Shown piece by piece: positions 1 through 64,000 of a stretch of 64,000 nt of DNA (position 1 is its first letter; every line of letters begins with the position of its first letter). This DNA comes from an uncultured Gammaproteobacteria bacterium. GTDB taxonomy: Bacteria > Patescibacteriota > Patescibacteriia > Magasanikbacterales > JBBTQS01. The notes beneath the pieces were generated by a model. The model made no database searches and was not told where the DNA came from. It saw only the letters and a program-made list of their open reading frames with translations. Location: positions 502,359 through 566,358 of the forward strand of contig OZ246400.1 of NCBI GenBank assembly GCA_965230935.1, in the 5' to 3' direction. Both the position numbers and the translations under genes were made by a program.

Positions 1-57
1 CATTGCTTGCGCAATTTTTTCTTGAAGTTCAGTCAATTTATCAAGGTATTCCTTCAT
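1..57 (-). CDS. N-terminal 19 codons (MKEYLDKLTELQEKIAQAM...) of a gene that continues beyond the window start; product unknown
   Basis: The reverse complement of 1-57 reads ATG AAG GAA TAC CTT GAT AAA TTG ACT GAA ... and stays open to the window edge. It lies downstream of groEL on the same strand. Confidence 0.3.
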   Translation of the reverse strand, partial: MKEYLDKLTELQEKIAQAM

Positions 58-270
58 ATTTGGGGCAAGTATAGCGAACAGGAGCAATAGTGGCAATGGT
101 AAATGGTTGTCATTTCTTTGTGGTATGAAAATGCACCCGCAGACATTCAGTTGGCTTGAGAGCACGGTCTTTGCGGAGCAAAGTCGAGAGCCAACTGCAT
201 AGCGCAGTCCGGCGCTGGCCGGACAAGCGTGTCTGCAGGTGCATTTTTGATGTGAAAAGAAATGACGACT

Positions 271-2207
<1,937 letters not shown>

Positions 2208-2238
2208 ATTTTCCTTAAATAATAGAAAAAGTACGGCC

Positions 2239-2267
2239 ATCTTAGCGTATTTGCGTGGCACTGTCAA
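2239..2267 (-). promoter_or_regulatory. sigma70-like promoter of groES-groEL (TTGACA-17-TAAGAT on the minus strand)
   Basis: The minus strand reads TTGACAGTGCCACGCAAATACGCTAAGAT about 30 nt upstream of the groES start. No CIRCE inverted repeat was found. Confidence 0.4.
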
Positions 2268-2269
2268 GC

Positions 2270-2308
2270 ATCAAAAAAATCAAAAAGCCCTGAAAGGCAG
2301 GACTTTTT
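2270..2308 (-). terminator. Hairpin plus T-run (AAAAAGTCCTGCCTTTCAGGGCTTTTTGATTTTTTTGA on the minus strand); bidirectional terminator-like
   Basis: 11-bp stem with one mismatch, 5-nt loop, flanked by A/T runs on both sides. It sits immediately upstream of the groES promoter. Confidence 0.4.
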
Positions 2309-2672
2309 GGCACCCTCCCATCGCGAGAAAGGAAGTAATTGCGAGAACGAGGTAATTCATGTGGCTACCCCCATTTACGTGCGTAAGAAAATGAGGATGT
2401 AAGGGAGATACATGAAGGAATTGTCGTTTCACATACCCGTCGGCTCGTCTACGCCACCGTCGTATAGGCAATACTCTTCCCTACACTTTTCGCACAGAAA
2501 CGATAACGCATCGTGGCACAACAGTATACTCTTGGAATTCTTGGTAGCGTGTACAACGATGGGAGGGTAAACCGCTACGCAAGAAGTGACACTCTCGCAA
2601 CTCTAGTATCTCCCTTTAATTGCAATGCTGTCAATGCCTATACAAGAGCTAAAATTTTGCTAAATGGGGAAA

Positions 2673-4034
2673 TCATGTGGACATGGAGTGCGCAGATGGT
2701 TGATAAATCAACCATAATCCAATAACAAACCCCAACAATACTTGTCCTGCATGTAATGACCACAAATAGTGATCAAACAATCCGATCACCATAAGCGCGA
2801 TAAGTGGGAGTGCACCAAGTAATATAAGCCGATGCTGTTTGTACAACCGCCGGATCACAGCCAAAATCATAACAACCAACAGCATTGTTTGTATTACCCC
2901 TAACTCTGCGAGTGCGAGTAAGTAACTATTATGCACCGGCTCAGGGGAAACATCTGCCTCGATCACTGTATCAGTAAGTACCATCTGCGCAATAGTATAT
3001 GCACCAAACCCAACACCACTGCTGTGCTGTTGCATAATGATTCGCCAACGATCAAACGCATCAAGCCGCTGTTCAATCGACATTTGCTCGAGACGATTGT
3101 GTTCATACCCAAATCCAAGACGCGCACTTACCGGTGACCAGGCAAACACAATTGCGGCAAGCACAACGACTACTGCAAAAAAACCAGGACGATGACATAC
3201 GCATTTGTAACTCACATGCTTGGTAAATTGCACCAGTTGTTTTCGGAACCGTATTGCTAGTAGCGCACCTACTGTTGCCAATGCCAACCATGCACTTCGT
3301 GAAAATGTCCATACCAATAGTACACCTGGTATTGCACTAAGATAATAAAGATGATGTCGATATTGTCGTGTACTGTCTTTGGTAAGCCATATCAACAAGA
3401 TAAGTGTAACAACCAAATATCCGCCAAAAATATTTGGGTGATCAAACGTACCATAGCTACGCAACACTCGCACTCCTCCACTGGTGAGCACCACGGCATC
3501 ACCCAATGTCTGGGCAGAATGCTGCGCCAATCCAAACACTGTACTTGCCGGACTGGTTTGCGCAAGATACTGATATGCACCAAAAAGACTCACCAATACC
3601 ATGCCCGTGATAAATGGCACGAGGATAAATTTTCTGCCGTGCAATCGCGCTGTCCAAACGACCACAAGCACCATTCCAACGATTGAGGCAACGTGGAGCA
3701 TAGTTACCAAATACACTATCAGCAACGCATGATCATTAAATGAACTCAATAAGGTGCCGGCGACTAACACAAGAAATGTTACCGGTAGCACCCAATTGCG
3801 CCAGCGAGTCTTTCGCAATACTCCGGCAATAAGATAGCTCATGACAGCAACTACTAAGACAATCTCCACAAGATATACTTGGGTAAATAAGAACTCGCGA
3901 TCAAACCACACCATGAGCCTATCATCTAAAAAACGGTAATGAGTTTGCAATGGTAATAGCAAAAATAAGACTACAGAGAACCATTTACTCAATTGATTAC
4001 TGATCCTGTGCATATGCTTGTGTCCATTGCTCAT
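2673..4034 (-). CDS. O-antigen ligase/polymerase-like (Wzy_C family) polytopic membrane protein
   Basis: 453 aa with about 10 predicted TM segments. The central FSRSAWLALATVGALLAIRF is a Wzy_C-like motif. Confidence 0.65.
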   Translation of the reverse strand: MSNGHKHMHRISNQLSKWFSVVLFLLLPLQTHYRFLDDRLMVWFDREFLFTQVYLVEIVLVVAVMSYLIAGVLRKTRWRNWVLPVTFLVLVAGTLLSSFNDHALLIVYLVTMLHVASIVGMVLVVVWTARLHGRKFILVPFITGMVLVSLFGAYQYLAQTSPASTVFGLAQHSAQTLGDAVVLTSGGVRVLRSYGTFDHPNIFGGYLVVTLILLIWLTKDSTRQYRHHLYYLSAIPGVLLVWTFSRSAWLALATVGALLAIRFRKQLVQFTKHVSYKCVCHRPGFFAVVVVLAAIVFAWSPVSARLGFGYEHNRLEQMSIEQRLDAFDRWRIIMQQHSSGVGFGAYTIAQMVLTDTVIEADVSPEPVHNSYLLALAELGVIQTMLLVVMILAVIRRLYKQHRLILLGALPLIALMVIGLFDHYLWSLHAGQVLLGFVIGLWLIYQPSAHSMST

Positions 4035-4836
4035 GATATTGCGCGCGTCGGTCGTTTTGATGAAATTTGAGCATAGTACTACTCAAACACACGGCACTTG
4101 ATTCAGTTTGTTGTGCAGCAGCTCGAATAGACGCTGGAAGTAATCGCATCTGTACACGTCGTGCCCATGATTCAACCCATGCCCAATCGACGATACACAA
4201 CACCATACGCGCCAAACGAGTTCCCCAACCAAATGCTGGTGGGTGTGCATGATGCACGCGTGCGGTTCCCCAACGATTTGCTGCAAAAAATTTTGAAAAC
4301 ACCCTATCAACCTCCCATACCGGAACCAATGTTGCCAACCAAAACTGAAGGTAACTGTCCCCTTCTGGCAAAGCAATTGATTGTAAATCTAATCCATCAC
4401 TGCTTACAAAAAAACTCGGACATACTGGATCACGCTTTGCCTCGCCTGGACGCAGACGTAACACCCGCAATAATCCTGCCACCACCAACCGCGCAAGCCA
4501 CACGCGATTCGGTTTGGTAATTACAAACAGATCAATGTCGCTATTATCTCGAACATGCAAGAACGAGAGCGTATTTGCGATTCCGACACCAGTGATCCAT
4601 GGGAATAACTGCAACACGTACGCAATACGCAATGCGCGGCGCCACTTGCGTGTGGCGTGTCGATACCGAGTTTGAAACTCTGGATGCACCTGTTGTTGCG
4701 GTGCAATATACTCTTGAACCACAAAGTCATCCTCACAAACAAACGCACGACGGTACCACGAAAGCTCGGCAGCGCTTAGCGGTCGATCAAACAACGCAAA
4801 GAATGTCGTGATTGCGCGAGTGGTGTTCATGCGCAT
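3997..4836 (-). CDS. Hypothetical protein with a minimal nucleotidyltransferase-fold-like motif (GVG...SDIDLFV)
   Basis: 279-aa ORF with a hG[GS]-x(9-13)-DhDh-like pattern. It overlaps the ligase gene by 38 nt. No confident family assignment. Confidence 0.45.
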   Translation of the reverse strand: MRMNTTRAITTFFALFDRPLSAAELSWYRRAFVCEDDFVVQEYIAPQQQVHPEFQTRYRHATRKWRRALRIAYVLQLFPWITGVGIANTLSFLHVRDNSDIDLFVITKPNRVWLARLVVAGLLRVLRLRPGEAKRDPVCPSFFVSSDGLDLQSIALPEGDSYLQFWLATLVPVWEVDRVFSKFFAANRWGTARVHHAHPPAFGWGTRLARMVLCIVDWAWVESWARRVQMRLLPASIRAAAQQTESSAVCLSSTMLKFHQNDRRAQYHEQWTQAYAQDQ

Positions 4837-4842
4837 ACGTGA

Positions 4843-5148
4843 TTACTCAATCTCAGATGACAATGCCGGCGCTGCTTCTTTTGTGGAATCCTCACCTGCC
4901 TGTTCAGCAGCCTTCTGTTGTGCTTCTTGTGTAACCAACGCATCATCAATCACCATACTCTGCTCAGTAATGGTAATAACTTGTGAGCGATGGACAACAC
5001 GCGTTTTGCCAAAAAATCCAACTCGCACGTCATACTGCAAAATACTTTGACTTTGTGGATCAATACGAAATCCGATGATCTTTCCCACACGTCGGCGCGT
5101 GGTCGTCACTACCGGCATGTGGAGTAATTGATCATGACCAAGATACAT
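4843..5148 (-). CDS. Small hypothetical protein (possible PRC-barrel-like)
   Basis: ORF of about 100 aa with an acidic C-terminus. Start uncertain (5118, 5148 or 5163). Weak resemblance only. Confidence 0.3.
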   Translation of the reverse strand: MYLGHDQLLHMPVVTTTRRRVGKIIGFRIDPQSQSILQYDVRVGFFGKTRVVHRSQVITITEQSMVIDDALVTQEAQQKAAEQAGEDSTKEAAPALSSEIE

Positions 5149-5149
5149 A

Positions 5150-5890
5150 TTATTCAATAACAATTCCCTCGCTCTCCTCTTGTTTTAATTTTCGAAACAC
5201 AATGTGCTGTTGCAAAATTGTAAGCAGAGTTGTTACCAACCAATACAACGCCAAACCACCGGGCAACTTCATTCCAATAATCACGGTGAGCACTGGCATA
5301 AAATACATCATCTGCTTGTTCATATTTGCCATCATACTCTCGTCCTTAGCACCATCAGACTTAACCACTGGTCGTTGACGATTGAGCATGCGCGCCTGGA
5401 AAAACTGCGCAATACCTGCACCGACCGCCAACCATACTGACGGTTCAATCATATCAAAGAATCCAAACGCTATTGGATTAAGTACTCCGGGATTGCTCAC
5501 AAAGCTATAGAGAAGATGAAAATCCTCTCCACGTAAACCGGCCAGAAATACCCAATACAACCCCAGCAACACCGGCAACTGAATCAACATGGGTAAACAA
5601 GAAGAAAACGGACTGACCTTATTCTCTTTATAGAGCTTCATGGTCTCTTGTGCCAATGCCTGTTTGTCATCTTTGTATCGTGCCTTGAGCGCCTCAATCT
5701 TTGGCTGCAACCGGGTCATGGCACGCTGCGCTTTGATTGACGATGCCGAAAGCGGATACAGTGCCAACTTGATCAAAATAGTGAGTACAATGATGGCAAC
5801 ACCGGTATCGTTTCCTGGGATCACGGCGTACAACCAAACCAGTGCGTTAAGCAACGGTTGATAGATAATGGTGGTAAAAAATGCTTTCAT
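5150..5890 (-). CDS. yidC: Membrane protein insertase YidC (short Gram-positive-type)
   Basis: 246 aa. IYQPLLNALVWLY...IIVLTILIKLALYPLS...KLYKENKVSPFSSCLPMLIQLPVLLGLYWV is the YidC/Oxa1 core. Confidence 0.9.
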   Translation of the reverse strand: MKAFFTTIIYQPLLNALVWLYAVIPGNDTGVAIIVLTILIKLALYPLSASSIKAQRAMTRLQPKIEALKARYKDDKQALAQETMKLYKENKVSPFSSCLPMLIQLPVLLGLYWVFLAGLRGEDFHLLYSFVSNPGVLNPIAFGFFDMIEPSVWLAVGAGIAQFFQARMLNRQRPVVKSDGAKDESMMANMNKQMMYFMPVLTVIIGMKLPGGLALYWLVTTLLTILQQHIVFRKLKQEESEGIVIE

Positions 5891-5917
5891 ACGAAATCGA
5901 CAAGACTTGAGAATGAA

Positions 5918-7267
5918 TTACTCTGCTGTTTTTTCTTCTGGTGTTGGTTCAGTAGCTTCGGCTGGCGCCTCTTCTTCTGGTGCATCCTCAGAAACAGGTT
6001 CAACTGCTTCTTCTGGAGCAACTTCTTCCGGGGCTTCCTCTTGGGACTCTTCAAGAACATTCTCTGGCACGTCTTCCGAAACATCTTCTGCCGGTGCTTC
6101 CACTGGATCACCACCTTCTTGATGCACATTGATCTTCCATCCGGTTAGCTGCGCGGCCAGTCGAACGTTTTGTCCGCCCTTTCCAATTGCCAAGGAAAAC
6201 TGATCTTCAACAACAGTTGCTGCTGCGGTATTTTCTTCTTCCCCTTCTTCATTGGTTTGTGTTTGCAAATCCACGGCAACTACTTTGGCAGGTGACAATG
6301 CTTGGCGAATGTATTCTTCAATATCATCATCATATTGAATGATATCGATTTTCTCTCCACCCAACTCGTGGATAATTGTTTGAATACGAGTACCACGCTG
6401 ACCGATACATGCCCCAACCGGATCAACGCCGTCTTCATCAGTCCAAACCGCGACCTTACTTCGTCCTCCTGCTTCACGGGCAATTCCCTTGATGATAACA
6501 CTTCCGCTGGCGATCTCAGGAATCTCAGTTTCAAAAATCTTTCGCACAAACTCAGGGGACGTACGCGACAAAATAATTTCTGGTCCTCGTCCACCCATGT
6601 CCACGCGATCAAGATAAAACTTGTAGCGCGCACCTGGTTCGTACCGTTCGCCTCGAACCTGACCACTGAGCAATACCAATCCCGTACCCCGTCCCAAATC
6701 AACAAGTATGTTACGGCCATCACGCCGTTGCACGGTCCCCATGACAATATCGCCGATGCGATCTTTGTATTCTTCAAAAATAGTATCCCGCTCTGCTTCA
6801 CGCAACTTTTGCATGATAACTTGTTTAGCGGTCTGCGCAGCCATACGACCAAATGCTGATGGTACTTCAAGTTCCATGCGAAGCTCCTCGCCAATTTCAG
6901 CTCCGGCTTTGATCTCTTGTGCCTCAGTCACCATCATGTCCGTCTTTGGATTAAACCGCGGACGATTTGGGTCTGGTTCTGGTGGCTCTTCACCGCGCTC
7001 GAGTGCTGCTTCGCGCTCTTCTGCTTCTTTTTTTGCGAGCTCTGCCAGCACATCCAAATCCATGTCAGGGACTACGGTCTTGATATCAAAAACTTTCATG
7101 TCGCCGGACTCTGGGTCAAACTCAACATGGATATTTTGTTGTTTATTTCCAAAGTCTTTACGATATGCAGCGCCAAGCGCAACTTGAAGCGTCTCCAAAA
7201 CCGCCTCATACGAAAGACCTTTTTCCTCGGCGATCAGTTTAATCGCTGCAATTACATCATTTGCCAT
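5918..7267 (-). CDS. nusA: Transcription termination/antitermination factor NusA with an acidic C-terminal tail
   Basis: The N-terminal domain (MANDVIAAIKLIAEEKGLSYEAVLETLQ...) is followed by S1 (DIVMGTVQRRDGRNILVDLG) and two KH domains (GACIGQRGTRIQ, AIGKGGQNVRLAAQLTGWKINV). Start is at the internal Met at 7267. The tail is rich in PEE/EEA repeats. Confidence 0.93.
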   Translation of the reverse strand: MANDVIAAIKLIAEEKGLSYEAVLETLQVALGAAYRKDFGNKQQNIHVEFDPESGDMKVFDIKTVVPDMDLDVLAELAKKEAEEREAALERGEEPPEPDPNRPRFNPKTDMMVTEAQEIKAGAEIGEELRMELEVPSAFGRMAAQTAKQVIMQKLREAERDTIFEEYKDRIGDIVMGTVQRRDGRNILVDLGRGTGLVLLSGQVRGERYEPGARYKFYLDRVDMGGRGPEIILSRTSPEFVRKIFETEIPEIASGSVIIKGIAREAGGRSKVAVWTDEDGVDPVGACIGQRGTRIQTIIHELGGEKIDIIQYDDDIEEYIRQALSPAKVVAVDLQTQTNEEGEEENTAAATVVEDQFSLAIGKGGQNVRLAAQLTGWKINVHQEGGDPVEAPAEDVSEDVPENVLEESQEEAPEEVAPEEAVEPVSEDAPEEEAPAEATEPTPEEKTAE

Positions 7268-7350
7268 AGAAATGTAAATTTGGTGATAAAAAAACCAGTT
7301 CAATCGTGAACTAGTATAGCACAACTATACCTGGTGTCGATGGTGGTGTC

Positions 7351-7380
7351 AAGAAAAAAGAACACCTGCCGTGGGCAGGG
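7351..7380 (-). terminator. Rho-independent terminator (CCTGCC-CAC-GGCAGG plus T-run on the minus strand)
   Basis: Hairpin at 7365-7379, followed on the minus strand by TTCTTTTTTCTT. It lies downstream of the 7399-7668 ORF. Confidence 0.45.
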
Positions 7381-7398
7381 TCTTGTTGTGATGAATTG

Positions 7399-7668
7399 TT
7401 AGCTACGTGTCCAGCGAAAGACACCTTCACTGTGGTTCCCGACCAGTACGCAACCAAGTACCAACTCCATGGCCTGGATGAACGTACCCAGGAGCAAATC
7501 CTTGGTGATCAGATGCGCGTGCGGCCGGTGGGGATGCTCGGGGTTGATCTCCTCGCCATTCTGGTCGAACAGTCGAAGCTCGTAGATACTCCCACCGAGG
7601 CGCGTAGCTTGGATGATACACGTGGCGTGAAGAACCAACGTGCTTTTTGCCTGACGATCTTCTGACAT
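7399..7668 (-). CDS. Small hypothetical protein (89 aa) in a GC-rich patch
   Basis: A strong SD (AAGGAGGG) sits 7 nt before the ATG and a terminator follows. GC is about 60% against a ~42% backbone. No recognisable domain. The antisense ORF 7396-7665 is considered less likely. Confidence 0.4.
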   Translation of the reverse strand: MSEDRQAKSTLVLHATCIIQATRLGGSIYELRLFDQNGEEINPEHPHRPHAHLITKDLLLGTFIQAMELVLGCVLVGNHSEGVFRWTRS

Positions 7669-7745
7669 GAGTTAGCCCTCCTTATAACGCCAATGGTTGA
7701 ACAAAAGAACGCGAGAAGACACCGTAGCACAAGATGCATTGGTGG

Positions 7746-8120
7746 TCAATAGACTGCTCGGTAATGACGAATCCGCGCCGTGCTACTGGGCGTTGGCCAT
7801 ACCTCAATCACATCGATCTGTGGTGCCAGATGAGAATTAGACTTTTGCAAAAAGGTTTGTCCAGCGCGCCAAATTTTTTTGAGTTTGCGCGCAGTAACGG
7901 CATAGGCTCCTTGCGCAGCAGTATTTTCATGTCGTGTTTTCACCTCAACAAAAATAACCGCATCCCCACGGCGGACGATCAGATCGATCTCACCATAGCG
8001 GGTGCGGTAATTTTTCGCGATAATTTCAAAATGATGTTTTTGCAAATACTGTGCAGCAACCTGCTCTCCCCAATCGCCAATGTGTTTTGTGCCGGCCTTA
8101 GTGTTTGGGGACAAAGGCAT
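7746..8120 (-). CDS. yraN: YraN-family (UPF0102) predicted endonuclease
   Basis: GEQVAAQYLQKHHFEIIAKNYRTRYGEIDLIVRRGDAVIFVEVKTR matches the UPF0102 signature. Start taken at MPLSPN (8120); 8132 and 8213 are alternatives. Confidence 0.75.
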   Translation of the reverse strand: MPLSPNTKAGTKHIGDWGEQVAAQYLQKHHFEIIAKNYRTRYGEIDLIVRRGDAVIFVEVKTRHENTAAQGAYAVTARKLKKIWRAGQTFLQKSNSHLAPQIDVIEVWPTPSSTARIRHYRAVY

Positions 8121-8502
8121 AGCGCTTGGCATCACGCGTATGCCGAGCACGAAGTTCAGGAACTTTTTTTCGATGATATTGGATAATACGGTATGCCCAA
8201 AATGCACCACCAATCAGCCAAATGAGCAACCAAAACCGATTGGAAAACCACGGCACACGTTCGTAACGCACAAAGACATAGAGCATCCCGAGTCCGCCCA
8301 TAGTTAACGCGAGAGATCCCCAACGTGCGATGACTTTAGCCATAAACTTCTCTAACTTCCCTTTTGCAGAAGCGCTTTTGAGTGCAATCCCAGCGAGCAG
8401 CATCAATCCAAATACAGTCAAAAGCACCGTCAATCCAGAAGAAGTGATGACTTGCGGCGTACTAAACCAATAGTGAAAGACAAATAGATTCGTAATCGAC
8501 AT
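8098..8502 (-). CDS. Hypothetical membrane protein (3-4 TM)
   Basis: 134-aa hydrophobic ORF with no recognisable domain. Confidence 0.45.
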   Translation of the reverse strand: MSITNLFVFHYWFSTPQVITSSGLTVLLTVFGLMLLAGIALKSASAKGKLEKFMAKVIARWGSLALTMGGLGMLYVFVRYERVPWFSNRFWLLIWLIGGAFWAYRIIQYHRKKVPELRARHTRDAKRYAFVPKH

Positions 8503-8556
8503 AGCGAAAAGTATGCTCCTGTTCTACCACATACGATAGGAGCTGACAAGTGGTGT

Positions 8557-9114
8557 TTATTCAGTGGCTTTGGTGAAGATAAGCGCAAAATGATATTTGC
8601 CTGCAGCGAATGACTCGGTCAATGCAAGGCGATGGCGCTTGGTAGTTTCAATAACTTCTTGAGGTTCAACCGCCTGTGTTGTCGGCTCAATTGATGCAAG
8701 CGCTTGGGCTAACCAATCCACAACCACCAGTCGGCCGCCTGGCTTGAGCAATCGTACCGCTTCTTCAATCATAGCATCGCGCTGTTTGGAATGGAGCAAT
8801 GTGGTGACGAGTAGCGCAATATCAATTGTCCCTTGAGGAATACGTGCCATACCAACCTGCTCCAAATCAGTCCAAATGGTTTTGACATTTTCAAAATGAC
8901 GAAACTCTGATGCAGATTTGATTGCTTGTACGGCATTCTTTTGGATGTCTGCTGCATAGACTGTACCAACATCACCGACGATGAGTGAAGCAGGAAACAC
9001 AAACTGACCGACACGCCCGCAACCTAGATCTGCAATACGACTCCCGGCAACTGCACCGGCGTGCTGGAGAATTTCAACCGGATCAATCAAACAGGTTCCT
9101 GCAGTGGTATACAT
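8557..9114 (-). CDS. Class I SAM-dependent methyltransferase
   Basis: Motif I (IADLGCGRVGQ) and post-I (TVYAADIQ), then ...LKPGGRLVVVDW. Start probably at MYTTAGT (9114), abutting the stop of the upstream ORF. Confidence 0.8.
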   Translation of the reverse strand: MYTTAGTCLIDPVEILQHAGAVAGSRIADLGCGRVGQFVFPASLIVGDVGTVYAADIQKNAVQAIKSASEFRHFENVKTIWTDLEQVGMARIPQGTIDIALLVTTLLHSKQRDAMIEEAVRLLKPGGRLVVVDWLAQALASIEPTTQAVEPQEVIETTKRHRLALTESFAAGKYHFALIFTKATE

Positions 9115-9115
9115 A

Positions 9116-9391
9116 TTATTGAAGACCGAATAGTGGCCTGAGGATTGCTTCTGCTGCACCACCGGCTAACCCGGTGACCATGAGTAAGCCAATAATAATG
9201 GCGAGAATGCCAATCAACTTGTACCACATGCGTGAACCGCCTTGAATCTGCATATGCTCTTCTGCCCAACCAATACGACCAAAGGTGCGCAGCATGGTTT
9301 CAGTTTTCCACACAAAAAATACTCCTGCCGCAATGATGATTAAACCAAGAATGAATTTCATATGGAGGTAGTATAACATAAAAGACCTCAT
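9116..9391 (-). CDS. Small membrane protein (2 TM)
   Basis: 91-aa ORF with two hydrophobic helices (ILGLIIIAAGVFFVW, LIGILAIIIGLLMVTGLAGG). Confidence 0.4.
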   Translation of the reverse strand: MRSFMLYYLHMKFILGLIIIAAGVFFVWKTETMLRTFGRIGWAEEHMQIQGGSRMWYKLIGILAIIIGLLMVTGLAGGAAEAILRPLFGLQ

Positions 9392-9409
9392 GAAAGAGGT
9401 CTTATTCTG

Positions 9410-9483
9410 TGCGTGCTGAGGGATTCGAACCCCCGGCCCTCTCGGTGTAAACGAGATGCTCTAACCAACTGAGCTAAGCACGC
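9410..9483 (-). tRNA. tRNA-Val (anticodon TAC)
   Basis: Minus-strand sequence GCGTGCTTAGCTCAGTTGGTTAGAGCATCTCGTTTACACCGAGAGGGCCGGGGGTTCGAATCCCTCAGCACGCA. It has a 7-bp acceptor, a canonical D arm and TTCGAAT T-loop, and anticodon loop TTTACAC. No encoded CCA. Confidence 0.9.
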
Positions 9484-9553
9484 GGAGTGAACAAATAAAA
9501 ATGCTTGCATTTTAATTTGTGAACGGAGCGGGCTTAGCCAATGGCTAAGCACG
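9484..9553 (-). promoter_or_regulatory. Conserved tRNA-upstream module: sigma70-like promoter (TTCACA-17-TTTTAT) plus a hairpin that duplicates the tRNA 5' end
   Basis: About 70 nt are nearly identical to 38507-38575 upstream of tRNA-Ile (GGAGTGA..AAATAAAAATGCTTGCATTTT.ATTT..GAACGGAG + GCTTAGCCAATGGCTAAGC). Confidence 0.5.
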
Positions 9554-9630
9554 CAACACACTGACTCCAAGCCAGATTCAGCCCCTACACTACCAAATCA
9601 TCTTCTTTTTCGCAAGCTGTTGATGAATTA

Positions 9631-9659
9631 TTGACAAAGTTCAGGCAATTTTTTATAGT
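9631..9659 (+). promoter_or_regulatory. sigma70-like promoter TTGACA-17-TATAGT for the 9743 gene
   Basis: TTGACAAAGTTCAGGCAATTTTTTATAGT. A GAGGAGGG SD lies 7 nt before the ATG at 9743. Confidence 0.45.
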
Positions 9660-9742
9660 AAGACATCCCAATTGGGAGACTGTGACATCGGTCGCAGTTG
9701 GTTTCGCTCTTTTTCATGGATGCTTACGAGGAGGGCATCGCC

Positions 9743-11017
9743 ATGCGGCAAACAGTAATCATCGTAACGGCACTGGTCATGGGCTTGTATGCCCGCAGTG
9801 CCGACGCGCGCCCGATCAAGGACGTGCTCATCGTGGTGGCGGCCGGAAACGGGCTGGAGGAGGTGCGCACGAACGTGTCGCGCCTGCAGCAGTCGATCGA
9901 GCTGCACCTGCAGCGGGAGTTCCCGACCCAGAATCTCACGTTCGCCAAGACCAGGACGATTCTGCGACAAGGAGGACTCAACGCCAAGCGGTTGGAGACG
10001 TGCACGTACAGCGCGACCTGTCTGCACGATCTGCGCACCAAGTTGGGAGTCAAGCCGGACCGGCACTTCCTGGTCGTGCGCATCACTGGTGCTGACGCTA
10101 CCCATGCCGATCAGTACCGGGTGGTGGTCTGGAAGATCGCCGCAACGCAGGACATGGACGAGATGAACCACTCCACCTGGGTGGCGCAGGACCTGAGCTC
10201 GTTGATCAACGGAACGCGGAACCTGACGGCGACGCCGCTGCGCCCGCGCGAGGCGGTGGTGAACTTCGAACTCAAACCAGAGAACACCCGGGTGAGCGTC
10301 AACGGGACCCGACTCACAGCACCGCGCATCACGCTTCCGTTTGGCAGCACTCAGGTGACGTTCAGTGCGTCGGGGTACGTCACGCGAAAGGTGCGAGTAA
10401 CGGTGGATTCGCGTCAGGCGCGTACGTTCAAGATCACGCTGGAGCGTGCAGCGCCGGTCGATCCATGCGCCGAGGTGGTTTGCACCGCCCCGGACACGTG
10501 CGTGGACGGCCGCTGCGTGTGTCAGCCGCAGTGCACTGGTAAGCAGTGTGGTGACGATGGCTGCGGCGGGAACTGCGGCGTGTGTGGTGAGGGGACGATC
10601 TGTTCGAGCGCCAACCAGTGCATCGAGGAGCCGTTCGCCTATGGAAGAACGCTCAAGATCACCGGCTGGTCGGTTGGCGCCGTGGGCGTGATCGTGACCA
10701 TCACCGGTTCGATCATCTACAGCAGCGGGCTGGACGCCGACGACGCGCTGAGCGAGAAGTGCCCAGGCAACCGCTGTCCCGACTTCACCGAGGAGCAGAT
10801 CCGCGACGAGGCGGCTGACGTGAACAGCCAGCTGGGTACCGGACGCGCCTTGTTGATCGGTGGGATCATCGCCGCGGTGGGTGGCGTTGCCACGGCCATC
10901 ACCGGCCATGTGCTGAGTGCGGACAACACCGATAGCTCGGTCGAGGTGATGGGCTTTGAGCTCATGCAAGATCCTCGCGGACGACCGATCGGGTTCCTCA
11001 GCACCGTGCGCTTCTAG
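9743..11017 (+). CDS. Secreted PEGA-domain protein with a Cys-rich repeat region and a C-terminal Gly-rich hydrophobic segment (about 62% GC)
   Basis: Signal peptide MRQTVIIVTALVMGLYARSADA. PEGA-like VNFELKPENTRVSVNGTRL...FSASGYVTRKVRVTV. Cys-rich CAEVVCTAPDTCVDGRCVCQPQCTGKQCGDDGCGGNCGVCGEGTICSSANQC. Start at the internal Met with SD; the ORF extends to 9698. Confidence 0.7.
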   Translation: MRQTVIIVTALVMGLYARSADARPIKDVLIVVAAGNGLEEVRTNVSRLQQSIELHLQREFPTQNLTFAKTRTILRQGGLNAKRLETCTYSATCLHDLRTKLGVKPDRHFLVVRITGADATHADQYRVVVWKIAATQDMDEMNHSTWVAQDLSSLINGTRNLTATPLRPREAVVNFELKPENTRVSVNGTRLTAPRITLPFGSTQVTFSASGYVTRKVRVTVDSRQARTFKITLERAAPVDPCAEVVCTAPDTCVDGRCVCQPQCTGKQCGDDGCGGNCGVCGEGTICSSANQCIEEPFAYGRTLKITGWSVGAVGVIVTITGSIIYSSGLDADDALSEKCPGNRCPDFTEEQIRDEAADVNSQLGTGRALLIGGIIAAVGGVATAITGHVLSADNTDSSVEVMGFELMQDPRGRPIGFLSTVRF

Positions 11018-11146
11018 CGCATCGACCACAACACATAACAACTGACAACGAGATCGCTCTGCTAAACCTTCAGCGGGGTGATTTTTATTTAGAATTAAAA
11101 GAACCTCGCGAACGCGCCACGAGACTCTCTTGTTGTTAGTTAGTTG

Positions 11147-12991
11147 TTACAGGTTTGTGCACCCGCTATCTGCCAACACAAACGTCCTAGCGGTACTGCG
11201 CTCTTTCCGAGGAAGGAACGAAAGATACCGCTTAAACGCCCGACAGGCAGCCGGCTTGTTGTGCCGACGCAGGTATGCGTACCCTTGCTTGCGCAGCCGC
11301 TGGGCTTGCTGGGCTTGCGTGAGCTGCGGCTTGAGCTTGCTTTGCGCACGCCGTGCGAAGCGCTCGGCCAGTTGATACTGACCATCACGCCGCGGCGTTC
11401 GCCAGGAGTCAAACTCCAAACTCAACGGCGCCCGAACACGTCGAGGCGGATTCATCACCTCACCGTCTCGTCGAGGAGTACGCATTGGCTGCTGAACCAC
11501 CTCTGGAACCGGTGCAGGAGCTTCCACTGTCTCGGGTGCAGGTTCCGACTGCTCCTCTTGGATCGGAACCGCCGACTCTGGCGCCGCCTGTGTGAGCGAG
11601 GTAGCGCTATCACCCATCTGCAGTGTATCGTCCTCCGGGCGTTGTACCAGAAAAACCACCACCAGCAGCAATGCAACGACCGCCACTGCGAAGAGCCCGA
11701 TCAGCCGCTTGTTACGCGCGACAGGTCCCACTCCAGCGGAGAGCATGTGTGCCATGGTCGGCGACGAAGCCGGTGTCGCATCCACCAGAACAGTCGGCGA
11801 GGCCGACGGTGTTTTGGTGGTCGGACTGTTCGGCGTCAGTGCCTGAGCAGTCTCTCCGCGCCCCGAAACGATCTGCCCCGGAGCGATGATCGACACACTC
11901 GGTGATGGCGACGGCGTTTCCACCAAAGGACCAGACACCATAGCAGCCGCGCCACGAGAACTGGTCCGAGCAACCTGCAAGCGCAAGCTGATCTGCTCGA
12001 GCTGCTCAGCCACCTCTTCTGCAGTTTGCACCCGATCCTCGGGCTTGATCTGCATCAGCTTGAGTGCCAGCGCGCTCAACTCCGGATCAGCGTCTGAATT
12101 GTGCTTGCGCGGATCCAGGCCCTTGACGATCTCGGGGTCAAAACGCTGAATCAGCATCGCCATGGCAACTTCGTGCGTCTCCAGCTGAGCCGAAGTCGAC
12201 GAATCCACGGTGAAGGGCATCTCGCCGGAGAGACACTCGTAGAGCATCACGCCCAGCGCATACAGATCGCTTCGGCCATCGATGCCAGCGTCGCCCCGCG
12301 CCTGCTCCGGTGACATGTACTGCGGCGTGCCGCACACCATGCCGGCGGTCGTCAGACGTTTGGCGAGCTCGGTCTGCTCCTCCCCTGGGCCTAAAACCAC
12401 CTCCACGGGCATCTTGACGATCCCAAAATCCAGAAGCTTGACCACGTCGCGACCCTTTGCACCGGAGACCACCATCACGTTCTCGGGCTTGAGATCGCGG
12501 TGGATCACGTCCTTGCCATGCGCATGGGCCAGCGCAAGGCAGATCTCCCGGAAGATGTACGCCACACGGAACTGTTCCATGAACTTGCCCACCTGGCGAC
12601 GCCCCCAGTTGATCACCGCCAGCTCCTTACCGTCGAGGTACTCCATGGCAATGTAGAGCAGCCCCTTGAGTGGAACCGGCGACGAGATTTCGTCAACCGA
12701 GTACACGGTGAGAAATCCGGGATGGTGCGACATCTTGGCCATTGCGGTGACCTCGCGCCGGAACCGTGCACGAGCCATCGATTCCTGGAGGAACTCTGGC
12801 TTGAACACCTTGAGTGCGACCTCACGTCCGCCGACGCTCTTCTCCTGGGCGAGATAGACAATACCCATCCCGCCGGTGCCGATGTGGCGAACGATCTTGA
12901 AGTTGCCGTTGATGATCTGACCTGGGACCAACGTCGTGGTCACCAGCTCACTCGACACCACTCCGGATGCCGGCTGACGTTGCTGTGCCAC
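11147..12991 (-). CDS. Membrane-anchored Ser/Thr protein kinase (Hanks-type) with a C-terminal TM and basic extracellular tail
   Basis: Kinase subdomains are present: GTGGMGIVYLA, VALKV, HRDLKPENVMV, DFGIVK, GTPQYMSPEQ. TM segment LIGLFAVAVVALLLVVVFLV. About 62% GC. Confidence 0.85.
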   Translation of the reverse strand: MAQQRQPASGVVSSELVTTTLVPGQIINGNFKIVRHIGTGGMGIVYLAQEKSVGGREVALKVFKPEFLQESMARARFRREVTAMAKMSHHPGFLTVYSVDEISSPVPLKGLLYIAMEYLDGKELAVINWGRRQVGKFMEQFRVAYIFREICLALAHAHGKDVIHRDLKPENVMVVSGAKGRDVVKLLDFGIVKMPVEVVLGPGEEQTELAKRLTTAGMVCGTPQYMSPEQARGDAGIDGRSDLYALGVMLYECLSGEMPFTVDSSTSAQLETHEVAMAMLIQRFDPEIVKGLDPRKHNSDADPELSALALKLMQIKPEDRVQTAEEVAEQLEQISLRLQVARTSSRGAAAMVSGPLVETPSPSPSVSIIAPGQIVSGRGETAQALTPNSPTTKTPSASPTVLVDATPASSPTMAHMLSAGVGPVARNKRLIGLFAVAVVALLLVVVFLVQRPEDDTLQMGDSATSLTQAAPESAVPIQEEQSEPAPETVEAPAPVPEVVQQPMRTPRRDGEVMNPPRRVRAPLSLEFDSWRTPRRDGQYQLAERFARRAQSKLKPQLTQAQQAQRLRKQGYAYLRRHNKPAACRAFKRYLSFLPRKERSTARTFVLADSGCTNL

Positions 12992-13374
12992 GGTTGTCCT
13001 CCCTGTAGCTGCGAGTTCGATGTTCGATAAGACGATTCTAGGCCAATCCCAGCATCATCTCACGAATCCGAACTCTCAGCTCATAAAAAGAACTGTCTAT
13101 ATTTAGTATAGACCAACTGATTTAGTATCCAAAATCAGGAGGATATATTGTAGGATTTCAGCGTAATTTTGTCAATAATTGAAAAACCACCAAAGATTAC
13201 TTTAGTGGCCTTTCAAATTTGGAATTTTGCATTCCAGTAATGTGCAGGCTACTGAACGACGTCGACAACCTTCTGCTCCAAATGCAGGAAAATCCCCTAA
13301 AATGGCAAAACCCACATACGATGTACTCGTCGTGGGCTGCGTTGTTGTGAGTTAGTTATTGGATGTTGGCCGAC

Positions 13375-14409
13375 CTACGAGTCGTACCGGTCAGGTTTGT
13401 CGTAGGCGATGATTACAATATCGATGCCGGAGATGTGATGATCGCGCCAGCCACGATTCTTACTGGCGATACGCCAAGCAACCGCCAACCCTGCCATGGT
13501 CGTGCGACCATATGGCAAAGTCAGGTAGTTGTCCCAGTGCGGCAACCCATGCGTCATCGGCAGTCCTGGAAATCCTTCCAGATCGCGACCAACCGGAGCG
13601 TATTGCTTGTTGGTCAACTCGTCGCTCACCAGGACCGTGTCTGAGACTAACTCTTCTTCAAAGGCCGCCCTGATGTGAGGAAAGGGAATCCCCGGAAAGC
13701 TGGTGCCAGGCAAGCGATGCCGTGGCAGACTACCAGGCTCGATCCCGTACTCTTGCTTGTACCGTCCTGGGTAGATCATCTCGTAACCCACCCCTGACTG
13801 GAAGGATTCGAACGTCACGACCCGGACCCCAGCACGATTGAACACGCGACCCGGACCCAGGACACTCGAACCGTTGCCAAGCCCAGCGACATAGACGTCG
13901 ACTTCACGCCCGCGCTGTTCGAGAACCTCTTCTCCGATCGCTGCGAGTGCTGAGGTTGTAATCGTGTTCTCTGTCCCCCCAGCCCACATCGAGTGATTCA
14001 AGAAGAACACATCGGGGTTATCCGGTAGGTACCTCCGGAGAAAATCCGGAAAGCCGCTCACGTAGGTTTCAGCCGAGGTGAAAATGAGCTCTGCGCCCTG
14101 TGCCTTGATGGCCTCCTCACGCGCACGCTCACCCCCTGCAGGGATCGCGACTATACAATGGTAGCCGAGCTCGCGACCAATCCCAGCAAATGACACGCCG
14201 GCGCTCCCTGAGGTTGTCTCCAACACCTTGTCACCTGGCTGTATCCGTCCCTGGCTTTCCCAGTACCGGAACAGCGCGAGGTACACCCGATCGTAGTGAC
14301 TCCCCCACGGGTTGTCGCACTCCAACTTGAGCCAGATGCGACAGTCGTTTGGCACATACCCGCTGTATTGAACCAGCGGAGTATTACCGATACTCTTCAG
14401 TATGGACAT
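13375..14409 (-). CDS. PLP-dependent enzyme of the CysK/CBS (Trp-synthase beta) superfamily
   Basis: MSILKSIGNTPLVQ... and TSGSAGVSFAGIGRELGYHCIVAIP resemble the cysteine-synthase N-terminus and the lysine/Gly-loop region. Start at the internal Met; the ORF extends to 14493. About 57% GC. Confidence 0.7.
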   Translation of the reverse strand: MSILKSIGNTPLVQYSGYVPNDCRIWLKLECDNPWGSHYDRVYLALFRYWESQGRIQPGDKVLETTSGSAGVSFAGIGRELGYHCIVAIPAGGERAREEAIKAQGAELIFTSAETYVSGFPDFLRRYLPDNPDVFFLNHSMWAGGTENTITTSALAAIGEEVLEQRGREVDVYVAGLGNGSSVLGPGRVFNRAGVRVVTFESFQSGVGYEMIYPGRYKQEYGIEPGSLPRHRLPGTSFPGIPFPHIRAAFEEELVSDTVLVSDELTNKQYAPVGRDLEGFPGLPMTHGLPHWDNYLTLPYGRTTMAGLAVAWRIASKNRGWRDHHISGIDIVIIAYDKPDRYDS

Positions 14410-14675
14410 CTCCGCTTCTCCTCTCGCACTACCACACGCAGCAAAACGGCGTATCGGCTTCTGTGTGCAGATGATGCGACAGGAGTAGATCACATTGAAT
14501 CACGATTTCATGATTTCGTCAACATGATCAAAGGGTTCAAGTCCTGTGGGGAGTCCCTACTGGAATGTGCCTAATTTTGGTAGAAGAAAATTCCCAAATT
14601 TCACTGACGTGGAACCCAAAAATCTCGCCTAAAATTAGACGAGATTTCGGGGTCAAAAATGACATTTTTTGTGAG

Positions 14676-14762
14676 TGCTGAAGAGAGGACTTGAACCTCC
14701 ACCCCGGTTGCCCAGGACCAGGCCCTCAACCTGGCGCGTCTACCAATTCCGCCACTTCAGCG
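14676..14762 (-). tRNA. tRNA-Leu (anticodon GAG), long variable arm
   Basis: Minus-strand sequence GCTGAAGTGGCGGAATTGGTAGACGCGCCAGGTTGAGGGCCTGGTCCTGGGCAACCGGGGTGGAGGTTCAAGTCCTCTCTTCAGCA. Anticodon loop TTGAGGG. Confidence 0.88.
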
Positions 14763-14764
14763 CG

Positions 14765-15538
14765 TTATACAAACGCTCGTTTTTTACCGGTGATCAACTT
14801 CACACGATGCGGAGCAAGTTTGATCTCCACACGAGTCTCTTTACTTCGTTGACCATCAATAAATAATTCAAACGGCGTTTTGGCATATACAGTCATACGC
14901 TCAAACGGCAATACGGTGAGCGGTGCATACTGGGTACGCCAAAAAGCCTTTTTCCTTGCTTGCTTTTGTAATGGACGAACAAACACCTCGAGCTTGCGAT
15001 CTTTTGGATGACTCATTTTACCATAATGCTGCTTACACCAGGGCATGGTTCGCAGATTGCATACCGCCAACTCAAGTGCATCACTGGTTGGTCCCATGGC
15101 ATACTTACCGTCCATTGCCATCCAAATCTTACTCATGGGGATGTGTACTTCACCAATGGCATATCGATTGTTAATCGACAGTACATCAATCGCGAGCACT
15201 CGTCGCGCGCTCACGACTGCACAGGCATCAGCACCATACGGAATCCCAAGTAACTTACTCATTCCAACTTCGCGCCCAATTGGAATCCACCCAAATACCA
15301 TCTCGACATCAGCGCATTGGGTCAACACCTTGCTAAACGTATTCTCATCTCCAACCACAACTGCAGTCTTTGCACCATGACGAATCTCGTCATGCAAGAT
15401 TGCTTTGGGATTTGAAAACGCAGCGAGTTTGACAATTTTGCCACTCAACTCCAAATCAGTCAACCGGTTTTCAATACTTTTCAGTACGCGTGCGTATGGT
15501 CCGGTTTTGACAAACGTGTCATACAAGTACACGTACAT
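14765..15538 (-). CDS. DAGK_cat/YegS-like lipid-kinase-fold protein with a degenerate GGDGT motif
   Basis: MYVYLYDTFVKTG...KTAVVVGDENTFSKVL matches the N-terminal beta-strand plus GGDGT-like loop of the diacylglycerol/NAD kinase fold. Assignment is tentative. Confidence 0.4.
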   Translation of the reverse strand: MYVYLYDTFVKTGPYARVLKSIENRLTDLELSGKIVKLAAFSNPKAILHDEIRHGAKTAVVVGDENTFSKVLTQCADVEMVFGWIPIGREVGMSKLLGIPYGADACAVVSARRVLAIDVLSINNRYAIGEVHIPMSKIWMAMDGKYAMGPTSDALELAVCNLRTMPWCKQHYGKMSHPKDRKLEVFVRPLQKQARKKAFWRTQYAPLTVLPFERMTVYAKTPFELFIDGQRSKETRVEIKLAPHRVKLITGKKRAFV

Positions 15539-15543
15539 AGTGG

Positions 15544-16032
15544 TTATGCAGTTGCACGTGCTTCAACCGTACTAGTACGTCGGGTACGTGCGCGACTGGT
15601 TGCCGGCTTGGTTTCTTTCACTGCTTTTGTATGCTCATTTGGCATGGCACATTTTCCATGCAACGTAGCACCACCTGCCACAATCAACCGTGCCGCTTGC
15701 ACATCACCGATCACAACTGCAGTCTCGGTTAACTCAAGCGTATCTTTGATTTTGACATTACCAGTAATCTCTCCGGAGATCTTTGCGTTTTGTGCACTGA
15801 CACTTGCCAAAATCTTAGCGCCGGTCTCGACAGTCAGATCTTTTGCTGTCTTGACATTGCCGGCAACTGTCCCTTGGACAATCATACTCCCTTTACTGCT
15901 AAAATCCCCTTCGACCTCTACTGAAGGACCAACAATGGTCTCCACATCATGGCCTACCTCTTGCTGAGTATCTACAGTGATCTCTTGTTGATCGCGATCG
16001 TTCTCCTCTTGTTTATTCTTTTGTTTGAACAT
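15544..16032 (-). CDS. Bactofilin-family cytoskeletal protein
   Basis: Repetitive beta-helix pattern (VEGDFSSKGSMIVQGTVAGNVKTAKDLTVETGAKILASVSAQNAKISGEITGNVKIKD...) typical of DUF583/bactofilin, with basic termini. Confidence 0.7.
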   Translation of the reverse strand: MFKQKNKQEENDRDQQEITVDTQQEVGHDVETIVGPSVEVEGDFSSKGSMIVQGTVAGNVKTAKDLTVETGAKILASVSAQNAKISGEITGNVKIKDTLELTETAVVIGDVQAARLIVAGGATLHGKCAMPNEHTKAVKETKPATSRARTRRTSTVEARATA

Positions 16033-16109
16033 AATTAGTATTCACCTAAATGCAAAATGAAAACAGTGCACCCATATGGTACACTGCACCGGATACTTTG
16101 ACAAGTAGC

Positions 16110-17834
16110 TTACATCTGCTCCAAATATGGCACGCCAAGAATTTCCATAGCATCTTTAAGTGCCTCGCTCATCACCTGCACAAGCGCCAAACGCACATGA
16201 TGAACCTCTCCTGAATCATCAATCACTTGAGAAGATTCATAAAACGTTCCAACCATCTGTGCGAGCTCATAAGCAAAGCGTGCAATGTGTGACGGGTCAT
16301 AGTGTGCTGCTGCTTGGGCCAAGACTTCTGGGTACCACAACAGATGAATCATAATCTTACGTTCAACAGCAGTAAGGTCATTGGTCCACTCAACTTTTTG
16401 GAGAGCATCCACACCAACCTTACTCAAAATCCCATGCAACCGGGCACCGGCATACTGCAATGCCACTGAGCTAAATCCATGCAAGGACAATGCTGAGTCC
16501 ATATCAAACACAATCTGTTGATTACTACCAACAGAGACCATGGTAAACTTCATCGCCCCCATTGCAATATCACGCGCTACCGCCTGTACATGAACCGCAT
16601 TCCAATCGGGGTGTCGTGCAACAATCTCCTCTTGCGCCCGCGCAATAAGTGCGTCACGTAAATCACGATGACGAATCACGGTTCCGGTTCTCGAACTCAT
16701 CATACCATCGGGCAAGGTCACAAAATCATACCCAATGTGCACCAACTCTTTTTGCATGCCAGAAAGCTCCAACACTTTGTACAGTTGTGCAAAGTATTGG
16801 CCCTGACGAATATCCGTAAGCACAATACTGGTGCTGGCTTCTGGATACCGCTCGAATTTCGCATCAACCAAAGCCAAATCGGTGGTAGAATACAGGCCAG
16901 TGCCATCGGACTTGAGCAGGAGCAAGACTCCAAGATTGTACTCTTCAAGATCTGCAATAATTGCGCCTTGAGATTTTTTCACCACTCCGGCACTTAATAG
17001 CGCATCAACCTTGGCCTTTCCATTGTGCTTAACATCACTTTCAAAAAACAAGCTATCAAACTCTAAATCCATCTCATTATATACCACCTCAAACCCAGCC
17101 ATACTCCAATCACGTGTCTTGCGCCACAGCGCATGCTCTGGTGAATTTGGGTCGTCTTCAATCGCCTTAAGCACTGCGTCAACCTCAGCTCGTGCAGCAT
17201 CATCGCCTTCCATCTTAGCGCTAGCCTCAGCGTATATGTCAGCAAGCGTTTCCATTTTAGTTGCTTCCTCTGTTGTGATTACTTCAATACCACCTCCACC
17301 ATGAAACTTCTGCAAGCCCCAAATACACTTGGCAACATTCATGCCAAAATCATTCACAAAGTTTACCGGGATAACCATGTTTCCTTGTGAGCGGAGCAGC
17401 TGAATAATACTTGCGCCAAGCGCATGGTTTCGCACATGACCAATATGCACCTCTTTATGCGTATTCAATCCTGAATATTCAAAAATGATTTTTTTCGTCT
17501 GCTCTTTGTGCCAACCATAGCGGTCGCCTTCTTTCAAAATTTCGTCACTGAGCCCCCCGGCAAGTCGCGCGGTATCCAAATGTACATTGACATATGGCCC
17601 GGTGGCCTCAACACGATCAACTAAGACTAATGTCGCCGCAGATAACTCTTTGACAATCTCTTTGGCAAGGTCAGCCGGAGAGATCTTCTTTTCTTTTGCC
17701 ATGGCAAAACAGGGATAACTAATATCACCCATCTCTGGTTTTGGCGGACTGAGTAGATCAGCCGGAGTCACGTTGTATTGCGCTGCCGCACTGATGGCAT
17801 CAGCAATGGTTTCTTTCAGGTGAAGTAGAATCAT
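16110..17834 (-). CDS. argS: Arginyl-tRNA synthetase
   Basis: Class-I HIGH motif (HIGHVRN), the N-terminal add-1 domain (MILLHLKETIADAISAA...), an anticodon-binding C-terminus and an MSSRTG KMSK-like region. The start codon lies 1 nt after the tyrS stop. Confidence 0.92.
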   Translation of the reverse strand: MILLHLKETIADAISAAAQYNVTPADLLSPPKPEMGDISYPCFAMAKEKKISPADLAKEIVKELSAATLVLVDRVEATGPYVNVHLDTARLAGGLSDEILKEGDRYGWHKEQTKKIIFEYSGLNTHKEVHIGHVRNHALGASIIQLLRSQGNMVIPVNFVNDFGMNVAKCIWGLQKFHGGGGIEVITTEEATKMETLADIYAEASAKMEGDDAARAEVDAVLKAIEDDPNSPEHALWRKTRDWSMAGFEVVYNEMDLEFDSLFFESDVKHNGKAKVDALLSAGVVKKSQGAIIADLEEYNLGVLLLLKSDGTGLYSTTDLALVDAKFERYPEASTSIVLTDIRQGQYFAQLYKVLELSGMQKELVHIGYDFVTLPDGMMSSRTGTVIRHRDLRDALIARAQEEIVARHPDWNAVHVQAVARDIAMGAMKFTMVSVGSNQQIVFDMDSALSLHGFSSVALQYAGARLHGILSKVGVDALQKVEWTNDLTAVERKIMIHLLWYPEVLAQAAAHYDPSHIARFAYELAQMVGTFYESSQVIDDSGEVHHVRLALVQVMSEALKDAMEILGVPYLEQM

Positions 17835-17835
17835 A

Positions 17836-19056
17836 CTATGGTTTGACCCGTGCAAAGTGCCGCTTTCCTTTTCGCAAAACAATTCCTTTGCCAAGAGTGA
17901 TCTCCTCTGTAATGTCAGTAATCTTTTTTTCATCAACTGAAACGCCACCCTGTTCAATCGCCCGACGTGCCTCACTTTTGCTTTTAACAAGCGTGGCTGC
18001 GACCAACAGCTCGACAATATTCATTGTTTTCGCGCCAACAGAAACCTCTGGCATATCATCTGGATTTTCTCCTGCGCTAAATACTTTGTCGAAATGCTCC
18101 TGTGCCATTTGGGCTGCTGCTTCGCTGTAATAATCACGTACAATAGTATATGCAAGCTGACGTTTGTAATCACGTGGGTTCTCTCCTTTTTTCAAACCTT
18201 TTTCGATCTGCTTGAGTGCATCCATTGGCTCAAGAGTACAGAGCTCAAATCCAGGAACAATTAGCCCATCGCTCCAGCTCATCACTTTGCCGTACGCATC
18301 TTCAGGAGTATCGGTGAACGCTAACATATTGCCAGTGGTTTTGCCCATTTTGGCTCCTGAGTTATCGGTCAACAACTTCATGGTGATGACAAACTTCTCT
18401 TTACCATTACATAGCGCCTTCATTAAAGTACGCCCAGCCAACATGTTGAAGGTTTGATCATTCCCACCAACCTCGCCATCAATTCCTCCTTTAACAATTT
18501 TGACTGAATCATAGCCTTGCATCAGTGGATACATAAACTCATGAAGGTAAATTGGCTTGCCCTCCTTCATGCGATTATCAAACATATCACGCTCAAGCAT
18601 GCGCTGAACTGTAAAATGGCTGGCAAGCTCAATCACATCAGCAAAACTCATCTCATGGAGCCACTCCCCATTGTATTTAAGCTCTGCCTTGTTCTTGCCG
18701 ATAAAGTCCAAAATATGCGCTGCTTGCTCTTGATACACTTTAGCGTTTTTCAAGGTCTCTTTGTGCGTCAACCGCTTGCGCGCGGAAGTCTTATCAGTTG
18801 GATCACCGATCATGCCGGTAAAATCACCAATGAGCATGATGACTTTGTGGCCAAGCAATTGAAAATGGCGAAGCTTAAGCAAGGTAATTGCATGGCCAAC
18901 ATGGAGCGTGGGTGCAGTAGGATCATACCCAACGTACAAGGTAAGCTTTTTTCCTTCTTGCAAGCGTGCTTTTACAAAATCGCGCGATGGATAGATATTT
19001 TCTACTCCGCGATCAAGCACTTGATCAATGAGTTGTGAGTCAGTTGAGATAGGCAT
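17836..19056 (-). CDS. tyrS: Tyrosyl-tRNA synthetase
   Basis: YVGYDPTAPTLHVGHAI (HIGH), KMGKT (KMSKS) and a C-terminal S4-like domain. Start at MPISTDSQ, 1 nt after the valS stop. Confidence 0.92.
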   Translation of the reverse strand: MPISTDSQLIDQVLDRGVENIYPSRDFVKARLQEGKKLTLYVGYDPTAPTLHVGHAITLLKLRHFQLLGHKVIMLIGDFTGMIGDPTDKTSARKRLTHKETLKNAKVYQEQAAHILDFIGKNKAELKYNGEWLHEMSFADVIELASHFTVQRMLERDMFDNRMKEGKPIYLHEFMYPLMQGYDSVKIVKGGIDGEVGGNDQTFNMLAGRTLMKALCNGKEKFVITMKLLTDNSGAKMGKTTGNMLAFTDTPEDAYGKVMSWSDGLIVPGFELCTLEPMDALKQIEKGLKKGENPRDYKRQLAYTIVRDYYSEAAAQMAQEHFDKVFSAGENPDDMPEVSVGAKTMNIVELLVAATLVKSKSEARRAIEQGGVSVDEKKITDITEEITLGKGIVLRKGKRHFARVKP

Positions 19057-19057
19057 A

Positions 19058-21817
19058 CTACAAAGAAGCAAGTTGATTAGTTATAGCATCGCATTTTTGT
19101 TTTGCTAACGCAATCTTTTCTTTGTCCTGTGCAATGACATCTGGTGCAGCATGTTCTTGATATTTTGGATTGGCAAACTTTTTCTCAAGTCCTGTTAAGT
19201 ACTTCTCGATCTGCTCCTTCTCTTTTAAGAGCTTTTTCTTTTTGGCTTCGATATCCACCTGTCCATCGATCGGGACAAACAAGACAGCACCAGCTAGCGG
19301 TGTCACTACACAATTCTCTGGCACACTATCAGTAAAGGTGAACTCAGCCACCCTTCCCATAGACTCAATATATGGTAGTTGGTCTTTCAGCGCTTCCCAT
19401 GAAGCTTCCTCAATTGCCAAGCCGGCACGAATCATGTCCCCTGGCGCGATGTCATATTCTGGTCGAAGTGATCGCAAGCCACTGACTACTGCCATTACCT
19501 TGGTAAATGAATAAATTGCATCAACATCAAATGGATATTGCTCAAGTACCTGCTGCTCACTTCTTGGACATTGCTTCATCATAAGCAGACCATCACCATT
19601 ATGCAGCTCTTGCCAAAGTGCCTCAGTAACAAATGGCAAAATCGGATGCCATAGTTGAAGCAATACACTCACCACATGAGCCATAAGATCAGGATTTGGT
19701 TTACTCTTACTTGCTTCCACATACCAATCAGCAACCGTATCCCAAGTAAACGCCCGTAATTTTTCAGCAGCTTGAGAAAATTGATAGTGATCTAACTTGT
19801 TTCTCACACTATTTATGACAACACCAAGTTGGCTCACCATCCACTGATCAGCCAATGTCTTCACTTCAAACTGATTCGGATCCCCACCTTGCGACTTGGC
19901 AAATCGCGCAATGTTCCAGAGCTTGTTCACCAAATGTTGCGCTGATTCAACTTTCTCCTCATAAAACCGTGCATCATTCCCTGGAGATACTCCGGCGATC
20001 AAACTGTAGCGTAACGCATCTGTTCCATACTTATCAATAATCACAAGTGGATCAATCCCATTGCCAAGCGACTTTGAAAACTTTCTCCCATCCTTGTCGC
20101 GCAAAATGCCATGAATATACGCATCATGAAATGGAATTTGATCAAGGGTGTACGTGCTAAACAAAATCATGCGCGCCATCCAAAAAAACAAAATCTCATA
20201 GCCCATTTGCATCCAGGTGGTTGGATGAAACGTCTCCAGCTCATGATCTTGCGCTGGCCACTTGAGCGTTGAAAATGTCCACATCCCAGAGCTAAACCAC
20301 GTATCCAATGTATCCTCATCTTGAGTCCAGCCGTCGCCTTCCGGAGCTGTGACGCTTGCCACAACCTCATCTTCTCGATACCACACCGGAATTCGATGCC
20401 CCCACCAAATCTGACGAGAAATACACCAGTCGCGAAGATTATCAATCCAGCCAAAGTAATTTTTTTCGAATCGTGCCGGAGTGATAACAACTTTTTGATC
20501 AGGATCACCATTATGCCCAGTAGTAACCGCTTCACGCATAAGATCTTTAAGCGATTTTCCACGCCCAGGAATCTCCTTATTCACATCAACAAACCACTGC
20601 TTGGAAATCATGGGTTCAACAACAGTATGCGATCGATAACACAGTGGCACGCGGTGGGTATAATTAACGTCTTCACCAACAATCAACCCTTGCGCTTTCA
20701 TAATCTCAACTGCCTTTTTGCGTGCCTGCTCGATTGGTAATCCAGCGGCCGGACCGGCAATGTCAGTCATCTTTCCATCAAAACCAATCTTCGTGATAAA
20801 CGTCTCATTAAGCCCTCGACGTTTTGCAAGATCATAATCGTCAGCTGAGTGTGACGATGAGATCGTCATTGCTCCAGCACCTTTTTCTATATCAATAACC
20901 TCATCAGCTAACACCGTAAACTGACGATCGCCGGCATAGGTAGGATAGGTAAACGAAACTCCTTCGAAATCGCTCCCCTGCTTTTTTTCTACTACGACAA
21001 AATCACTTTGCGCGCCAAGGGTATTGCACACCTGTGCAAACTGCTCTTTATCATTAAACAGATTCTCTGAAACCCAAAGCTTGTCCTGCTCACCTTGGGC
21101 ATTAGTAAATTCTACAAAGACATACGTTCCATTAGGATGAACCACCAGAGGTGAATCAGCGCATTTAGTCTCTGGACGAACGGTCCCGATAACAAATTCA
21201 CCGCACCGAATGTAGTAAAACGGCTCCTGCCGATCTTCCCATTCAAGTTCGTCATCTGACAATACTGAATTTGCACCAATGGACCAGTTCACCAATCGGG
21301 TGCCACGATAAATCAGACCGTCATTAAACATTCTGATAAATACTTCATTTACTGCGGCATTCCGCTGCTCATCAAACGTGTACGCCAACCGACTCCAGTT
21401 AGCACTCGTACCCATTTTTCGAATCTGTTTTAAAATCGTTGATTTTGAATCTTCAGCATACGTACGAATTTTTTCAAGCAAACCTTCGCGACCAAATTCT
21501 GTGCGAGGATCCTCATGACCTTCTTTTACCAAATTACTTTCAACACGTGCCTGGGTAGCTACGGCCGCGTGATCAGTTCCTGGTAGGAGCAAAACCTTTT
21601 TCCCTTGCATGCGCTGAAACCGCGCCATGGTATCCATGAGCGTATTCTCCAGAGCGTGCCCCAAATGCAGCACTCCGGTCACATTTGGTGGGGGCATCAT
21701 GATAGAAAATTGTTCGCCTTCAATGTTGTCAGGATTAAAAAACCCTGACTTCTCCCATTTCTGATAAATAGAATCCTCATGTTCCTGAGGATTGTAGGCC
21801 TTTGGCATGTCCTTCAT
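19058..21817 (-). CDS. valS: Valyl-tRNA synthetase
   Basis: PPPNVTGVLHLGHALENTLMD (HIGH), KFSKSLGN (KMSKS), an editing domain and a C-terminal coiled coil. Start at MKDMPKAYNPQ, about 915 aa. Confidence 0.93.
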   Translation of the reverse strand: MKDMPKAYNPQEHEDSIYQKWEKSGFFNPDNIEGEQFSIMMPPPNVTGVLHLGHALENTLMDTMARFQRMQGKKVLLLPGTDHAAVATQARVESNLVKEGHEDPRTEFGREGLLEKIRTYAEDSKSTILKQIRKMGTSANWSRLAYTFDEQRNAAVNEVFIRMFNDGLIYRGTRLVNWSIGANSVLSDDELEWEDRQEPFYYIRCGEFVIGTVRPETKCADSPLVVHPNGTYVFVEFTNAQGEQDKLWVSENLFNDKEQFAQVCNTLGAQSDFVVVEKKQGSDFEGVSFTYPTYAGDRQFTVLADEVIDIEKGAGAMTISSSHSADDYDLAKRRGLNETFITKIGFDGKMTDIAGPAAGLPIEQARKKAVEIMKAQGLIVGEDVNYTHRVPLCYRSHTVVEPMISKQWFVDVNKEIPGRGKSLKDLMREAVTTGHNGDPDQKVVITPARFEKNYFGWIDNLRDWCISRQIWWGHRIPVWYREDEVVASVTAPEGDGWTQDEDTLDTWFSSGMWTFSTLKWPAQDHELETFHPTTWMQMGYEILFFWMARMILFSTYTLDQIPFHDAYIHGILRDKDGRKFSKSLGNGIDPLVIIDKYGTDALRYSLIAGVSPGNDARFYEEKVESAQHLVNKLWNIARFAKSQGGDPNQFEVKTLADQWMVSQLGVVINSVRNKLDHYQFSQAAEKLRAFTWDTVADWYVEASKSKPNPDLMAHVVSVLLQLWHPILPFVTEALWQELHNGDGLLMMKQCPRSEQQVLEQYPFDVDAIYSFTKVMAVVSGLRSLRPEYDIAPGDMIRAGLAIEEASWEALKDQLPYIESMGRVAEFTFTDSVPENCVVTPLAGAVLFVPIDGQVDIEAKKKKLLKEKEQIEKYLTGLEKKFANPKYQEHAAPDVIAQDKEKIALAKQKCDAITNQLASL

Positions 21818-21871
21818 ATATAGCAATTGTATATAGAAAGGCTATTTTACGCAATAAACGCAATACTCACC

Positions 21872-21899
21872 TTGACAAAATCCAAAAATTTGGTATGCT
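21872..21899 (+). promoter_or_regulatory. sigma70-like promoter TTGACA-16-TATGCT
   Basis: TTGACAAAATCCAAAAATTTGGTATGCT, upstream of the 21981 gene. Confidence 0.4.
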
Positions 21900-21980
21900 C
21901 ATGAGAGCTTGCCGGTACCAATACCGGTGTACCAATCATCCCGTTTCAACCGGCCAACACACGGCCAAGGGGGTTTTCCC

Positions 21981-22976
21981 GTGTTTAGTTACCGTAAGGC
22001 GCTGGACGCCTTCATCGTCCTAGCTGTGCTGCTCTTCGCGAGCGTGGCCATGGCCCAGACCCAGGTGCAATTCCGGATCAGCTCGGACTTCTATTGGGCC
22101 GACGACACCACCCGTGGTGAGCAGAAGGCCCCGGAGTTCGACGCCAAAACCGATGCACGGCGGCGTGTGGGCATGATGGTCCACTCGTCCATGGGCGGGA
22201 GCGTGAGCTACCTCACCACCTTCCCCCAGGTGCTGCTGGTCAATGGGCGCAAGATGAACCTGCACGACCGGGCTGGCGATCACGAGCCGATCATGACGCT
22301 CATGCTGAGTGTCGGTTCGTACAAGATCAACGGGTTCGTGATCCAGGCGCTCGACGGAGCCTGGCACTGGGTCAAGCCGTTCACCATCCGTGTCCGGGGC
22401 AACTCGCGCGCCATGGTGCACACCGTGCGTGTGACCAAGCAGATCGCGCAGGTGACCTGGAGCCCACGGCACTGCCTGGCGCACAGGGGCAGCAGCGCGT
22501 GCTACGACCCGAACCTCTACAGCCGCCGCTACAACTTCGACTTCTCGGGGAAGAAGGTCGTGGCGATTCCGGAGGGTCAGTATGACATCGTACGTCGGCC
22601 CAACACCCCGGCGTTCGACGACTACTGCACCTACGACCAGTCGTGTAGCGACAAGGACGTGGCAGCGCACCAGACCATGTTCGCGCTCTCGTGCAGCGGG
22701 GCCGGCAACAACAAGACCTACCGCCGGTACAGTTGCGAGAAGCTGGACAAGCCCGATGCCCTCGGGATGACAGTCACCTTCACCGAGTTGGTCATCGACG
22801 CCGATCTCGCCGAGTCGGTGACGCTGTACCAGACCGGCCATGAGCCACGTACGGTGCATGCTGGCCAGACCCTGAAGGTGAACACCGGCGACACCTACTC
22901 CTTCGTGGCGCCGGCGCCTGCCAAAGCCGAGGGTGAAGGCAAGCAAGCAGAGGCCAAAGGAGACACCGGCGGCTGA
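21981..22976 (+). CDS. Secreted hypothetical protein (about 62% GC)
   Basis: A GTG start preceded by AAGGGGG (7-nt spacer) gives the signal peptide VFSYRKALDAFIVLAVLLFASVAMAQ. The mature part has several Cys pairs and a C-terminal Ala/Glu/Lys-rich tail. ATG 21909 is an alternative, near-leaderless start. Confidence 0.55.
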   Translation: MFSYRKALDAFIVLAVLLFASVAMAQTQVQFRISSDFYWADDTTRGEQKAPEFDAKTDARRRVGMMVHSSMGGSVSYLTTFPQVLLVNGRKMNLHDRAGDHEPIMTLMLSVGSYKINGFVIQALDGAWHWVKPFTIRVRGNSRAMVHTVRVTKQIAQVTWSPRHCLAHRGSSACYDPNLYSRRYNFDFSGKKVVAIPEGQYDIVRRPNTPAFDDYCTYDQSCSDKDVAAHQTMFALSCSGAGNNKTYRRYSCEKLDKPDALGMTVTFTELVIDADLAESVTLYQTGHEPRTVHAGQTLKVNTGDTYSFVAPAPAKAEGEGKQAEAKGDTGG

Positions 22977-23062
22977 CGCTTCGCTGCAAGGCGACCAAAC
23001 ACACAACAACCCACAACGAGAACGCACGCCAACTGGCGCGCTGTTTTCTTTTTGTGCCGGTA

Positions 23063-23091
23063 TTGACAACTGGCACAAAACGCGCTAAGGT
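23063..23091 (+). promoter_or_regulatory. sigma70-like promoter TTGACA-17-TAAGGT
   Basis: TTGACAACTGGCACAAAACGCGCTAAGGT. It resembles the groES promoter (shared CGCTAAG[AG]T -10 region). Confidence 0.4.
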
Positions 23092-23160
23092 ACGTATCTT
23101 GGGATGAGCAGTGCACAGGGCCAGACTCAATGACAACACCCGAGATAGGAGGAACGTCGT

Positions 23161-23727
23161 ATGATGCGATCCATCGGGATTGCGTTGTTGACCGTACTGG
23201 CCTTGGCCAGTGAAGCGCAGGCGCAGCGTGCTCCGAGCCCGGCGCAGATCCAGCGTCAGCGTGAGTACGTGGAGTACCTCGAGGGCGAGGCGCAACGCGC
23301 GCAGGAGATGCATTACCTGCGCGAGCGCGAGCAACGCGCACGTCAGGAGTTGCGCGAGTACGGTGGGGGCGGCTACTACCCTCAGCAAGGTGGCGGTGGC
23401 TACTACCCTCCTCAGGGGGGCTATGCCCCGCCGGGGTACCATCCTGGCTACCAGCCGGGTTATGGTCCGCCGCCAGGACATCATCCCGGTGGATATTATC
23501 CCCCACCATGTGAGCATGGTGGGGGGTACGGGCCACCGATGTACCATCCTGGCATGGATCGCCCGGGGCCGGGGTACTACCCACAGACCGGATCCGACTA
23601 TGGTTACCGACCGGCGCCAGCACCCCATCGGCTGCGCAGAGCGCGCGTACGACGTGCCCCGCGACAGCACCGCTATCGCAGACCGGTCCCGGTTCGACGA
23701 CGCGTCGTGCGCCGGCGCCATCGCTGA
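23161..23727 (+). CDS. Secreted low-complexity Gly/Tyr/Pro-rich protein with an Arg-rich C-terminal tail (about 65% GC)
   Basis: SD GGAGGAACGTCGT precedes ATG ATG. Signal peptide MMRSIGIALLTVLALASEAQA. Repeats GGGGYYPQQGGGGYYPPQGGYAPPGYHPGYQPGYGPPPGHHPGGYYPPP. Tail RRARVRRAPRQHRYRRPVPVRRRVVRRRHR. Confidence 0.5.
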   Translation: MMRSIGIALLTVLALASEAQAQRAPSPAQIQRQREYVEYLEGEAQRAQEMHYLREREQRARQELREYGGGGYYPQQGGGGYYPPQGGYAPPGYHPGYQPGYGPPPGHHPGGYYPPPCEHGGGYGPPMYHPGMDRPGPGYYPQTGSDYGYRPAPAPHRLRRARVRRAPRQHRYRRPVPVRRRVVRRRHR

Positions 23728-23860
23728 GAACCACAACCAACACACAACGAGACGACCGATCAAACGATCTGGTCGTTTTCAATTCACACCATTTGACACA
23801 AAAATCATTTCACGATAGGATACTTCTCTATCTCTGGGGAGAGGGGTTGATATTGAACAC

Positions 23861-25030
23861 ATGGCACTAACCCTATCACAGCAAATCACTGATCGCATTA
23901 ACCAGAGTCACCACCATTTGGTAGTGTTTCGTGCGGATGCTGCTCAAGGAAAAACGCAAAGCAGCAAAGACGCCATTGCTTCTTCACTTGCGCTTGCTCA
24001 ATTTCTGCGCCAACAGGGAAAGATTGTTGATGTGGCGTGTGATGGATTCACCAACCCGGGACAACTACGCTACCTCAGCGGATTGCGCAGCGTGCGCAAT
24101 ACTCTTCCGGCAATTCAAAAGTCTATTATCACTGTTGATGTTTCCAAAAGTGGTATTGAGTCGCTCAGCTATGATGTGCAAAATGAACAGCTGAGCATTT
24201 TTGTTACACCAAAACATCAACAACTCAGCGCTACGGATGTGCAAGTAAATGCATCACCATATCTGTATGATTGCATTTGGATTGTAGACAGCCACGACCT
24301 TGGTTCGCTTGGCAATCTGTATTTACAACACACTGATCTGTTTCATAATGTGCCAACGATTGTTATTGATCATGCGCCCAGTAACGAACATTTTGGCACG
24401 ATCAACCTTATTGATCTGACTGCAACATCAACTGCAGAAGTGCTCTACAATTTATTTGAACAAACCGCCCGCAAAGAGATCACCCCTGAAATTGCTACCG
24501 CGCTTCTCACCGGCATTATCGCTAAAACAAAAAGTTTCAAAAGTAACACCATGAAGCCGCAAACCTTTGCCCGAGTAAGTGCGCTCATGGAACTGGGAGC
24601 CAAACGGGACGTTATCGTTGATCATCTCTTTCGTCAACGACCAATTGCTACGCTTAAACTTTGGGGAAGTGTACTTACCCGCATGCACCATGACGCTAAA
24701 TACAACATGATTACGGTGACGATTCCACAAGATGAGTTTACCCGCACGGGCGCTCATGAACATGATTTGCCAGAAATCATTGATGAGCTCCTTATCAATT
24801 CACCAGAAGCTGGGATCATTGCATTGATCTATCAATCACCTATTACCAAAAAATTCCGCGCAATTGTTCACACCAAAAAACCATTCGATGCTCGTGAACT
24901 TCTCGCACAATACCAACCAACTGGTAATCGTGATCTGGTTGAATGTCATATTGATGCCTCAGATCTTACCGAAGCACAACGCGTAATCACCAAAATACTT
25001 CACCAAAACTTGGCGCACACCACCATCTAA
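23861..25030 (+). CDS. DHH-family phosphoesterase homolog (NrnA-like) with degenerate catalytic motifs
   Basis: Collinear with NrnA: motif II IWIVDSHD, motif III VIDHAPSN (DHH changed to DHA), motif IV TGIIAKTKSF (GDTG changed to AKTK). No GGGH in the DHHA1 region. Confidence 0.65.
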   Translation: MALTLSQQITDRINQSHHHLVVFRADAAQGKTQSSKDAIASSLALAQFLRQQGKIVDVACDGFTNPGQLRYLSGLRSVRNTLPAIQKSIITVDVSKSGIESLSYDVQNEQLSIFVTPKHQQLSATDVQVNASPYLYDCIWIVDSHDLGSLGNLYLQHTDLFHNVPTIVIDHAPSNEHFGTINLIDLTATSTAEVLYNLFEQTARKEITPEIATALLTGIIAKTKSFKSNTMKPQTFARVSALMELGAKRDVIVDHLFRQRPIATLKLWGSVLTRMHHDAKYNMITVTIPQDEFTRTGAHEHDLPEIIDELLINSPEAGIIALIYQSPITKKFRAIVHTKKPFDARELLAQYQPTGNRDLVECHIDASDLTEAQRVITKILHQNLAHTTI

Positions 25031-25139
25031 GTAAAACTCCCTGCACAAGCAAGGAGTTTTACGGCAATACCTTCAGAAGTGACAAAGGCGATCAGGAACG
25101 ACAACTAGCCATTGTCACCCCTGATACCTCTACCAACTT

Positions 25140-28100
25140 CTATGTCGAATCCAAGGTCGATCCAGAACTTTCTGGATGCGTGGTGTCAGATGGATTCTTT
25201 TGATTATCTGCGGGTGCATGCTCATGGTGCCCGCCTTTGTTGTCTTCCCGACCATATTGTGCGAGTTCTCGCATCTTGGCAAAGTCAAACTCTGGTTGAT
25301 CTTCCTTTACTTCTGGTTCAGTAGATGGTGGCGGGTTTTGTAACAACTTCTCTGTTGATTGTGGCGACTCCTCTTTTGGCTGAACCTCAGACGTTTCAAC
25401 AAGTGGCTTGTGATGTGGCCCGGCTAATCCAACAGTTGGTTGTAATGCTCCCGGATGAATCGTCGCGTTTTTGGCAATCACCCCGGTTGGCGTCTCAATC
25501 GTAATATGATCGGTTTTTCTACGACGATATCCAGACTTCTCATACGTCACATAGTAGGTATTTGGGCCAACCAAAAATGCATACCGGCCTTTACCCCGGG
25601 TGACTTGAGTTTCAAGTAATTTGTTGTACCGTGCATCAAAAATGCGCACGACTGCCTTACTCAAGGCTACATTAGTTGCTCCATCGAATACCACGCCCCA
25701 TTCACGCACCTTAGCAATCATGTGTACTCGCCTGACAAAAATAAACGTCAGTACGTGGAAAAGTAATGCCAAAGAAACCAAGATTGTTGGACTGATGACA
25801 AACGCGACCACTGCCGCAGCAACACCTGAGTAACTCACTGCCGCCTGGATACCCTTTTTAACCTGATCAACGCGCACCTGAGTAACCTGACGAGAATCCT
25901 CTTGTGGATCAAGGCCGATATTTGGAATCAGATACATTGATTCGGTATCAACGGTAATCACTTCGCCGTTGTAGATCTTCCCAAAGGTAGGGTCTTCGGT
26001 TTTGCTAATCAAGTATGGCGCTGGAAATGCAAACCCGTGTTTTCTGACTTCAACCCGATATGATCCACGTGTGACAAAAAACCCAAACCGTCCATGCACA
26101 TCTGTTACCCGCGTTTGTACCACGCGATTTGTCTGATCATTAATCAGACGAACCAGTGCCAAATCAATTGGCAACTTCGTTAATGCATTAAAGACCACAC
26201 CCCAACTCTTTTGTTTACGCCGCGAGAATAGTCCAATAAACTGAGAAAACAACAGATACAAATATGATGGAATTGAAGGAAGGGTTCCGGCAGCGGTTGC
26301 CACGTTCAATGCAGCAACACCAGCTAATGCCGGGGTAGCGACTTGTTCCGTAACGTGTTCAACTTGAGGATCATCGATTACCCGGTTGATTGCACGCACT
26401 GCTTGTGTGGTAGTGTCAACCACACTTTCAATTACGGTAGGAATGCGAGTTGGCGTGCTCGTGCTCAGCGTGACTGGTATCGTACTTGTTGGCACCATCT
26501 CCACCGTACTGGTTGGACTACTGGTTACTACGGGTGATGAACCATCGGGCTCAACTGGCCCAGGGCCGTCTGGAGTTGGCCCCACTGGTTCAGAACCAGG
26601 TGGCACACCAGGATCGTCAGGGTCTATTGGAGGATCAGGATCGACTGGTGGATCCTCTCCATCAGGAGGGTTACTTGGTATTGGTACCTCAGGAAGCTCC
26701 CCAACTTGGACAGATACCACATTAGGATCACTGGTGTTTGTTGCCTGATCACTTGATGTTACTTCAAGGTGATGCTCACCATCACTTACCTGAGCAAAAC
26801 TTACCTCCCAATCACCGTTGGCGGCTGCATCAACAGTTTGTGTTACGACACCAGCAATACGAAGTGCACCAGCAAGTGGCTCATCTCCGTCAAATGTTTT
26901 TGTGGCGACTATCTTGGCAAGTGGTTCGGTTTTACCTGAGACCACAAGATACTTGATACCATTCTCCGTAACCTCGATTTCAACATCCACGTCTGGAATT
27001 TCAGGCGCTAACCGGTCGAGTACAACCAGTGCGCGTCGGGAATAGATCACGTCATCATCTTGCAGTCCCACAAACTCCACCTGATAAATTCCATCCTCGT
27101 CCGGTAAAGTAAATTCACCTTCATATCCTTGAGTCGGATCTTCAACCAGAATCTTATTTGCTAAATCAACTTTTTTGGCGAGGTCAATCACAAAGTGGGT
27201 GTATGCTTTTGCAAATGCAAACACCGGAACGCTCAACACGTTGGTATACTTATTGCCATTGTTCAACACAAATTCACCCGGGCCTGGTTTTGGTTGTTTA
27301 GGTTTTTTCACCAGAGCAAAATCTCGATTGCTATTCAATAACTCCTCGCCGGTACCATCATCCCGCACCTGAAGCACAATACGATAGGTGCCGATCTCAC
27401 TCACGGACGGAAATTGTACTACCCATACTTTTTCAGTATCAGTAATATCGGAGGGGAATAGCGAAACTGACGACGAACTCTCATCATCCAAATACGGCAC
27501 ATACACGGTAGCTTGCTCACCGGTTTCAGGATCATCGGTCACCAATGTGCGATACAAGGTGAGTTGGGTAGTCTTACCACTATAGATCCCATGACCAGTT
27601 ACGGTCAGTTTGTGGTGGTCTGCTGCCAATGGATCACTCACGTTATGCAATACACTTGCTCCTTCCTGAGGATTATCAATCTCCACTTCTGGTGGAGCAA
27701 TTTTCTCATACGTAATACTTTGCTGATACACCTTGGTCACTCCACCATTAATGGTTTCGAACTTTGCATATACAATCTTTCCCCCTTCGCCATCACTCAG
27801 CGTGTGAGGAATAATTCCGTTTTCAAATGCAGCGATGGTTTCCCATTTTGAATTAACAAACGCGGAATCATTTGACAATGCAATTGATTTAGCTCCAGAC
27901 AAAAACACAGTAATGTCCACATCCTGCTCATGAGTTACTGAAGCACCGTCATTAATCAAAAACGCGGCTCCTGTGGGGTTGTCTCCATCAGGAACAGGAT
28001 CTGCAGGAGGAGATGGATTGCTTCCTCCAGTGCCTCCTTCAGTAGTGGCACTAATCGGCCCGGTATATCCTGAAGCAATATTATCTCCGTTAAATGCGCG

Positions 28101-31100
28101 TACCTGAAATGAATATGTCGTGTTACTTGAAAGGTCATTGAACGTGTGGGTCGTTGCACTCAATCCGGTTACGGTATCACCGGTAGTAATATTTTCTACT
28201 TCATATGTTGTGGTTGGTCCATTGCTATTTGCCCCCCACGTAAGGGTAATTGATTCACTACTATCTACTTGGGCTGCAAAACTATTTGGCCTTGCTGCTA
28301 AGGTATAAATCGCTGTACTCGTAGCATACGAAGAATTTCCCGCAGTGTTCTCTGCACGAACCCGCGCATAATGCACACTGTTTGGATCAAGGCTACTTAA
28401 CGCAACCGTGGTTGCATTGGGAGCATTCAACGCATAATCACTAAAAGAAGACCCATCAGTTGACGTTTGGATACGGAAAAGCCCCTCCACTGATGAATTG
28501 TCAGTCCACGAAAACGTGATCGCACTTGCCGTTACGCTTGAGGTGCCAACACTGGTCGGCGCCTTTGGAATATCTTGCAACGTAAACGTGGACGTTGCAG
28601 ACCACGCACCAACAGACCCATCATCATCAACATACGCCACACGCCAGTAGTACGCCGTGTCAGTCGCTCCTTCTCCACCATCATCATCTAGTGCCAATGA
28701 GAGTGTCGCGGCACTGCCAAGCGCATCATAAGTGATATCACTACAGCGATTACCTTGGGTACAATCACTTACCGTTGATCCACCAGCACCGGAGTCCCAA
28801 TGGGTAATCGAATCCATGGCTATATCAGTACTGACCTGAATTCGTGCCTTGTTTGCGGTATCGCCACTATCCGGATCATTGTAGATTGCCGAAAATGCCG
28901 GAGTGGTGTCAGTCAAACCGGTTGGATTGGTATCTCCCGAACTTGCATCATCATTATTTGAATATAAAGTAGTTGGTGCCGTTGGCGTTCCATTGCCATT
29001 AAAAGTTCCTGCAGCACCATTATTGGTATTTCCAGTTCCACCGGTTACAGCAACATCGCCGGACGAAACACTATTTGCCGTGATATAGGCGACGGCAATA
29101 CACCCGCCACCACCGCCACCACCAGCAGAACTTCCACTTGCCCCACCAGTAGCAGTCATACTTGATGGTGTCCCCGCAACGGTATCAGCAATGATATAGA
29201 TCCCCCCGCCAGCACCACCTCCACCGTTCGTACCGGTACCGGCATTTCCATCGGCCGTAACTGTACCGGCAATGTGCAAGGTATTAGTCACTTCAAATCG
29301 TATATGACCACCACCCGAACCTCCGCTGTTGGCTCCCGTGCTTCCTGAACCACCTGCAGAACCTGTGGTTCCGGGTGTTGAAGTCACACAATACGCTATA
29401 CCAGCAGCACCAGTTCCAGCGCCACCAGCGCCACCATGACCACCACCGCCACCACTACCAGCACCAGAACCACCGCCGCCGCCTGGGCCATTACCACTCC
29501 CACCAACAGCAGTGTGAACTTTGTATCCCTTGCCATCCACATTAATTGATCCACCGCTTGCAACTGTTGATGAAGAAGCTTCTAAATGAATTACATGCGT
29601 CTGCGCCGTATCATTTTGTCCATGGGTCAGTGTTCCGCCACTATTAATTGCTAAGGTATCAAGTGGCAGTGGGTTTGATGATGTGGTGAAGCTACGCATG
29701 TCAAACGTTCCACTACTTCCCAAAATCATATCAACACTACTCGAAGATGTGAGTGTTCCCCCAGCGTCTAAAATCAACTTTCCATTGGAAATAGTGAAGT
29801 TGGTTGTCGATGTTGGTGTAAAGGTCCCTCCAGAATCAACTTGCAATGATCCCGTACCATCACCCCCTGAAAATGGATCACCATTACGCAAGACCAACGT
29901 ATGCGTCGTGCTCACCACATAGATGGCAGAGGTGTCCATGTGCAAAGTGTCTGCAGTGATCGAACTTGCACCTTGCGTTGATCCAGCACCAGAACCACTG
30001 TTGATAGCATACAAATCTCCATCAGTGCCATCCTTTTTAAGGTAGGCATACCCGGCGCCACCGCGCTCATTGGTTCCGGTACCGCCGGTCAAATCAAGAT
30101 GGCTGGTTGCAGAAACCGAGTTGGTTGTTGCGTACTCAAGATACACACACCCGCCTCCACCACCACCGTCACCAGTACCACCAGCGCTGTTTCCGCCCGC
30201 AACAGAAAAGCTTTGCGGAGTTCCGACAATCGCACCAGCACTATCAACTTTTACTCCTCCACCGGCACCACCAGCACCATTGGTATTTATCCCGACCCCA
30301 CCTTCAGCTAAAATTTTTCCATTCAACGTCACGGCACTCGATGCAGTAAGCATAAATAATCCGCCGCCAGATCCACCCCCGTTTGCACCACCAGATCCCG
30401 AACCACCTGCAGATCCGATCGTGGATGGGTTAGTTACGTCACAATATCCGGTTCCACCGGGATCTAAACCACTCGCACCATCACCACCATCACCACCATG
30501 TGCACCACCGGCACCACCAGTTGCACCTGACCCATGACCAAAACCTGGCCCAAAACCATTTCCTCCGACAGTGGTTTTCACGATATATCCTTTTCCATTC
30601 AAATACACCACACCTCCTGAGTCGAGGGTGAAAGTAGCAACACTGAGATCAAGTTCATTCACTTGTGAATCTATATTTCCTCCATGAGTGAGATACCCCC
30701 CACTGTTCACCGCTAGTGTGCCACTGATTGTCTTGGTAGACGTGCCATATTGTGCCAGCTCACCTCCTTGACGAACCGTAATATCATCACCCACCGTAAT
30801 GTCATGAGCAAGACGCAACGTTGACGTCACCACACCGGCACCATCTCCGATGGTCAGTGTGTCAAACGAAATTGCGGCAGTGGTACTTACCGTTGCGGAA
30901 ATATCAATGGTCACATCATCCCCATCTGCCGGCACACGAGACAAATCCCAGTTTGCAGTATCAGACCAACTCGTTCCATCTCCACTTCCGGTCCAGGTAA
31001 TCGCAATACCACCATGGGCTTGTTGGGTAAGTAATCCTGGCCAACCAACTGATGCAACAATTACCCATATAAGCAAAGAGGCTACGATCAACAATCGCCA

Positions 31101-31232
31101 AGGATGTTTTACAAACAAAAAAATCTGCGCGAGAACAGATGCCAAGAAACCCGTCTTTTTTGTGTCCAAAAATAAAACGGTTCCCGTTTTGTGATCAGGA
31201 TCAAATCCTTTGTTCGACGAAGGTATTGCCAT
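25140..31232 (-). CDS. Giant (2030 aa) Gly-rich cell-surface protein: N-terminal signal anchor, two ~270-aa beta-helix-like modules, three FN3-like domains, a Pro-rich linker, and a C-terminal two-TM module with two CarboxypepD_reg-like domains
   Basis: Single uninterrupted ORF. Motifs NGKGY, GGxGGAHGGDGG, YCDVTNP, GGGGAGGG, GGGGGGC. FN3-like ITFSWTDNSS.../ITLTWGANSNGPTTTYEV.... TM segments at aa 35-60, about 1590 and about 1740. Confidence 0.85.
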   Translation of the reverse strand: MAIPSSNKGFDPDHKTGTVLFLDTKKTGFLASVLAQIFLFVKHPWRLLIVASLLIWVIVASVGWPGLLTQQAHGGIAITWTGSGDGTSWSDTANWDLSRVPADGDDVTIDISATVSTTAAISFDTLTIGDGAGVVTSTLRLAHDITVGDDITVRQGGELAQYGTSTKTISGTLAVNSGGYLTHGGNIDSQVNELDLSVATFTLDSGGVVYLNGKGYIVKTTVGGNGFGPGFGHGSGATGGAGGAHGGDGGDGASGLDPGGTGYCDVTNPSTIGSAGGSGSGGANGGGSGGGLFMLTASSAVTLNGKILAEGGVGINTNGAGGAGGGVKVDSAGAIVGTPQSFSVAGGNSAGGTGDGGGGGGCVYLEYATTNSVSATSHLDLTGGTGTNERGGAGYAYLKKDGTDGDLYAINSGSGAGSTQGASSITADTLHMDTSAIYVVSTTHTLVLRNGDPFSGGDGTGSLQVDSGGTFTPTSTTNFTISNGKLILDAGGTLTSSSSVDMILGSSGTFDMRSFTTSSNPLPLDTLAINSGGTLTHGQNDTAQTHVIHLEASSSTVASGGSINVDGKGYKVHTAVGGSGNGPGGGGGSGAGSGGGGGHGGAGGAGTGAAGIAYCVTSTPGTTGSAGGSGSTGANSGGSGGGHIRFEVTNTLHIAGTVTADGNAGTGTNGGGGAGGGIYIIADTVAGTPSSMTATGGASGSSAGGGGGGGCIAVAYITANSVSSGDVAVTGGTGNTNNGAAGTFNGNGTPTAPTTLYSNNDDASSGDTNPTGLTDTTPAFSAIYNDPDSGDTANKARIQVSTDIAMDSITHWDSGAGGSTVSDCTQGNRCSDITYDALGSAATLSLALDDDGGEGATDTAYYWRVAYVDDDGSVGAWSATSTFTLQDIPKAPTSVGTSSVTASAITFSWTDNSSVEGLFRIQTSTDGSSFSDYALNAPNATTVALSSLDPNSVHYARVRAENTAGNSSYATSTAIYTLAARPNSFAAQVDSSESITLTWGANSNGPTTTYEVENITTGDTVTGLSATTHTFNDLSSNTTYSFQVRAFNGDNIASGYTGPISATTEGGTGGSNPSPPADPVPDGDNPTGAAFLINDGASVTHEQDVDITVFLSGAKSIALSNDSAFVNSKWETIAAFENGIIPHTLSDGEGGKIVYAKFETINGGVTKVYQQSITYEKIAPPEVEIDNPQEGASVLHNVSDPLAADHHKLTVTGHGIYSGKTTQLTLYRTLVTDDPETGEQATVYVPYLDDESSSSVSLFPSDITDTEKVWVVQFPSVSEIGTYRIVLQVRDDGTGEELLNSNRDFALVKKPKQPKPGPGEFVLNNGNKYTNVLSVPVFAFAKAYTHFVIDLAKKVDLANKILVEDPTQGYEGEFTLPDEDGIYQVEFVGLQDDDVIYSRRALVVLDRLAPEIPDVDVEIEVTENGIKYLVVSGKTEPLAKIVATKTFDGDEPLAGALRIAGVVTQTVDAAANGDWEVSFAQVSDGEHHLEVTSSDQATNTSDPNVVSVQVGELPEVPIPSNPPDGEDPPVDPDPPIDPDDPGVPPGSEPVGPTPDGPGPVEPDGSSPVVTSSPTSTVEMVPTSTIPVTLSTSTPTRIPTVIESVVDTTTQAVRAINRVIDDPQVEHVTEQVATPALAGVAALNVATAAGTLPSIPSYLYLLFSQFIGLFSRRKQKSWGVVFNALTKLPIDLALVRLINDQTNRVVQTRVTDVHGRFGFFVTRGSYRVEVRKHGFAFPAPYLISKTEDPTFGKIYNGEVITVDTESMYLIPNIGLDPQEDSRQVTQVRVDQVKKGIQAAVSYSGVAAAVVAFVISPTILVSLALLFHVLTFIFVRRVHMIAKVREWGVVFDGATNVALSKAVVRIFDARYNKLLETQVTRGKGRYAFLVGPNTYYVTYEKSGYRRRKTDHITIETPTGVIAKNATIHPGALQPTVGLAGPHHKPLVETSEVQPKEESPQSTEKLLQNPPPSTEPEVKEDQPEFDFAKMRELAQYGREDNKGGHHEHAPADNQKNPSDTTHPESSGSTLDST

Positions 31233-31304
31233 TCCTTATATCGATCGAATTTGAATATAGTATATCACATATTTTGGTTTTATTTTAGGAAAATATCCAA
31301 TGGC

Positions 31305-31332
31305 AGACCCCGACACACTTGTGTCGGGGTCT
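31305..31332. terminator. Perfect 13-bp hairpin (AGACCCCGACACA-CTT-GTGTCGGGGTCT) between the two giant genes
   Basis: Inverted repeat seen directly. It lies 3' of the second giant gene (minus strand) and upstream of the first. No strong T-run. Confidence 0.4.
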
Positions 31333-31409
31333 TGGCAATGCCTTTAGGAGTGACAACAGCGATCAGGTGCGGCAACATACTGTTGTCACCCCTGATACTG
31401 CTCCCAATC

Positions 31410-34400
31410 CTATGACGTATTTTGCGTTTTATCTTTCGGCACATCGGCAGTGTGATCGTAATGACCGCCAGATTTATCTTCTCGCCCATACAATGCCATC
31501 TCTCGCATCTTTGCAAAATCAAACTCTGGTGATTCATTTTTGGATGGTGGTACTTTGGTCTGTTGATCGTCTGAAGTCGCTGTCGGCTTTTGAGGAGGTG
31601 CCGGAGGCGCGGGAGTCTGTTCTGAACCAGAAGAATCCTCTGATGCAGAACGCGAAGTGTTATCCTCCACAACATCAACTAATGGCTTGTGGTGTGGTCC
31701 AGCAAGTCGTACGGTTGGTTGTTGCGTTCCAGGAGTAAGTTTTTCATCACGTGCGATCATGTCACTGACATTAGTAATCACAACTTCATCTGTTTTTTTG
31801 CGTGTATATCCGGATTTTTCATACGTAAGGTAGTACGTGTTTGGCCCAACCAAGAATGCATACCGGCCATTTCCATGCGTGACCTGCGTTTCTAGTAATT
31901 TATTGTACTGTGCATCGAATAACCGAACCACCGCTTTACCTAATGCGCGACGGGTCTGCGCATCAGCCACAACACCCCACTGTGTTGGTTTGATAATGCC
32001 ACGTACTCGGCGCAAAAAGACAAAGGTCAAAATGTGAAACGCCAGTGCTAGTGTCACAATAATGGTTGGCGAAATAACAAATGACACTCCTGCAGCAGCA
32101 ATTCCAGAAAAGCTAACAATACGCTGGAGGTGTTTGAGGACCTGATCACGACTGATTCGCGATACGGCACGAGCATCTTCTTGTGGATCAAGTGCAATAT
32201 TTGGTGTGATGTATTGTGATGCACTGGTTATTTGAATTTTCCCTCCATCGTACAACTGACCAAAATGCACATCTTCAGTCTTTCCAGCAAGATATGGTGC
32301 AGGAAACGCAAAGCCGCGTTTCGTGACCTCAATACGATAGGAACCTTCGGCAGCAAAGAATCCAAATCGACCATAGGTATCAGTCACGCGTGTTTGTATT
32401 ACACGTCCGGTTGCATCGTCAACAAGTCGAATGAGTGCCAAATCAATTGGCAGCCGAGTGAGCGCATTAAATACCACACCCCATTGTTTTTTACGACGAC
32501 CAAACAGACCGAAAAATTGGGAGAGCAGCAAATACAGATACGGTGGAATCGATGGTAACGCTGCAGCTGAAGACACCACGTTTACCGTTGCAACCGTTGC
32601 CAATACCGGTGTTGCGATCTCTTCAGTAACTTGTTCAACTTGAGGGTCATCTACAAACGTTGCCACCGCTTCATAACCAGTAACTAAAGCGTAGATGGTT
32701 CGTTGTGCAAGTGGTGCCTCGTCTGAAGAAGTAGTCATCGTACTGGTACTCGTCTCAGGTTCCACAACAATGACCGGTGTTGGCAATGTAACCGGCTCTG
32801 GTGTCGAGGTGCTCGCCGGTGTACTTGGTGCTGCAGCATCAGGCGCTGGCGCTGCTGGAGCGGATGGTGCAGGCGTTGACGGAGCCGAAGGTTCTGGTGC
32901 AGCCGGAGTTGGGGTACTTGGCGCCGGACCTGTTGGCTGATCTGATGGCGCCGGATCTGTCGATGTTGGATCTGGTTGTGATTCCGGCTCAGTCGAGGGG
33001 TCCTCTGGCGGTTCGGCTGGTGCGTCGGGCACATCATCCCCTGCAATAACTGAAACTTCGGCAATATCACTGGTATTGTCTGCGCGGTCTTGCACAGAAA
33101 CCGCGAGGGTATGCTTACCATTCTGCAACCCAGAGAATGAAAGTTCCCAATCACCGTTCGCGGCCGCTTCGGTTGTCTGGGTAGTCACACCAGCAATACG
33201 CAAAACACCAGCAATTGGTTGTGGAATATCAGGACTTGTTTTGGTTACAATCACTTGCGCAAATGGCTCAGTTTTACCGGAGAGCACCAATTGTGTTTGG
33301 CTATCACTACGACCAGTCTGCACTTTTTGAAGCTGATAGTTAACTTCTGGTGTTTTCGGTGGCGTACGATCAAGCACCACCATGCCACGACGGCGATAAA
33401 TCGATTCTCCTGTTTTATCAAAAGCAACAAATCCTAAAAAGTACACACCATCTTTTTCCGGAAGGATAAATTCCCCTTCCCATGGCTCGCCCACTGCAAC
33501 GGTTGATTGCTTATCTGCTAGGTTGATGTCCCGAGCAAGATCAATCACAAAGTGTGTAAACTCCTGTGCATAAATGTATACCGGCACTTTTAATTCGTTC
33601 GTATATTTTTGGCCATGATTCACCATAAACTCTCCCAGAGAACCTGGCTGTGGACTACGCGTTGCAGCCACCAAAGTAAAGTCACGATGTTGTGTGGCAA
33701 CAATGTCGCCAGAACTGTCATCAATAATGTTGGTGGTCAATCGATATGCTCCAAGCGTATCAACCGCTGGGAATGACGCATTCCACTTTTTATCAGCATC
33801 ACTAATCGCTGATGGAAACAATGACACTTGAGAACGTTCTTCACTGGCAAGATACGGCACATAGGCAATACTCCGTTCCCCTTCTTGATCAATGGATGTG
33901 ACAACTTGATACAATGTAAGCACTGTTGTCTTATCTTCAAATACACCATGACCAGCCACAGAAACCGTCTGAAAATCAGCTTGATCACGTTGGGTGAGAT
34001 TATGCGATACCATTGCACCTTGTTCTGGAATATCAATCACCAATGCTGGCGCTTGTGTTGTCTGATACGTAATGACTTGTCGATATACTTGAGAAACTGC
34101 ACCGTTTACCGTTTCAAATTTCGCATAAATAATTTTGCTGCCCGCCCCGTCCGGCAATACAAATGGAACCGTATTATCACGAATGCTATCGAGTCGAACC
34201 CACTTAGCACCGGTAAACGTTGGTTCTGAAGAAAGAGTTACAGAAGTTGCTTTTGGCAAATACACTGTGACATCAACATCACGAATAAATGTAGTGCGTG
34301 CACCATCATTAATTAAGAATGTTGCGCCGGTTGGATTTTCTCCGCTTGGTTCTGGTTCACTTGGTGGAGCTGGGGTCGAGCCGCCAGTACCACTTGACGT

Positions 34401-37400
34401 AACATTTACAATAGCGGTTGAAAAAAGACCCACAGCACCATTATTATTCCCGCCAACTCCACCGGTTTTCGTCACGTCATCTTCAATCAAACTAATCGAG
34501 GATGTGTAGTTAAACAATGCACACCCACCGGCGCCACCACCACCTTCAGTTGCACCACTCGCGCCGCCAGTAATGGTAAAGCTTTGTGGACTACCTGCAA
34601 TTACATTGGCGGTAAATTGCACCCCACCACCGGCGCCACCACCACCAGAACTGTCTGTTCCGTTACCACCATCAGCAGTGACAGTCCCGTTAATTGTTAA
34701 AGTCCCAGTAATATCGAGCTCAATAAATCCACCACCAGCGCCACCTGCTTGAGATGGTGCACCACTACCACCTGATGAGCCAATAGTACCAGGATCACTT
34801 GCAATACAATATGCGGAGCCACCAGAAACACCACCGGCGCCACCAGCGCCACCATGACCAGCACCTCCACCGCCAGTCGATGCGGTATTAGTTCCACCAC
34901 CAGGACCATTTCCACTTGACCCATAGCCTTTCCCGTCTACATCAATAGCGCCTCCTACAGCAACTGTCGAAGAAGTAGCGGAGATATAAATCACATTTGT
35001 TTGTGTTGTATCGTTGGTTCCGTGCGTAAGTGTCCCCCCATCATTAATTAATAGTGTGTTAAGTGTTAAAGAATCTGATGACGTGGTAAAACTCCGCATA
35101 TCAAAAATACCATCATCACTAACCACCACATTGATATTATTTGATGAGGTAAACGTCGCACCAGCGTCTAGAATAACTGTTGTACTCGTAATCGTAAAAT
35201 CAACCGTTGATGTCGGTGTAAAGATGGCCCCTGAAGCAAGCTGTAACGAACCAGTTGCATCACCGTCAGCAAGTGGATCACTATTTTGCATCACAAACGT
35301 CCGACCAGAAGGCACAAGATATGTTGCTGAAGTTTGGGTAACAAGTGTATCAACGGTCAATGTCTCTGCGCCTTGAGTTGAGGTCTCACCGCTTCCCCCA
35401 TTAATCGAATACAAATCCCCATCAGTCCCACTTTGCTTAGTATAGATATATCCAGCACCCCCTCGTTCTGCACCACCAGTTCCTCCAGACATAGTAATAG
35501 ATGATGTTACAACAATTGAATTTGATGTAGTAAAGGACAAAAGTGCGCATCCACCCCCACCTCCGCCAGTTCCAGAAGATCCGCCATTACCACCAGTGGT
35601 AGTAAATGATTGTGGTGTCCCTTTAAAGTCCGCGGCAGTAAGTTTAACCCCACCACCAGCCCCACCACCCCCACGGGTAGCATCACCAACACCACCATCA
35701 GCGGTAATAGTTCCGTTAATTGTAAAATCCCCGGTGGCAGCAAACACAATCAATCCACCACCATACCCACCAACTTCTCCACTTGGGCCAAACCCACCAG
35801 AAGATCCAATCGTCCCTGGATCAGTCACGTCACAATATCCAGTCCCACCACTTGCTCCGCCTGTATCTCCCCCATCACCAGCATGGGCGCCTCCCGAACC
35901 AGCAACTGAAGCACTCGAGCCACCGCCACCAGGACCGTTGCTCGTAGCTGCACTCGAGTGTGGCTCATACCCCTTACCGTCAACATTAATTGAGCCACCG
36001 GCCTCGATTGTTGAAGAGGCAACAGAGATATTAATAACATGCGTCTGTGTAGTTGTGTTTTGACCATGAGTAAGGTTGGCACCGTTGTGGATCATCAATG
36101 TATTAAATGGTTGTGCTGCAGATGATGTGGTAAAACTGCGCATATCAAGTGCGCCATCGTATTCCACGAACACATCTAAAGAAGAGGAAGAAGTAATAGT
36201 TGATCCTGAAGTGATAATTAATGTAGAGCTTGCGATTTCAAAATCGGTTGTTGATGTCGGAGTAAATATTGCCCCGGAGGCGATTTGTAACGAGCCGGTA
36301 GCATCACTTTCATCAAATGGGCTGACATCTCTAAGCACCAACGTATTCCCTGATGGGACCAGATACACTGTTGATGTGTTTATGGTTAATGAATTAGCAG
36401 TGATGCTCGTTGCCCCTTGGGTGCTCGATGCGCCACTCGCTCCACTGTTGACTGAATACAGATCACCATCGGTGCCATCTTGCTTCACATACGCATATCC
36501 ACCACCACCTCGCTTATTTCCACCAGTACCTCCACCCATACTAACGGTTGAAGTCGCTGAGATGCTATTTGATGTGGTGTAAGAAAGCAAAACACACCCA
36601 CCTCCCCCACCACCACTACTTGTCGCGCCCCCATCACCACCAGAAACAGAAGCCCCTTGTGGTGTCCCAGCAACAATCGCAGCATCAATTTTAATTCCCC
36701 CACCAGCGCCTCCACCCCCGGTAGTGGCTTGGCCAGGATGGCCATCAGCAGTAATGGTACCGTTAATTGTTGCCGTCCCTGAAGCATTGAGGATAAACAA
36801 TCCACCACCGGCGCCTCCAAGTTGTCCACTTGGACCAAACCCACCAGAAGATCCCACTGTTGCTGGATTGGTGACATCACAATATCCAGTCCCGCCAGTC
36901 GCACCCGTTGAATCTCCTCCATCTCCTGCATGTGCACCCCCCGCACCAGCACTTGAGGCACTTGAACCACCACCACCAGAACCATTCCCACTTGGCTCAA
37001 ATCCTTTTCCATTCAAAAACACAAAGCCACCTGATTGCAAATCAAAGGTAGCCACATTCCAGTCCAGTTCATGATCTTGAGTGGTGGTATTTGCTTGGTG
37101 GGTGAGATACCCGCCACTACGAATTTCTAATGTACCAGTGATGGTTTCGGTGAGATCATCAACCTGTGTTAACTCTCCTCCTTGGAAAATAGTAATGTTG
37201 GTCCCTGCAGTGATGGCGTGACCGAGCTTTAGTGTTGATGTTACAGAACCAACTCCATCTCCAAGTGATATATTTGCAAAAGAAATTGCTGCAGTGGTAC
37301 TTACTGTCGCAGCAATATCTATCACAACAGAATCACCTGATGTTGGTAAACGATTAAGATCCCAATTGGCGGTATCATTCCAATCAGTTCCATCACCACC

Positions 37401-37652
37401 ACCATCCCACGTAATGGTCTCACTTACTCCTACTGCAGTAGGCTGCAAATCGCCAATCGGGAACCAATTCACCCCCACGATCACCCACATGAATACAGTA
37501 AACACGACCAACCAACGATATGGGTGATGGATAGTTTTAAAAAAATGACCAAGCAACTTGGTAAATTCTGCAAATTTTTTACCACAAAAAGCCAAAAAGG
37601 TTTTCGGCTTTGGTTCCGAAGCTTGATTGCGGTCCGATAAAGGCATTGCCAT
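31410..37652 (-). CDS. Giant (2080 aa) Gly-rich cell-surface protein, paralog of 25140-31232 with three beta-helix-like modules
   Basis: Same architecture and motifs as the neighbour. The C-terminal ~430 aa are about 65% identical to it (e.g. LPSIPPYLYLLLSQFFGLFGRRKKQWGVVFNALTRLPIDLALIRL..., YAFLVGPNTYYLTYEKSGY, EFDFAKMREMALYGRED). Confidence 0.85.
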   Translation of the reverse strand: MAMPLSDRNQASEPKPKTFLAFCGKKFAEFTKLLGHFFKTIHHPYRWLVVFTVFMWVIVGVNWFPIGDLQPTAVGVSETITWDGGGDGTDWNDTANWDLNRLPTSGDSVVIDIAATVSTTAAISFANISLGDGVGSVTSTLKLGHAITAGTNITIFQGGELTQVDDLTETITGTLEIRSGGYLTHQANTTTQDHELDWNVATFDLQSGGFVFLNGKGFEPSGNGSGGGGSSASSAGAGGAHAGDGGDSTGATGGTGYCDVTNPATVGSSGGFGPSGQLGGAGGGLFILNASGTATINGTITADGHPGQATTGGGGAGGGIKIDAAIVAGTPQGASVSGGDGGATSSGGGGGGCVLLSYTTSNSISATSTVSMGGGTGGNKRGGGGYAYVKQDGTDGDLYSVNSGASGASSTQGATSITANSLTINTSTVYLVPSGNTLVLRDVSPFDESDATGSLQIASGAIFTPTSTTDFEIASSTLIITSGSTITSSSSLDVFVEYDGALDMRSFTTSSAAQPFNTLMIHNGANLTHGQNTTTQTHVINISVASSTIEAGGSINVDGKGYEPHSSAATSNGPGGGGSSASVAGSGGAHAGDGGDTGGASGGTGYCDVTDPGTIGSSGGFGPSGEVGGYGGGLIVFAATGDFTINGTITADGGVGDATRGGGGAGGGVKLTAADFKGTPQSFTTTGGNGGSSGTGGGGGGCALLSFTTSNSIVVTSSITMSGGTGGAERGGAGYIYTKQSGTDGDLYSINGGSGETSTQGAETLTVDTLVTQTSATYLVPSGRTFVMQNSDPLADGDATGSLQLASGAIFTPTSTVDFTITSTTVILDAGATFTSSNNINVVVSDDGIFDMRSFTTSSDSLTLNTLLINDGGTLTHGTNDTTQTNVIYISATSSTVAVGGAIDVDGKGYGSSGNGPGGGTNTASTGGGGAGHGGAGGAGGVSGGSAYCIASDPGTIGSSGGSGAPSQAGGAGGGFIELDITGTLTINGTVTADGGNGTDSSGGGGAGGGVQFTANVIAGSPQSFTITGGASGATEGGGGAGGCALFNYTSSISLIEDDVTKTGGVGGNNNGAVGLFSTAIVNVTSSGTGGSTPAPPSEPEPSGENPTGATFLINDGARTTFIRDVDVTVYLPKATSVTLSSEPTFTGAKWVRLDSIRDNTVPFVLPDGAGSKIIYAKFETVNGAVSQVYRQVITYQTTQAPALVIDIPEQGAMVSHNLTQRDQADFQTVSVAGHGVFEDKTTVLTLYQVVTSIDQEGERSIAYVPYLASEERSQVSLFPSAISDADKKWNASFPAVDTLGAYRLTTNIIDDSSGDIVATQHRDFTLVAATRSPQPGSLGEFMVNHGQKYTNELKVPVYIYAQEFTHFVIDLARDINLADKQSTVAVGEPWEGEFILPEKDGVYFLGFVAFDKTGESIYRRRGMVVLDRTPPKTPEVNYQLQKVQTGRSDSQTQLVLSGKTEPFAQVIVTKTSPDIPQPIAGVLRIAGVTTQTTEAAANGDWELSFSGLQNGKHTLAVSVQDRADNTSDIAEVSVIAGDDVPDAPAEPPEDPSTEPESQPDPTSTDPAPSDQPTGPAPSTPTPAAPEPSAPSTPAPSAPAAPAPDAAAPSTPASTSTPEPVTLPTPVIVVEPETSTSTMTTSSDEAPLAQRTIYALVTGYEAVATFVDDPQVEQVTEEIATPVLATVATVNVVSSAAALPSIPPYLYLLLSQFFGLFGRRKKQWGVVFNALTRLPIDLALIRLVDDATGRVIQTRVTDTYGRFGFFAAEGSYRIEVTKRGFAFPAPYLAGKTEDVHFGQLYDGGKIQITSASQYITPNIALDPQEDARAVSRISRDQVLKHLQRIVSFSGIAAAGVSFVISPTIIVTLALAFHILTFVFLRRVRGIIKPTQWGVVADAQTRRALGKAVVRLFDAQYNKLLETQVTHGNGRYAFLVGPNTYYLTYEKSGYTRKKTDEVVITNVSDMIARDEKLTPGTQQPTVRLAGPHHKPLVDVVEDNTSRSASEDSSGSEQTPAPPAPPQKPTATSDDQQTKVPPSKNESPEFDFAKMREMALYGREDKSGGHYDHTADVPKDKTQNTS

Positions 37653-37722
37653 CCCTAAAATCGATCGAATTTGGTCTTATTATAGCAGAATTTATCAGAC
37701 AGCTGGAGTGACTTGTCCCCAA

Positions 37723-38355
37723 CTACCTTTTGGATTTAGTAAGCCAGCGCACGCCAAGATAGACAAAAGGTGTGTCAATGAATGCGAATACGATTTTAAA
37801 CAGGTAATACGGGATAGCAAGTGAGAAAATAAACGCTACAGTAAACTTTGGTGTTACCTGATAAAACGCAATGAACATGAACAGTAGTGTATCAATTGCT
37901 TGAGATACCATTGTGGAAAGGTTGTTGCGTAACCACAACTTTTTACCCCTTGTCTTACGTTTGAGCCAGCCAAACAACCACACATCGTGTGTCTGCGCAA
38001 CAATAAAGGCAATGACGCTTGCAATCATAATACGCAGTGATTGACTAAACACGCTGACATACGCTGGATTTTTCTCTGCAAAACGCGCATGCGGTTCAAG
38101 TCCTACAAACATAAAGGTAAAGGCAATGACCATAAGTAATGCTACTACCGCAGAGAGTACAAACTGATAGCTTAGTTTTTTGCCATACACTTCTTCCACA
38201 ACATCAGTGATTAAAAACATCACCGGCATCATAAAAATTCCAACTGATACTGAAATTCCAAAGAACGTCACGATTTTTCCACCAAGAAGATTCACTCCGA
38301 TAAGAAGTGCGACAAACAATGCGAATAAGATATTGAGTTTAAATGATTTTTCCAT
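37723..38355 (-). CDS. yhhQ: Queuosine-precursor transporter family (YhhQ/DUF165, VUT family) membrane protein
   Basis: About 210 aa, 6 TM. FLITDVVEEVYGKK and conserved hydrophobic spacing typical of YhhQ. Confidence 0.7.
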   Translation of the reverse strand: MEKSFKLNILFALFVALLIGVNLLGGKIVTFFGISVSVGIFMMPVMFLITDVVEEVYGKKLSYQFVLSAVVALLMVIAFTFMFVGLEPHARFAEKNPAYVSVFSQSLRIMIASVIAFIVAQTHDVWLFGWLKRKTRGKKLWLRNNLSTMVSQAIDTLLFMFIAFYQVTPKFTVAFIFSLAIPYYLFKIVFAFIDTPFVYLGVRWLTKSKR

Positions 38356-38432
38356 AGACAAAAATTATGATGAACTTCTAATTCCTCCTTTTTGTGCTAT
38401 GAAAATACTACAACATACAGATGTGATCTATG

Positions 38433-38506
38433 TAGGCGCACATGGAATCGAACCATGGACCGCCGAGATATAAGCTCGGTGCTCTAACCAACTGAGCTAT
38501 GCGCCC
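38433..38506 (-). tRNA. tRNA-Ile (anticodon TAT)
   Basis: Minus-strand sequence GGGCGCATAGCTCAGTTGGTTAGAGCACCGAGCTTATATCTCGGCGGTCCATGGTTCGATTCCATGTGCGCCTA. Anticodon loop CTTATAT, G1-U72 wobble in the acceptor, no encoded CCA. Confidence 0.82.
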
Positions 38507-38700
38507 GGAGTGAGAAAATAAAAATGCTTGCATTTTTATTTACGAACGGAGGAAGCATAGCCAATGGCTATGCGCCCGGAGTGAAAAGCGCTGTGCGCTT
38601 TCAGCAGAGGGTGCATAGCGACGAAGTTGCTATGCGCCCGAAGGGGTATGGCCACCAAGCCATATACCCCGCACAAAAACTCTATCACTTTACTTTTTAT
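38507..38700. repeat. tRNA-associated repeat region: a copy of the conserved promoter/hairpin module followed by three tandem hairpins, each carrying the tRNA-Ile 5' end (GGGCGCATAGC)
   Basis: GCATAGCCAATGGCTATGCGCCCGGAG, AAAGCGCTGTGCGCTTT, GCATAGCGACGAAGTTGCTATGCGCCCGAAG, GGGGTATGGCCACCAAGCCATATACCCC. CTATGCGCCCG[GA]AG occurs 3 times. Confidence 0.5.
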
Positions 38701-39156
38701 TGCTCAAGCGGCACAATTAGAAAGACCCGTCAGCGTTACACCGACGGGTCCCCTCGCACACGAGACAGAGGCACATTGCTCCCCATACACAGTCATGAAA
38801 TGAGCCGAACCTGACGTAACGCCCTGTGGGCAGAAGAGGCCAGTGGTACTCGACCGACGATGCGGAGTACGAAAGTGGGAGGAGGCTCGCGCATGTCTTC
38901 ATCGTACGAGGCGAGTAGTATCGCACATCTGGTCAAACCAGTCAAGGTTTGGCCAAAAGAGCAAACCCTGCTCGGTAGAGCAGGGCGCGAGAGTGAGTTT
39001 CTTGCTGTGTGGCCATTACCGACCCGAGAGATTACGGATCACCTCCTTCGCACTAGCGTCCAAAACCGGTTAGGGTCGAAGTTCGTTCGCTACCACGAGC
39101 CAATGCAGACCACACAACAAGAAGGTAGTTCTATATTCAGCATAATACAAAAAACT

Positions 39157-39855
39157 ATGGAACAACAAGTCCCAAACATCATCGCACAAACGCAAGAGTA
39201 TCTTGTTATTGAAAAACCATCAGGATTACTGACGCATCCAACTGAAAAAAACGAGCCACACACACTCACTGATTGGCTTGTTGAGCAGTACCCAGAGATA
39301 CAGTCCGTTGGAGATCCGAATAGACCGGGAATTGTCCATCGCTTAGACAAACTGGTCTCTGGTGTTATGGTAGTTGCCCGCACTGAGCAGATGTATGCGC
39401 ATCTGAAAGATGCCTTCCACAATCGTGAAGTGCACAAAACCTATTTGGCATTAGTGCATGGTGCGATCGAGGCAGACGAAGGAGTTATTGACTTTTCTAT
39501 TGCCCGCGCAAAACACGGTCGCGGCATGGCGGCAAGACCCAAAAACCAACATGGTCGCGATGCGCTCACTGAATATTTAGTTCTGGATCGATTTGTGAAC
39601 CATACCTATGTGCAAGTTGAACCTAAAACAGGACGCACCCATCAAATTCGTGTGCACTTATTTGCGCTTAATACCCCCATTGTAAAAGATCCGTTGTATT
39701 GGCAAAAACGATACAAAAATGAAAAAATTGCACAACGCACTCCACGCATTTTTTTACACGCAACACGATTGTCGTTTACTGATCTTGAGGGTGCTGTGGT
39801 AGACTTTGAAAGTCCATTACCACAAGAACTTCAAGATGTACTCAACTCACTATGA
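39157..39855 (+). CDS. RluA-family 23S rRNA/tRNA pseudouridine synthase
   Basis: LVIEKPSGLLTHP...GIVHRLDKLVSGVMVVARTE (catalytic Asp motif) ...RTHQIRVHL. Start taken at the internal Met (39157). The upstream 100 codons of the ORF lie in a GC-rich region that is probably non-coding. Confidence 0.85.
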   Translation: MEQQVPNIIAQTQEYLVIEKPSGLLTHPTEKNEPHTLTDWLVEQYPEIQSVGDPNRPGIVHRLDKLVSGVMVVARTEQMYAHLKDAFHNREVHKTYLALVHGAIEADEGVIDFSIARAKHGRGMAARPKNQHGRDALTEYLVLDRFVNHTYVQVEPKTGRTHQIRVHLFALNTPIVKDPLYWQKRYKNEKIAQRTPRIFLHATRLSFTDLEGAVVDFESPLPQELQDVLNSL

Positions 39856-40430
39856 TTATCACAATCTCCGGCAAACCTGGATCTGGTAAAACCACGGTTG
39901 GCAATATGCTTGCCAAGCATTTAGGATACGATGAATACGACATTGGTATTTTTCGCCGAGAAATGGCGCGCCGGCGCGGCATGACCATAGCCGAGTACAA
40001 CACCTTTGGTGAAACTAATCCAATCACCGACACCGAAGCTGATGAATATCAACGTGAGCTTGGACAGACACGAGACAATTTTGTAGTGCAAGGCCGCACA
40101 TCGTTTCATTTTATACCCCACTCAATCAAGCTCTTTCTTGATGTAGACACTGAAGTTGGGGCCAAACGCATTTGGAAAGATTTGCAATCTGACCCAGACA
40201 AACGTAATGAGGGTAAATATGCATCTTTGCAAGAAGTGATTGACTCTATTCCCAAGCGAATTGCTTCTGATACCAAACGTTACCAGCAATATTACAGTAT
40301 TGATGTGTCTGACAAATCCCACTACGACTTATGGCTTGATACCAGTGAGATGACAGCACAGCAAACCTTTGATGCTATTGTCGAATTTCTCCACACCAGC
40401 TACCCGCAGGTGTTTCTTGACAAAAAATAG
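39852..40430 (+). CDS. cmk: Cytidylate kinase-like P-loop kinase (short archaeal-type Cmk)
   Basis: MIITISGKPGSGKTTVGNMLAKHLGY is a Walker A. 192 aa. ATGA overlap with the rluA-like stop. Confidence 0.75.
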   Translation: MIITISGKPGSGKTTVGNMLAKHLGYDEYDIGIFRREMARRRGMTIAEYNTFGETNPITDTEADEYQRELGQTRDNFVVQGRTSFHFIPHSIKLFLDVDTEVGAKRIWKDLQSDPDKRNEGKYASLQEVIDSIPKRIASDTKRYQQYYSIDVSDKSHYDLWLDTSEMTAQQTFDAIVEFLHTSYPQVFLDKK

Positions 40431-40467
40431 ACATTTGGATACACTACTGCCGTATTAAAATTGCCCT

Positions 40468-40929
40468 ATGAGTACTGCAACCAAGACAACTGATACCATC
40501 TATCCTGACGTCGTCCCCGGCACCCGTGTACGTGTGTCTGTTCGTATTAAAGATGTCAACAAAAAAGGAGAAGAAAAAGAGCGTATCCAGGTATTTGAAG
40601 GACTGGTATTAGCACGTAAGCATGGTAGTGAGACTGGCGCAACCATTACCGTACGAAAATTGAGCGGCAATATCGGTGTTGAGAAGATTTTTCCACTCCA
40701 TTCACCAGTAGTTGCTGGTATTGAGGTGGTAGCGAAGTATCGCGTACGCCAAGCCAAGATCAACTACGCACGCAATCCAAAATTTAAGAAAAAGATGAAA
40801 GAGATCAAAGACAGCACACCGGTAAAAAAAGTAGCAAAGAAAAAAGCGACAACAGCAAAAGCACAAGAGGATAAACCAAGTACACCAGCCGTACCAAAAG
40901 AAACTCCATCAGAAGAGACTAAAAAATAA
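40468..40929 (+). CDS. rplS: 50S ribosomal protein L19 (bL19) with a Lys-rich C-terminal extension
   Basis: RIQVFEGLVLARKHGSETGATITVRKLSGNIGVEKIFPLHSPVVAGIEVV...RQAKINYAR matches the bL19 core. Confidence 0.88.
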   Translation: MSTATKTTDTIYPDVVPGTRVRVSVRIKDVNKKGEEKERIQVFEGLVLARKHGSETGATITVRKLSGNIGVEKIFPLHSPVVAGIEVVAKYRVRQAKINYARNPKFKKKMKEIKDSTPVKKVAKKKATTAKAQEDKPSTPAVPKETPSEETKK

Positions 40930-40986
40930 TGTTCCTAAAAAGACCGGCGCACAGCCGGTCTTTTGTATCCCATGAAGGCTACAATA

Positions 40987-43893
40987 CTATGTCTTTTTTG
41001 TCTTTGATTTTTTACCTGCCTTCTTTGCAGACAAAGAAGATGCTTTTGTTGAAGCGGCAATCGCCTCTTTCAAATATTTTCCAGTAAAGCTTGTCTTCAC
41101 TTTTGCCACCTCTCGCGGAGTTCCCTGTGCCACCACTTCTCCACCACGTTTACCGCCTTCTGGCCCCATGTCAATCACCCAATCCGCACTCTTGATGATG
41201 TCCATATTATGCTCGATCACCAAGACGGTATTTCCTTTTTCCACCAACTGGCGCAAAACTCCGAGCAATTGCTTAATATCTTCAAAGTGTAAGCCAGTGG
41301 TTGGTTCATCCAAGATGTATAATGTTTTTCCGGTCGCGCGGCGAGAAAGCTCAGTAGCTAACTTGACTCGCTGCGCCTCACCACCAGAAAGCGTGGTTGC
41401 CGGCTGACCAAGTGATACATACCCCAACCCAACATCAGCCAAAATCTCAAGCTTGTCTGCGATAGAGGACACATCGCTGAAGAATCGACGTGCTTCCTCA
41501 ACAGTCATGGCCAATACATCAGCAATAGTCTTCCCTTTGTAATGAATCTCAAGTGCTTCTTTGTTATAGCGTTTTCCTTCACACTCCTGACACTCCACAA
41601 ACACATCAGTTAAGAATTGCATCGGGATACGAACATACCCTTCACCAGCACAGGCCTCACAACGTCCCCCACCCTTCACGTTAAAGCTAAACTTCCCAGC
41701 ATCATATCCACGTAACTGCGCTTCTGGCACTTGTGTAAAGATATCGCGAATCAACGTGAACACGCCGGTATAGGTTGCCGGGTTACTGCGTGGGGTTCGA
41801 CCAATTGGTGCCTGGTTAATGGCAATCACCTTATCAACATTGCGCATGCCTTTGATCGTTTTAAATTCTCCTGGAGCAACCTTTGCGCGATGAAACTCAG
41901 CAGCAAGCGCTTTGGACAAAATATCAATCACCAACGACGACTTTCCAGAACCAGATACACCAGTAACACACACCAACTGCCCAAGCGGAATATCAACATC
42001 AATGTTTTTCAAATTAAACGACCGGGCACCAACAATGGTTAATTTTTTCCCATTCCCTTTGTTGAGCTTCTTGGGCATTGGAATTACCACCTTGCCGGTC
42101 AGATACTTTGCGGTCATGGACTTTGCTTGTTTTTTCACTTGCGCAACCGTACCAGCAGCCACGATCTCTCCACCATAAATTCCAGCTCCTGGTCCAATGT
42201 CAATCAAATAATCGGCAGCCTCCATCATGGCCTCATCATGCTCTACAACAATGACAGTGTTACCGAGATCGCGCAGTACACGCAAGGTTTCGATCAATTT
42301 GGCATTATCTCGTGAATGCAAACCAATTGACGGTTCGTCCAAAATGTAAATCACACCGGTGAGACCGGTTGAGAGCTGTGTAGATAATCGTACGCGCTGC
42401 GCCTCACCACCGGAAAGTGTTGCCATTGATCGATCAAGGGTTAGATAATCCAAACCAACCCGCATCAAATCATTTAATCGTGTAATCATCTCTTTGAGCA
42501 CTGGCAAAGCAATCTTTTTCTCGCGCTCATCAAAAACAATCCCCGCAGTTTTGCCACTTTGCACTGCAGTAAAGAACGCCACAATCTCATCAATACTCAT
42601 CCCCACAATATCAGCGATATTGTACTCACCAATACGAACCGCGAGCGCTTCGGGACACAAGCGCATCCCATTACACAACGGACACACACTCTCACGCATG
42701 TATTGCTCAATTTCTTTACGGATGTACTCACTCGTGGTTTGAGAATGACGAACCGTAAGATTAGGCACCACCCCTTCAAACACTACTGACTTATCATCAA
42801 TCACATAAGTCTTTCCGTCAGTTCCAAAATATAAAATATCCATCACGCGTTTTGACAAATCTTTAACCGGGACATCAACTGAAAACTTATGCTTTTTCGC
42901 AACCTCTTTTAAGAGCTTCTGATAAAACGCTTGATTCCCGGTAATGCGTGTCCACGGCTGAATCGCACCCTCAGCAAGTGTTAATTTTTGATTTGGAATC
43001 ACCAAACTCTTATCAACATCCAGTACCCGCCCAAGCCCGGTACACCGACCACATGCCCCATGCGGACTGTTAAAACTAAACGTGCGTGATTCAATCTCTG
43101 GAATCTCTTTTCCACACTTACCACACAAAAACTGTTCAGAAAATACCTCATCTTCATCATCATCCATGTCATAGATGATTACCCGTCCATTGCCCAAATC
43201 CATGGCACTCTCAATAAACGAACTGATGTTGTTTCGCTTCACATCAGTGACACGTCCAACCACCACATCAAGTGAATGATCGACTTTTGGCATCACGTCG
43301 ATAAGCTCGAGTTCGTTCTTCTTCATGAGCACACCATCAAAACGAACATAATCAAATCCGGAATGCTCCACATGCGAGAGCAGCGTCTTTTTATCAATAG
43401 ACTGATCCGCAAAAATAGGCGCTAACACCAACAGCTCATGATCAGTCCGCGCTAACGTACGCACTTGCTCCACAATCGCACCAGTGCTATAGCGCATTAC
43501 CGGCACATTACAATCCGGACAAAACTGCTGACCGATTCGTGAGAAGAGTAAGCGCAGATGATCGTATACCTCGGTCACGGTTCCAACGGTTGAGCGCGGA
43601 TTGCGTGATGTACTCTTTTGATCAATGGCAATAGTTGGTGACAAGCCTTTAATCTCATCAACATCGGGCTTATCTTGCAACTCCATAAACTGTCGCGCAT
43701 ACGAAGAAAGGGACTCCGCATATCTGCGCTGCCCCTCTGCATAAATAGTATCAAATGCTAAAGATGATTTTCCTGAACCGGAAAGTCCGGTAATGACGAC
43801 AAGGCTTTTTTTGGGAATCTCGATTGAAACCTCTTTAAGGTTATGCACGCGAGATCCTTTGATCGACAAGACATCTACTTTGGACTTTGCCAT
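40987..43893 (-). CDS. uvrA: Excinuclease ABC subunit A
   Basis: 968 aa with two ABC ATPase modules ([23 protein letters not shown]), zinc-finger Cys clusters and LSGGEAQRV signatures. Confidence 0.95.
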
Positions 43894-43975
43894 ACACCAT
43901 GGAAGATTTATAGTAAACGGTGTACAGCATACCAGAGAAGTTGTCCACTGTCAATGACGGAGAAAAGAATCGGAC

Positions 43976-46900
43976 TTACTCGTACACTTCATTGCCGATA
44001 AGCATACCGCAGGCGCCAGCAAGACCAGAAAGGGAAACGGTATTCCAGCAGACTGGCGTAGCATCACTATTCGATAATCCTTTTGCCGCCAACGTGCCTT
44101 TCCACTTCTCGGTAAGATGAATCTCATCACATTGGCTTGGTGCATGTGAGTAGATGATGCCATCTTCATTTGTAATTGAAGGATTGCCAGTTGCATCACG
44201 AGTACAAATAGAACCCCACGTCTCAGTAAACACTAGTGGAGTCGTTACAAAATTGTCATCATCATTGCTTAGATATACTTTTGCAGTGGTTTTTCCTGAC
44301 TTCTTCGCATAGGCACACTTCCCAAATTCATCACTCAAATTTTCCTTGTAACATACCGGCTTCCCACCACCCGGCACATCCCCGACACTCTTCTTAAGTA
44401 ATTTACAACTTCCAGCGTATGTTAATTTATAGGTGTTATCCTCGGTAAACTCGTATCCTTTAAGTTCTTTACATGGCGAATCCCATGTTTCTTTAGAGCA
44501 CCACCCTAATCCAGTGGAGACTGAAATACCTTGACATGTCAATAAGCCTGCACTCACCCCAACTTTACACGTATTGATCTCTGATCCACATGGTGTTCCT
44601 TCTGCATACGTGTCACCAAATGCACTTGATTCATTTGGTGGCGGCACACATCGATATGATTTACCGGCAAGGGTAGTTCCGACATCAAGACAAGACAATC
44701 CGGCATTACAAATCGAGGAATCAGGACCAAAGTCGGTCACTTCACAATCTTCAAGGTCCGCTGGAGTATTGGCTGCCTGCACCTCAAGCACTCGAAGCTC
44801 AGCAGTCAATTGAGAACCTTGAATGCCAACAATTTCCGCAACGGCGTTGACTGCGCCAAGTACCGCCTGAAGCTTGATAAGTTTTTGCGACAATGTAGAA
44901 CCGACATACGCAAGGTCAATATAATCTTGATATGCGGCATGTTGTTCCAAAAGACTCTTATTTGAATCAATCCAATCTTGCACTTCTTTGCGTTTGGCAA
45001 CTACTTGTTGTTCATAGAACGGCTTGAGCTTGTGACAATTTTTTGTTTGGTACCCACCGCATGATGCGCCAATACTTCCATCACTACATTCAAACCGACG
45101 ACCGCCCTTAGCCTCGGTAAATGAACAAGAAAGACCGGGATCACATGTTGACTTCACATTGGTGACCACATTCACCCCTTCCTCAAGAGAAAAGTTGAGC
45201 GGATGACAATAATCAAGCTTTTCTCCGGCATCACATACGCCATGAATCTTATTTACAAAGCAGCCTTGTGTATCCATCAAAGCGACGCAAAGATCAGAGG
45301 CGCATTGATCATTACTTTGACACCGTTGCCCATTGGCCAAACTCCCACTTGTTGGCTGCTTCCAGCAAAACCCTATTGGTCCTTGCCCAGGAATCATACT
45401 CCGCCACTCTTCTGTTGCCATACGCACACTGAGTGCCGGATTTAATACCACCTTACCATTAGTGAAAACCGGGATTCCCAATTCTACAAAAAAGCTCGCT
45501 CCACCAAGTACCGCTTCTGCCAATACTTCTACGGCTACTTGAACTCCCGGGAGCGCCAATGACAAAAATGCACTACATGCTCCTTGTGTTTTCGGATCAA
45601 CATCCGGACGCTGTAAACACTCACCACCAAGCTTTCTACAAGCGTCACCAAGTGGCCCAACCGGGCGACAAATTTCTCCACCACCGGTCATGAGACGACA
45701 GTTATTTTTAATCTCATCTACTTTCTCCTTTGGCAATCCTCCTGGAATGCGAATCTGCGTACAAAAATTATCACTCTTACAACACACACGATCCTCTCCT
45801 ATGAAATTGGAAAGATCAACATTTTGATTTAATACCGCAGGTATGGGCGGTGTCTCAAATCTGGTAAGCGCCGGATTTACGGTTTGCAACAATCCATACC
45901 CACCAGCACCAACTCCCATGGCAACCACACTCCCAAGAATAATCCCTTTAGCACCAGTGATCGCTGCGGCATTCCCAGCGGCCCCTGCCCACTGCATTCC
46001 AGCGGCCGCAATGCTGATCACTGATACAATCGCCAAAAATCCCAAACTGTATTGAAAGACCGCGCCGACATACCCACTGATATTGGTAGTGGTGGTGCCG
46101 GCGATCGGAATATTCAGTGTTGCTTCCCCATTAACAAAGCAGTATGGCCCTTCTTTTGCGTTCTTATTATTGGAAGGTGGCGCCCATTGATATCCCCGAT
46201 CTTCACACTGCTTCTTGGTCCAGTGCTTGTCACTTTCCGGAGTATTATCAATCGTCAAAGAATCTTTTTGCTGCTCTGAACCTGTTGTAAATTGCTGATT
46301 TGCCTGCTCCTCATTTAATGTTACCGAACCACAAGCACTAATCTCATTGCAAAGCGTACCTTGAACAATCTCAACACGATTAGGCATACCCGCCTCATTC
46401 TTAAAACCATGTTGTTCAAGAAAAGCAGTTCCACACCCTGCAGCAGCATTACTACATTGCAATACCGGCTCACCATCCTCTAAGTTGTGGTCACCATCAG
46501 CATCAGTAAACACCACACAACAGGACGCTGCTTTCTGACAAGCGAGCTGTGTAGAACACTCTGCAGTGAGTAATTGCAATTTAACCTTATTCTCAGGATC
46601 TATTTTGTCACACACTCGCCCAAAGGGGAGATCTTTAGGAGGAGTACAAGAGATGAGCTCACCATTATTCACGACGTCATTCCCATTCGTGTCAGTGTAC
46701 TTGGCACAACAAAGAATCTCATCAGTAACTCCTACGGCAAGTTGTTGCTTCTCTTGCTCAGCGTATGCAAGATGGAAACCAACAGCAAAACCACCACTAT
46801 AATCTTGTTGACACACCGCCTCCTTTTCAAGACCAGGATATTGCGTAACGGTATATCCTGGGATCTGAGGACAGGTATAATCATGGTCGATTAAATCTAA

Positions 46901-47398
46901 ATTTGTTTTTGAAAACTGCTTACAACCAACACCGCTATGGCCATCTGAGTCTACGGTGTTCGATTTGTAATGACAATAAAACTTGTCATCCCATGGATCC
47001 TTAATCTGTGTTTTAAATGCACTTACATGTTCAGGAGCTCCGTTAGGTGCAAAACAGGACCAAAAATCTGCCCCACTATTAGTCTCCGCACTGCATGCTC
47101 CTGGTTGCAGTAGTGGAAACAAACTCTGCCCATCAACTTGCGCACCACTACAAAACTTACCGGTACTATCATCAGCATCCATATCAGTCCCGTTTGGAGT
47201 AACCACGTCTAGACACCCAATGGTTTTACCGTCCTCATCACCATCAGGAGATGCATCCAAGTACACACAACACCCCGCTTGACCAGCTGCATATACACTC
47301 GCTGGTATGGCCGTCATCACCAAGACCACTGCAGCAATGATTATCCATGCTCCAGTCAAAATGCGATATATGCTTCGTACCCTACCACGCTGTACCAT
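43976..47398 (-). CDS. Giant (1140 aa) Cys-rich secreted/membrane protein with a central two-helix hydrophobic hairpin resembling TrbC/VirB2 pilin
   Basis: Signal anchor ILTGAWIIIAAVVLVMTAI. More than 60 Cys, many in CC/CxxC pairs. Central VGAVFQYSLGFLAIVSVISIAAAGMQWAGAAGNAAAITGAKGIILGSVVAMGVGAGGYGLL. The start codon overlaps the dsbA-like stop by 1 nt. Confidence 0.8.
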   Translation of the reverse strand: MVQRGRVRSIYRILTGAWIIIAAVVLVMTAIPASVYAAGQAGCCVYLDASPDGDEDGKTIGCLDVVTPNGTDMDADDSTGKFCSGAQVDGQSLFPLLQPGACSAETNSGADFWSCFAPNGAPEHVSAFKTQIKDPWDDKFYCHYKSNTVDSDGHSGVGCKQFSKTNLDLIDHDYTCPQIPGYTVTQYPGLEKEAVCQQDYSGGFAVGFHLAYAEQEKQQLAVGVTDEILCCAKYTDTNGNDVVNNGELISCTPPKDLPFGRVCDKIDPENKVKLQLLTAECSTQLACQKAASCCVVFTDADGDHNLEDGEPVLQCSNAAAGCGTAFLEQHGFKNEAGMPNRVEIVQGTLCNEISACGSVTLNEEQANQQFTTGSEQQKDSLTIDNTPESDKHWTKKQCEDRGYQWAPPSNNKNAKEGPYCFVNGEATLNIPIAGTTTTNISGYVGAVFQYSLGFLAIVSVISIAAAGMQWAGAAGNAAAITGAKGIILGSVVAMGVGAGGYGLLQTVNPALTRFETPPIPAVLNQNVDLSNFIGEDRVCCKSDNFCTQIRIPGGLPKEKVDEIKNNCRLMTGGGEICRPVGPLGDACRKLGGECLQRPDVDPKTQGACSAFLSLALPGVQVAVEVLAEAVLGGASFFVELGIPVFTNGKVVLNPALSVRMATEEWRSMIPGQGPIGFCWKQPTSGSLANGQRCQSNDQCASDLCVALMDTQGCFVNKIHGVCDAGEKLDYCHPLNFSLEEGVNVVTNVKSTCDPGLSCSFTEAKGGRRFECSDGSIGASCGGYQTKNCHKLKPFYEQQVVAKRKEVQDWIDSNKSLLEQHAAYQDYIDLAYVGSTLSQKLIKLQAVLGAVNAVAEIVGIQGSQLTAELRVLEVQAANTPADLEDCEVTDFGPDSSICNAGLSCLDVGTTLAGKSYRCVPPPNESSAFGDTYAEGTPCGSEINTCKVGVSAGLLTCQGISVSTGLGWCSKETWDSPCKELKGYEFTEDNTYKLTYAGSCKLLKKSVGDVPGGGKPVCYKENLSDEFGKCAYAKKSGKTTAKVYLSNDDDNFVTTPLVFTETWGSICTRDATGNPSITNEDGIIYSHAPSQCDEIHLTEKWKGTLAAKGLSNSDATPVCWNTVSLSGLAGACGMLIGNEVYE

Positions 47399-48129
47399 TA
47401 CATCACCCGATTAAGAATATCTTCCCATCCTTCAAATGGAATATCTCCTTGAATTCGAAAACCATTGATAAAGAAGGTCGGCGTACCCACAACACCGGCG
47501 TCCAATCCATCTTCAACATCTTGTCGAACCTTATCTTTTTTTGCATCATCATCAAGGCACGCACTGAATACTGCGGTATCCAAATTTAGGGTCTTGGCAA
47601 ACTCAATCAAATTTGGCTCAGTAATAACGTTTTGATTTTGAAAAAGCGCATCATGATATTCCCAAAATCGATCTTGATCTCGTGCACACTCTGATGCTAC
47701 TGCTGCCATTGGCGCCTCACTATGCAACTGCGGTACGGGAAAATGCCGATACTGGAGCTGCACGTCATCACTATATTTGGCCAACACTGCTTTTAAAATC
47801 GGAAATGACTTTTTACAAAACGGACACTGAAAATCACCAAACTCAACAATCGTCACTTTAGGATCCTGCGCCCCAATGGCTGCGTGATCGCCAAGTTGCA
47901 CCTGTTTTTGCGGACCAGTTACCTCAAGCGCCGGCCGCTCAAGCCCTTGCGCCACAGTGAACTCTCCCGTACTAATCACCTGACTCTCCTGCTGTACAAA
48001 AGCGGCGAAATTCCGCATCACCATAATGATAAAGATCAAAATGGCGAAAAAGACAATGGCGATGACTGAAATCCAATGCCATTTAGCGTTTCGTGGTTTT
48101 CCTGAAACCATTTCCCCTCCATGATGCAT
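47398..48129 (-). CDS. DsbA-like thiol:disulfide oxidoreductase (thioredoxin fold) with an N-terminal TM anchor
   Basis: GDFQCPFCKKSFP is a CxxC motif. TM WHWISVIAIVFFAILIFIIMV. Start at 48111/48129 with GGAGGGG just upstream; the ORF extends to 48222. Confidence 0.78.
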   Translation of the reverse strand: MHHGGEMVSGKPRNAKWHWISVIAIVFFAILIFIIMVMRNFAAFVQQESQVISTGEFTVAQGLERPALEVTGPQKQVQLGDHAAIGAQDPKVTIVEFGDFQCPFCKKSFPILKAVLAKYSDDVQLQYRHFPVPQLHSEAPMAAVASECARDQDRFWEYHDALFQNQNVITEPNLIEFAKTLNLDTAVFSACLDDDAKKDKVRQDVEDGLDAGVVGTPTFFINGFRIQGDIPFEGWEDILNRVM

Positions 48130-48231
48130 AGTATGTCTCGTTATCAATAGGCAAAGTATACCATAAGTATGGCTACTGATCATCGCAAGATTGACGAAAA
48201 ACCAACTCTGTGCTATACTCATCTCAAACCT

Positions 48232-48447
48232 ATGACCACCGTATTAAGCATTATCGAAATTATTTTAGGAATTTTCCTGATTGTGGTGATTCTCTTGCAA
48301 CAAAAAGGGAGTGGTCTTGGTGCAGCGTTTGGTGGTGCAAGTACGGTATATAGCAGCAAACGCGGTATTGAAAAAACACTTCACAACATTACGATTGTTA
48401 CTGCCATCTTATTTTTCGGTGTAGGATTTCTTCACCTCTTTATCTAA
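48232..48447 (+). CDS. secG: Preprotein translocase subunit SecG
   Basis: MTTVLSIIEIILGIFLIVVILLQQKGSGLGAAFGG matches the SecG signature. 71 aa from the internal Met. Confidence 0.78.
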   Translation: MTTVLSIIEIILGIFLIVVILLQQKGSGLGAAFGGASTVYSSKRGIEKTLHNITIVTAILFFGVGFLHLFI

Positions 48448-48506
48448 ATTAGAGCTACAGTGAGTAGCGCTCACATCCGTGAGTATTCATTACGATTCGT
48501 ATTGCT

Positions 48507-50489
48507 ATGCGCTTTGGGCGCAAATCTGAAACCTCTCGTGGAAAACAAGCACGCGCACGATTGCGCTCCCACGATCAAAAACTCCTAAAACTCAGTAGCG
48601 ACGCAACACTCCCTCGTCTCAACCAATTGCGTTTTCTCTTTCGGTTTCTTTCAAAAAAGGAATATCGTGTATTTTTGGTTGGATTAGCACTTGTGCTTAT
48701 TGGTGTGGTGATTGGTGGGTATCAGTTTGTGAAAACGCACCGCGTAAGTGCGCCTGATGTTGGTGGAGAATACCAAGAAGTGATTGTCGGCACACCACGG
48801 TTAGTCAATCCAATTTACAGCAGTGCAAATGAAGTGGATCAAGATCTTTCCCGACTTCTGTACTCTGGTCTTCTGCGCTATGACAAAAACGGATTGCTTA
48901 TCCCTGATCTGGCTGAATCGTTTACAGTCAATACCAGCACGACTCAATTTACTGTTACCTTGCGCGAGAATCTCACCTGGCATGACGAAACACTAATTAC
49001 CGCTGATGATGTGCTCTTTACGATCGAACGCATCCAAGACCCTACGGTTGGTTCGCCGATGCGATTGAGTTTTCAAGGTGTCACTGTTACGAAGAGCGAC
49101 GACCGAACCATTGTTTTTGATTTGGAAAATGCATTTGCACCGTTTGCCCATACGCTCACCGTTGGCATCTTACCAAAACATGCGTGGTTGGATGTTTTGC
49201 CAAGTGCAATGAAACTTGCAGACGCTAACATTCGCCCAGTGGTGGGGAGCGGACCGTATCAATTTGTAGAGCTGCAAAAAAACCGCAACGGTATTATCAT
49301 TAGCTATGCGTTAGAGCATTTTCAAAACTTCCATCGTGGAGAACCATTTGTAGAATCAATCCGTTTGCATTTTGCTCCGGACACCCTTTCGGCAATTGAT
49401 ATGTTTGCCAATAAGCGCGTGGATGGCATCCACTTTGTACCAAAAGCAGATCGAGAAACCATTGCCAAGCGTGACACCAACATTTATACCATTGCCTTGC
49501 CGCAATATACTGGTTTGTTTTTCAATCAAAAACGCAATGAGGCACTCGAAACACTTACGGTTCGACAAGCACTTGCCCATGCCATTGATCGCGAACAGCT
49601 CATCAGCTCAACACTGGGAGCAACTGCCCAAGCAATTGTCAGTCCACTACTCCCCGGAAGTATTGGTTATCAAGATGACGCACCATTTTATGAATTCTCC
49701 CCAACGACAAGTACGGCGTTACTTGACGGGGCAAAGTGGAAAACCATTGATCGCGAAACCTATATTGCCCTGCGCACTGAACAGCTCGTTACTGAATGGG
49801 AAGAACAACAACCAGTAGAAGATGTTAATAAGGATGAGCTGAGTGAAGAAGAACTGGCGGAATTTAACGAACAGAAAAAACAAAAACGCGCAGAGCTTGA
49901 AGGGCTGGCGCGCGAACAAATCGAAACACAGATCCCACCATCTCAAGATGTATTTCGCAAAAATGGTGATGACCAAATTCTTGGAGTAACGATCACCACA
50001 GTGCATAATAGCGAAACAATCGCGGTGGCGGAATTGATCCAATCCTATTGGCAAGCAATTGGTATTGATGTACAGATTCAAACCGTTGATCCGCAATTGA
50101 TTCAAAGCGAGGTGCTTAAAGATCGTAATTACGAAGTGTTGCTCTTTGGTGAGGTACTGAGTGCTGATCCTGATCTGTATCCATTCTGGCATTCATCACA
50201 AATTGATGACCCGGGCCTTAACTTATCACTCTTCATCAATCGTAAGGCGGATACCTTACTAGAAGAAGCACGTGAGACCACTAATCAAGATACCCGCACC
50301 GAGAACTACCAAGCATTTGAACAAATTTTGCATGCAGAACTCCCGGCAATCTTTCTGTACAATCCTAAGTATGTATATGCCCAACGGAAAAAAATACAAA
50401 ACTTTGACGTGAGTCGACTCTACACTCCAGCAGATCGATTCAATGAGATTGAAACCTGGTTTATTGAAACCAAAGGAGAGTGGCAATAA
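48507..50489 (+). CDS. ABC transporter substrate-binding protein, family 5 (peptide/nickel type), membrane-anchored
   Basis: 660 aa with a signal anchor and SBP_bac_5-like regions (LLRYDKNGLLIPDLAESF..., GSGPYQFVE...). No permease or ATPase gene adjacent. Confidence 0.8.
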   Translation: MRFGRKSETSRGKQARARLRSHDQKLLKLSSDATLPRLNQLRFLFRFLSKKEYRVFLVGLALVLIGVVIGGYQFVKTHRVSAPDVGGEYQEVIVGTPRLVNPIYSSANEVDQDLSRLLYSGLLRYDKNGLLIPDLAESFTVNTSTTQFTVTLRENLTWHDETLITADDVLFTIERIQDPTVGSPMRLSFQGVTVTKSDDRTIVFDLENAFAPFAHTLTVGILPKHAWLDVLPSAMKLADANIRPVVGSGPYQFVELQKNRNGIIISYALEHFQNFHRGEPFVESIRLHFAPDTLSAIDMFANKRVDGIHFVPKADRETIAKRDTNIYTIALPQYTGLFFNQKRNEALETLTVRQALAHAIDREQLISSTLGATAQAIVSPLLPGSIGYQDDAPFYEFSPTTSTALLDGAKWKTIDRETYIALRTEQLVTEWEEQQPVEDVNKDELSEEELAEFNEQKKQKRAELEGLAREQIETQIPPSQDVFRKNGDDQILGVTITTVHNSETIAVAELIQSYWQAIGIDVQIQTVDPQLIQSEVLKDRNYEVLLFGEVLSADPDLYPFWHSSQIDDPGLNLSLFINRKADTLLEEARETTNQDTRTENYQAFEQILHAELPAIFLYNPKYVYAQRKKIQNFDVSRLYTPADRFNEIETWFIETKGEWQ

Positions 50490-50499
50490 GGTAGCCACC

Positions 50500-50583
50500 G
50501 CCGTGGTGGTGAAATTGGTAGACACGCAGCGTTCAGGTCGCTGTTGCGTTCGCGCAGTGTGGGTTCAAGTCCCACCCACGGCA
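50500..50583 (+). tRNA. tRNA-Leu (anticodon CAG), long variable arm
   Basis: GCCGTGGTGGTGAAATTGGTAGACACGCAGCGTTCAGGTCGCTGTTGCGTTCGCGCAGTGTGGGTTCAAGTCCCACCCACGGCA. Confidence 0.88.
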
Positions 50584-50700
50584 CAAAGCTAAGTTCATAC
50601 GTCTCGCGAAGCGAGACGTCTAGCGAGCCGCAGGCGAGCGTTGTCTCTCCCACGGCACAGTCAACATGAGGAGAGCGTCGTCTCTCGCACGAGACAATCA
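50584..50700. repeat. Hairpin cluster downstream of tRNA-Leu(CAG) containing a 13-nt duplicate of the tRNA 3' end (CTCCCACGGCACA)
   Basis: Perfect hairpin GACGTCTCGCGAAGCGAGACGTC. A second inverted repeat GAGAGCGTCGTCTCTCGCACGAGACA. The duplicate of the CCCACCCACGGCACA tRNA end is at about 50648-50662. Confidence 0.45.
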
Positions 50701-50733
50701 CATAATTCATAAATCTATTATTCGTCATAAACT

Positions 50734-52731
50734 ATGACTGCAAATAAACGAACACCCCGGAGCACCCGCGGATCATCCTCGCGAGGATCGTCCCGTGCCT
50801 CGGCAAGCACTTCGCGGGCAAGTCGCTCATCGCGCAGCACCCGAAGTTCAAGTTCGCGTAGTACCACTCGAGGTACCTCGCGCACCAATACCTCTTCCAC
50901 GCGTCGAAGTACATCTTCACGTACGCAAACCCGTTCTGCATCGCGCAGTACTCGGCCGGCAAGCCGTGGACGCAATGTAAGTACTCGTACGCGTACCAGC
51001 CGCAACATGGTGCAAAAACGCATCGGTGGCGGTATTCGCAAAATTCGCGAACAAGTATTTGGCTCCGGCAAAAATACCGTCAGGGTCATTGTGTTAGGAG
51101 GAGTTGAAGAAGTTGGCCGCAACTGTACGCTTATTGAGTACGGAAACGATATCATCTTCATTGACATGGGATTGCAATTCCCAGAAGAGGGTATGCACGG
51201 CATTGATTACATCATTCCAAACATGGAATACATTCGTGGAAAAGAAAAAAACGTCCGCGGAGTTATCATTACCCATGGTCACTACGACCACATCGGCGGC
51301 ATTCCACACATCGTTCCAGAGATTGGTAACCCGCCAGTATATGGACTCCCGCTCACCTTGGCGATTATCAAAAAACGCCAAGATGACTTTGGACAGAAAA
51401 AACTCAACCTGACCCAAGTGGCGCTTGATGAAACATTGCAACTGGGAAAATTCAAGGTTGAATTTTTCCATGTTAACCACAGCATCCCTGATTCCATGGG
51501 AATTGTGGTGCATACTCCGGCCGGAACGATTGTCCACACCGGGGACTGGAAGTTTGACTATCATCCGGTTGATGGGAAGCCGGCAGACTTGGCACGGTTA
51601 GCTGAGATTGGAAATGCAGGTGTATTAGCGCTGCTCAGTGACAGCACAAACGCAAGCCAACCTGGTCAGCAACTCTCAGAAAGTGATGTTGGACGCACAC
51701 TGGACGACATTATTTTAAAAATGAAAGGGCGCTTGATCATTGGTACGTTTGCATCACTGCTTTCTCGTGTGCAACAAATCTTAGAGCTGGCCACTAAACA
51801 TGGAAAGAAAGTTGCGATCGAAGGATATAGCATGAAAAGCAATGTTGAGATCATGAAAGAACTCAAGTATATGGATATCCTGCGCAACACGATTATTGGG
51901 ATTGATGAGATTGATGATCATGATCTTGATAAAGTCATTATCATGGGAACTGGTGCGCAAGGCGAACGTAACGCCGTAATCTCACGCATTGCCCATGATG
52001 AACATCGATTCATCAAAATCATTCCCGGGGATACCTTTGTGTTTAGCTCATCGGTAATTCCAGGAAATGAGGGTGGTATTCAAAAACTTAAAGATACCCT
52101 GTTTCGTAAAGGCGCTGATGTCATCCACTACAAAATGATGGATGTGCACGCTGGTGGTCATGCCAAGATGGAAGACATCAAGCTTATGATCCGCTTGCTG
52201 CGACCAAAGTACTTTGTGCCAATTGAAGGTGCGCACTTTTTGTTGCGCTACAACGCCAAGGTGGCAAAGTCAATGGGTATTCCGGATGAGAATATCTTTA
52301 TCCCGGACAATGGACAGGTCATGGCCTTTACTGAGAAGGGTGAGGGACGACTAACCAAAGAAAAGGTAAACTCAGACTATGTGTTTGTTGATGGTCTGGG
52401 TGTTGGTGATGTTTCTCATGTTGTACTTCGCGACCGTCAGGCGCTTGCTGATGACGGCATGGTGGTGGTGATTGCAACCGTGATTGCCAAGACCGGTAAG
52501 CTTTCGCAAAATCCTGATATCATCTCCCGTGGATTTGTGTATCTGAAAGAAAATCGCGAGATTATCCATGAGTTGCGCAAGCGTGCCCGATCACTTGTTG
52601 AATCCAGTGATCCGCTTTCCTGGGCTGATACTGATGAGATTCGCAATAAGATCCGTAATGACCTTGGTGACTTTTTGTACCACAAGACACGCCGCCGACC
52701 AATGGTGTTACCAGTGGTGATTCAGGTGTAA
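50734..52731 (+). CDS. rnj: Ribonuclease J (metallo-beta-lactamase/beta-CASP) with a 91-aa Arg/Ser/Thr-rich N-terminal extension
   Basis: VIVLGGVEEVGRNCTLIEY, VIITHGHYDHIGGIP (HxHxDH), beta-CASP and a C-terminal domain. The conserved core starts at Met 51007. Residues 1-91 are low-complexity SR/ST repeats in a ~60% GC stretch, so the true start is uncertain. Confidence 0.88.
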   Translation: MTANKRTPRSTRGSSSRGSSRASASTSRASRSSRSTRSSSSRSTTRGTSRTNTSSTRRSTSSRTQTRSASRSTRPASRGRNVSTRTRTSRNMVQKRIGGGIRKIREQVFGSGKNTVRVIVLGGVEEVGRNCTLIEYGNDIIFIDMGLQFPEEGMHGIDYIIPNMEYIRGKEKNVRGVIITHGHYDHIGGIPHIVPEIGNPPVYGLPLTLAIIKKRQDDFGQKKLNLTQVALDETLQLGKFKVEFFHVNHSIPDSMGIVVHTPAGTIVHTGDWKFDYHPVDGKPADLARLAEIGNAGVLALLSDSTNASQPGQQLSESDVGRTLDDIILKMKGRLIIGTFASLLSRVQQILELATKHGKKVAIEGYSMKSNVEIMKELKYMDILRNTIIGIDEIDDHDLDKVIIMGTGAQGERNAVISRIAHDEHRFIKIIPGDTFVFSSSVIPGNEGGIQKLKDTLFRKGADVIHYKMMDVHAGGHAKMEDIKLMIRLLRPKYFVPIEGAHFLLRYNAKVAKSMGIPDENIFIPDNGQVMAFTEKGEGRLTKEKVNSDYVFVDGLGVGDVSHVVLRDRQALADDGMVVVIATVIAKTGKLSQNPDIISRGFVYLKENREIIHELRKRARSLVESSDPLSWADTDEIRNKIRNDLGDFLYHKTRRRPMVLPVVIQV

Positions 52732-52757
52732 CCACACGACACACTTATTTCAAAACC

Positions 52758-52783
52758 AAAAAATGCCCTACCGGGCGTTTTTT
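52758..52783 (+). terminator. Rho-independent terminator after rnj (GCCC-TACC-GGGC plus T7)
   Basis: AAAAATGCCCTACCGGGCGTTTTTTGG. Confidence 0.5.
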
Positions 52784-53102
52784 GGTTTATCATCTTGACA
52801 AACAATCATTATTATGATTGGATACAATCATATTTACAATCCAACAGGCTTCGGACGACGACACGTCGTGGTCCGCGTTGGGCTTCAGCAGGTCGTCGGT
52901 GGTAGGATCATCCGCGCGTCTGAGAGGCGCGACGCGGATGAACGGGCAGTCGCAGCAGTTCTGGCAGGTCATTCTTAGGTGCTCCTGTTGGGATTGTGGG
53001 CGTGAGCTGGTTGCACAGCTCGGCTCTTGCGATGGCTCCGATCCGAAGCCGTAGGTCGGCGGATGCAGCGCCAACTGCTCCGCCGATCCGCGCACTGAAC
53101 AT

Positions 53103-53135
53103 GAGACCGTCTCGAACACTGAGGCGGTCTTTTTC
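53103..53135 (+). terminator. Intrinsic-terminator-like hairpin plus T-run about 85 nt upstream of trpS (possible attenuator of a structured leader)
   Basis: GAGACCGTCTC-GAACACT-GAGGCGGTCT followed by TTTTTCGTGTTTG. It is preceded by about 250 nt of ~62% GC sequence. Confidence 0.4.
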
Positions 53136-53219
53136 GTGTTTGTGCTTGCGGCTTCTCCAATCATGACCAGAAACGATCGGCTTTTATTTCTCTCCTAAAC
53201 CCTTTATACTGTGGGTACT

Positions 53220-54179
53220 ATGTCAAAACAAAAACAAATTATCTACTCCGCAATTCAACCCTCAGGCGATCCCCATATCGGCAACTATCTTGGTGCCATT
53301 AAAAACTGGATCGATCTCCAAGAATCTGGTGAGTATCAGATGATTATTGCAATCGCTGACCTACACTCCATCACCCAAGACTATGATGTAAAACACAAAC
53401 AAGAACAGATCCGTAATACACTTATTGATTTGATCTCTGCTGGGATTGATCCGGAAAAAACCATATTATTTGTTCAATCACATGTACCGGAAACTGCAGA
53501 GCTTGCATGGTATCTCAATTGCCTCACGCCAATGGCAGAACTTGAGCGGATGACGCAGTTTAAAGATAAGGCAACCCGGTACAAGAATGTAAACGCAGGC
53601 CTATTTACATACCCAGTGTTACAAAGCGCTGATGTGTTGCTATTTAAAGGCACACATGTACCAGTAGGCGAAGACCAGGTCCAACATGTGGAGCTCATGC
53701 GCAAACATGCCAGATGGTTTAACAAACGTTTTACTCCAATTTTCCCAGAACCAAAAGTGCTCCTTACCAAGGCGGCGAGGGTCATGAGCTTGGCTGAACC
53801 CACTAAAAAAATGTCAAAGAGTAATGGAGAAAAACACTACATTGCATTAGCTGACGAACCAGAGATTATTTTGCAAAAACTCAAAAAAGCCGTTACTGAC
53901 AAAGCAGGAGCTGATAATCTCCTTGAGTTACTTGGTTATTTTGCACCAAAATCAGTGGTCAAAAAATTTAGCAAAAAAGATGATATCCGATTTAGTGACC
54001 TTAAAGTGGAGCTTGCTGCAGCAATAAGCGATTATTTTGCTCCTTTTCGTGAACATCGCAAGGTGCTTTTGGCTGATCCTACCACTATCTCTTCAACAAT
54101 CACCAAAACCACTAAACAAGCACAACAAATCGCTTCAGCCACACTTGAAGAAGTGCGCAAATCTATAGGAATTCGCTAA
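53220..54179 (+). CDS. trpS: Tryptophanyl-tRNA synthetase
   Basis: IYSAIQPSGDPHIGNYLGA (HIGH region), KMSKS and TrpRS-specific conservation. Start at MSKQKQ (53220) or 53211. Confidence 0.9.
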   Translation: MSKQKQIIYSAIQPSGDPHIGNYLGAIKNWIDLQESGEYQMIIAIADLHSITQDYDVKHKQEQIRNTLIDLISAGIDPEKTILFVQSHVPETAELAWYLNCLTPMAELERMTQFKDKATRYKNVNAGLFTYPVLQSADVLLFKGTHVPVGEDQVQHVELMRKHARWFNKRFTPIFPEPKVLLTKAARVMSLAEPTKKMSKSNGEKHYIALADEPEIILQKLKKAVTDKAGADNLLELLGYFAPKSVVKKFSKKDDIRFSDLKVELAAAISDYFAPFREHRKVLLADPTTISSTITKTTKQAQQIASATLEEVRKSIGIR

Positions 54180-54254
54180 ATTAAGCCAAGCTAACCTTGA
54201 CAAAAGGGCTTTTTTGTGCTATATTTAATATTGAGTACCTAATTTCAAAATTAT

Positions 54255-55046
54255 ATGGTATTTGAAGGTCTTAAACGATTTTTTGGAGGTAAAAAAGAAA
54301 AACCAAAACCAAGCCCTGAGCAGGTCGCCGCACGAAAAAGTGCATTTACTGCCGCAGCACGGGAGCATTTTGCACAATCAGACGAAGAGGGATTGGCTCC
54401 AGGCGAACTTCGTGCAGTAACTGCTGAAGATCTTGGCGAAGATCCTAATGAAGGCTATCCCCAAGAGCAAAACCCACATGATGCATATTTCTCTCCAAAA
54501 GGAGTACAAAAACTCGACCACCAAGAAGAACCAGTAGGAGAGACAATGGCTGAATCCTTAGAAAAAAAACATGCACGAATAGACTGGCCCGCTATGAGTG
54601 CAGCCGACCTACGCACCGCACATGAAAAAGAACAAGCCCGTCGCGCAGAACTCGAAGCAGCGGCAGCAGAAAAAGAGCAAGCAGATGCAGAATTTCTTGC
54701 AAAAGTACAATCGGTTATTGATGGTGAAGTGCGAATCAAACTTGAACGTAACATACTTGGGAAAAAGAAAGGAATCACAGCAGAACACCTTGGTATTACT
54801 GCCGAGAAAGTTCTTGCAGCAGTGGATGATCCAACCGCACTTGAGCATATGATTGAAGATGCACTGCGTGTCGCGCAAGGTCAATTTAAGGGGCGAGGTG
54901 CCCAGCTTGATCTTCATGATGCCAACACTGCTATTCAAGATATTAAACGTGTAATGGAAGGCGTGGTCAGGAATAAAGACAAGAAACCGCGAGTTGCACG
55001 AACCGATCAGCATGTTGGGGAATTTAAAGCGGTGAAGCGAGGATAA
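54255..55046 (+). CDS. Hypothetical protein, acidic and coiled-coil rich
   Basis: 263-aa ORF with no recognisable domain. A terminator hairpin AAAATCCTGTC-TCTT-GACAGGATTTT lies at 55065-55090. Confidence 0.45.
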   Translation: MVFEGLKRFFGGKKEKPKPSPEQVAARKSAFTAAAREHFAQSDEEGLAPGELRAVTAEDLGEDPNEGYPQEQNPHDAYFSPKGVQKLDHQEEPVGETMAESLEKKHARIDWPAMSAADLRTAHEKEQARRAELEAAAAEKEQADAEFLAKVQSVIDGEVRIKLERNILGKKKGITAEHLGITAEKVLAAVDDPTALEHMIEDALRVAQGQFKGRGAQLDLHDANTAIQDIKRVMEGVVRNKDKKPRVARTDQHVGEFKAVKRG

Positions 55047-55112
55047 TGTAACAAATCTCATTACAAAATCCTGTCTCTTGACAGGATTTTGTATTTCCGG
55101 TACACTATTGCC

Positions 55113-55503
55113 GTCATACGATGATCGCCCTGCGCTTAGCGCTGGGAGGAAAGTCCGAACTCCCCCGCTCATAGGTAGAGTGTGGAAAGTAGGAAGTGGG
55201 TAATACCCACCGCTGCCATGGCGACATGGTGGTAGGGAAAGTGCCACAGAGACAATACTAGCCCAGAGGGCAAAAGGTGAAAAGTGTGCTGAGGTAAGAA
55301 GATGAAGATATCTATTTTCTTGCTACTGCACATGCGCTACTGCGAAGTAGACGCACGGCAAACCCTTCCTGGAGCAAGAGCAGCGTTCCGGCTTGACCGG
55401 TTCGAAAAGTTAGCTCGCAAGGAATATGGCAGCAATGTCATATCAAGATATATGATCATCACCTCGCTTGCGAGGTACAGAATTCGGCTTATGTGTGACC
55501 ACA
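55113..55503 (+). ncRNA. rnpB: RNase P RNA (bacterial type A)
   Basis: P4 strands GGGAGGAAAGTCCGAACTCC (55144-) and ACAGAATTCGGCTTAT (55477-). Own promoter TTGACA(55078)-17-TACACT(55101). Followed by the terminator at 55504. Confidence 0.78.
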
Positions 55504-55533
55504 AAAACCTCCTCTTGTAGGAGGTTTTTGTGT
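55504..55533 (+). terminator. Rho-independent terminator after rnpB
   Basis: AAAAACCTCCT-CTTGT-AGGAGGTTTTTGTG, a perfect 11-bp stem plus T-run. Confidence 0.6.
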
Positions 55534-55587
55534 CCTTGCGCACATTGACCAACACCTTCAAAACCGCTATGATTACAACAGTATTCT

Positions 55588-57009
55588 ATGCGATTGGACC
55601 TCCTCTTAGCTGCAATCCGCGTCCCATTGGACTATCTAATGTTAGTGCTTGCCGGGCTTACGGCATGGTCTTTGCGTTTTTCAGAATCCATTGTTGACAT
55701 CCGTGCAGTGCGCTTTGCACTCACGTATGAAGCGTATGTCCAAATTGTGCTTAGTGTTGCAGCGATGTGGATCGTCATGTTTGCGCTTGTGGGACTGTAC
55801 ACCATTGGTCGCAATAAAAAGTTTTCTGAGGAACTTAAAAAAGTTTTTGTTGGGTGCACTGCCGGATTGGCGATTGTAGCAATTATCAGTTTCTTCAGCC
55901 AAGAGTTATTTCATTCCCGCTTTCTTGCTATGGCGGGTTTTGTATTTGCCATCCTGTATGTATTAATTGCGCGACTTATCTTGCGGGCACTGCGCGTCTG
56001 GTTACACCGTGCTGGAATTGGCTCACGCCGAGTCTTAATTATCGGCAACAGCGATACTGCCCAATCCATGAGTGATACCCTTGCCAACACACCCGGGTAT
56101 GGATATCACATTATCAAACAGATTGACGCATTTAGTAAGACGACTGAAAAATCATTGGCATCGCTCCTGCGTAAACGCGGGATTGATGAAGTTATGCTCC
56201 TGCAACGCGTTGACGAAACCCAAGCTGATCAGCTCTTGGCGTTTTGTACCAAACATCACTTAACGCTTAAGTTTGCTCCTGATGTATTTGGCACCTATCA
56301 ACGCCACACAGGAATTGATACGATCGCCGGCACTCCCATTATCGAGCTTAAACGCACCCGCCTTGAAGGCTGGGGTCGCATTATCAAACGAATGAGTGAC
56401 ATCATACTCGCGACATTATTTTTACTTATCACTCTCCCCCTGTTTATCATCGCTAGTATTGTTATTCTCTTAGAGACTGGCAGGCCGATCATTTTCAAAA
56501 ACAAGCGCGTTGGCGAGTTTGGTAAAACGTTTTTCACCTACAAATTCCGCTCCATGTTTCAAAAAGATTCCATTGGAGTACAGTTTACAAATCAAAAACA
56601 AGCGCGGGCAAAAGAAAAAGAACTTATCAAAAAGCAGAGTGATAAAAAGGGTCCGGTATACAAAATCAAGGATGACCCACGCGTGACGCCATTTGGTCGT
56701 TTTGTTCGACGGTGGAGTGTTGATGAGTTGCCACAGTTTATCAATGTGATTAAAGGGGATATGAGTTTGGTCGGCCCACGACCACATCAACCACGCGAAG
56801 TAGAACAATACGAACTCCACCATCGCAAAGTGCATATGATCAAACCAGGAATCACCGGCCTGGCACAAATTTCCGGAAGAAGCGACCTATCTTTTGAAGA
56901 AGAAAATCGTCTTGATATTTTTTACATTGAAAACTGGTCATTGCTCATGGACATTGCCGTACTGATTAAAACACCATGGGCTGTGGTGCGTCGTCGCAAC
57001 GTAGAATAA
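55588..57009 (+). CDS. Polyprenyl-phosphate sugar phosphotransferase (bacterial sugar transferase, WbaP/EpsB-like)
   Basis: N-terminal TM block and a C-terminal PF02397-like domain: RMSDIILATLFLLITLPLFII...KFRSM...DELPQFINVIKGDMSLVGPRP. Confidence 0.88.
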   Translation: MRLDLLLAAIRVPLDYLMLVLAGLTAWSLRFSESIVDIRAVRFALTYEAYVQIVLSVAAMWIVMFALVGLYTIGRNKKFSEELKKVFVGCTAGLAIVAIISFFSQELFHSRFLAMAGFVFAILYVLIARLILRALRVWLHRAGIGSRRVLIIGNSDTAQSMSDTLANTPGYGYHIIKQIDAFSKTTEKSLASLLRKRGIDEVMLLQRVDETQADQLLAFCTKHHLTLKFAPDVFGTYQRHTGIDTIAGTPIIELKRTRLEGWGRIIKRMSDIILATLFLLITLPLFIIASIVILLETGRPIIFKNKRVGEFGKTFFTYKFRSMFQKDSIGVQFTNQKQARAKEKELIKKQSDKKGPVYKIKDDPRVTPFGRFVRRWSVDELPQFINVIKGDMSLVGPRPHQPREVEQYELHHRKVHMIKPGITGLAQISGRSDLSFEEENRLDIFYIENWSLLMDIAVLIKTPWAVVRRRNVE

Positions 57010-57020
57010 CTGCTTACCAT

Positions 57021-58169
57021 ATGGAGTACTCAATTGCGTTGGTACATGATTATTTATCTCAAGATGGTGGGGCAGAGCGCGTCTTGCGGGTGTTTCATGA
57101 AATGTGGCCAGAGGCTCCGATCTTTGTCTGGTTTCATGATCGAGAAAAAGAGCATCTTGGATTTAACAGCGCTGATGTGCGCACCAGCTTTATTGAAAAA
57201 CTTCCCGGATGGAAAAATCATTACCAATGGTACCTCCCTCTCCTTCCGCGCACGACTGAATCATTTGATTTATCAGCATTTGATGTTGTGCTCTCCTCAA
57301 CGAGCGCTTATGCTAAAGGGGTAATCACCTCTGAGCAGACAGCGCATATTTGTTATTGCCATACGCCGACGCGATATTTATGGACTGAATCAGAGGACTA
57401 CATCAAAAACCTTCGTTATCCAGGATTTGTCAAAGCGCTTTTGCCTCCCATGTTTGATCGCCTACGTGAGTGGGATGCCTATGCGGCACGGAATCGTGTT
57501 GATCATTTTATTGCCAATTCACAGACCGTTGCCGACCGTATTGCCCAATACTACGGACGCGTAAGCAGTGTAACTCATCCTCCACTCGAGCTCTCGTGTC
57601 CAGCAACCCATACGCCAAGTACTGCACGCGAATACTTTTTAGCCGGGGGCCGACTGGTTCCCTACAAGCGGTTTGATTTAATTATTGATGTATTTAATAA
57701 ACTTGGTTGGCCGCTGAAAATCTTTGGCACCGGACGTGATGAGGCAAAATTACGCGCCATGGCTCACAAGAATATTACCTTTTTAGGCCATGTTGCTGAT
57801 GAACAAAAATGTGATTTATATGCCAACGCCAAAGCATATGTTCACCCGCAAGAAGAAGACTTTGGTATTACGGTGATTGAATCGCAAATGCAAGGCACCC
57901 CGGTAATTGCATATCGTAAAGGTGGTGCAACCGAATCTATTGCTGAAGGAATCTCTGGTGTCTTCTTTGACGAACAAGATTGGGCAAGTCTTCTTGATGT
58001 AGTATTACATTTTGATCCAAGTCAGTTTGACCCGCGTGCAATTGCCACGCATGCGCAACAATATTCCAAAGAGAAATTTAAACAGCAAATCCGCAAGACT
58101 GTTGAACGTGAACTCCAAAAAAAACAAAACGCGTATGAACATTCTGATCGACGCACGACCACTGCTTGA
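57021..58169 (+). CDS. Glycosyltransferase family 4
   Basis: MEYSIALVHDYLSQDGGAERV and a C-terminal E-x7-E-like region (GHVADEQKCDLYANAKAYVHPQEEDFGITVIE). Confidence 0.82.
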   Translation: MEYSIALVHDYLSQDGGAERVLRVFHEMWPEAPIFVWFHDREKEHLGFNSADVRTSFIEKLPGWKNHYQWYLPLLPRTTESFDLSAFDVVLSSTSAYAKGVITSEQTAHICYCHTPTRYLWTESEDYIKNLRYPGFVKALLPPMFDRLREWDAYAARNRVDHFIANSQTVADRIAQYYGRVSSVTHPPLELSCPATHTPSTAREYFLAGGRLVPYKRFDLIIDVFNKLGWPLKIFGTGRDEAKLRAMAHKNITFLGHVADEQKCDLYANAKAYVHPQEEDFGITVIESQMQGTPVIAYRKGGATESIAEGISGVFFDEQDWASLLDVVLHFDPSQFDPRAIATHAQQYSKEKFKQQIRKTVERELQKKQNAYEHSDRRTTTA

Positions 58170-59289
58170 TAAACACCCGACCGGTGTTTCTCGATATGCG
58201 CGTCATCTTCTTGATGCGCTTTTTGCACTTGAGAGCGATCACCATTATTACGTATTTATCAATTGTGCCAAAGACTCAGTGGCCAATCGACTCGCCCAAT
58301 GGGACAATCCGCAGGTTCATATTGTCCGCACTAAGATTCCCAGCAAATTATTACACGCCAGTATTGCTTTGTTTGGACGACCATATCTTGATCGGCTTGT
58401 AGCACAAAAAGCCCGAGTGACTATTGATCTGGTGGTCTCACTCAACTCACACTTTACTCGTGTCTCGCCACAAATCCCACACGTGCTTACGATTCATGAT
58501 CTGAGTATTGCCATTAACCCACGGTGGTACTCACGCTGGCAACGCTTGTGGCATCGCGCTATTGGTCTGCATACGCAAATTGCACGAGCAACAATGTTGA
58601 TTAGCGTTTCGCATAATACGAAACAGGATTTGATGGAATTATATGATATAACCCAAGAACAAATTGTGGTCATTCCTCCGGGGATTCCTAAACCGCTTGA
58701 AGCCGCTGATCATGTCGAGCACCATGATGAACAATCTTCCTCACAACAACAAACCATACTGTTTTTAGGCACCTTGGAATACCGCAAAAATATTCTGAAT
58801 GTAATTCGCAGCTTCGCTATACTCAAACGCAAGCATCCTCATGCGCACCTTATTCTTGCTGGGAATGCTGGTCATGGATGGCAAGAGGCTAAACGACTTA
58901 TCAAATCATTGGGCTTGGAGCAATCAATTACTCGACATCCCTATGTGAGTGAGGCTCGCAAAACCCAACTTTTATCTCATGCCGATGTGTTGCTCTATCC
59001 ATCGTTTTACGAAGGGTTTGGTTTACCGGTGATCGAAGCACTCCATCATGGGACACCGGTGGTAGCGAGTGTGGGCTCATCATTTACCCAAGCAGGTGCT
59101 GATGCAATCCTGAGTGTTAATCCATGGCAACCGGACATGATTGCTCATGCCCTTGATCTTCTTTTGACAAATCAGGAGCTTCGTACCACACTAGCTATAC
59201 GAGCTACCGTACATCTCAAGCAGTTTTCTTGGGACTTTAGTGCTCACAAACTTCTTAGGCTTTTGGATCAGTATGCACATCGGCATTGA
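58135..59289 (+). CDS. Glycosyltransferase family 4
   Basis: MNILIDARPLLDKHPTGVSRYARHLL...; ...PSFYEGFGLPVIEALHHGTPVV. Overlaps the upstream gene by 35 nt. Confidence 0.82.
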   Translation: MNILIDARPLLDKHPTGVSRYARHLLDALFALESDHHYYVFINCAKDSVANRLAQWDNPQVHIVRTKIPSKLLHASIALFGRPYLDRLVAQKARVTIDLVVSLNSHFTRVSPQIPHVLTIHDLSIAINPRWYSRWQRLWHRAIGLHTQIARATMLISVSHNTKQDLMELYDITQEQIVVIPPGIPKPLEAADHVEHHDEQSSSQQQTILFLGTLEYRKNILNVIRSFAILKRKHPHAHLILAGNAGHGWQEAKRLIKSLGLEQSITRHPYVSEARKTQLLSHADVLLYPSFYEGFGLPVIEALHHGTPVVASVGSSFTQAGADAILSVNPWQPDMIAHALDLLLTNQELRTTLAIRATVHLKQFSWDFSAHKLLRLLDQYAHRH

Positions 59290-60382
59290 TGCCCGAATGA
59301 CCAAGATCCCTGGTGGTCATGGTCGGTATCTCACACAACTTATTACTCATCTTCAACAGATTGATACTGATAATCAGTATACGCTTTTTGTACTTCCACA
59401 AGATACCGACTCTTTTTCTGTACCAAAACATTGGCGAATTATTCCCGTTAATATCCCATGGTATGGCTTACGTGAACAATTGTTGTTCTCACGTGCCATT
59501 TACAAAAGCGATGTCGAGCTGATGCATTTTCCTCACTGGAATGTACCGCTTAATTATCGCAGTAAGTTCATTGTGACGATTCATGACCTTACGCTTCTCC
59601 ATTACCCCTCTCGTAAAACAAGCACCAAAAGTTTGGTAACCTACTGGATCAAACAATGGGCGTTTAAAAAAACACTACGGAGTGCAGCTACACGAGCGCA
59701 ACATATCATCACGCCATCTGAGCATGTTCGAGACGATGTAATCAAGACCCTTGGTGTTTCGCCTACACATGTGACGTGTGTTTATGAAGGTGCACCAGAA
59801 CCTTTTGATTGCAACCAAGCAATTGCGCTGAGCAAGCCTATTGGTAAAAACAACATACAAATCCAAACACCTTATGTGCTCTATGTTGGTGTTGCCTATC
59901 CACACAAAAATCTTGATCGATTGATTCAAGCATTCGTCAAATATAAATCCAAAAATCCTGGTGCGCTCAAATTAGTATTGGCAGGAAAAAGCAATTACTT
60001 CTACAAACAACTTAAAAAGCAAACTGACCATCAAGACATTCTCTTTCTTGGTGAAGTCACTGATGCAGAGCTTGATAGTCTATATTGCAATGCCACCGCC
60101 CTTGCATATGTTTCGCTTTCAGAAGGGTTTGGACTCCCTCCTCTTGAAGCGCTTGCTCATGACATACCAGTACTTGCCAGCAATACGACCTGTTTACCAG
60201 AAATTTTAGGAAATTCCGCCATTTTTATTGATCCATTATCAACGTCTGATATTGCACAAGGAATCCACCATGTTACTACCCAAACACACAATCAACAACA
60301 GCGTCAAAAACGAAAAAACACCCTCGCAAAATACAATTGGAAGCGTATGGCCAAGCAAACCTTAAAAATCTATACATCGTAG
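59273..60382 (+). CDS. Glycosyltransferase family 4
   Basis: MHIGIDARMTKIPGGHGRY...; ...SLSEGFGLPPLEALAHDIPVLAS. Overlaps the upstream gene by 17 nt. Confidence 0.82.
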   Translation: MHIGIDARMTKIPGGHGRYLTQLITHLQQIDTDNQYTLFVLPQDTDSFSVPKHWRIIPVNIPWYGLREQLLFSRAIYKSDVELMHFPHWNVPLNYRSKFIVTIHDLTLLHYPSRKTSTKSLVTYWIKQWAFKKTLRSAATRAQHIITPSEHVRDDVIKTLGVSPTHVTCVYEGAPEPFDCNQAIALSKPIGKNNIQIQTPYVLYVGVAYPHKNLDRLIQAFVKYKSKNPGALKLVLAGKSNYFYKQLKKQTDHQDILFLGEVTDAELDSLYCNATALAYVSLSEGFGLPPLEALAHDIPVLASNTTCLPEILGNSAIFIDPLSTSDIAQGIHHVTTQTHNQQQRQKRKNTLAKYNWKRMAKQTLKIYTS

Positions 60383-60465
60383 CGGGTTGTATCAAGAATT
60401 CAGTGGACAAATCGCCTGTAAAAATGGCGATTTTTTTGCTATACTAAGGGCAAGAATTTATTTCC

Positions 60466-62979
60466 ATGCCGAGGAGGAAATCGATCAAAACGCAGTCTAG
60501 CGCTACTTCAAAAAAGGCGCGACGTGCTCGTCGTGTTCCTATTATTGTGATTGATGATTCAACACCAGTTGCATCTCCTCATGTTTTAAATTTACGACCA
60601 ACCAAACACAAGGCTGTAGATCCACTCATGCGCGTACAACCAGTACGCTCAACGCCAGTACGTACGCGTCATATTAACAATACCGCGCCAAACATTAGCG
60701 CATTTCGCAAGCAAGCTGGCGATCTTTCTGCAGAAGCATTTGCGATTACCGCTAAACCCAAGCGCGCAGCACAAATTGCCAAACGATCTACACGACCAAC
60801 CCCCATCCAAGCCACGGATGCGAAAGCGCCCACGGTTGCAACAACACAACCAGCGACTCAACCTGATCACAAACCTAAAAAATCACTTGATTTTGCTCAA
60901 GCAAAAGCACTCCTTCGTAAACGCCGTGCTAAAAAACAACGCCAGCGCGTGCAATACATTCAAACGGTGTATCACCAGATTGCCCAAACCTACAAAACAC
61001 TGGGCATCTTGCGCAAAGAAGTGGCGATTGGTTTTACTATCCTCTCCCTCGTCTTCACCATGCCAATCTATGCATTCACCAATTACCCTGAGCTAGTCAA
61101 AACCAAAAATGCAATTTTGAATCGAGGTGCTGATGCAGTCGTGAGCTTGCAAGAAACAAAAGGCACAATCGCCACAGGAGATCTTGCGCAAAGCGGCGTA
61201 CTGCTCTTTAGTGCACTTGATTCATTTGAAAAAGCCCAACAAGAAATTGATTCAATCGGCAACATCTCAAAAGCGCTTTTACGCGCCGTGCCGGTAGTTG
61301 GTGAAAAATTTTCAAGCGGCCAACATCTACTGCGGGCTGGTGAAGCACTTACAGTTGTTGCTTCACAAATGCTCTTTGCACAACAAGAAGCACCGGATGG
61401 ATACCCTACTGACAAGCTTGCCTTTTGGCATGAGCGCATTGAGCAAATCCACCCCAAAATAGAACTTGCCGCACAAGAACTTGCTAATGTACACATCGAC
61501 CGACTCCCAGAAGAAATTCAATCTCAAGTACAAACCCTTACCCAAGCAGTTGAAGCTTTGCGCCATGACACCGCACTCTTTATTCACAATACCCCATCAA
61601 TTATTGATGCTCTTGGCGCGCAAACCACTAAACGATACCTGCTCGTATTTCAAAACTCTTCGGAACTCCGTGCTACTGGTGGATTTGTAGGTTCATTTGG
61701 ATTACTTGATGTTGACCGTGGAGAAATTGCAAATCTTGAAATCGCTCAAGGAGGTTCATATGATCTACAAGGCCAGCTCGATACACATACCGAACCACCA
61801 TTGCCACTGTATCTCGTAAACAACCGCTGGGAATTTCAAGACGCGAATTGGTATCCTGATTTTCCGAGTAGTGCACAAAATCTGATGTGGTTTTACGAAC
61901 ATGCTGGTGGTTCAAGTGTCGACGGAGTTATCGCCATTACAGACCAGTTTGTTGAACAACTTCTTGGCGCAGTTGGTGGAGTAACACTTGAAGATGGATT
62001 GCAAATCTCTGAAAATAATTTTATTGAAACAACCTCTGAAAAAATTGCATCGTTGCGCGAAAGTGGGAGTGAAGCACCAAAAGCCATTATTGCTCAAGTT
62101 GCATCTGCGTTGATTGCACAACTCCACAATCCAAAACTTGATCAATCACTTTCGTTGGCCAACGTATTTACCAGTGCACTCAATCATGGTGATATCCAGA
62201 TCTATAGTACTGATTTAGCGTTTGCTGATACGATTCGCGCCTTTGGCTGGGACGGAAAACTCAAAGAAACTGATCGGGACTATTTGCATGTGAACCTCAG
62301 CAATATTGGTGGGCAAAAATCTGACGCCGATCTCACCGGCCGTATTGAGCATCAAGCATGGATCGAGCCGGACGGCAGTGTTGTTAACACCGTTACCGTA
62401 ATCCGCACACACTCTGGAACGAGCAGTGATGCGAGCAACATCACATACGCGCGATTCTATGTACCAAAAGGGTCAGAAATGATTGATGCCGTAGGGTTTA
62501 CCTTTCCGCAAGAAAGTCAGTTCCATGCACCACTCTCCTACACCGAACCACACCCCTATTTGAATAATTTTGAACAAGAGATTGGATATGACCAAGCTTC
62601 AGGAACCCGAGAAACAGAAGAATTTGGCAAAACTGTATTTGGTAATTGGGTTGTAACCAAACCCCATCAGACCAGTGTGGCGCGAATCAGTTATCGACTC
62701 CCCTTTGCTGCATTTAATACCGAAGAGGTGTACCACCCATTGCGCCAGCTAGGAGAGAAGCTCAACATCAGCGCTTCAGCATTTACGTATGGACTACTTA
62801 TCGAGCGACAACCGGGACTGCGCAATATGACGGTCCAATCACATGTGGTCGTTCCTCCAGACTGGCGAGCAATCTGGACCACGCCTGAAGAGTCGACCAT
62901 ACAATTTAGTGATGGAGTTAAATTTGAACAACCACTTACCAATGACATTTTCTTTGGTATGATTGCGGAACAAAAATAA
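60466..62979 (+). CDS. Large membrane-anchored extracellular protein, DUF4012-like
   Basis: Basic disordered N-terminus, one TM (VAIGFTILSLVFTMPIYAF), then RYLLVFQNSSELRATGGFVGSFGLLDVD..., which resembles DUF4012 proteins of envelope-polysaccharide loci. Assignment is tentative. Confidence 0.55.
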   Translation: MPRRKSIKTQSSATSKKARRARRVPIIVIDDSTPVASPHVLNLRPTKHKAVDPLMRVQPVRSTPVRTRHINNTAPNISAFRKQAGDLSAEAFAITAKPKRAAQIAKRSTRPTPIQATDAKAPTVATTQPATQPDHKPKKSLDFAQAKALLRKRRAKKQRQRVQYIQTVYHQIAQTYKTLGILRKEVAIGFTILSLVFTMPIYAFTNYPELVKTKNAILNRGADAVVSLQETKGTIATGDLAQSGVLLFSALDSFEKAQQEIDSIGNISKALLRAVPVVGEKFSSGQHLLRAGEALTVVASQMLFAQQEAPDGYPTDKLAFWHERIEQIHPKIELAAQELANVHIDRLPEEIQSQVQTLTQAVEALRHDTALFIHNTPSIIDALGAQTTKRYLLVFQNSSELRATGGFVGSFGLLDVDRGEIANLEIAQGGSYDLQGQLDTHTEPPLPLYLVNNRWEFQDANWYPDFPSSAQNLMWFYEHAGGSSVDGVIAITDQFVEQLLGAVGGVTLEDGLQISENNFIETTSEKIASLRESGSEAPKAIIAQVASALIAQLHNPKLDQSLSLANVFTSALNHGDIQIYSTDLAFADTIRAFGWDGKLKETDRDYLHVNLSNIGGQKSDADLTGRIEHQAWIEPDGSVVNTVTVIRTHSGTSSDASNITYARFYVPKGSEMIDAVGFTFPQESQFHAPLSYTEPHPYLNNFEQEIGYDQASGTRETEEFGKTVFGNWVVTKPHQTSVARISYRLPFAAFNTEEVYHPLRQLGEKLNISASAFTYGLLIERQPGLRNMTVQSHVVVPPDWRAIWTTPEESTIQFSDGVKFEQPLTNDIFFGMIAEQK

Positions 62980-62984
62980 AAGCT

Positions 62985-64000
62985 ATGACAAATAAAAAAC
63001 CGACACGCACGTTCACGCACAAAAATCTAAAGACAAAAGCGAAAAAAGTTACTCGCGCTTCTTCACGGCCAAAACGCAAAAAAACTACCCCCCTTAAAAA
63101 GAAAGTCATCTCGCCCAAAACCAAAGGGCAAATCAACAAACGACTTTCTAAGATCTATCAAGACGCTGACGGAACCATGCCAGATATGCACCACTTCACG
63201 CATGGAAGCCGGCATCGATTCCGTCGTTTGCTCCTTATCACGACTGGAATCCTATTGATATTCTCTGCAGCAGCATGGGCAGGATTTTTATTTTTTGGCT
63301 CCCATGGGCCAAGCTTTCTTGAAGAAGATGTCCGCGTGGTGATTAGTGCTCCTGAGCAGGTCGCGGTCGGAGAGGATATTACCTATCGTATCCGTATTGC
63401 CAATACGCAAACACTCCAACTCGCGCAAACTGAGCTTTCCCTTACCTACCCCGAAGGATTTGTCATTAACGAAACCTCATTGCTGCCACTGGATAACAAA
63501 CAAAACAAATGGCGCTTTGGCACACTTGATGGTGGCAAAGATGTGGTACTAGATATTACCGGAACACTTGTCGGCGATATTAACTCTGAACAATCACTCC
63601 GGGCGTTCTTTACCTATCGACCAAGTAACTTTAACTCACCATTCCAAGCAGTAGAAACCTTTACTCATACGCTTGCCAGCACACCAGCACTTCTTGATCT
63701 GAGTGCACCGGAGACTGCTACTGCCGGTGATGAAATCACGGTTTCTTTAACTGTAAGCAACGCTACCACCGAAGCTGCCGGTCCGTTTGATGTTCGTCTT
63801 GTTGCAAATAAACAATTTGTGCTTGCTGATGTTGGTGAACTCCCAGAAGGAGTAAGTTCTCCAGAACCTGGGGTATGGCATATTGAATCTTTAGCAGGAA
63901 GTGATGCGATTATTCTTACCCAAGCTGGTGCCTTCACTACCGATGCGGCAAGTCAAGAAACACTTCGCGCACAAATTAGCCAACGCCAAGATGGTATTGA
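62985..64000 (+). CDS. 3'-truncated membrane-anchored protein with repeated CARDB/DUF11-like beta-sandwich segments
   Basis: No stop from ATG 62985 to the window end. Basic N-terminus, TM LLLITTGILLIFSAAAWAGFLFF, then repeated GxxITxxxxVxNxxT segments. Confidence 0.45.
   Translation, partial: MTNKKPTRTFTHKNLKTKAKKVTRASSRPKRKKTTPLKKKVISPKTKGQINKRLSKIYQDADGTMPDMHHFTHGSRHRFRRLLLITTGILLIFSAAAWAGFLFFGSHGPSFLEEDVRVVISAPEQVAVGEDITYRIRIANTQTLQLAQTELSLTYPEGFVINETSLLPLDNKQNKWRFGTLDGGKDVVLDITGTLVGDINSEQSLRAFFTYRPSNFNSPFQAVETFTHTLASTPALLDLSAPETATAGDEITVSLTVSNATTEAAGPFDVRLVANKQFVLADVGELPEGVSSPEPGVWHIESLAGSDAIILTQAGAFTTDAASQETLRAQISQRQDGI

What the first reader, a model, noticed from the sequence alone, without database searches (positions are those of the whole stretch)
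9620..14560. A ~5-kb, ~60% GC insertion between tRNA-Val and tRNA-Leu(GAG) carrying Myxococcota-like genes
Backbone genes are about 40-45% GC (a 60-nt sample from valS is 40%), whereas 10001-10060 is 62%. The insertion carries three genes: a secreted PEGA-domain protein with a Cys-rich CxxC repeat region, a Hanks-type Ser/Thr kinase with a TM anchor, and a CysK/CBS-like PLP enzyme. PEGA proteins, STPKs and Cys-rich secreted proteins together are typical of Myxococcota and similar high-GC bacteria and are unexpected in a small-genome AT-leaning organism. The island is bracketed by two tRNA genes (9410-9483 and 14676-14762). Its genes use host-like promoters (TTGACA-17-TATAGT) and SD sequences. 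It also contains a 330-nt AT-rich spacer (13040-13370) with direct repeats ATTTAGTAT. The options are recent horizontal acquisition at a tRNA hotspot or an assembly/binning chimera.
Basis: partly seen in the sequence, partly recalled or inferred. Interest (0 to 1): 0.7.

Follow-up and report, generated by a model that had tools for sequence, protein, structure and literature searches.

The report
Composite foreign-gene islet between two tRNAs
A small, probably symbiotic (CPR-like) bacterium carries, between two tRNA genes, a correctly assembled patch of GC-rich genes that came from at least two different kinds of donor; this is an ordinary kind of horizontal gene transfer with a few unexplained details.

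Summary
Window 9620-14560 is 58% GC (coding parts 57-64%, GC3 0.65-0.82) in a 46% GC backbone. It lies between tRNA-Val(TAC) and tRNA-Leu(GAG). It encodes a PEGA-domain envelope protein with a Cys-rich insert, a receptor-type Hanks Ser/Thr kinase and a CysK-fold protein.

It is not a chimera: three other public assemblies are 100% identical across the junctions. It is also not one recent Myxococcota insertion.
- **CysK-fold gene:** it belongs to a CPR/DPANN clade and looks imported from a ~55% GC Patescibacteria-type genome.
- **Kinase + PEGA pair:** it occupies the same inter-tRNA slot, in the same orientation, in a distant syntenic relative (33% GC) where it is compositionally native. The same convergent pair occurs in a 70% GC bacterium. 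The two CPR copies are no closer to each other than to homologues from high-GC bacteria. Repeated capture or replacement at a hotspot is the best reading.
- **Native signals:** GC-richness stops at ORF ends. Most spacers, and the sigma-70 promoters and Shine-Dalgarno sites, are native.
- **Second islet:** 21.9-23.8 kb shows the same pattern.

This is a known kind of feature (an HGT islet) with unresolved oddities.

The parts
9409..9483 (-). tRNA-Val(TAC), left boundary of the conserved inter-tRNA slot
   Evidence: ARAGORN and Rfam, 72.4 bits. The same tRNA bounds the slot in relative L003.
9631..9659 (+). Sigma-70-type promoter of the PEGA gene (TTGACA-17-TATAGT). It carries the 13-nt element AATTATTGACAAA shared with the kinase promoter.
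   Evidence: shared element (I1; only two exact copies in 64 kb). The same promoter type precedes backbone genes.
9743..11017 (+). PEGA-domain envelope protein, 424 aa. Layout: signal peptide; alpha/beta N-domain (aa 28-166, weakly TolB-N/LpoB-like); PEGA beta-sandwich (aa ~170-232); Cys-rich insert (aa ~239-305, nt ~10457-10657); helical hairpin / two TM segments (aa 308-391); terminal beta-hairpin ending in RF. GC 0.637, GC3 0.82.
   Evidence: Pfam; orthologs L003 and P0275; AF2 model with pLDDT 60; fold hints; Cys-rich unit hits. The plus-strand frame has GC3>>GC1>GC2, whereas the public antisense call has GC1 0.81.
11018..11146 (.). 129-nt spacer between the convergent PEGA and kinase genes, GC 0.45 (backbone-like)
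11147..12991 (-). Receptor-type Hanks Ser/Thr kinase, 614 aa. GTG start with SD AGGGAGGA; kinase domain nt ~12011-12898; TM nt ~11645-11704; extracytoplasmic tail with a TPR-like C-terminal helix pair. GC 0.61, GC3 0.71.
   Evidence: Pfam Pkinase 142.7 bits. Catalytic motifs read in the translation (GTGGMG, VALK, HRDLKPEN, DFG, SPE). The public 573-aa call cuts off the Gly-rich loop. Full-length alignment with the L003 kinase.
13147..13175 (-). Sigma-70-type promoter of the kinase (TTGACA-17-TACAAT), about 156 nt upstream of the start
13101..13128 (.). Two copies of ATTTAGTAT, 19 nt apart start to start, inside the predicted kinase 5'UTR. Possible operator or UTR element; function unknown.
   Evidence: 2 copies in 64 kb; 5 of 100 shuffles reach 2
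13375..14409 (-). CysK-fold (fold-type II PLP fold) protein, 344 aa, of a CPR/DPANN clade in which the Schiff-base Lys is replaced by Tyr (NPWGSHYDR). GC 0.573, GC3 0.65. Inserted between tRNA-Leu and the kinase promoter; absent at this site in L003.
   Evidence: GC relative to host genomes. L003 layout.
14675..14761 (-). tRNA-Leu(GAG), right boundary of the slot
   Evidence: same tRNA in L003 and L005
21872..22976 (+). Second island, gene A: promoter TTGACA-16-TATGCT (21872-21899) and a secreted orphan protein (21981-22976, 331 aa, signal peptide ...ASVAMA|QTQ). GC 0.633, GC3 0.86.
   Evidence: No Pfam, NCBIfam or PADLOC hit.
23063..23727 (+). Second island, gene B: promoter TTGACA-17-TAAGGT (23063-23091) and a secreted Gly/Pro/Tyr-rich protein (23161-23727, 188 aa). 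GC 0.668. L003 may have a positional counterpart (211 aa).
   Evidence: Weak similarity to the L003 ORF (E 6e-4), not reproduced in a stricter search.

Best explanation
The region is a real, correctly assembled accessory islet in a reduced, monoderm-type (CPR/Patescibacteria-like) genome. It was built by at least two separate horizontal transfers from different kinds of donor and then domesticated.

Part 1 is a two-gene envelope-signalling cassette. It pairs a receptor-type Hanks Ser/Thr kinase (cytoplasmic kinase domain, one TM segment, extracytoplasmic helical tail) with a convergently transcribed, membrane-anchored protein that has a TolB-N/LpoB-like N-domain and a PEGA domain. This cassette type occurs in high-GC bacteria. 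The tRNA-Leu(GAG)/tRNA-Val(TAC) interval is a conserved slot that holds such a cassette in two distantly related genomes of the lineage. The window's copy is most likely a later capture or xenologous replacement from a different high-GC (Myxococcota-like) donor, not a vertical descendant of the copy seen in the relative.

Part 2 is a CysK-fold gene of a CPR/DPANN clade. It came from a ~53-57% GC Patescibacteria-type genome and was inserted between tRNA-Leu and the kinase promoter.

Each gene now runs from its own native sigma-70 promoter and Shine-Dalgarno site. Functionally (inferred), the PEGA protein is the extracytoplasmic partner or co-sensor of the kinase, and the kinase relays an envelope or cell-contact signal by phosphorylation.

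Shown: the composition, the gene models, the homologies, the synteny and the assembly support. Inferred: the direction and number of transfers, and the kinase-PEGA functional coupling.
For: Foreign composition at all codon positions, in codon usage and in GC-normalised dinucleotide signature. The PEGA+kinase signature is nearer to a 70% GC genome (delta* 91) than to its own backbone (150).

Assembly support: 100% identity with three other assemblies.

Conserved slot: L003 has the order giant protein-DHH-tyrS-argS-bactofilin-258aa-tRNA-Leu-[kinase > < PEGA-like]-tRNA-Val-MTase-YraN-NusA-YidC. It aligns over the full length for the kinase (E 4e-57) and the PEGA protein (E 3e-11).

The cassette exists as a unit outside CPR: P0275 (361 aa) lies convergent with a kinase in a 70% GC contig where it is compositionally native (GC3 0.88-0.90).

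The two CPR copies are not sisters. For the PEGA protein, L003-L019 is 30%/157 bits, window-L019 is 24%/79 bits and window-L003 is 22%/50 bits. In the kinase-domain NJ tree, window+L003 are sisters in 6 of 100 bootstraps, and each ranks 76th-90th of 120 from the other. Flanking backbone proteins are 55-71% identical.

The window's PEGA protein alone carries a Cys-rich unit (CGDDGCGGxCGxC) whose best match is a cluster labelled Myxococcales.

Kinase-PEGA link: several of the best kinase hits have PEGA fused to the kinase, and the L003 kinase clusters with them. The two window promoters share a 13-nt element.

PLP-fold gene: nearest relatives are CPR, then DPANN. The gene's GC tracks the host genome (0.42 in a 35% GC archaeon, 0.53-0.57 in 52-55% GC Patescibacteria) but is 0.57 in the 46% GC window. 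It is absent at this site in L003, where the kinase promoter follows tRNA-Leu directly.

General background: HGT islands are frequent in Patescibacteria, mostly within the phylum, with some CPR-DPANN exchange (PMC12455944).
Against: No donor-like sequence was found. The best non-self matches are 35-43% (kinase domain only) and 24% (PEGA protein), in searches over up to 5.8 billion clusters and 1.84 billion representatives that include the source metagenomes. Yet GC3 (0.71-0.86) is almost un-ameliorated, which under neutral amelioration implies a recent transfer.

Most spacers inside and beside the islands are 34-45% GC with native promoters (one island-2 spacer is 54%), whereas spacers in the 70% GC genome are 63-76%. 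A contiguous donor block was therefore not simply pasted in, and I have no mechanism for ORF-precise replacement.

Capture of the same cassette type at the same slot in the same orientation twice is a coincidence, unless the slot is a true hotspot or replacement was homology-guided.

Kinase-domain distances are near saturation (about 1.0-1.1), so the tree cannot exclude sisterhood with accelerated, composition-driven divergence.

The organism carrying the 70% GC cassette is unnamed, and a Myxococcales-labelled kinase locus that I checked does not have the PEGA-like partner. The backbone's assignment to Patescibacteria is inferred from gene content and size, not from a phylogeny.
Confidence: 0.55

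Rival explanations
1. Vertical inheritance plus ORF-limited GC enrichment. The kinase, the PEGA protein and island-2 gene B are old residents of the lineage. In the window's lineage some force that acts on coding sequence only (selection on codon usage or mRNA, or gene-specific GC-biased conversion) has driven them to 61-67% GC and accelerated their divergence.
For: Same slot, same orientation and same architecture in L003. GC changes within about 60 nt of ORF ends, and most spacers and all promoters found are native. There is no donor in very large databases. The window's proteins are the longest branches of each trio. The dinucleotide values are intermediate between the backbone and a high-GC genome.
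Against: No known bacterial mechanism raises GC3 by 30-45 points in a few genes while leaving adjacent spacers untouched. GC1 and GC2 and the GC-normalised signature are shifted too, as in genes at equilibrium in a 60-68% GC genome. The Cys-rich unit typical of high-GC bacteria is present only in the window's copy. The kinase domains are not sisters. Two other GC-rich genes (the PLP-fold gene and island-2 gene A) have no counterpart in L003, and the PLP-fold gene fits plain HGT.
Confidence: 0.2
2. Allelic replacement from a high-GC member of the same CPR clade. Homologous recombination through the conserved flanks (tRNAs and backbone genes) swapped in the cassette of a related but roughly 60-65% GC Patescibacteria genome.
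For: This explains positional orthology and conserved architecture together with foreign composition. Most HGT into Patescibacteria comes from other Patescibacteria (PMC12455944). The PLP-fold gene shows that intra-CPR import did happen here.
Against: No such relative was found in genome or metagenome scans. Spacers adjoining the tRNAs are backbone-like, not intermediate. GC3 of 0.82-0.86 implies a donor of about 68% GC, which (from my own knowledge, not tested here) is above the usual range for CPR genomes. Imports by flank recombination should also hit housekeeping genes, but all backbone genes in 64 kb are compositionally uniform.
Confidence: 0.12
3. One reading: a single recent ~5-kb insertion from a Myxococcota-like donor at a tRNA hotspot.
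For: Foreign composition between two tRNAs. Labelled best hits of the kinase and the Cys-rich unit are Myxococcota.
Against: The PLP-fold gene is of a CPR/DPANN type with a different GC level. The relative already has the cassette in this slot. There is no integrase and there are no att repeats. The internal spacers are 42-45% GC with native promoters. Best identities are only 24-43%.
Confidence: 0.08
4. Assembly or binning chimera.
For: Sharp compositional steps. Both ends of the 9.7-kb sister-sample contig fall inside GC-rich genes, which could reflect graph tangles.
Against: The sequence is identical across all four island junctions in a 96-kb MEGAHIT contig, and across the right-hand island-1 junction and the valS/island-2 junction in a sister-run contig and a Logan contig (the Logan contig covers only the former). 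Two islands would need four misjoins. The GC steps are at ORF ends 100-265 nt away from the tRNAs, next to native promoters. The tRNAs (75-87 nt) are shorter than the assembler's k-mers. L003 has the same architecture.
Confidence: 0.02

Closest known systems
tRNA-associated genomic islands / integrative elements
   Same: Compositionally foreign accessory genes lodged next to tRNA genes. The site is reused in a related genome.
   Different: There is no integrase, no att direct repeats and no mobility genes. The islet is a mosaic of separately acquired genes, each embedded in native spacers with its own native promoter.
Receptor-type Hanks (eukaryote-like) Ser/Thr kinases of Myxococcota and other high-GC bacteria, including kinases with C-terminal PEGA or TPR domains
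   Same: Intact kinase motifs. Architecture of kinase, linker, one TM segment and an extracytoplasmic helical TPR-like tail. Association with PEGA. Best labelled hits are Kofleriaceae, Myxococcales and Polyangiaceae.
   Different: PEGA is on a separate, convergently transcribed membrane protein, not fused to the kinase. Identity is only 35-43% and confined to the kinase domain. The host is a genome of about 0.93 Mb.
PASTA kinases PknB/Stk1 (NCBIfam NF033483)
   Same: Best-scoring NCBIfam model (219 bits). Membrane-anchored kinase with an extracellular sensor part.
   Different: The score is far below the 450-bit cut-off and there are no PASTA domains. It is not a member.
O-acetylserine sulfhydrylase / cysteine synthase (CysK, CysM) and cystathionine beta-synthase
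   Same: Full fold-type II PLP fold (Foldseek TM 0.7-0.8 over about 345 columns). Conserved Asn-loop-like TTSGSAG and Gly-rich GNGSS motifs.
   Different: 109 bits against cut-offs of 344-394. The Schiff-base lysine is replaced by Tyr (GSHYDR, invariant in the 14 clade members aligned). The clade's labelled members are CPR and DPANN.
HGT islands in Patescibacteria (mSystems 2025, PMC12455944)
   Same: Islands and single transferred genes make up to 13% of genome length. Donors are mostly other Patescibacteria, with some CPR-DPANN exchange. This fits the PLP-fold gene.
   Different: Here a signalling cassette of a type known from high-GC non-CPR bacteria is involved, at a slot shared by two distant relatives.
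PD-T4-6 single-gene Ser/Thr-kinase phage defence (PADLOC)
   Same: The kinase domain matches PD-T4-6 models at up to 228 bits.
   Different: Those models capture generic Hanks kinase domains. The TM receptor architecture and the PEGA partner are not part of PD-T4-6, and the partner proteins match nothing in PADLOC.

Membership tests
tRNA-linked integrative genomic island | Atypical base composition and codon usage relative to the host genome | tested here: met
tRNA-linked integrative genomic island | Located at or next to a tRNA gene | tested here: met
   Between tRNA-Val(TAC) and tRNA-Leu(GAG). The second island (21.9-23.8 kb) has no tRNA next to it.
tRNA-linked integrative genomic island | Integrase/recombinase or other mobility gene | tested here: not met
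   Only three real ORFs in the islet, and none has a recombinase domain
tRNA-linked integrative genomic island | Flanking direct repeats (att sites) derived from the tRNA 3' end | tested here: not met
   Only chance-level repeats of 12-16 nt
tRNA-linked integrative genomic island | Empty site in related genomes | tested here: not met
   The one syntenic relative found (L003) has a kinase + PEGA-like pair in the same slot. Only the PLP-fold gene is missing there.
Hanks-type Ser/Thr protein kinase (PF00069) | Pkinase domain above the Pfam gathering score | tested here: met
   142.7 bits against a 31.7 cut-off
Hanks-type Ser/Thr protein kinase (PF00069) | Catalytic motifs: Gly-rich loop, VAIK Lys, HRDxKxxN, DFG, APE-like | tested here: met
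   GTGGMG, VALK, HRDLKPEN, DFG and SPE read in the translation. They are present only with the GTG start at 12991.
PASTA kinase PknB/Stk1 (NF033483) | Score at or above the curated cut-off, and extracellular PASTA repeats | tested here: not met
   219 bits against 450, and no PASTA domain in Pfam
PEGA-domain protein (PF08308) | PEGA domain above the gathering score | tested here: inconclusive
   The window protein scores 20.6 against 20.8. The L003 ortholog scores 30.5. An exhaustive phmmer search matches aa 142-240 to PEGA repeats of 20 proteins. The AF2 model shows a beta-sandwich at aa 170-232.
Cysteine synthase CysK/CysM (TIGR01136/01138/01139) | Score at or above the curated cut-off | tested here: not met
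   98-109 bits against 344-394
Cysteine synthase CysK/CysM (TIGR01136/01138/01139) | Schiff-base lysine in the motif NP-x-GS-x-K-D/C-R | tested here: not met
   Tyr39 aligns with the Lys in gap-free alignments to 2egu and 9jxu. GSHYDRVY is invariant in 14 clade members.
Fold-type II PLP-dependent enzyme fold (PF00291) | PALP domain above cut-off, and the fold over the full length | tested here: met
   108.7 bits against 35. AF2 pLDDT 83.5; Foldseek TM 0.7-0.8 to CysK, CysM and CBS. PLP binding itself is not testable here.
PD-T4-6 kinase defence system (PADLOC) | Match to the PD-T4-6 kinase models | tested here: inconclusive
   Up to 228 bits, but the models match generic kinase domains. There is no curated cut-off and no defence context.

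The most novel reading that the evidence does not exclude
The GC-rich genes are long-term residents of this symbiont lineage. Their coding sequences, but not their spacers or promoters, are kept in the composition of a high-GC partner organism. This could happen through continual gene flow or conversion from the host, or through selection on the coding sequence. In that case a small set of secreted and signalling genes (kinase, PEGA protein, two secreted orphans) would be a compositional fingerprint of the unknown host of this CPR lineage, possibly a Myxococcota-like bacterium.
Probability: 0.1. Interest if true: 0.7.

Novelty: new member of a known kind. Interest (0 to 1): 0.4.

Why it matters
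If the reading is right, a reduced CPR-type bacterium has repeatedly recruited a receptor-kinase/PEGA envelope-sensing cassette from high-GC bacteria into one conserved inter-tRNA slot, and has wired it to its own promoters. That gives three things:
- a concrete candidate for genes involved in sensing or contacting a partner cell, and a possible hint about who that partner is;
- a clean example that a compositional island can be a mosaic of unrelated transfers and not one insertion;
- a warning for annotation, because in the public records the GC-rich genes are called on the wrong strand or with truncated starts, so two or three of the five proteins are missing from protein databases.

Separately, the CysK-fold clade that lacks the catalytic lysine is widespread in CPR and DPANN. 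It is routinely named cysteine synthase, which is probably wrong.

Tried and rejected
- Exact-sequence look-ups with my first ORF coordinates found nothing because the start codons differ from the public gene calls. This was solved through homologue P0001.
- The genome-contig scan with ArgRS gave only one useful relative (L003). The source genome is not a species representative.
- The metagenome scan with the 257-aa flank protein gave four distant relatives. Only L008 had downstream sequence, and its synteny is broken: bactofilin, 253-aa ORF, M29 peptidase, IF-2, DHH, with no cassette.
- Organism names for the source genome, L003 and L019 could not be obtained from cluster records or the literature.
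- L009 and L010 looked like a second strain but are 100% identical to the window; only the gene call differs.
- A marginal tblastn hit of the kinase tail to the gene next to the L019 kinase is an out-of-frame artefact.
- The convergent neighbour of the Myxococcales-labelled kinase P0233 is unrelated to the PEGA-like family.
- No tRNA genes flank the cassette in the 70% GC genome.
- No viral contigs carry the PEGA-like or PLP-fold families.
- Rfam found nothing in the spacers or in the third GC-rich patch.
- The extended -35 motif ATTGACAA looked specific to the island genes, but TTGACA(A) promoters are general in this genome.
- A 12-nt inverted copy of the tRNA-Leu T-arm at 14534-14545 is at chance level.
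- The idea that the PLP-fold gene keeps a constant GC whatever its host was rejected: GC is 0.42 and GC3 0.30 in a 35% GC archaeon.
- One codon-usage column (island-2 gene A) was computed in the wrong frame and redone.
- The PEGA structure model has low confidence (pLDDT 60), so the fold hits are only hints.

Full report

Yes. In 1-kb windows the GC fraction rises from 0.46-0.49 to 0.59-0.64 between about 9.5 and 13 kb, and is again 0.57 at 13.5-14.5 kb. The interval 9620-14560 is 0.582, against 0.461 for the rest of the window without the two islands. The shift is not an amino-acid effect. GC3 is 0.82, 0.71 and 0.65 for the three genes, against 0.33-0.48 for the 12 backbone ORFs measured, and about 40 ORFs window-wide give the same picture. 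Their synonymous codon usage correlates 0.70-0.83 with each other and about 0 with the backbone. The GC-normalised dinucleotide signature of the pooled island genes lies 136 delta* units from the backbone, where 6-kb backbone samples give 40 +/- 15 with a maximum of 90.

The three domain assignments hold: PEGA is marginal at 20.6 against 20.8 bits, Pkinase scores 142.7 bits and PALP 108.7 bits. The promoter TTGACA-17-TATAGT is at 9631-9659. ATTTAGTAT occurs twice, at 13101 and 13120.

It has two secreted-looking ORFs with GC3 of 0.86 and 0.66.

**2. Gene models**

- **PEGA gene:** most likely starts at the ATG at 9743 (SD GAGGAGGG, followed by a signal peptide), giving 424 aa.
- **Kinase:** must start at the GTG at 12991 (SD AGGGAGGA). 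The 573-aa public call begins inside the Gly-rich loop.
- **PLP-fold gene:** runs 13375-14409 and encodes 344 aa.

In the public assemblies the gene caller took the antisense shadow ORF in place of the PEGA gene, and minus-strand ORFs across the second island. The plus-strand frames show the normal GC3>>GC1>GC2 pattern, while the shadow calls have GC1 of 0.81-0.89. This explains why the PEGA protein has no self-hit in the protein database.

**3. Not a chimera**

The window protein P0001 lies on a 931,061-bp NCBI contig and on a 95,993-bp MEGAHIT contig of run ERR2281801. The MEGAHIT contig is 100% identical to window 3375-24355, which covers both islands and all four junctions. A 9.7-kb MEGAHIT contig from sister run ERR2281800 and a Logan contig are 100% identical to 12485-22196 and 12897-14741 respectively. 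The GC steps do not coincide with the tRNAs. They sit at ORF ends 100-265 nt away, next to native promoters. I could not map reads, so this is strong but indirect evidence.

**4. What kind of genome is this?**

The backbone encodes GroEL, UvrA, RNase J, a short 246-aa YidC, DUF4012, Wzy-like and sugar-transferase genes, bactofilin, clustered aminoacyl-tRNA synthetases and two surface proteins of about 2,000 aa, on a contig of 0.93 Mb at 46% GC. This indicates a reduced monoderm-type genome, most likely Patescibacteria/CPR. That is an inference; I could not run a phylogeny.

**5. The PLP-fold gene is not Myxococcota-like**

Its nearest relatives (58-65% identity) are labelled Parcubacteria, Kaiserbacteria and Patescibacteria, followed at 45-53% by Woesearchaeota and Nanoarchaeota. 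In Patescibacteria contigs of 52-55% GC the gene matches its surroundings (0.53-0.57). In a 35% GC Woesearchaeota genome it is 0.42 with GC3 of 0.30. In the 46% GC window and in another 45% GC contig it stands out at 0.57. The relative L003 lacks it, and there the kinase promoter follows tRNA-Leu directly. The simplest reading is a separate import from a ~53-57% GC CPR-type genome, in line with published intra-Patescibacteria and CPR-DPANN exchange (PMC12455944).

The protein has the full CysK/CysM/CBS fold: AF2 pLDDT 83.5 and Foldseek TM 0.7-0.8. It scores far below the cysteine-synthase cut-offs. Tyr replaces the Schiff-base lysine, and this is invariant in the 14 clade members aligned.

**6. 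The kinase + PEGA pair is a cassette with a history**

A genome scan with ArgRS found L003, which has a 33% GC backbone and 55% ArgRS identity. It is syntenic over more than 20 kb and carries two ORFs between tRNA-Leu(GAG) and tRNA-Val(TAC), in the same convergent arrangement.
- The kinases align over their full length, including the TM segment and the C-terminal helix pair (28% identity, E 4e-57).
- The PEGA proteins align colinearly (22%, E 3e-11). They share a signal peptide, a C-x5-CL motif, PEGA, TGW at the first TM, a loop Cys, GH-L in the second TM and a terminal RF.
- The Cys-rich unit of about 55-65 aa is present only in the window's copy.
- In L003 the pair is compositionally almost native: GC3 is 0.25-0.36 against 0.13-0.24 for most backbone genes.

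An exhaustive phmmer search of 1.84 billion representatives with the N-terminal 241 aa found PEGA-repeat proteins and a single colinear relative, P0275. P0275 lies convergent with a Ser/Thr kinase in a 70% GC contig (GCA_005776585.1), where both genes are native with GC3 of 0.88-0.90. So the two-gene unit exists outside CPR, in a high-GC bacterium whose identity I could not establish.

**7. Vertical or repeated capture?**

The flanking backbone proteins are 55-71% identical between the window and L003. The cassette proteins are 22-28% identical. For the PEGA protein:

| Pair | Identity | Score |
|---|---|---|
| L003 - L019 | 30% | 157 bits |
| window - L019 | 24% | 79 bits |
| window - L003 | 22% | 50 bits |

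In a kinase-domain NJ tree of 121 sequences, the window and L003 are sisters in only 6 of 100 bootstraps, and each ranks 76th-90th from the other. The L003 kinase clusters with kinases that have PEGA domains fused to them. The window's PEGA protein alone carries a CGDDGCGGxCGxC unit whose best match is a cluster with a Myxococcales-labelled member. The codon-position GC of the window's genes is what is expected at equilibrium in a 61-68% GC genome (this applies the Muto-Osawa/Lawrence-Ochman relations, which are established knowledge). That cannot be a relic of an acquisition predating a split as deep as 55% ArgRS identity.

Together these points favour at least two captures, or a xenologous replacement, from different high-GC donors into one conserved slot. 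The caveats are serious:
- kinase distances are saturated;
- there is no donor above 43% identity;
- most spacers are native-like (34-45% GC, against 63-76% in the 70% GC genome; one island-2 spacer is 54%);
- four of the five GC-rich genes each have a canonical native promoter 70-156 nt upstream.

I have no mechanism for ORF-precise replacement. The rival view, old residents with ORF-limited GC enrichment, therefore keeps appreciable weight.

**8. How it probably works**

The kinase has all catalytic motifs, one TM segment and an extracytoplasmic tail of about 160 aa ending in a TPR-like helix pair. The PEGA protein is predicted to expose an alpha/beta N-domain and a PEGA beta-sandwich outside the cell, anchored by a helical hairpin. 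The N-domain gives weak but consistent Foldseek hints to the TolB-N, LpoB and GNA1162 envelope domains.

Four observations support the two proteins working together as an envelope or contact sensor that signals by Ser/Thr phosphorylation:
- the pairing is conserved in three genomes;
- PEGA-kinase fusions occur among the closest kinases;
- the arrangement is always convergent;
- the two window promoters share a 13-nt element.

The coupling, the ligand and the substrates are all inferred. The kinase domain matches PADLOC's PD-T4-6 models, but these are generic kinase models and nothing else suggests a defence function.

**9. No mobility signatures**

There is no integrase and there are no att-like repeats. 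No tRNAs lie next to the cassette in the high-GC genome, and there are no viral carriers. The islet fails three of the five defining features of a classical tRNA-linked integrative island.

**10. Verdict**

It is wrong in treating the region as one recent insertion and in the affinity of the PLP-fold gene. This is a new member of a known kind, an HGT islet in a CPR-type genome.

Three things remain worth following up:
- the reuse of one slot by non-sister cassettes;
- the ORF-limited GC-richness with native regulatory DNA;
- the lysine-less CysK-fold clade.

Noticed in passing
window 21872-23727: A second GC-rich islet between valS and the DHH gene. It has two secreted orphan proteins (331 aa, GC3 0.86; 188 aa, Gly/Pro/Tyr-rich). 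Each has its own TTGACA-type promoter. No family hits. Gene B may have a positional counterpart in L003 (E 6e-4, not reproduced in a stricter search).
   Followed up: partly
window 13375-14409 (and alignment A3): The CysK-fold protein and all 13 aligned CPR/DPANN relatives have GSHYDRVY where CysK, CysM and CBS have GS-x-K-D/C-R. The Schiff-base lysine is a tyrosine, although the full fold is kept (TM 0.7-0.8). The clade is annotated 'cysteine synthase' in public sources, which is probably wrong.
   Followed up: partly
window 52790-53164 (about 52850-53150 is GC-rich): A third small GC-rich patch (GC 0.56, GC3 0.65) between RNase J and the next gene, ending in a clean intrinsic terminator at about 52750-52785. 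It is either a 124-aa Cys-rich ORF or a structured RNA. No Pfam or Rfam match.
   Followed up: partly
window 9653-11029 and 22020-23721 (minus strand), as called in L001: Public gene calls in the GC-rich regions are antisense shadow ORFs (GC1 0.81-0.89), and the public kinase call is truncated by 41 aa. The PEGA protein, and probably the island-2 proteins, are therefore absent from protein databases.
   Followed up: yes
window 12485 and 22196 (ends of L009): The 9.7-kb contig from the sister sample breaks inside the kinase gene and inside island-2 gene A. This could reflect a coverage loss in GC-rich DNA or strain-level variation in exactly these genes.
   Followed up: no
window 9626-9638 and 13168-13180: The PEGA and kinase promoters share the exact 13-mer AATTATTGACAAA (a 23-nt inverted repeat at 83% complementarity). 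These are the only two copies in 64 kb, which hints at co-regulation.
   Followed up: partly
window 38432-38506: A tRNA-Ile with anticodon TAT, which is uncommon in bacteria; most read AUA with a lysidine-modified CAT tRNA.
   Followed up: no
L008 10985-12103: In a more distant relative, a single M29 aminopeptidase gene forms a 57% GC spike in a ~40-45% GC contig, right after the homologue of the 257-aa flank gene. This is another single-gene compositional outlier in the lineage.
   Followed up: no
L003 (CAZVIA010000008.1): The syntenic relative is deposited as 'uncultured Gammaproteobacteria bacterium'. Its gene content (short YidC, the same gene order as the window) does not fit that label, so the contig or bin is probably misclassified.
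   Followed up: no
window 25140-37652: Two tandem paralogous surface proteins of about 2,030 and 2,080 aa, with Gly-rich repeats and C-terminal TM regions. L003 has a 1,980-aa counterpart at the same place.
   Followed up: no

What the first reader, a model, noticed from the sequence alone, without database searches (positions are those of the whole stretch)
25140..37652. Tandem pair of paralogous ~2000-aa Gly-rich surface proteins with no enzymatic domain
Two adjacent minus-strand ORFs of 2030 and 2080 aa together occupy 12.5 kb, about 20% of the window. Both have an N-terminal signal-anchor helix, then repeated ~270-aa modules full of Gly runs and recurring motifs (LTHGxN.T.Q, NGKGY, GGxGGAHxGDGG, YCDVT[ND]P, GGGGAGGG, GGGGGGC). 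Three FN3-like domains follow, then a Pro/Thr/Asp-rich linker and a conserved C-terminal membrane module. Nothing catalytic is recognisable. The architecture points to an extracellular fibre, adhesin or S-layer-like structure; if the organism is an episymbiont this could be a host-attachment apparatus. The repeat-module family itself is not one I can name.
Basis: partly seen in the sequence, partly recalled or inferred. Interest (0 to 1): 0.75.

Follow-up and report, generated by a model that had tools for sequence, protein, structure and literature searches.

The report
Paired beta-helix surface fibre proteins
Two neighbouring 2,000-residue genes of a tiny Patescibacteria (CPR) bacterium encode membrane-anchored stalks tipped with rigid glycine-rich beta-helix rods, most likely adhesive surface fibres, built from a very common rod module and a CPR-wide membrane anchor that the domain libraries searched do not name as such.

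Summary
The two ORFs are real: 25140-31232 (A, 2030 aa) and 31410-37652 (B, 2080 aa), both on the minus strand. They are intact and identical, bar one SNP, in two other metagenome assemblies. They are about 50% identical paralogues.

Three details of the observation need correcting:
- The Gly-rich core is about 235 aa and recurs every ~350 aa, not ~270. A has 2 copies and B has 3.
- The three FN3/Ig domains exist only in A.
- The N-terminal helix is probably a cleaved signal peptide.

Pfam and NCBIfam have no model for the module. Even so, a profile finds 13,051 representative proteins, with up to 12 matched stretches per protein.

The C-terminus is a cassette of two hydrophobic helix pairs, each followed by a CarboxypepD_reg sandwich. 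At least 230 loci in species-representative genomes carry this cassette; most of the 78 kept are labelled Patescibacteria lineages. They sit on many kinds of ectodomain.

Relatives have one A-like gene at this syntenic site, so B is a lineage-specific extra copy.

Best reading: Sec-exported, C-terminally anchored adhesive fibres. This is a new variant of a known kind, and the function is inferred only.

The parts
31410..37652 (-). Gene B, 2080 aa: signal, cap, 3 Gly-rich beta-helix modules, Ig-like middle region, P/T linker, anchor cassette, tail
   Evidence: ORF. The identical ORF is present in two other assemblies. Domain map.
25140..31232 (-). Gene A, 2030 aa: signal, cap, 2 modules, Ig_Rha78A_N + 2 fn3, middle region, P/T linker, anchor cassette, tail
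   Evidence: ORF. Collinear with the single syntenic gene of relative L002 (41.6% identity over 2106 columns).
31233..31409 (-). 177-bp spacer between B and A
   Evidence: Identical in the second assembly. No promoter- or terminator-like site was reported inside it, so co-transcription is possible but not shown.
37416..37652 (-). B N-terminus: ~45-aa basic leader, hydrophobic helix aa 48-66, AVG before the first strand
   Evidence: Hydropathy. AxA-like motif conserved in homologues.
31002..31232 (-). A N-terminus: leader, hydrophobic helix aa 47-65, AHG before the first strand
37164..37415 (-). B beta-helix N-cap ('ITWDGGGDGTDWNDTANWDLNRLP..D.V.I'), resembling the start of G8/Amnionless domains
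   Evidence: Weak Amnionless hit, E 0.0024, below the cut-off.
30750..31001 (-). A beta-helix N-cap, G8-like
   Evidence: G8 scores 15.7-17.2 bits against a cut-off of 22.9.
36480..37163 (-). B module 1 (aa 164-391)
   Evidence: Core HMM, 315 bits. 60% identical to A module 1.
35433..36134 (-). B module 2 (aa 507-740). Modelled together with its flanks.
34413..35090 (-). B module 3 (aa 855-1080). Terminal type, 55% identical to A module 2.
36135..36479 (-). B spacer 1 (aa 392-506): Gly-poorer, Thr/Ser-rich beta-strand segment that continues the helix
   Evidence: DSSP of the model shows strands throughout the flanks. No Pfam hit.
35091..35432 (-). B spacer 2 (aa 741-854)
30033..30749 (-). A module 1 (aa 162-400)
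   Evidence: Core HMM, 302 bits. No Pfam hit when scanned alone.
29691..30032 (-). A spacer (aa 401-514)
28992..29690 (-). A module 2 (aa 515-747)
   Evidence: Core HMM, 290 bits.
28053..28991 (-). A only: Ig_Rha78A_N plus two fn3 domains (aa ~748-1060)
   Evidence: Pfam fn3 E 1.5e-17 (2 stretches) and Ig_Rha78A_N E 2.4e-13.
26688..28052 (-). A middle region (aa 1061-1515): shared with B, ends in a Big_13/Big_6 Ig-like domain
   Evidence: About 49% identical to B. Big_13 27.4 bits, Big_6 26.4 bits.
33033..34412 (-). B middle region (aa 1081-1540)
26382..26687 (-). A Pro/Thr/Asp-rich linker (aa 1516-1617)
   Evidence: P 25%, T+S 25%.
32655..33032 (-). B Pro/Ala/Thr-rich linker (aa 1541-1666)
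   Evidence: P 25%, T+S 28%.
25458..26381 (-). A anchor cassette: hydrophobic pair Ha-Hb, RRKQK, CarboxypepD_reg 1, hairpin Hc-Hd, RR, CarboxypepD_reg 2
   Evidence: Pfam CarboxypepD_reg 56 bits against a cut-off of 32.3, 2 stretches. AF2 model. Family statistics.
31743..32654 (-). B anchor cassette
   Evidence: 66% identical to A's cassette.
25143..25457 (-). A acidic/Pro-rich C-terminal tail with the conserved motif PEFDFAKMRELAQYGRED
   Evidence: Aligned with B. Variants of the motif occur in P0004, P0003 and P0016.
31413..31742 (-). B C-terminal tail with PEFDFAKMREMALYGRED

Best explanation
A and B are paralogous cell-surface fibre proteins of a Patescibacteria (CPR) bacterium, most likely related to Magasanikbacteria.

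Export and layout (inferred). Each protein is exported through Sec by an N-terminal signal that is probably cleaved. The distal, N-terminal part is a continuous right-handed beta-helix rod: a G8-like cap followed by two (A) or three (B) units of ~350 aa. Each unit has a ~235-aa core whose rungs begin with glycine runs, and the core carries a covarying cysteine pair that probably forms a disulfide. Next comes a stalk of beta-sandwich domains. A has Ig_Rha78A_N plus 2 fn3; both proteins share a ~455-aa middle region ending in a Big_13 domain. A ~100-125-aa Pro/Thr-rich linker follows. The protein is held in the cytoplasmic membrane by a C-terminal cassette: two pairs of hydrophobic helices, each followed by a Lys/Arg cluster and a CarboxypepD_reg (transthyretin-like) sandwich, then an acidic tail with a conserved motif.

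Rough dimensions (inference only). At ~4.8 Å per rung and ~30-35 aa per rung, the rod would be about 12-18 nm. Stalk and linker could add a few tens of nm.

Shown here: the ORFs, paralogy, repeat anatomy, beta-helix fold prediction, the FN3/Ig and CarboxypepD_reg domains, the taxonomic spread of module and anchor, and synteny.

Inferred: export, the disulfide, membrane topology, and the function. The proposed function is adhesion of the rod tip or face to a host cell or to a polymer surface. B would be a lineage-specific second fibre with a longer rod and no FN3 segment.
For: - Intact, reproducible ORFs.
- Paralogy and module anatomy.
- AF2 of B aa 467-815: pLDDT 92.2, pTM 0.92, strands throughout.
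- fn3, Ig_Rha78A_N and Big_13 hits.
- CarboxypepD_reg above the gathering score in the C-terminus, and in 19 of 20 cassette relatives.
- Helix pair, sandwich, hairpin, sandwich in the AF2 model.
- Four charge-free hydrophobic segments and flanking K/R clusters conserved in 85 cassettes.
- AxA-like motifs before the first strand in 20 homologues.
- Cysteine covariation: 59 modules with both, 520 with neither, 36 with one, out of 615. A DsbA-like gene lies in the window.
- Named relatives come from Magasanikbacteria, Peregrinibacteria, Pacebacteria, Falkowbacteria and Uhrbacteria.
- The literature reports that very large Patescibacteria proteins are preferentially surface-targeted and carry adhesion domains (PMC13059738).
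Against: - There is no direct evidence of expression, surface location or binding.
- Structural similarity to adhesins is at the level of the generic beta-helix: 129-203 residues aligned of 349, at most 18% identity. Foldseek finds nothing significant in the PDB (best E 0.11).
- Topology of the anchor is unresolved. The positive-inside rule would put the two sandwiches in the cytoplasm, which conflicts with four full membrane spans.
- Neighbouring genes are housekeeping and give no functional context.
- Signal-peptide cleavage was judged by eye, not with a predictor.
Confidence: 0.6

Rival explanations
1. The beta-helix modules are enzymes, namely polysaccharide or cell-wall lyases or hydrolases displayed on a stalk. 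The bacterium would use them to breach or feed on a host envelope or an environmental glycan. Adhesion would be only a by-product.
For: - Weak G8/Amnionless-like N-terminal motif.
- Near-invariant polar residues in the module alignment: His63, Asn66, Tyr96, His124, Tyr140, Ser151.
Against: - No catalytic family is hit in Pfam or NCBIfam, even when the module is scanned alone.
- Enzyme matches rank below adhesin matches.
- Most invariant positions are glycines, as expected for a structural repeat.
- Over 615 modules only Tyr, Pro, Ser and Ala columns exceed 80% conservation.
- Two to twelve near-equivalent copies per protein fit a rod better than an active site.
Confidence: 0.15
2. The pair forms part of the cell envelope itself, as an S-layer-like or spacer coat. 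In this view the rods pack laterally through their flat glycine faces, possibly as A-B hetero-oligomers, and do not bind another organism.
For: - Together the two genes take up 12.5 kb, about 1.3% of the 931-kb contig that carries them, which is probably most of the genome.
- They are anchored in the membrane.
- Glycine stripes could allow close packing (inference).
Against: - No SLH domain or other S-layer family.
- Relatives manage with one gene at this locus.
- The anchor cassette carries highly varied ectodomains (FG-GAP/NHL, fn3, Big_13) in other Patescibacteria. That fits a display platform better than a lattice.
- A long disordered P/T linker is typical of projecting fibres.
Confidence: 0.12
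3. The ORFs are artefacts: a mis-assembled or collapsed repeat, or decaying pseudogenes.
For: The sequence is Gly-rich and repetitive and was assembled from short-read metagenomes (record names).
Against: - Both ORFs are uninterrupted for 6.1-6.2 kb.
- B is identical in contigs from two other samples; A, compared in one of them, shows 1 SNP.
- Internal copies are only 63-79% identical in DNA.
- Homologues of similar length and order exist in many genomes.
Confidence: 0.02
4. They are contact-dependent toxin-delivery proteins of the CdiA/FHA type, with the beta-helix rod presenting a toxic tip.
For: Structural similarity to TPS exoproteins HMW1, EtpA, HxuA, FHA and hemolysin A.
Against: - No TPS (Haemagg_act) domain and no NPNL/NPNGI motif.
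- No TpsB/Omp85 neighbour.
- No toxin or immunity module.
- The C-terminus is a membrane anchor, not a polymorphic toxin.
Confidence: 0.03

Closest known systems
Tapirins of Caldicellulosiruptor (PDB 6n2c, 6n2b, 4wa0)
   Different: Only 10% identity and no sequence-family link. Tapirins have a single, non-Gly-rich beta-helix domain and no tandem modules, Ig/FN3 stalk or C-terminal TM/CarboxypepD_reg cassette. From my own knowledge, tapirin genes sit beside a type IV pilus locus; here the neighbours are housekeeping genes.
Two-partner-secretion exoproteins (HMW1, EtpA, HxuA, FHA) and autotransporter passengers (pertactin, IcsA, Ag43, VacA)
   Different: No TPS domain, no NPNL motif, no beta-barrel translocator and no TpsB partner. 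Relatives are in Patescibacteria, which from my own knowledge are thought to lack an outer membrane. The anchoring is C-terminal in the cytoplasmic membrane.
Multi-module giant proteins of Verrucomicrobiota and other phyla (e.g. P0035, P0031, P0024, P0010)
   Same: They carry the same Gly-rich ~235-aa module, 6-9 copies per protein. Profile E-values reach 0.
   Different: The modules follow each other with shorter spacers (period ~260 aa) and mostly lack the Cys pair. The C-termini differ: DUF7619 and CARDB (P0035), Lcl_C (P0024), DUF11 (P0010); precomputed labels list caspase (PF00656) on related proteins such as P0029. Only P0010 and L019 combine the module with the CPR anchor cassette.
Very large surface proteins of Absconditicoccaceae/other Patescibacteria proposed to bind hosts (PMC13059738)
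   Same: Proteins over 1,500 aa with a signal or TM segments and adhesion-type domains such as fn3, in episymbiotic Patescibacteria. The function is likewise inferred.
   Different: [quoted passage not shown] The passages I read in that paper mention neither the Gly-rich beta-helix module nor the CarboxypepD_reg anchor cassette.
Gly-rich 'collagen-like'/PA14 proteins of prasinoviruses, Pandoravirus and Orpheovirus (BFVD predicted structures)
   Same: These are the only Foldseek matches with significant E-values (4.6e-6 to 2.6e-4, 18-25% identity, TM 0.28-0.41).
   Different: They are predicted structures only, with modest TM-scores. They come from viruses of eukaryotes, their annotation is nominal, and no homology was tested at the sequence level.

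Membership tests
Right-handed parallel beta-helix fold (structural class) | Stacked rungs of three short strands forming a right-handed solenoid | tested here: met
   [not shown]
Type V secretion: two-partner secretion exoproteins | N-terminal TPS domain (Pfam Haemagg_act) with NPNL/NPNGI motifs | tested here: not met
   No Pfam hit. No NPN[LG] motif.
Type V secretion: two-partner secretion exoproteins | Adjacent TpsB/Omp85 transporter gene | tested here: not met
   Neighbours are DHH, Vut_1, RluD, CMP kinase, L19, UvrA and tRNA synthetases.
Type V secretion: classical autotransporters | C-terminal 12-strand beta-barrel translocator domain | tested here: not met
   The C-terminus is helix pairs plus CarboxypepD_reg sandwiches. 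No Autotransporter hit.
Pfam CarboxypepD_reg (PF13620) | Score above the gathering threshold of 32.3 bits | tested here: met
   56.0 bits, E 5.1e-15, 2 stretches, when A aa 1618-1945 is scanned alone. 19 of 20 cassette relatives also match. The hit was missed in the full-length scan.
Pfam fn3 (PF00041) | Score above the 25-bit threshold | tested here: met
   Met for A only: 56.8-64 bits, 2 stretches, plus Ig_Rha78A_N at 32.5-50.7 bits. B has no hit.
Pfam G8 (PF10162) | Score above the 22.9-bit threshold | tested here: not met
   A scores 15.7-17.2 bits. B has only a weak Amnionless hit. The relative P0024 does reach 58 bits, so the N-cap motif is G8-like, but membership of A and B is unproven.
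Sortase-anchored (LPXTG) surface proteins | C-terminal LPXTG, then a hydrophobic stretch, then a basic tail at the extreme C-terminus | tested here: not met
   No LPxTG near the C-terminus. About 370 residues follow the first hydrophobic pair.
S-layer proteins | SLH domain or another recognised S-layer anchoring or lattice domain | tested here: not met
   No such family in Pfam or NCBIfam.
RTX beta-roll proteins | Tandem GGxGxDxUx nonapeptides (Pfam HemolysinCabind) | tested here: not met
   One to two isolated GGxGxD matches, not in tandem. No Pfam hit.
Glycine-rich polyproline-II helix bundles (snow-flea AFP, phage S16 gp38, ALK GlyR) | Bundle of PGII helices made of Gly runs | not testable with these tools
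   [not shown]
Unnamed Gly-rich beta-helix module family (defined here) | Full-length match to the ~235-aa core profile with motifs LTH..N, GKGY, GG.H.G.GG, Y[CGD], GSGGG, GGGAGGG and GGGGGG[CR] | tested here: met
   Five copies in the window at 290-337 bits. 13,051 representative proteins at E of 1e-3 or better.
Patescibacteria C-terminal anchor cassette (defined here) | Ha-Hb, K/R cluster, CarboxypepD_reg, Hc-Hd, K/R, CarboxypepD_reg at the C-terminus of an exported protein | tested here: met
   A and B align over the whole cassette with 18 relatives. 83 cassette ORFs in 78 loci share the pattern.

The most novel reading that the evidence does not exclude
The C-terminal cassette may be a transmembrane coupling device rather than a passive anchor. 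If the positive-inside rule holds, both transthyretin-like sandwiches and the conserved tail motif (PEFDFAKMRE[LM]A.YGRED) are cytoplasmic. These proteins, and the hundreds of Patescibacteria surface proteins that share the cassette, would then be integrin-like connectors linking an extracellular adhesive rod to an intracellular partner for outside-in signalling or force transmission during episymbiotic attachment. In parallel, the Gly-rich module would be a large, undescribed beta-solenoid family (over 13,000 representative proteins) whose 77-residue glycine insert adopts a non-beta, possibly PGII-like, ordered structure.
Probability: 0.15. Interest if true: 0.75.

Novelty: new variant of a known kind. 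Interest (0 to 1): 0.45.

Why it matters
Patescibacteria make up a large share of bacterial diversity, and their cultivated members live attached to other microbes. Outside Saccharibacteria type IV pili, the molecules that make contact are largely unknown.

This locus gives two concrete, reusable handles:
- A rod-forming Gly-rich beta-helix module. It is absent from Pfam and NCBIfam yet present in more than 13,000 representative proteins across phyla.
- A C-terminal membrane cassette that appears to be a common way for Magasanikbacteria-, Uhrbacteria- and Falkowbacteria-type organisms to display very different ectodomains.

Profiles for both would improve annotation of many 'hypothetical' giant proteins. 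They would also let candidate host-contact proteins be listed systematically.

The pair itself is a recent duplication with domain exchange (a third module in place of the FN3 segment). That kind of variation is expected of proteins that face a host or the environment.

Tried and rejected
- The afdb50 fold library was not available. The only fold comparison against predicted structures was therefore against viral proteins (BFVD); bacterial predicted structures could not be searched.
- Foldseek against the PDB gave no significant match.
- PDB sequence search gave only spurious hits to antibody Gly-Ser linkers.
- The word-indexed search with the anchor cassette returned only 21, mostly fragmentary, proteins. 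The genome scan was far more informative.
- A BLASTP self-comparison of the whole proteins reported only the diagonal. The repeats had to be cut out and aligned.
- The promoter and terminator scan found fewer promoter-like sites than in shuffles and nothing in the B-A spacer, so it was uninformative.
- I intended to compute dN/dS between strains, but the other assemblies are identical apart from one SNP. The A-B divergence (~50% aa) is too deep for that.
The taxonomic assignment rests on named relatives.
- Literature searches found no description of the module or the cassette.
I could not check the Cys-Cys distance, the handedness or the conformation of the glycine insert.
- Rejected readings: RTX beta-roll, LPXTG anchoring, TPS or autotransporter membership, and S-layer (see the membership tests).

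Full report

Mechanical ORF listing gives two adjacent minus-strand ORFs at exactly the stated coordinates: 25140..31232 (A, 2030 aa) and 31410..37652 (B, 2080 aa). They are separated by 177 bp.

BLASTP between them gives 49% identity over the C-terminal 1013 columns and 51% over the N-terminal 725, so they are paralogues.

LTH, GKG[YF] and YC[DIV] occur twice in A (LTH at aa 181 and 535) and three times in B (183, 527, 875).

The genes are not an assembly accident. B is base-for-base identical in contigs assembled from two other samples. A, which could be compared in one of them, differs by a single nucleotide, and there the 177-bp spacer is identical too. Internal repeat copies are only 63-79% identical at the DNA level, which is too diverged to collapse.

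**2.

*Repeat unit.* I aligned the five repeat units and built an HMM from their cores. The repeat has a ~235-aa Gly-rich core (27-30% Gly) followed by a ~115-aa Thr/Ser-rich spacer. The period is 342-349 aa (DNA spacing 1026 and 1047 nt), not ~270 aa.
- A has two cores: aa 162-400 and 515-747.
- B has three cores: aa 164-391, 507-740 and 855-1080.
- A1 pairs with B1 (60% identity), A2 with B3 (55%), and B2 is closest to B1 (57%).

*FN3 domains.* Pfam finds two fn3 domains and an Ig_Rha78A_N domain only in A (aa ~748-1060). B passes directly from its third core into the region shared with A.

*Shared middle region and linker.* Both proteins then share a ~455-aa region that ends in a Big_13/Big_6 Ig-like domain. 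A linker with 25% Pro and 25-28% Thr+Ser follows, and then the C-terminal membrane module.

*N-terminus.* A ~45-aa basic leader precedes a hydrophobic helix (aa ~47-65). That helix is followed by AHG (A) or AVG (B) a few residues before the first conserved strand, 'ITW'. In 20 homologues the same position reads VKA|AA, VRA|AA, VNA|AA, AYA|AL and similar. No predictor was available, so this is inference.

**3. What the Gly-rich module is**

*No named family.* Neither Pfam nor NCBIfam has a model that hits the core or the spacer. This holds when the pieces are scanned alone and when three distant module-bearing proteins are scanned. PDB sequence search gives only spurious antibody-linker matches.

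*Fold prediction.* I ran AlphaFold2 on B aa 467-815 (spacer end, core 2, spacer) with a 26-sequence alignment of modules. It gives mean pLDDT 92.2 and pTM 0.92. Short strands recur throughout. A 77-residue glycine-rich stretch is confident but has no assigned secondary structure.

*Structural neighbours.*
- Bactofilin scores 9.3. Lyases, TMEM2 hyaluronidase and phage depolymerases score 7.3-8.4.
- Identity is at most 18% and only 129-203 of 349 residues align. Foldseek finds no significant PDB match (best E 0.11).
- The fold class is therefore clear, but there is no close solved relative.
- Against predicted viral structures there are six matches at E of 1e-3 or better. They are Gly-rich 'collagen-like' or PA14 proteins of prasinoviruses, Pandoravirus and Orpheovirus.

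*Sequence pattern.* Each rung starts with a glycine run (GGYGGGL..., GGGGAGGGV..., GGGGGGC...) followed by strands.

*Cysteine pair.* Each CPR-type core has exactly two cysteines, at Y-C and GGGGG-C. Across 615 modules the two positions covary: 59 have both, 520 have neither, 34 have only the second and 2 have only the first. This suggests a disulfide and fits an extracytoplasmic location. A DsbA-like gene lies at 47398-48222.

*Family size.* All 120 best homologues of B carry 1-9 copies of the core. A profile search of 1.84 billion representative proteins finds 13,051 proteins at E of 1e-3 or better and 4,428 at 1e-30 or better. These have up to 12 matched stretches, in proteins of up to 7,134 aa. 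Named members are CPR proteins with 2-3 copies and Verrucomicrobiota proteins with 6-9 copies. The latter have other C-termini: DUF7619/CARDB, Lcl_C and DUF11 in the three I scanned, and caspase and CarboxypepD_reg in the precomputed labels of others.

**4. The C-terminal module**

*Domains.* Scanned on its own, A aa 1618-1945 hits CarboxypepD_reg at 56 bits (cut-off 32.3, two stretches). So do 19 of 20 relatives. The full-length scan had missed this.

*Model.* AlphaFold2 (pLDDT 78.7; sandwiches mostly at or above 90, first two helices about 40-52) gives helix, helix, beta-sandwich, helical hairpin, beta-sandwich.

*Charge pattern.* In an alignment of 85 cassettes, four segments (Ha, Hb, Hc, Hd) of 18-19 residues are essentially free of acidic residues; Ha, Hb and Hc also lack Lys/Arg, and Hd carries Lys/Arg only at its C-terminal end. 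There are 5.2 Lys/Arg in the 8 residues after Hb, 5.1 in the 23 residues before Hc, and about 4 around the end of Hd.

*Topology is unresolved.*
- The positive-inside rule (established knowledge) would place both sandwiches and the tail in the cytoplasm, with Hb, Hc and Hd spanning the membrane. Ha, an Ala/Gly-rich segment with a conserved Asn, would then have to be interfacial.
- If all four segments span, both sandwiches lie outside against the membrane.
- I regard the two topologies as about equally likely.

*Tail.* The tail carries a conserved motif, PEFDFAKMRE[LM]A.YGRED. Variants occur in P0004, P0003 and P0016.

*Distribution.* A pattern scan of one genome per species found 598 stretches. 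Most are labelled Magasanikbacteria, Falkowbacteria, Uhrbacteria, Parcubacteria or 'Patescibacteria group'. Many TPA assemblies are labelled 'uncultured Gammaproteobacteria', which I take to be placeholder labels.

*Ectodomains on the cassette.* Of 83 cassette-bearing ORFs in these loci, only 4 carry the Gly-rich module. The rest are proteins of 400-3,700 aa with other ectodomains: fn3/PhoD-N-like, FG-GAP+NHL+DUF11, and Big_13. One small member has a pilin-type N_methyl signal. The cassette is therefore a general display anchor in this part of the CPR. The module and the cassette are independent building blocks.

**5. Context and history**

*Neighbours.* The flanking genes are housekeeping: ValRS, TyrRS, ArgRS, bactofilin and a DHH phosphoesterase on one side; a Vut_1 transporter, RluD, CMP kinase, L19 and UvrA on the other. 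No secretion, sortase or pilus genes are adjacent.

*Synteny.* In two related species representatives (L002, L003) the order UvrA-L19-CMPK-RluD-(Vut_1)-[one ~2,000-aa beta-helix protein]-DHH(-ValRS) is conserved, with a single gene at the site. That gene is collinear with A over its whole length (41.6% identity over 2106 columns). B matches it only in pieces.

*Conclusion.* A has the ancestral architecture. B is a lineage-specific tandem duplicate in which the Ig/FN3 segment is absent and a third module is present. Tandem arrays of cassette proteins occur in 4 of the 78 loci.

**6. How it most likely works**

*Shown:* the export-type N-terminus, the beta-helix modules, the Ig/FN3 domains, the P/T linker, and hydrophobic helix pairs with CarboxypepD_reg sandwiches at the C-terminus.

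*Inferred:* the protein is exported by Sec and stays tethered by its C-terminus. The N-terminal two or three units form one continuous rod. By a rough estimate the rod is 12-18 nm long and is held tens of nm from the membrane by the sandwich domains and linker. The rod surface or tip binds a partner, either a host cell envelope or a polymer.

This matches the general idea in the literature that very large Patescibacteria proteins are surface-targeted and carry adhesion domains (PMC13059738). It also fits the fact that cultivated Patescibacteria are episymbionts (10.1101/2024.11.25.624915).

Rivals are an enzyme on a stalk (0.15), an envelope or coat component (0.12), CdiA-like toxin delivery (0.03) and an artefact (0.02).

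**7. Comparison and novelty**

The thing works like a beta-helical fibre adhesin (tapirin, HMW1/EtpA/FHA, autotransporter passengers). It fails every defining test for those families: no TPS domain, no NPNL motif, no barrel, no partner gene and no sequence relationship. It is also not LPXTG-anchored, not an RTX protein and not an S-layer protein.

Its two main building blocks have no model or description in the libraries and papers I could search.

I rate it a new variant of a known kind. It is of moderate interest for the pair itself. It is of more interest as an entry point to a large unannotated module family and to a CPR-wide anchor whose topology, and hence whether it couples outside to inside, is open.

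Noticed in passing
window 9600-13000: A high-GC island (56-62% against ~45% background). It holds a 614-aa Ser/Thr protein kinase ORF at 11147..12991(-) (PknB-type kinase domain, E 1.5e-64). It also holds a 439-aa ORF at 9698..11017(+) with a Cys-rich 'CGDDGCGGNCGVCG' stretch and a TM segment, with no family hit. It looks foreign, perhaps horizontally acquired.
   Followed up: partly
window 21827-23860: A second high-GC island (60.7%) lies between ValRS and the DHH gene. It has overlapping long ORFs on both strands, including a 355-aa secreted-looking ORF at 21909..22976(+) with no family hit. ORFs are also called at the matching position in another assembly (L080). The same gap in relatives L002 and L005 is also GC-elevated, at 50-53%. 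No Rfam family matches.
   Followed up: partly
window 43976-48222: A 1140-aa, very Cys-rich membrane protein at 43976..47398(-) has no Pfam or NCBIfam hit. It lies immediately downstream on the same strand of, and abuts, a DsbA-like thioredoxin gene at 47398..48222(-). This may be another surface protein with its own oxidase.
   Followed up: partly
[not shown]
   Followed up: no
loci L020, L041, L063, L077: Tandem arrays of 2-3 genes that all end in the same anchor cassette but lack the Gly-rich module. An example is L063, with ORFs of 1310, 2295 and 2742 aa. Tandem duplication of cassette proteins recurs in other Patescibacteria.
   Followed up: partly
protein P0123 (528 aa): This protein combines a type IV pilin-like N-terminal methylation motif (Pfam N_methyl, E 3.2e-7) with the C-terminal anchor cassette. 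It is an odd pilin-like protein that would be tethered at both ends.
   Followed up: no
locus L019 (ORF of 3702 aa) and protein P0010 (3548 aa): These proteins have six Gly-rich modules plus the CPR anchor cassette. L019 comes from a MAG labelled 'Candidatus Binatia'. This is either bin contamination or spread of the combination outside Patescibacteria.
   Followed up: no
window 55109-55507; 38432-38506: Bacterial class A RNase P RNA (151 bits) and four tRNAs. One is a tRNA-Ile(UAU) just beyond the Vut_1 gene that lies upstream of gene B. This is ordinary genome content.
   Followed up: no

Follow-up and report, generated by a model that had tools for sequence, protein, structure and literature searches.

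A conserved C-terminal membrane module shared by two giant proteins of a Magasanikbacterales genome and by diverse passengers in related Patescibacteria

Attachment to host cells is believed to be the lifestyle of CPR/Patescibacteria, with surface fibres as the interface. In the wall-poor, single-membrane Mycoplasma, the large cytadhesins P1 and P140/P110 are held by a C-terminal membrane pass and have a Pro-rich cytoplasmic tail thought to contact internal structures. Domains of the CarboxypepD_reg family (PF13620) are usually extracytoplasmic, known members being soluble. In CPR, a pilus model (Pam) has been proposed in which the membrane-anchored FnIII protein PamR, a secreted protein encoded inside a pilin/chaperone operon, tethers the pilus through a C-terminal membrane anchor; the PamR-type build comprises an N-terminal donor strand, two FnIII domains and a single C-terminal TM (10.64898/2026.03.03.709456). 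Pam was located mainly in Saccharimonadia and Microgenomatia, and the preprint makes no mention of carboxypeptidase or transthyretin domains (10.64898/2026.03.03.709456).

The window analyzed here, a stretch of 64,000 nucleotides, encodes two giant proteins that share a C-terminal module. Like LPXTG or PEP-CTERM-type signals, the module consists in part of a hydrophobic helix followed by an Arg/Lys cluster and is found at the C-terminal ends of many unrelated passengers, but it has no signature motif at the helix and no match to the models of those signals, and about 270 conserved residues and a tail follow. Both of its sandwiches share fold and sequence family with CarboxypepD_reg (5aq0/1qmu; CnaB/SdrD_B), whereas in the module they are probably cytoplasmic, each lies within 5 residues after a membrane helix and basic cluster, and the two always occur together, interspersed among three helices. 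The Mycoplasma cytadhesins differ from it in having a single helix and no folded cytoplasmic sandwiches, and have no sequence relationship to it.

Two giant proteins with a common C-terminal module

Giant ORF A (25140-31232, 2030 aa) and giant ORF B (31410-37652, 2080 aa), both on the minus strand, carry the module at their C-terminal ends (Table 1), and the original prediction had located both copies correctly (25140-26500 and 31410-32800). The module comprises about 320 residues, with three predicted membrane helices and a pair of small beta-sandwich domains. It is an internal duplication of a unit composed of a hydrophobic segment, a basic cluster, WG and a CarboxypepD_reg beta-sandwich, and units 1 and 2 are homologous from the basic cluster on (hhalign probability 99.8%, E 4.7e-30). 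As predicted for a discrete conserved membrane module with two transthyretin-like sandwiches, PF13620 matched two stretches per module, with 54.8 bits in A and 44.5 bits in B against a cut-off of 32.3. The family profile generated 414 bits on A (family member P0117; residues 1611-1930) and 418 bits on B (P0103).

The module cores of A (residues 1614-1935) and B aligned with a single gap over 321 positions, of which 64.5% were identical, in line with the expected figure of about 65%. BLASTP aligned the C-terminal pieces as a whole over 420 aa at 58% identity (E 6e-178). All motifs quoted in the original prediction were present. Its assertion that conservation of the module far exceeds that of the extracellular part holds only where identity falls to 26-33%, in the FN3-bearing region of A, the linker and the N-terminus, but is overstated for the Gly-rich N-terminal region (57%) and the middle region (48%). 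The FN3 domains were found only in A, as B did not generate an fn3 match in the Pfam scan, and the prepilin cleavage/methylation motif (PF07963) is absent from both proteins.

Table 1. Positions in the window of the module parts, tails and passengers of giant proteins A and B
Feature	Position	Strand	Basis or remark
Module core of A (residues 1614-1935)	25428..26393	-	NPxVE-type lead-in, H0, TM1, sandwich 1, TM2-TM3 hairpin, sandwich 2
H0 of A (1633-1647), Ala/Val-rich uncharged helix TPALAGVAALNVATA	26292..26336	-	AF2 helix
TM1 of A (1654-1669), IPSYLYLLFSQFIGLF	26226..26273	-	AF2 helix 41-56; conserved columns
Basic cluster RRKQK after TM1 of A	26208..26222	-	Family consensus RRKRK
Beta-sandwich 1 of A (1677-1776), CarboxypepD_reg / transthyretin-like	25905..26204	-	PF13620, AF2, Foldseek
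Amphipathic basic helix into TM2 of A (1783-1813)	25794..25886	-	AF2 continuous helix 170-200
TM3 of A (1817-1836); uncharged SPT turn from TM2, then RRV..K.R	25725..25784	-	AF2 helix 204-223
Beta-sandwich 2 of A (1845-1925), near-invariant YNKLLETQVT..GRYAFLVG	25458..25700	-	PF13620, AF2, hhalign
Disordered charged tail of A (1936-2030)	25143..25427	-	Short motif PEFDFAKMRELAQYGRED at 25242-25295
Passenger of A: Gly-rich repeats, Ig/FN3 domains, Big_13, Pro-rich linker	26394..31232	-	N-terminal signal-anchor, residues about 37-69
Module core of B (residues 1661-1979)	31716..32672	-	Profile match, alignment to A
H0 of B	32568-32612	-	
TM1 of B	32502-32549	-	
Basic cluster RRKK of B	32487-32498	-	
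Sandwich 1 of B	32184-32483	-	
TM2 region of B	32073-32171	-	
TM3 of B	32004-32063	-	
Sandwich 2 of B	31728-31979	-	
Tail of B	31413..31715	-	PEFDFAKMREMALYGRED at 31476-31529
Passenger of B: three Gly-rich repeat units, Big_13, Pro-rich linker	32673..37652	-	N-terminal signal-anchor, residues about 46-67

Module anatomy and predicted topology

The AF2 model of the module had a mean pLDDT of 79.5 and was confident for the sandwiches, which were above 90 for the most part (81-97 in sandwich 1, 89-96 in sandwich 2), and for the TM2-TM3 hairpin, but not for TM1 and H0. Both sandwiches have the seven-strand transthyretin-like fold, with Foldseek matches to 5aq0, 1qmu and CnaB2; sandwich 1 matched the transthyretin-like domain of carboxypeptidase D (5aq0) with a TM-score of 0.78-0.81 relative to the target, and has an inserted loop, FPxxxL...DLYHGE in the family. 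The YNKLLETQVT motif was invariant in eight of eight sequences.

The hydrophobic segments were modelled as helices and not as buried beta-strands. The segment originally taken for a second, single-pass TM is a two-helix hairpin, in which about 40 hydrophobic residues form helices 170-200 and 204-223 (module numbering) joined at SPT with a pLDDT of 80-92; the TM3 helix (pLDDT 87-92) reached a Kyte-Doolittle value of 1.6 or more in 95% of 170 members. TM1 is moderately hydrophobic, below the 1.6 threshold (family median 1.41), with a pLDDT of 54-67 and a conserved Q-P inside the helix; weak hydrophobicity before so long a passenger (1,600 residues), together with the uncertainty of AF2 about this helix, is a counterpoint to a stop-transfer function. 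H0 (AF2 helix 20-34, pLDDT below 50, family median Kyte-Doolittle 1.81), which is followed by variable-length insertions in members P0021 and P0028, is probably juxtamembrane or interfacial, though it could be the real membrane pass instead. H0 and TM1 form one uncharged stretch of 38 residues, and the best model has one pass in this stretch plus the hairpin, three passes in all.

The tails are disordered, with the recurrent short motifs KIPWELQML, LIQD.EHAHPE, C-terminal SIFG and, in the type of the window, [DN]F..M[RK][ED][LM]A.YG. The motif EFDFAKMRE..YGRED was found outside A and B only in the closest giant-type orthologs. In tails of 100-283 aa after the module, no cytoplasm-specific folded domains were seen, only disordered sequence with short motifs. 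Long Pro/Ala-rich tails are similar to the regions with which Gram-positive surface proteins span the wall, which speaks against a cytoplasmic location of the tail.

Among the 170 members, mean K+R reached 5.1 in the 12 columns after TM1, 5.3 before TM2 and 4.0 after TM3; the TM2-TM3 turn averaged 0.26, and the lead-in to the module was acidic (3.2 D+E vs 1.6 K+R). Read by the positive-inside rule, this distribution of basic clusters suggests an N-out, three-TM, C-in topology, in which both sandwiches and the tail would be cytoplasmic. This disfavours the docking partner in the cell wall that had been proposed and makes one in the cytoplasm or membrane more probable.

Family distribution and the pilus-like operon

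At E<=1e-30 the profile search recovered 2,919 cluster representatives. Since arrays of CarboxypepD_reg repeats (P0034-P0036, 38-52 stretches) are among them, this number is an upper bound on the real carriers of the module. The profile was covered end to end in 147 of the best 150 matches. The titles of the carriers' database records name Magasanik-, Uhr- and Falkowbacteria. The module was C-terminal in all 170 members examined, followed by a median of 9.5 and a maximum of 283 residues. Passengers ranged from 2 to 3,623 aa; an N-terminal hydrophobic signal was present in 102 of the 170 and a prepilin signal in four. The PF07963 motif was present in some carriers other than A and B (P0003, P0015, P0021 and P0028). 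Passenger domains were of extracellular type (fn3, Pur_ac_phosph_N, PEGA, DUF4215, TSP_3, Big_13 and He_PIG), and the CarboxypepD_reg fold was also present in passengers, an observation to be set against cytoplasmic sandwiches. Across orders, module identity was about 40% while passengers were unalignable; the search of other genomes for proteins ending with this module, suggested with the original prediction, found many in which the module is much more conserved than the passengers. Such an anchor was called unusual for adhesins, which is true relative to textbook anchors but not within this bacterial branch, where it is very common. Stand-alone modules (P0099, P0120, P0030) were set aside as evidence for a reverse signal-anchor topology: P0099 lies directly after a Cohesin/Big gene of 997 aa, at a locus interrupted by a 23S_rRNA_IVP insertion, and has the appearance of a split gene, and others, on short contigs of about 1.2-4.8 kb, may be fragments.

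The module as a unit is absent from Pfam, NCBIfam and PDB, where it also matched no known secretion-system or sortase-substrate family, and nothing relevant to it was found in the literature. With the hydrophobic segments modelled as helices, neither of the two outcomes named as refuting the original prediction was therefore seen. Secretion-system and defence readings of the module had no NCBIfam or Pfam support. Membership of NOMO and the BOS complex, judged by domain models above cut-off and by a lumenal array with a single TM, was not indicated, the score being 20.2 bits against a cut-off of 27 and the match to PDB 9c7v (E 1.4e-6) extending over 37 residues. The module was previously undescribed, and is apparently used by thousands of proteins in one CPR branch to fasten very different surface fibres.

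In about 50 of the 83 related loci, searched with an 8-sequence module alignment, the module gene was the third gene of an operon, F3-F2-MOD-F1-F4, in which F4 encodes a polytopic membrane/TPR protein. The Pam pilin C domain was matched by 18 of 21 F3 proteins and PamT by 17 of 21, all below the curated cut-offs. The F2 profile matched the WxL-interacting protein EfmWxLIP1 (E 3.6e-6); WxLIP (DUF916/DUF3324; PMC10599100; PDB 9i25) is a distant homologue of F2, not of the module, and shares with it a build of signal peptide, beta domains, C-terminal TM and basic tail. The operon-type module proteins carry fn3 domains and resemble PamR in position and general build, but their anchor has three helices, whereas PamR was described with a single C-terminal helix and without CarboxypepD_reg. 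A and B lie outside such an operon, as no F1, F2 or F3 homologues (BLAST for F1) were found in the 64-kb window and their scanned neighbours there are housekeeping genes.

Proposed anchoring function and alternative explanations

We consider it probable, on balance, that the module is a modular, pull-resistant C-terminal polytopic membrane anchor with a conserved inner face that docks a common partner. The passenger would be exported by Sec via its N-terminal signal peptide or signal-anchor, one pass in the H0/TM1 stretch would act as a stop-transfer (out to in), and RRKRK would hold the chain on the cytoplasmic side. Sandwich 1 would fold against the inner face of the membrane, TM2 and TM3 would enter the membrane together as a helical hairpin whose outer turn (x-P-T/S) is minimal, and sandwich 2 and the disordered, motif-bearing tail would stay inside. 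Three helices and two mechanically robust transthyretin-like domains could act as a rivet against the pulling force on long surface fibres, in a cell with one membrane and with no sortase signal used here. The near-invariant sandwich surfaces (WGVVYNSLTKLP, VTD..GRY, DLYHGE, NIPLDP, YNKLLETQVTD) and tail motifs may dock all the different fibres to one conserved cytoplasmic or membrane partner, or to each other.

The first uncharged stretch is about as long (~38 residues) as the TM2-TM3 hairpin, H0 is slightly more hydrophobic than TM1 and the two units are duplicates, so that H0-TM1 and TM2-TM3 might be two membrane-dipping hairpins with both sandwiches extracytoplasmic, the sandwiches and the Pro-rich tail lying between membrane and wall and binding peptidoglycan or another envelope polymer, the cell-wall partner of the original prediction. 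The CarboxypepD_reg, CnaB and SdrD_B folds are characteristic of surface proteins, and the Pro/Ala-rich tails look wall-spanning. This arrangement is unlikely, as it would leave about 14 conserved Lys/Arg outside and none inside, breaking the positive-inside rule at three separate sites; in addition, H0 has a conserved Asn and a pLDDT below 50, and the long Ala/Ser/Thr H0-TM1 insertions in P0021 and P0028 are more easily reconciled with a flexible linker on the outside than with a tight hairpin. We regard as similarly improbable that the module is an active membrane device, whether an oligomeric pore, an assembly or export factor for its own passenger or for neighbouring pilus subunits, or a transmembrane signal or force transducer. 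Polar residues conserved within the helices (T-Q-P in TM1 and, in many members, a His in TM3), the fixed slot of the module gene in the pilus-like operon beside F4 and a conservation that seems extreme for a mere anchor would suit such a device, but no similarity to transporter, secretin, usher or enzyme families was found in Pfam, NCBIfam or PDB, each chain has only three helices with TM1 marginal, and the module is attached to dozens of unrelated passengers and lies outside any operon in the window.

The original prediction saw a sorting-signal-like tripartite end in TM1, and cleavage there by a sortase-, exosortase- or rhomboid-like enzyme would release the fibre to the wall and leave the rest of the module as a membrane remnant. 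The likeness to a motif, hydrophobic helix and basic cluster is real, a conserved [DN]P.VE......AP motif lies upstream, and pilin-type members with the module attached could not leave the membrane. Nevertheless, LPSIP[SP] occurs only in the two paralogs and is replaced by unrelated sequence in relatives, and the upstream motif, which does not adjoin the helix, precedes the basic cluster by about 40 residues. No LPXTG, PEP-CTERM, GlyGly-CTERM or other exosortase, archaeosortase or rhombosortase CTERM model of NCBIfam matched at E<=1, and no sortase-like gene was found among the scanned neighbours, a subset of the window and locus ORFs. After RRK(Q)K, A and B run on for 355-358 residues, placing the protein end far beyond the basic tail of a sortase substrate, and the most conserved part of the module is the 270 or so residues of folded domains after the supposed signal. 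Cleavage at this site is therefore very improbable.

Beyond anchoring, the module may, more tentatively and with considerable doubt, be a lineage-specific transmembrane coupling device that connects every class of surface fibre of these ultra-small episymbionts (giant adhesins, a Pam-like donor-strand pilus component and pilin-headed proteins) to one conserved cytoplasmic hub via the sandwich pair and tail peptide motifs. If so, fibre placement, load-bearing or host-contact signalling would be organized from inside the cell; we know of no organizing principle of this type described for a bacterial surface. If the sandwiches are cytoplasmic, a fold that normally occurs outside the cell would also be put to an unusual use here. 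Taken together, thousands of surface proteins of the Magasanik-/Uhr-/Falkowbacteria branch that are otherwise unrelated have this module in common. The module provides a sequence handle, for which a profile now exists, for listing the surface proteome of such genomes, a defined target for experiments on topology and partners, and a candidate anchor for a divergent Pam-like pilus in bacteria other than the classes from which Pam was reported.

The giant genes and their surroundings

The giant surface proteins A and B are encoded in tandem, 177 bp apart (Table), and each has a hydrophobic signal-anchor at the N-terminus, Gly-rich repeats, Ig/FN3-type domains and a Pro-rich linker ahead of the C-terminal region carrying the shared module. 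Their C-terminal pieces showed 58% identity over 420 aligned aa (E 6e-178). Counted over the module core (A residues 1614-1935), identity was 64.5% with one gap, in line with the about 65% of the original prediction; the tails following the module were 50% identical. The further statement that the module is far more conserved than the extracellular part holds against the N-terminus, the region with the FN3 domains of A and the linker (26-33%), and fails against the Gly-rich (57%) and middle (48%) regions. No FN3 domain was detected in B.

The surrounding genes are housekeeping genes (ValRS, TyrRS, ArgRS, bactofilin, DHH protein, Vut_1 transporter, RluA, Cmk, L19, UvrA), and the window also encodes class A RNase P RNA and four tRNAs. 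Among the latter, tRNA-Ile(UAU) is of a type that few bacteria have, reading AUA directly and not via a modified CAU tRNA. Bactofilin is one conceivable cytoskeletal partner of cytoplasmic anchor domains. Two stretches are G+C-rich in a genome of roughly 45% G+C. The 61% island probably holds two secreted ORFs, the second with Gly/Tyr/Pro repeats of the GGYYPPQ type; it gave zero Pfam matches in all frames, and its opposite strand carries long spurious ORFs. The other stretch (56-62%) may be of foreign origin. The 1,140-aa ORF directly upstream of a DsbA-like gene, on the same strand with a one-base overlap, had no Pfam match and is unrelated to the F1-F3 operon families described below.

Table. 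Locations of features in the window, at related loci (L numbers) and in the module (residue 1 is A residue 1614).
Feature	Location	Strand	Remarks
G+C-rich stretch	9650-14000
ORF	9698-11017	plus	weak PEGA/CarboxypepD_reg matches; inside G+C-rich stretch
Ser/Thr protein kinase gene	11147-12991	minus	inside G+C-rich stretch
Bactofilin gene	15544-16032	minus	~9 kb from giant genes
61% G+C island	21900-23800
First island ORF	21909-22976	plus
Second island ORF	23161-23727	plus
A	25140-31232	minus	ORF, 2,030 aa
B	31410-37652	minus	ORF, 2,080 aa
tRNA-Ile	38432-38506		anticodon UAU
ORF	43976-47398	minus	1,140 aa
DsbA-like gene	47398-48222	minus	membrane thioredoxin
P0015	L001:10001-12097		N_methyl prepilin N-terminus, pilin-like head, C-terminal three-helix module
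P0021	L003:8106-9779		as P0015
Five-gene operon	L074:1746-12363
Module gene, apparently broken	L084:3052-9245		operon type
H0	module 20-34		Ala-rich helix; pLDDT below 50
TM1	module 41-56		helix; pLDDT 54-67
Sandwich 1	module 65-163		pLDDT mostly above 90
TM2	module 170-200		one continuous helix whose basic amphipathic half precedes TM2; pLDDT 69-91
SPT turn	module 201-203
TM3	module 204-223		helix; pLDDT 69-92
Sandwich 2	module 233-312		pLDDT 78-96, mostly about 90 or above

Fold of the module

CarboxypepD_reg matched twice per module in both A and B over the Pfam gathering score, and NCBIfam gave no match in the two C-terminal regions. An AlphaFold2 model of the module, built from an alignment of 29 sequences (pTM 0.44, mean pLDDT 79.5), was read by 10-residue block (Table). 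As TM2 and TM3 are joined in this model by the SPT turn, the second TM, originally taken for a single pass, becomes a two-helix hairpin. The two units of basic cluster, WG and sandwich were alignable in a profile-profile comparison (99.8% probability, E 4.7e-30), and thus the module is an internal duplication; sandwich 1 is longer by a loop of about 22 residues. Foldseek against the PDB matched single sandwiches only (carboxypeptidase D transthyretin-like domain, CnaB, SdrD, HIUase/transthyretin) and no chain over the whole module, and a profile search of PDB sequences gave only short sandwich matches, to NOMO2 and SdrD.

Family members and gene contexts

A word-indexed search found 33 relatives (27-45% identity), some named Candidatus Magasanikbacteria, with widely differing passengers, the parts preceding the module; four had prepilin N-methylation signals. 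When 1.84 billion cluster representatives were searched exhaustively with the profile, 11,902 proteins passed E<=1e-3; of these, 5,321 reached E<=1e-10 and 2,919 reached E<=1e-30. The profile was matched end to end in 147 of the 150 best, the other three being long CarboxypepD_reg repeat arrays. In all 170 sequences examined the module was C-terminal, followed by a median of 9.5 residues (maximum 283) and preceded by 2 to 3,623; 102 had a hydrophobic N-terminal signal and 4 a prepilin motif. Passenger domains in a Pfam census of 46 members were of extracellular type (fn3, Pur_ac_phosph_N, PEGA, DUF4215, TSP_3, Big_13, He_PIG).

Scanning one genome per species gave 126 confirmed module loci, the closest at 53% identity, so that the representative genomes do not include one of the window's own species. 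Informative titles named Magasanikbacteria, Uhrbacteria, Falkowbacteria, Parcubacteria and 'Patescibacteria group', together presumably GTDB class ABY1; 'uncultured Gammaproteobacteria', the title of many loci, one of them on an 886-kb chromosome, we take to be a submission label, not real taxonomy. At L084, a module gene is apparently in several pieces (ORFs of 449, 997 and 414 aa) separated by an inserted 23S_rRNA_IVP-family gene, so 'stand-alone' modules in databases can be gene-disruption artefacts.

ORFs called and clustered in 83 loci revealed three module contexts. The operon F3-F2-MOD-F1-F4, with the module protein (MOD, about 1,000-1,200 aa) third, occurred in about 50 loci, in genomes of Magasanik-, Uhr- and Falkowbacteria type (for example L074, L062, L009, L012, L013 and L063); it is absent from the window, where no F1-F3 homologues were found. 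Giant-type carriers (about 2,000-2,300 aa), to which A and B belong, lie outside it (L004-L006, L019, L054, L056, L057, L078, L081). The pilin-type carriers P0015 and P0021 share a separate conserved neighbourhood (Fpg, carrier, PAP2, YceG/MltG, DUF2207); a pilin with both its ends anchored in the membrane would have to be cleaved to become part of a pilus.

F3 is secreted (about 300 aa), and 17-18 of 21 members matched NCBIfam Pam pilus models (best, PamT E 5e-19 and pilin C domain E 9e-12), all below curated cut-offs; by profile it is remotely homologous to PamT and the CPR Pam pilins. F2 carries a signal peptide and beta domains, and its C-terminal TM bears RKRKR; its profile matched Enterococcus EfmWxLIP1 (E 3.6e-6), and as far as profiles tell it is remotely homologous to the WxL-interacting protein (DUF916/DUF3324; for the family see PMC10599100). 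F1 is secreted (1,000-2,000 aa) and unannotated, with no matching family found, and F4, a polytopic membrane protein, carries C-terminal TPRs. The Pam pilus of CPR bacteria is a filament formed by donor-strand exchange; its system includes membrane-anchored chaperones and the membrane-anchored FnIII protein PamR, the proposed terminator and tether (2026 preprint 10.64898/2026.03.03.709456); the preprint mentions neither the module nor the module-bearing lineages. The operon resembles a divergent surface-filament system of Pam/WxL type beyond the classes named there, in which the module protein would take the role proposed for PamR.

Topology and role

Charges were counted in 170 members aligned to the profile. 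Mean K+R and D+E were 1.6 and 3.2 in the lead-in before H0, 0.7 and 0.3 in the H0-TM1 stretch (38 columns), 5.1 and 0.28 in the 12 columns after TM1, 5.3 and 1.44 before TM2, 0.26 and 0.02 in the TM2-TM3 turn, and 4.0 and 0.19 after TM3. Under the established positive-inside rule, this K+R pattern would place the passenger outside, a single pass within H0/TM1, both sandwiches and the tail inside, and TM2-TM3 as a hairpin exposing its turn alone. Median best 17-residue Kyte-Doolittle values were 1.81 for H0, 1.41 for TM1 and about 2.2 for TM2 and TM3; since TM1 is only moderately hydrophobic, the chain may in fact cross the membrane at H0, or in a register intermediate between the two helices, with the sandwiches inside in each case. 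An arrangement in which both H0 and TM1 span and the sandwiches lie outside, binding the wall, is unlikely, as the outer face would then carry about 14 conserved basic residues.

The module behaves like a portable anchor, fused C-terminally to whatever the cell displays, and three helices with two stable sandwiches would resist extraction under pull on the fibre. Its conservation is far above that of any passenger; YNKLLETQVT is invariant in all eight sequences of a second alignment, chosen for carrying it. The disordered tails have recurring short motifs (KIPWELQML, LIQD.EHAHPE, terminal SIFG; [DN]F..M[RK][ED][LM]A.YG in the window's subfamily). Near-invariant sandwich surfaces and motif-bearing tails would be needless for a passive anchor, and we favour an anchor that also docks a common inner-face partner, or itself. 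That the module is an active membrane device seems improbable, and that it is a sorting signal removed by cleavage, highly so. In one recurring tail set, KIPWELQ(M/I)L precedes LIQD.EHAHP(D/E) repeats; a second class has an acidic coiled-coil-like stretch and SIFG at the extreme C-terminus (carriers of recurring motifs: P0051, P0075, P0106, P0042, P0076, L033, L039, L043; also P0074, P0160, P0136, P0134, P0130).

The fold, and a shared C-terminal anchor as a general idea, are already known. The module as a unit, one pass and a hairpin interleaved with two probably cytoplasmic CarboxypepD_reg domains, is not modelled in Pfam (2025 copy) or NCBIfam (June 2026); neither a solved structure of a relative nor any mention in the literature searched was found. 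It is very common in a lineage of which little is understood, and it opens the anchoring of fibres in these cells to direct tests.
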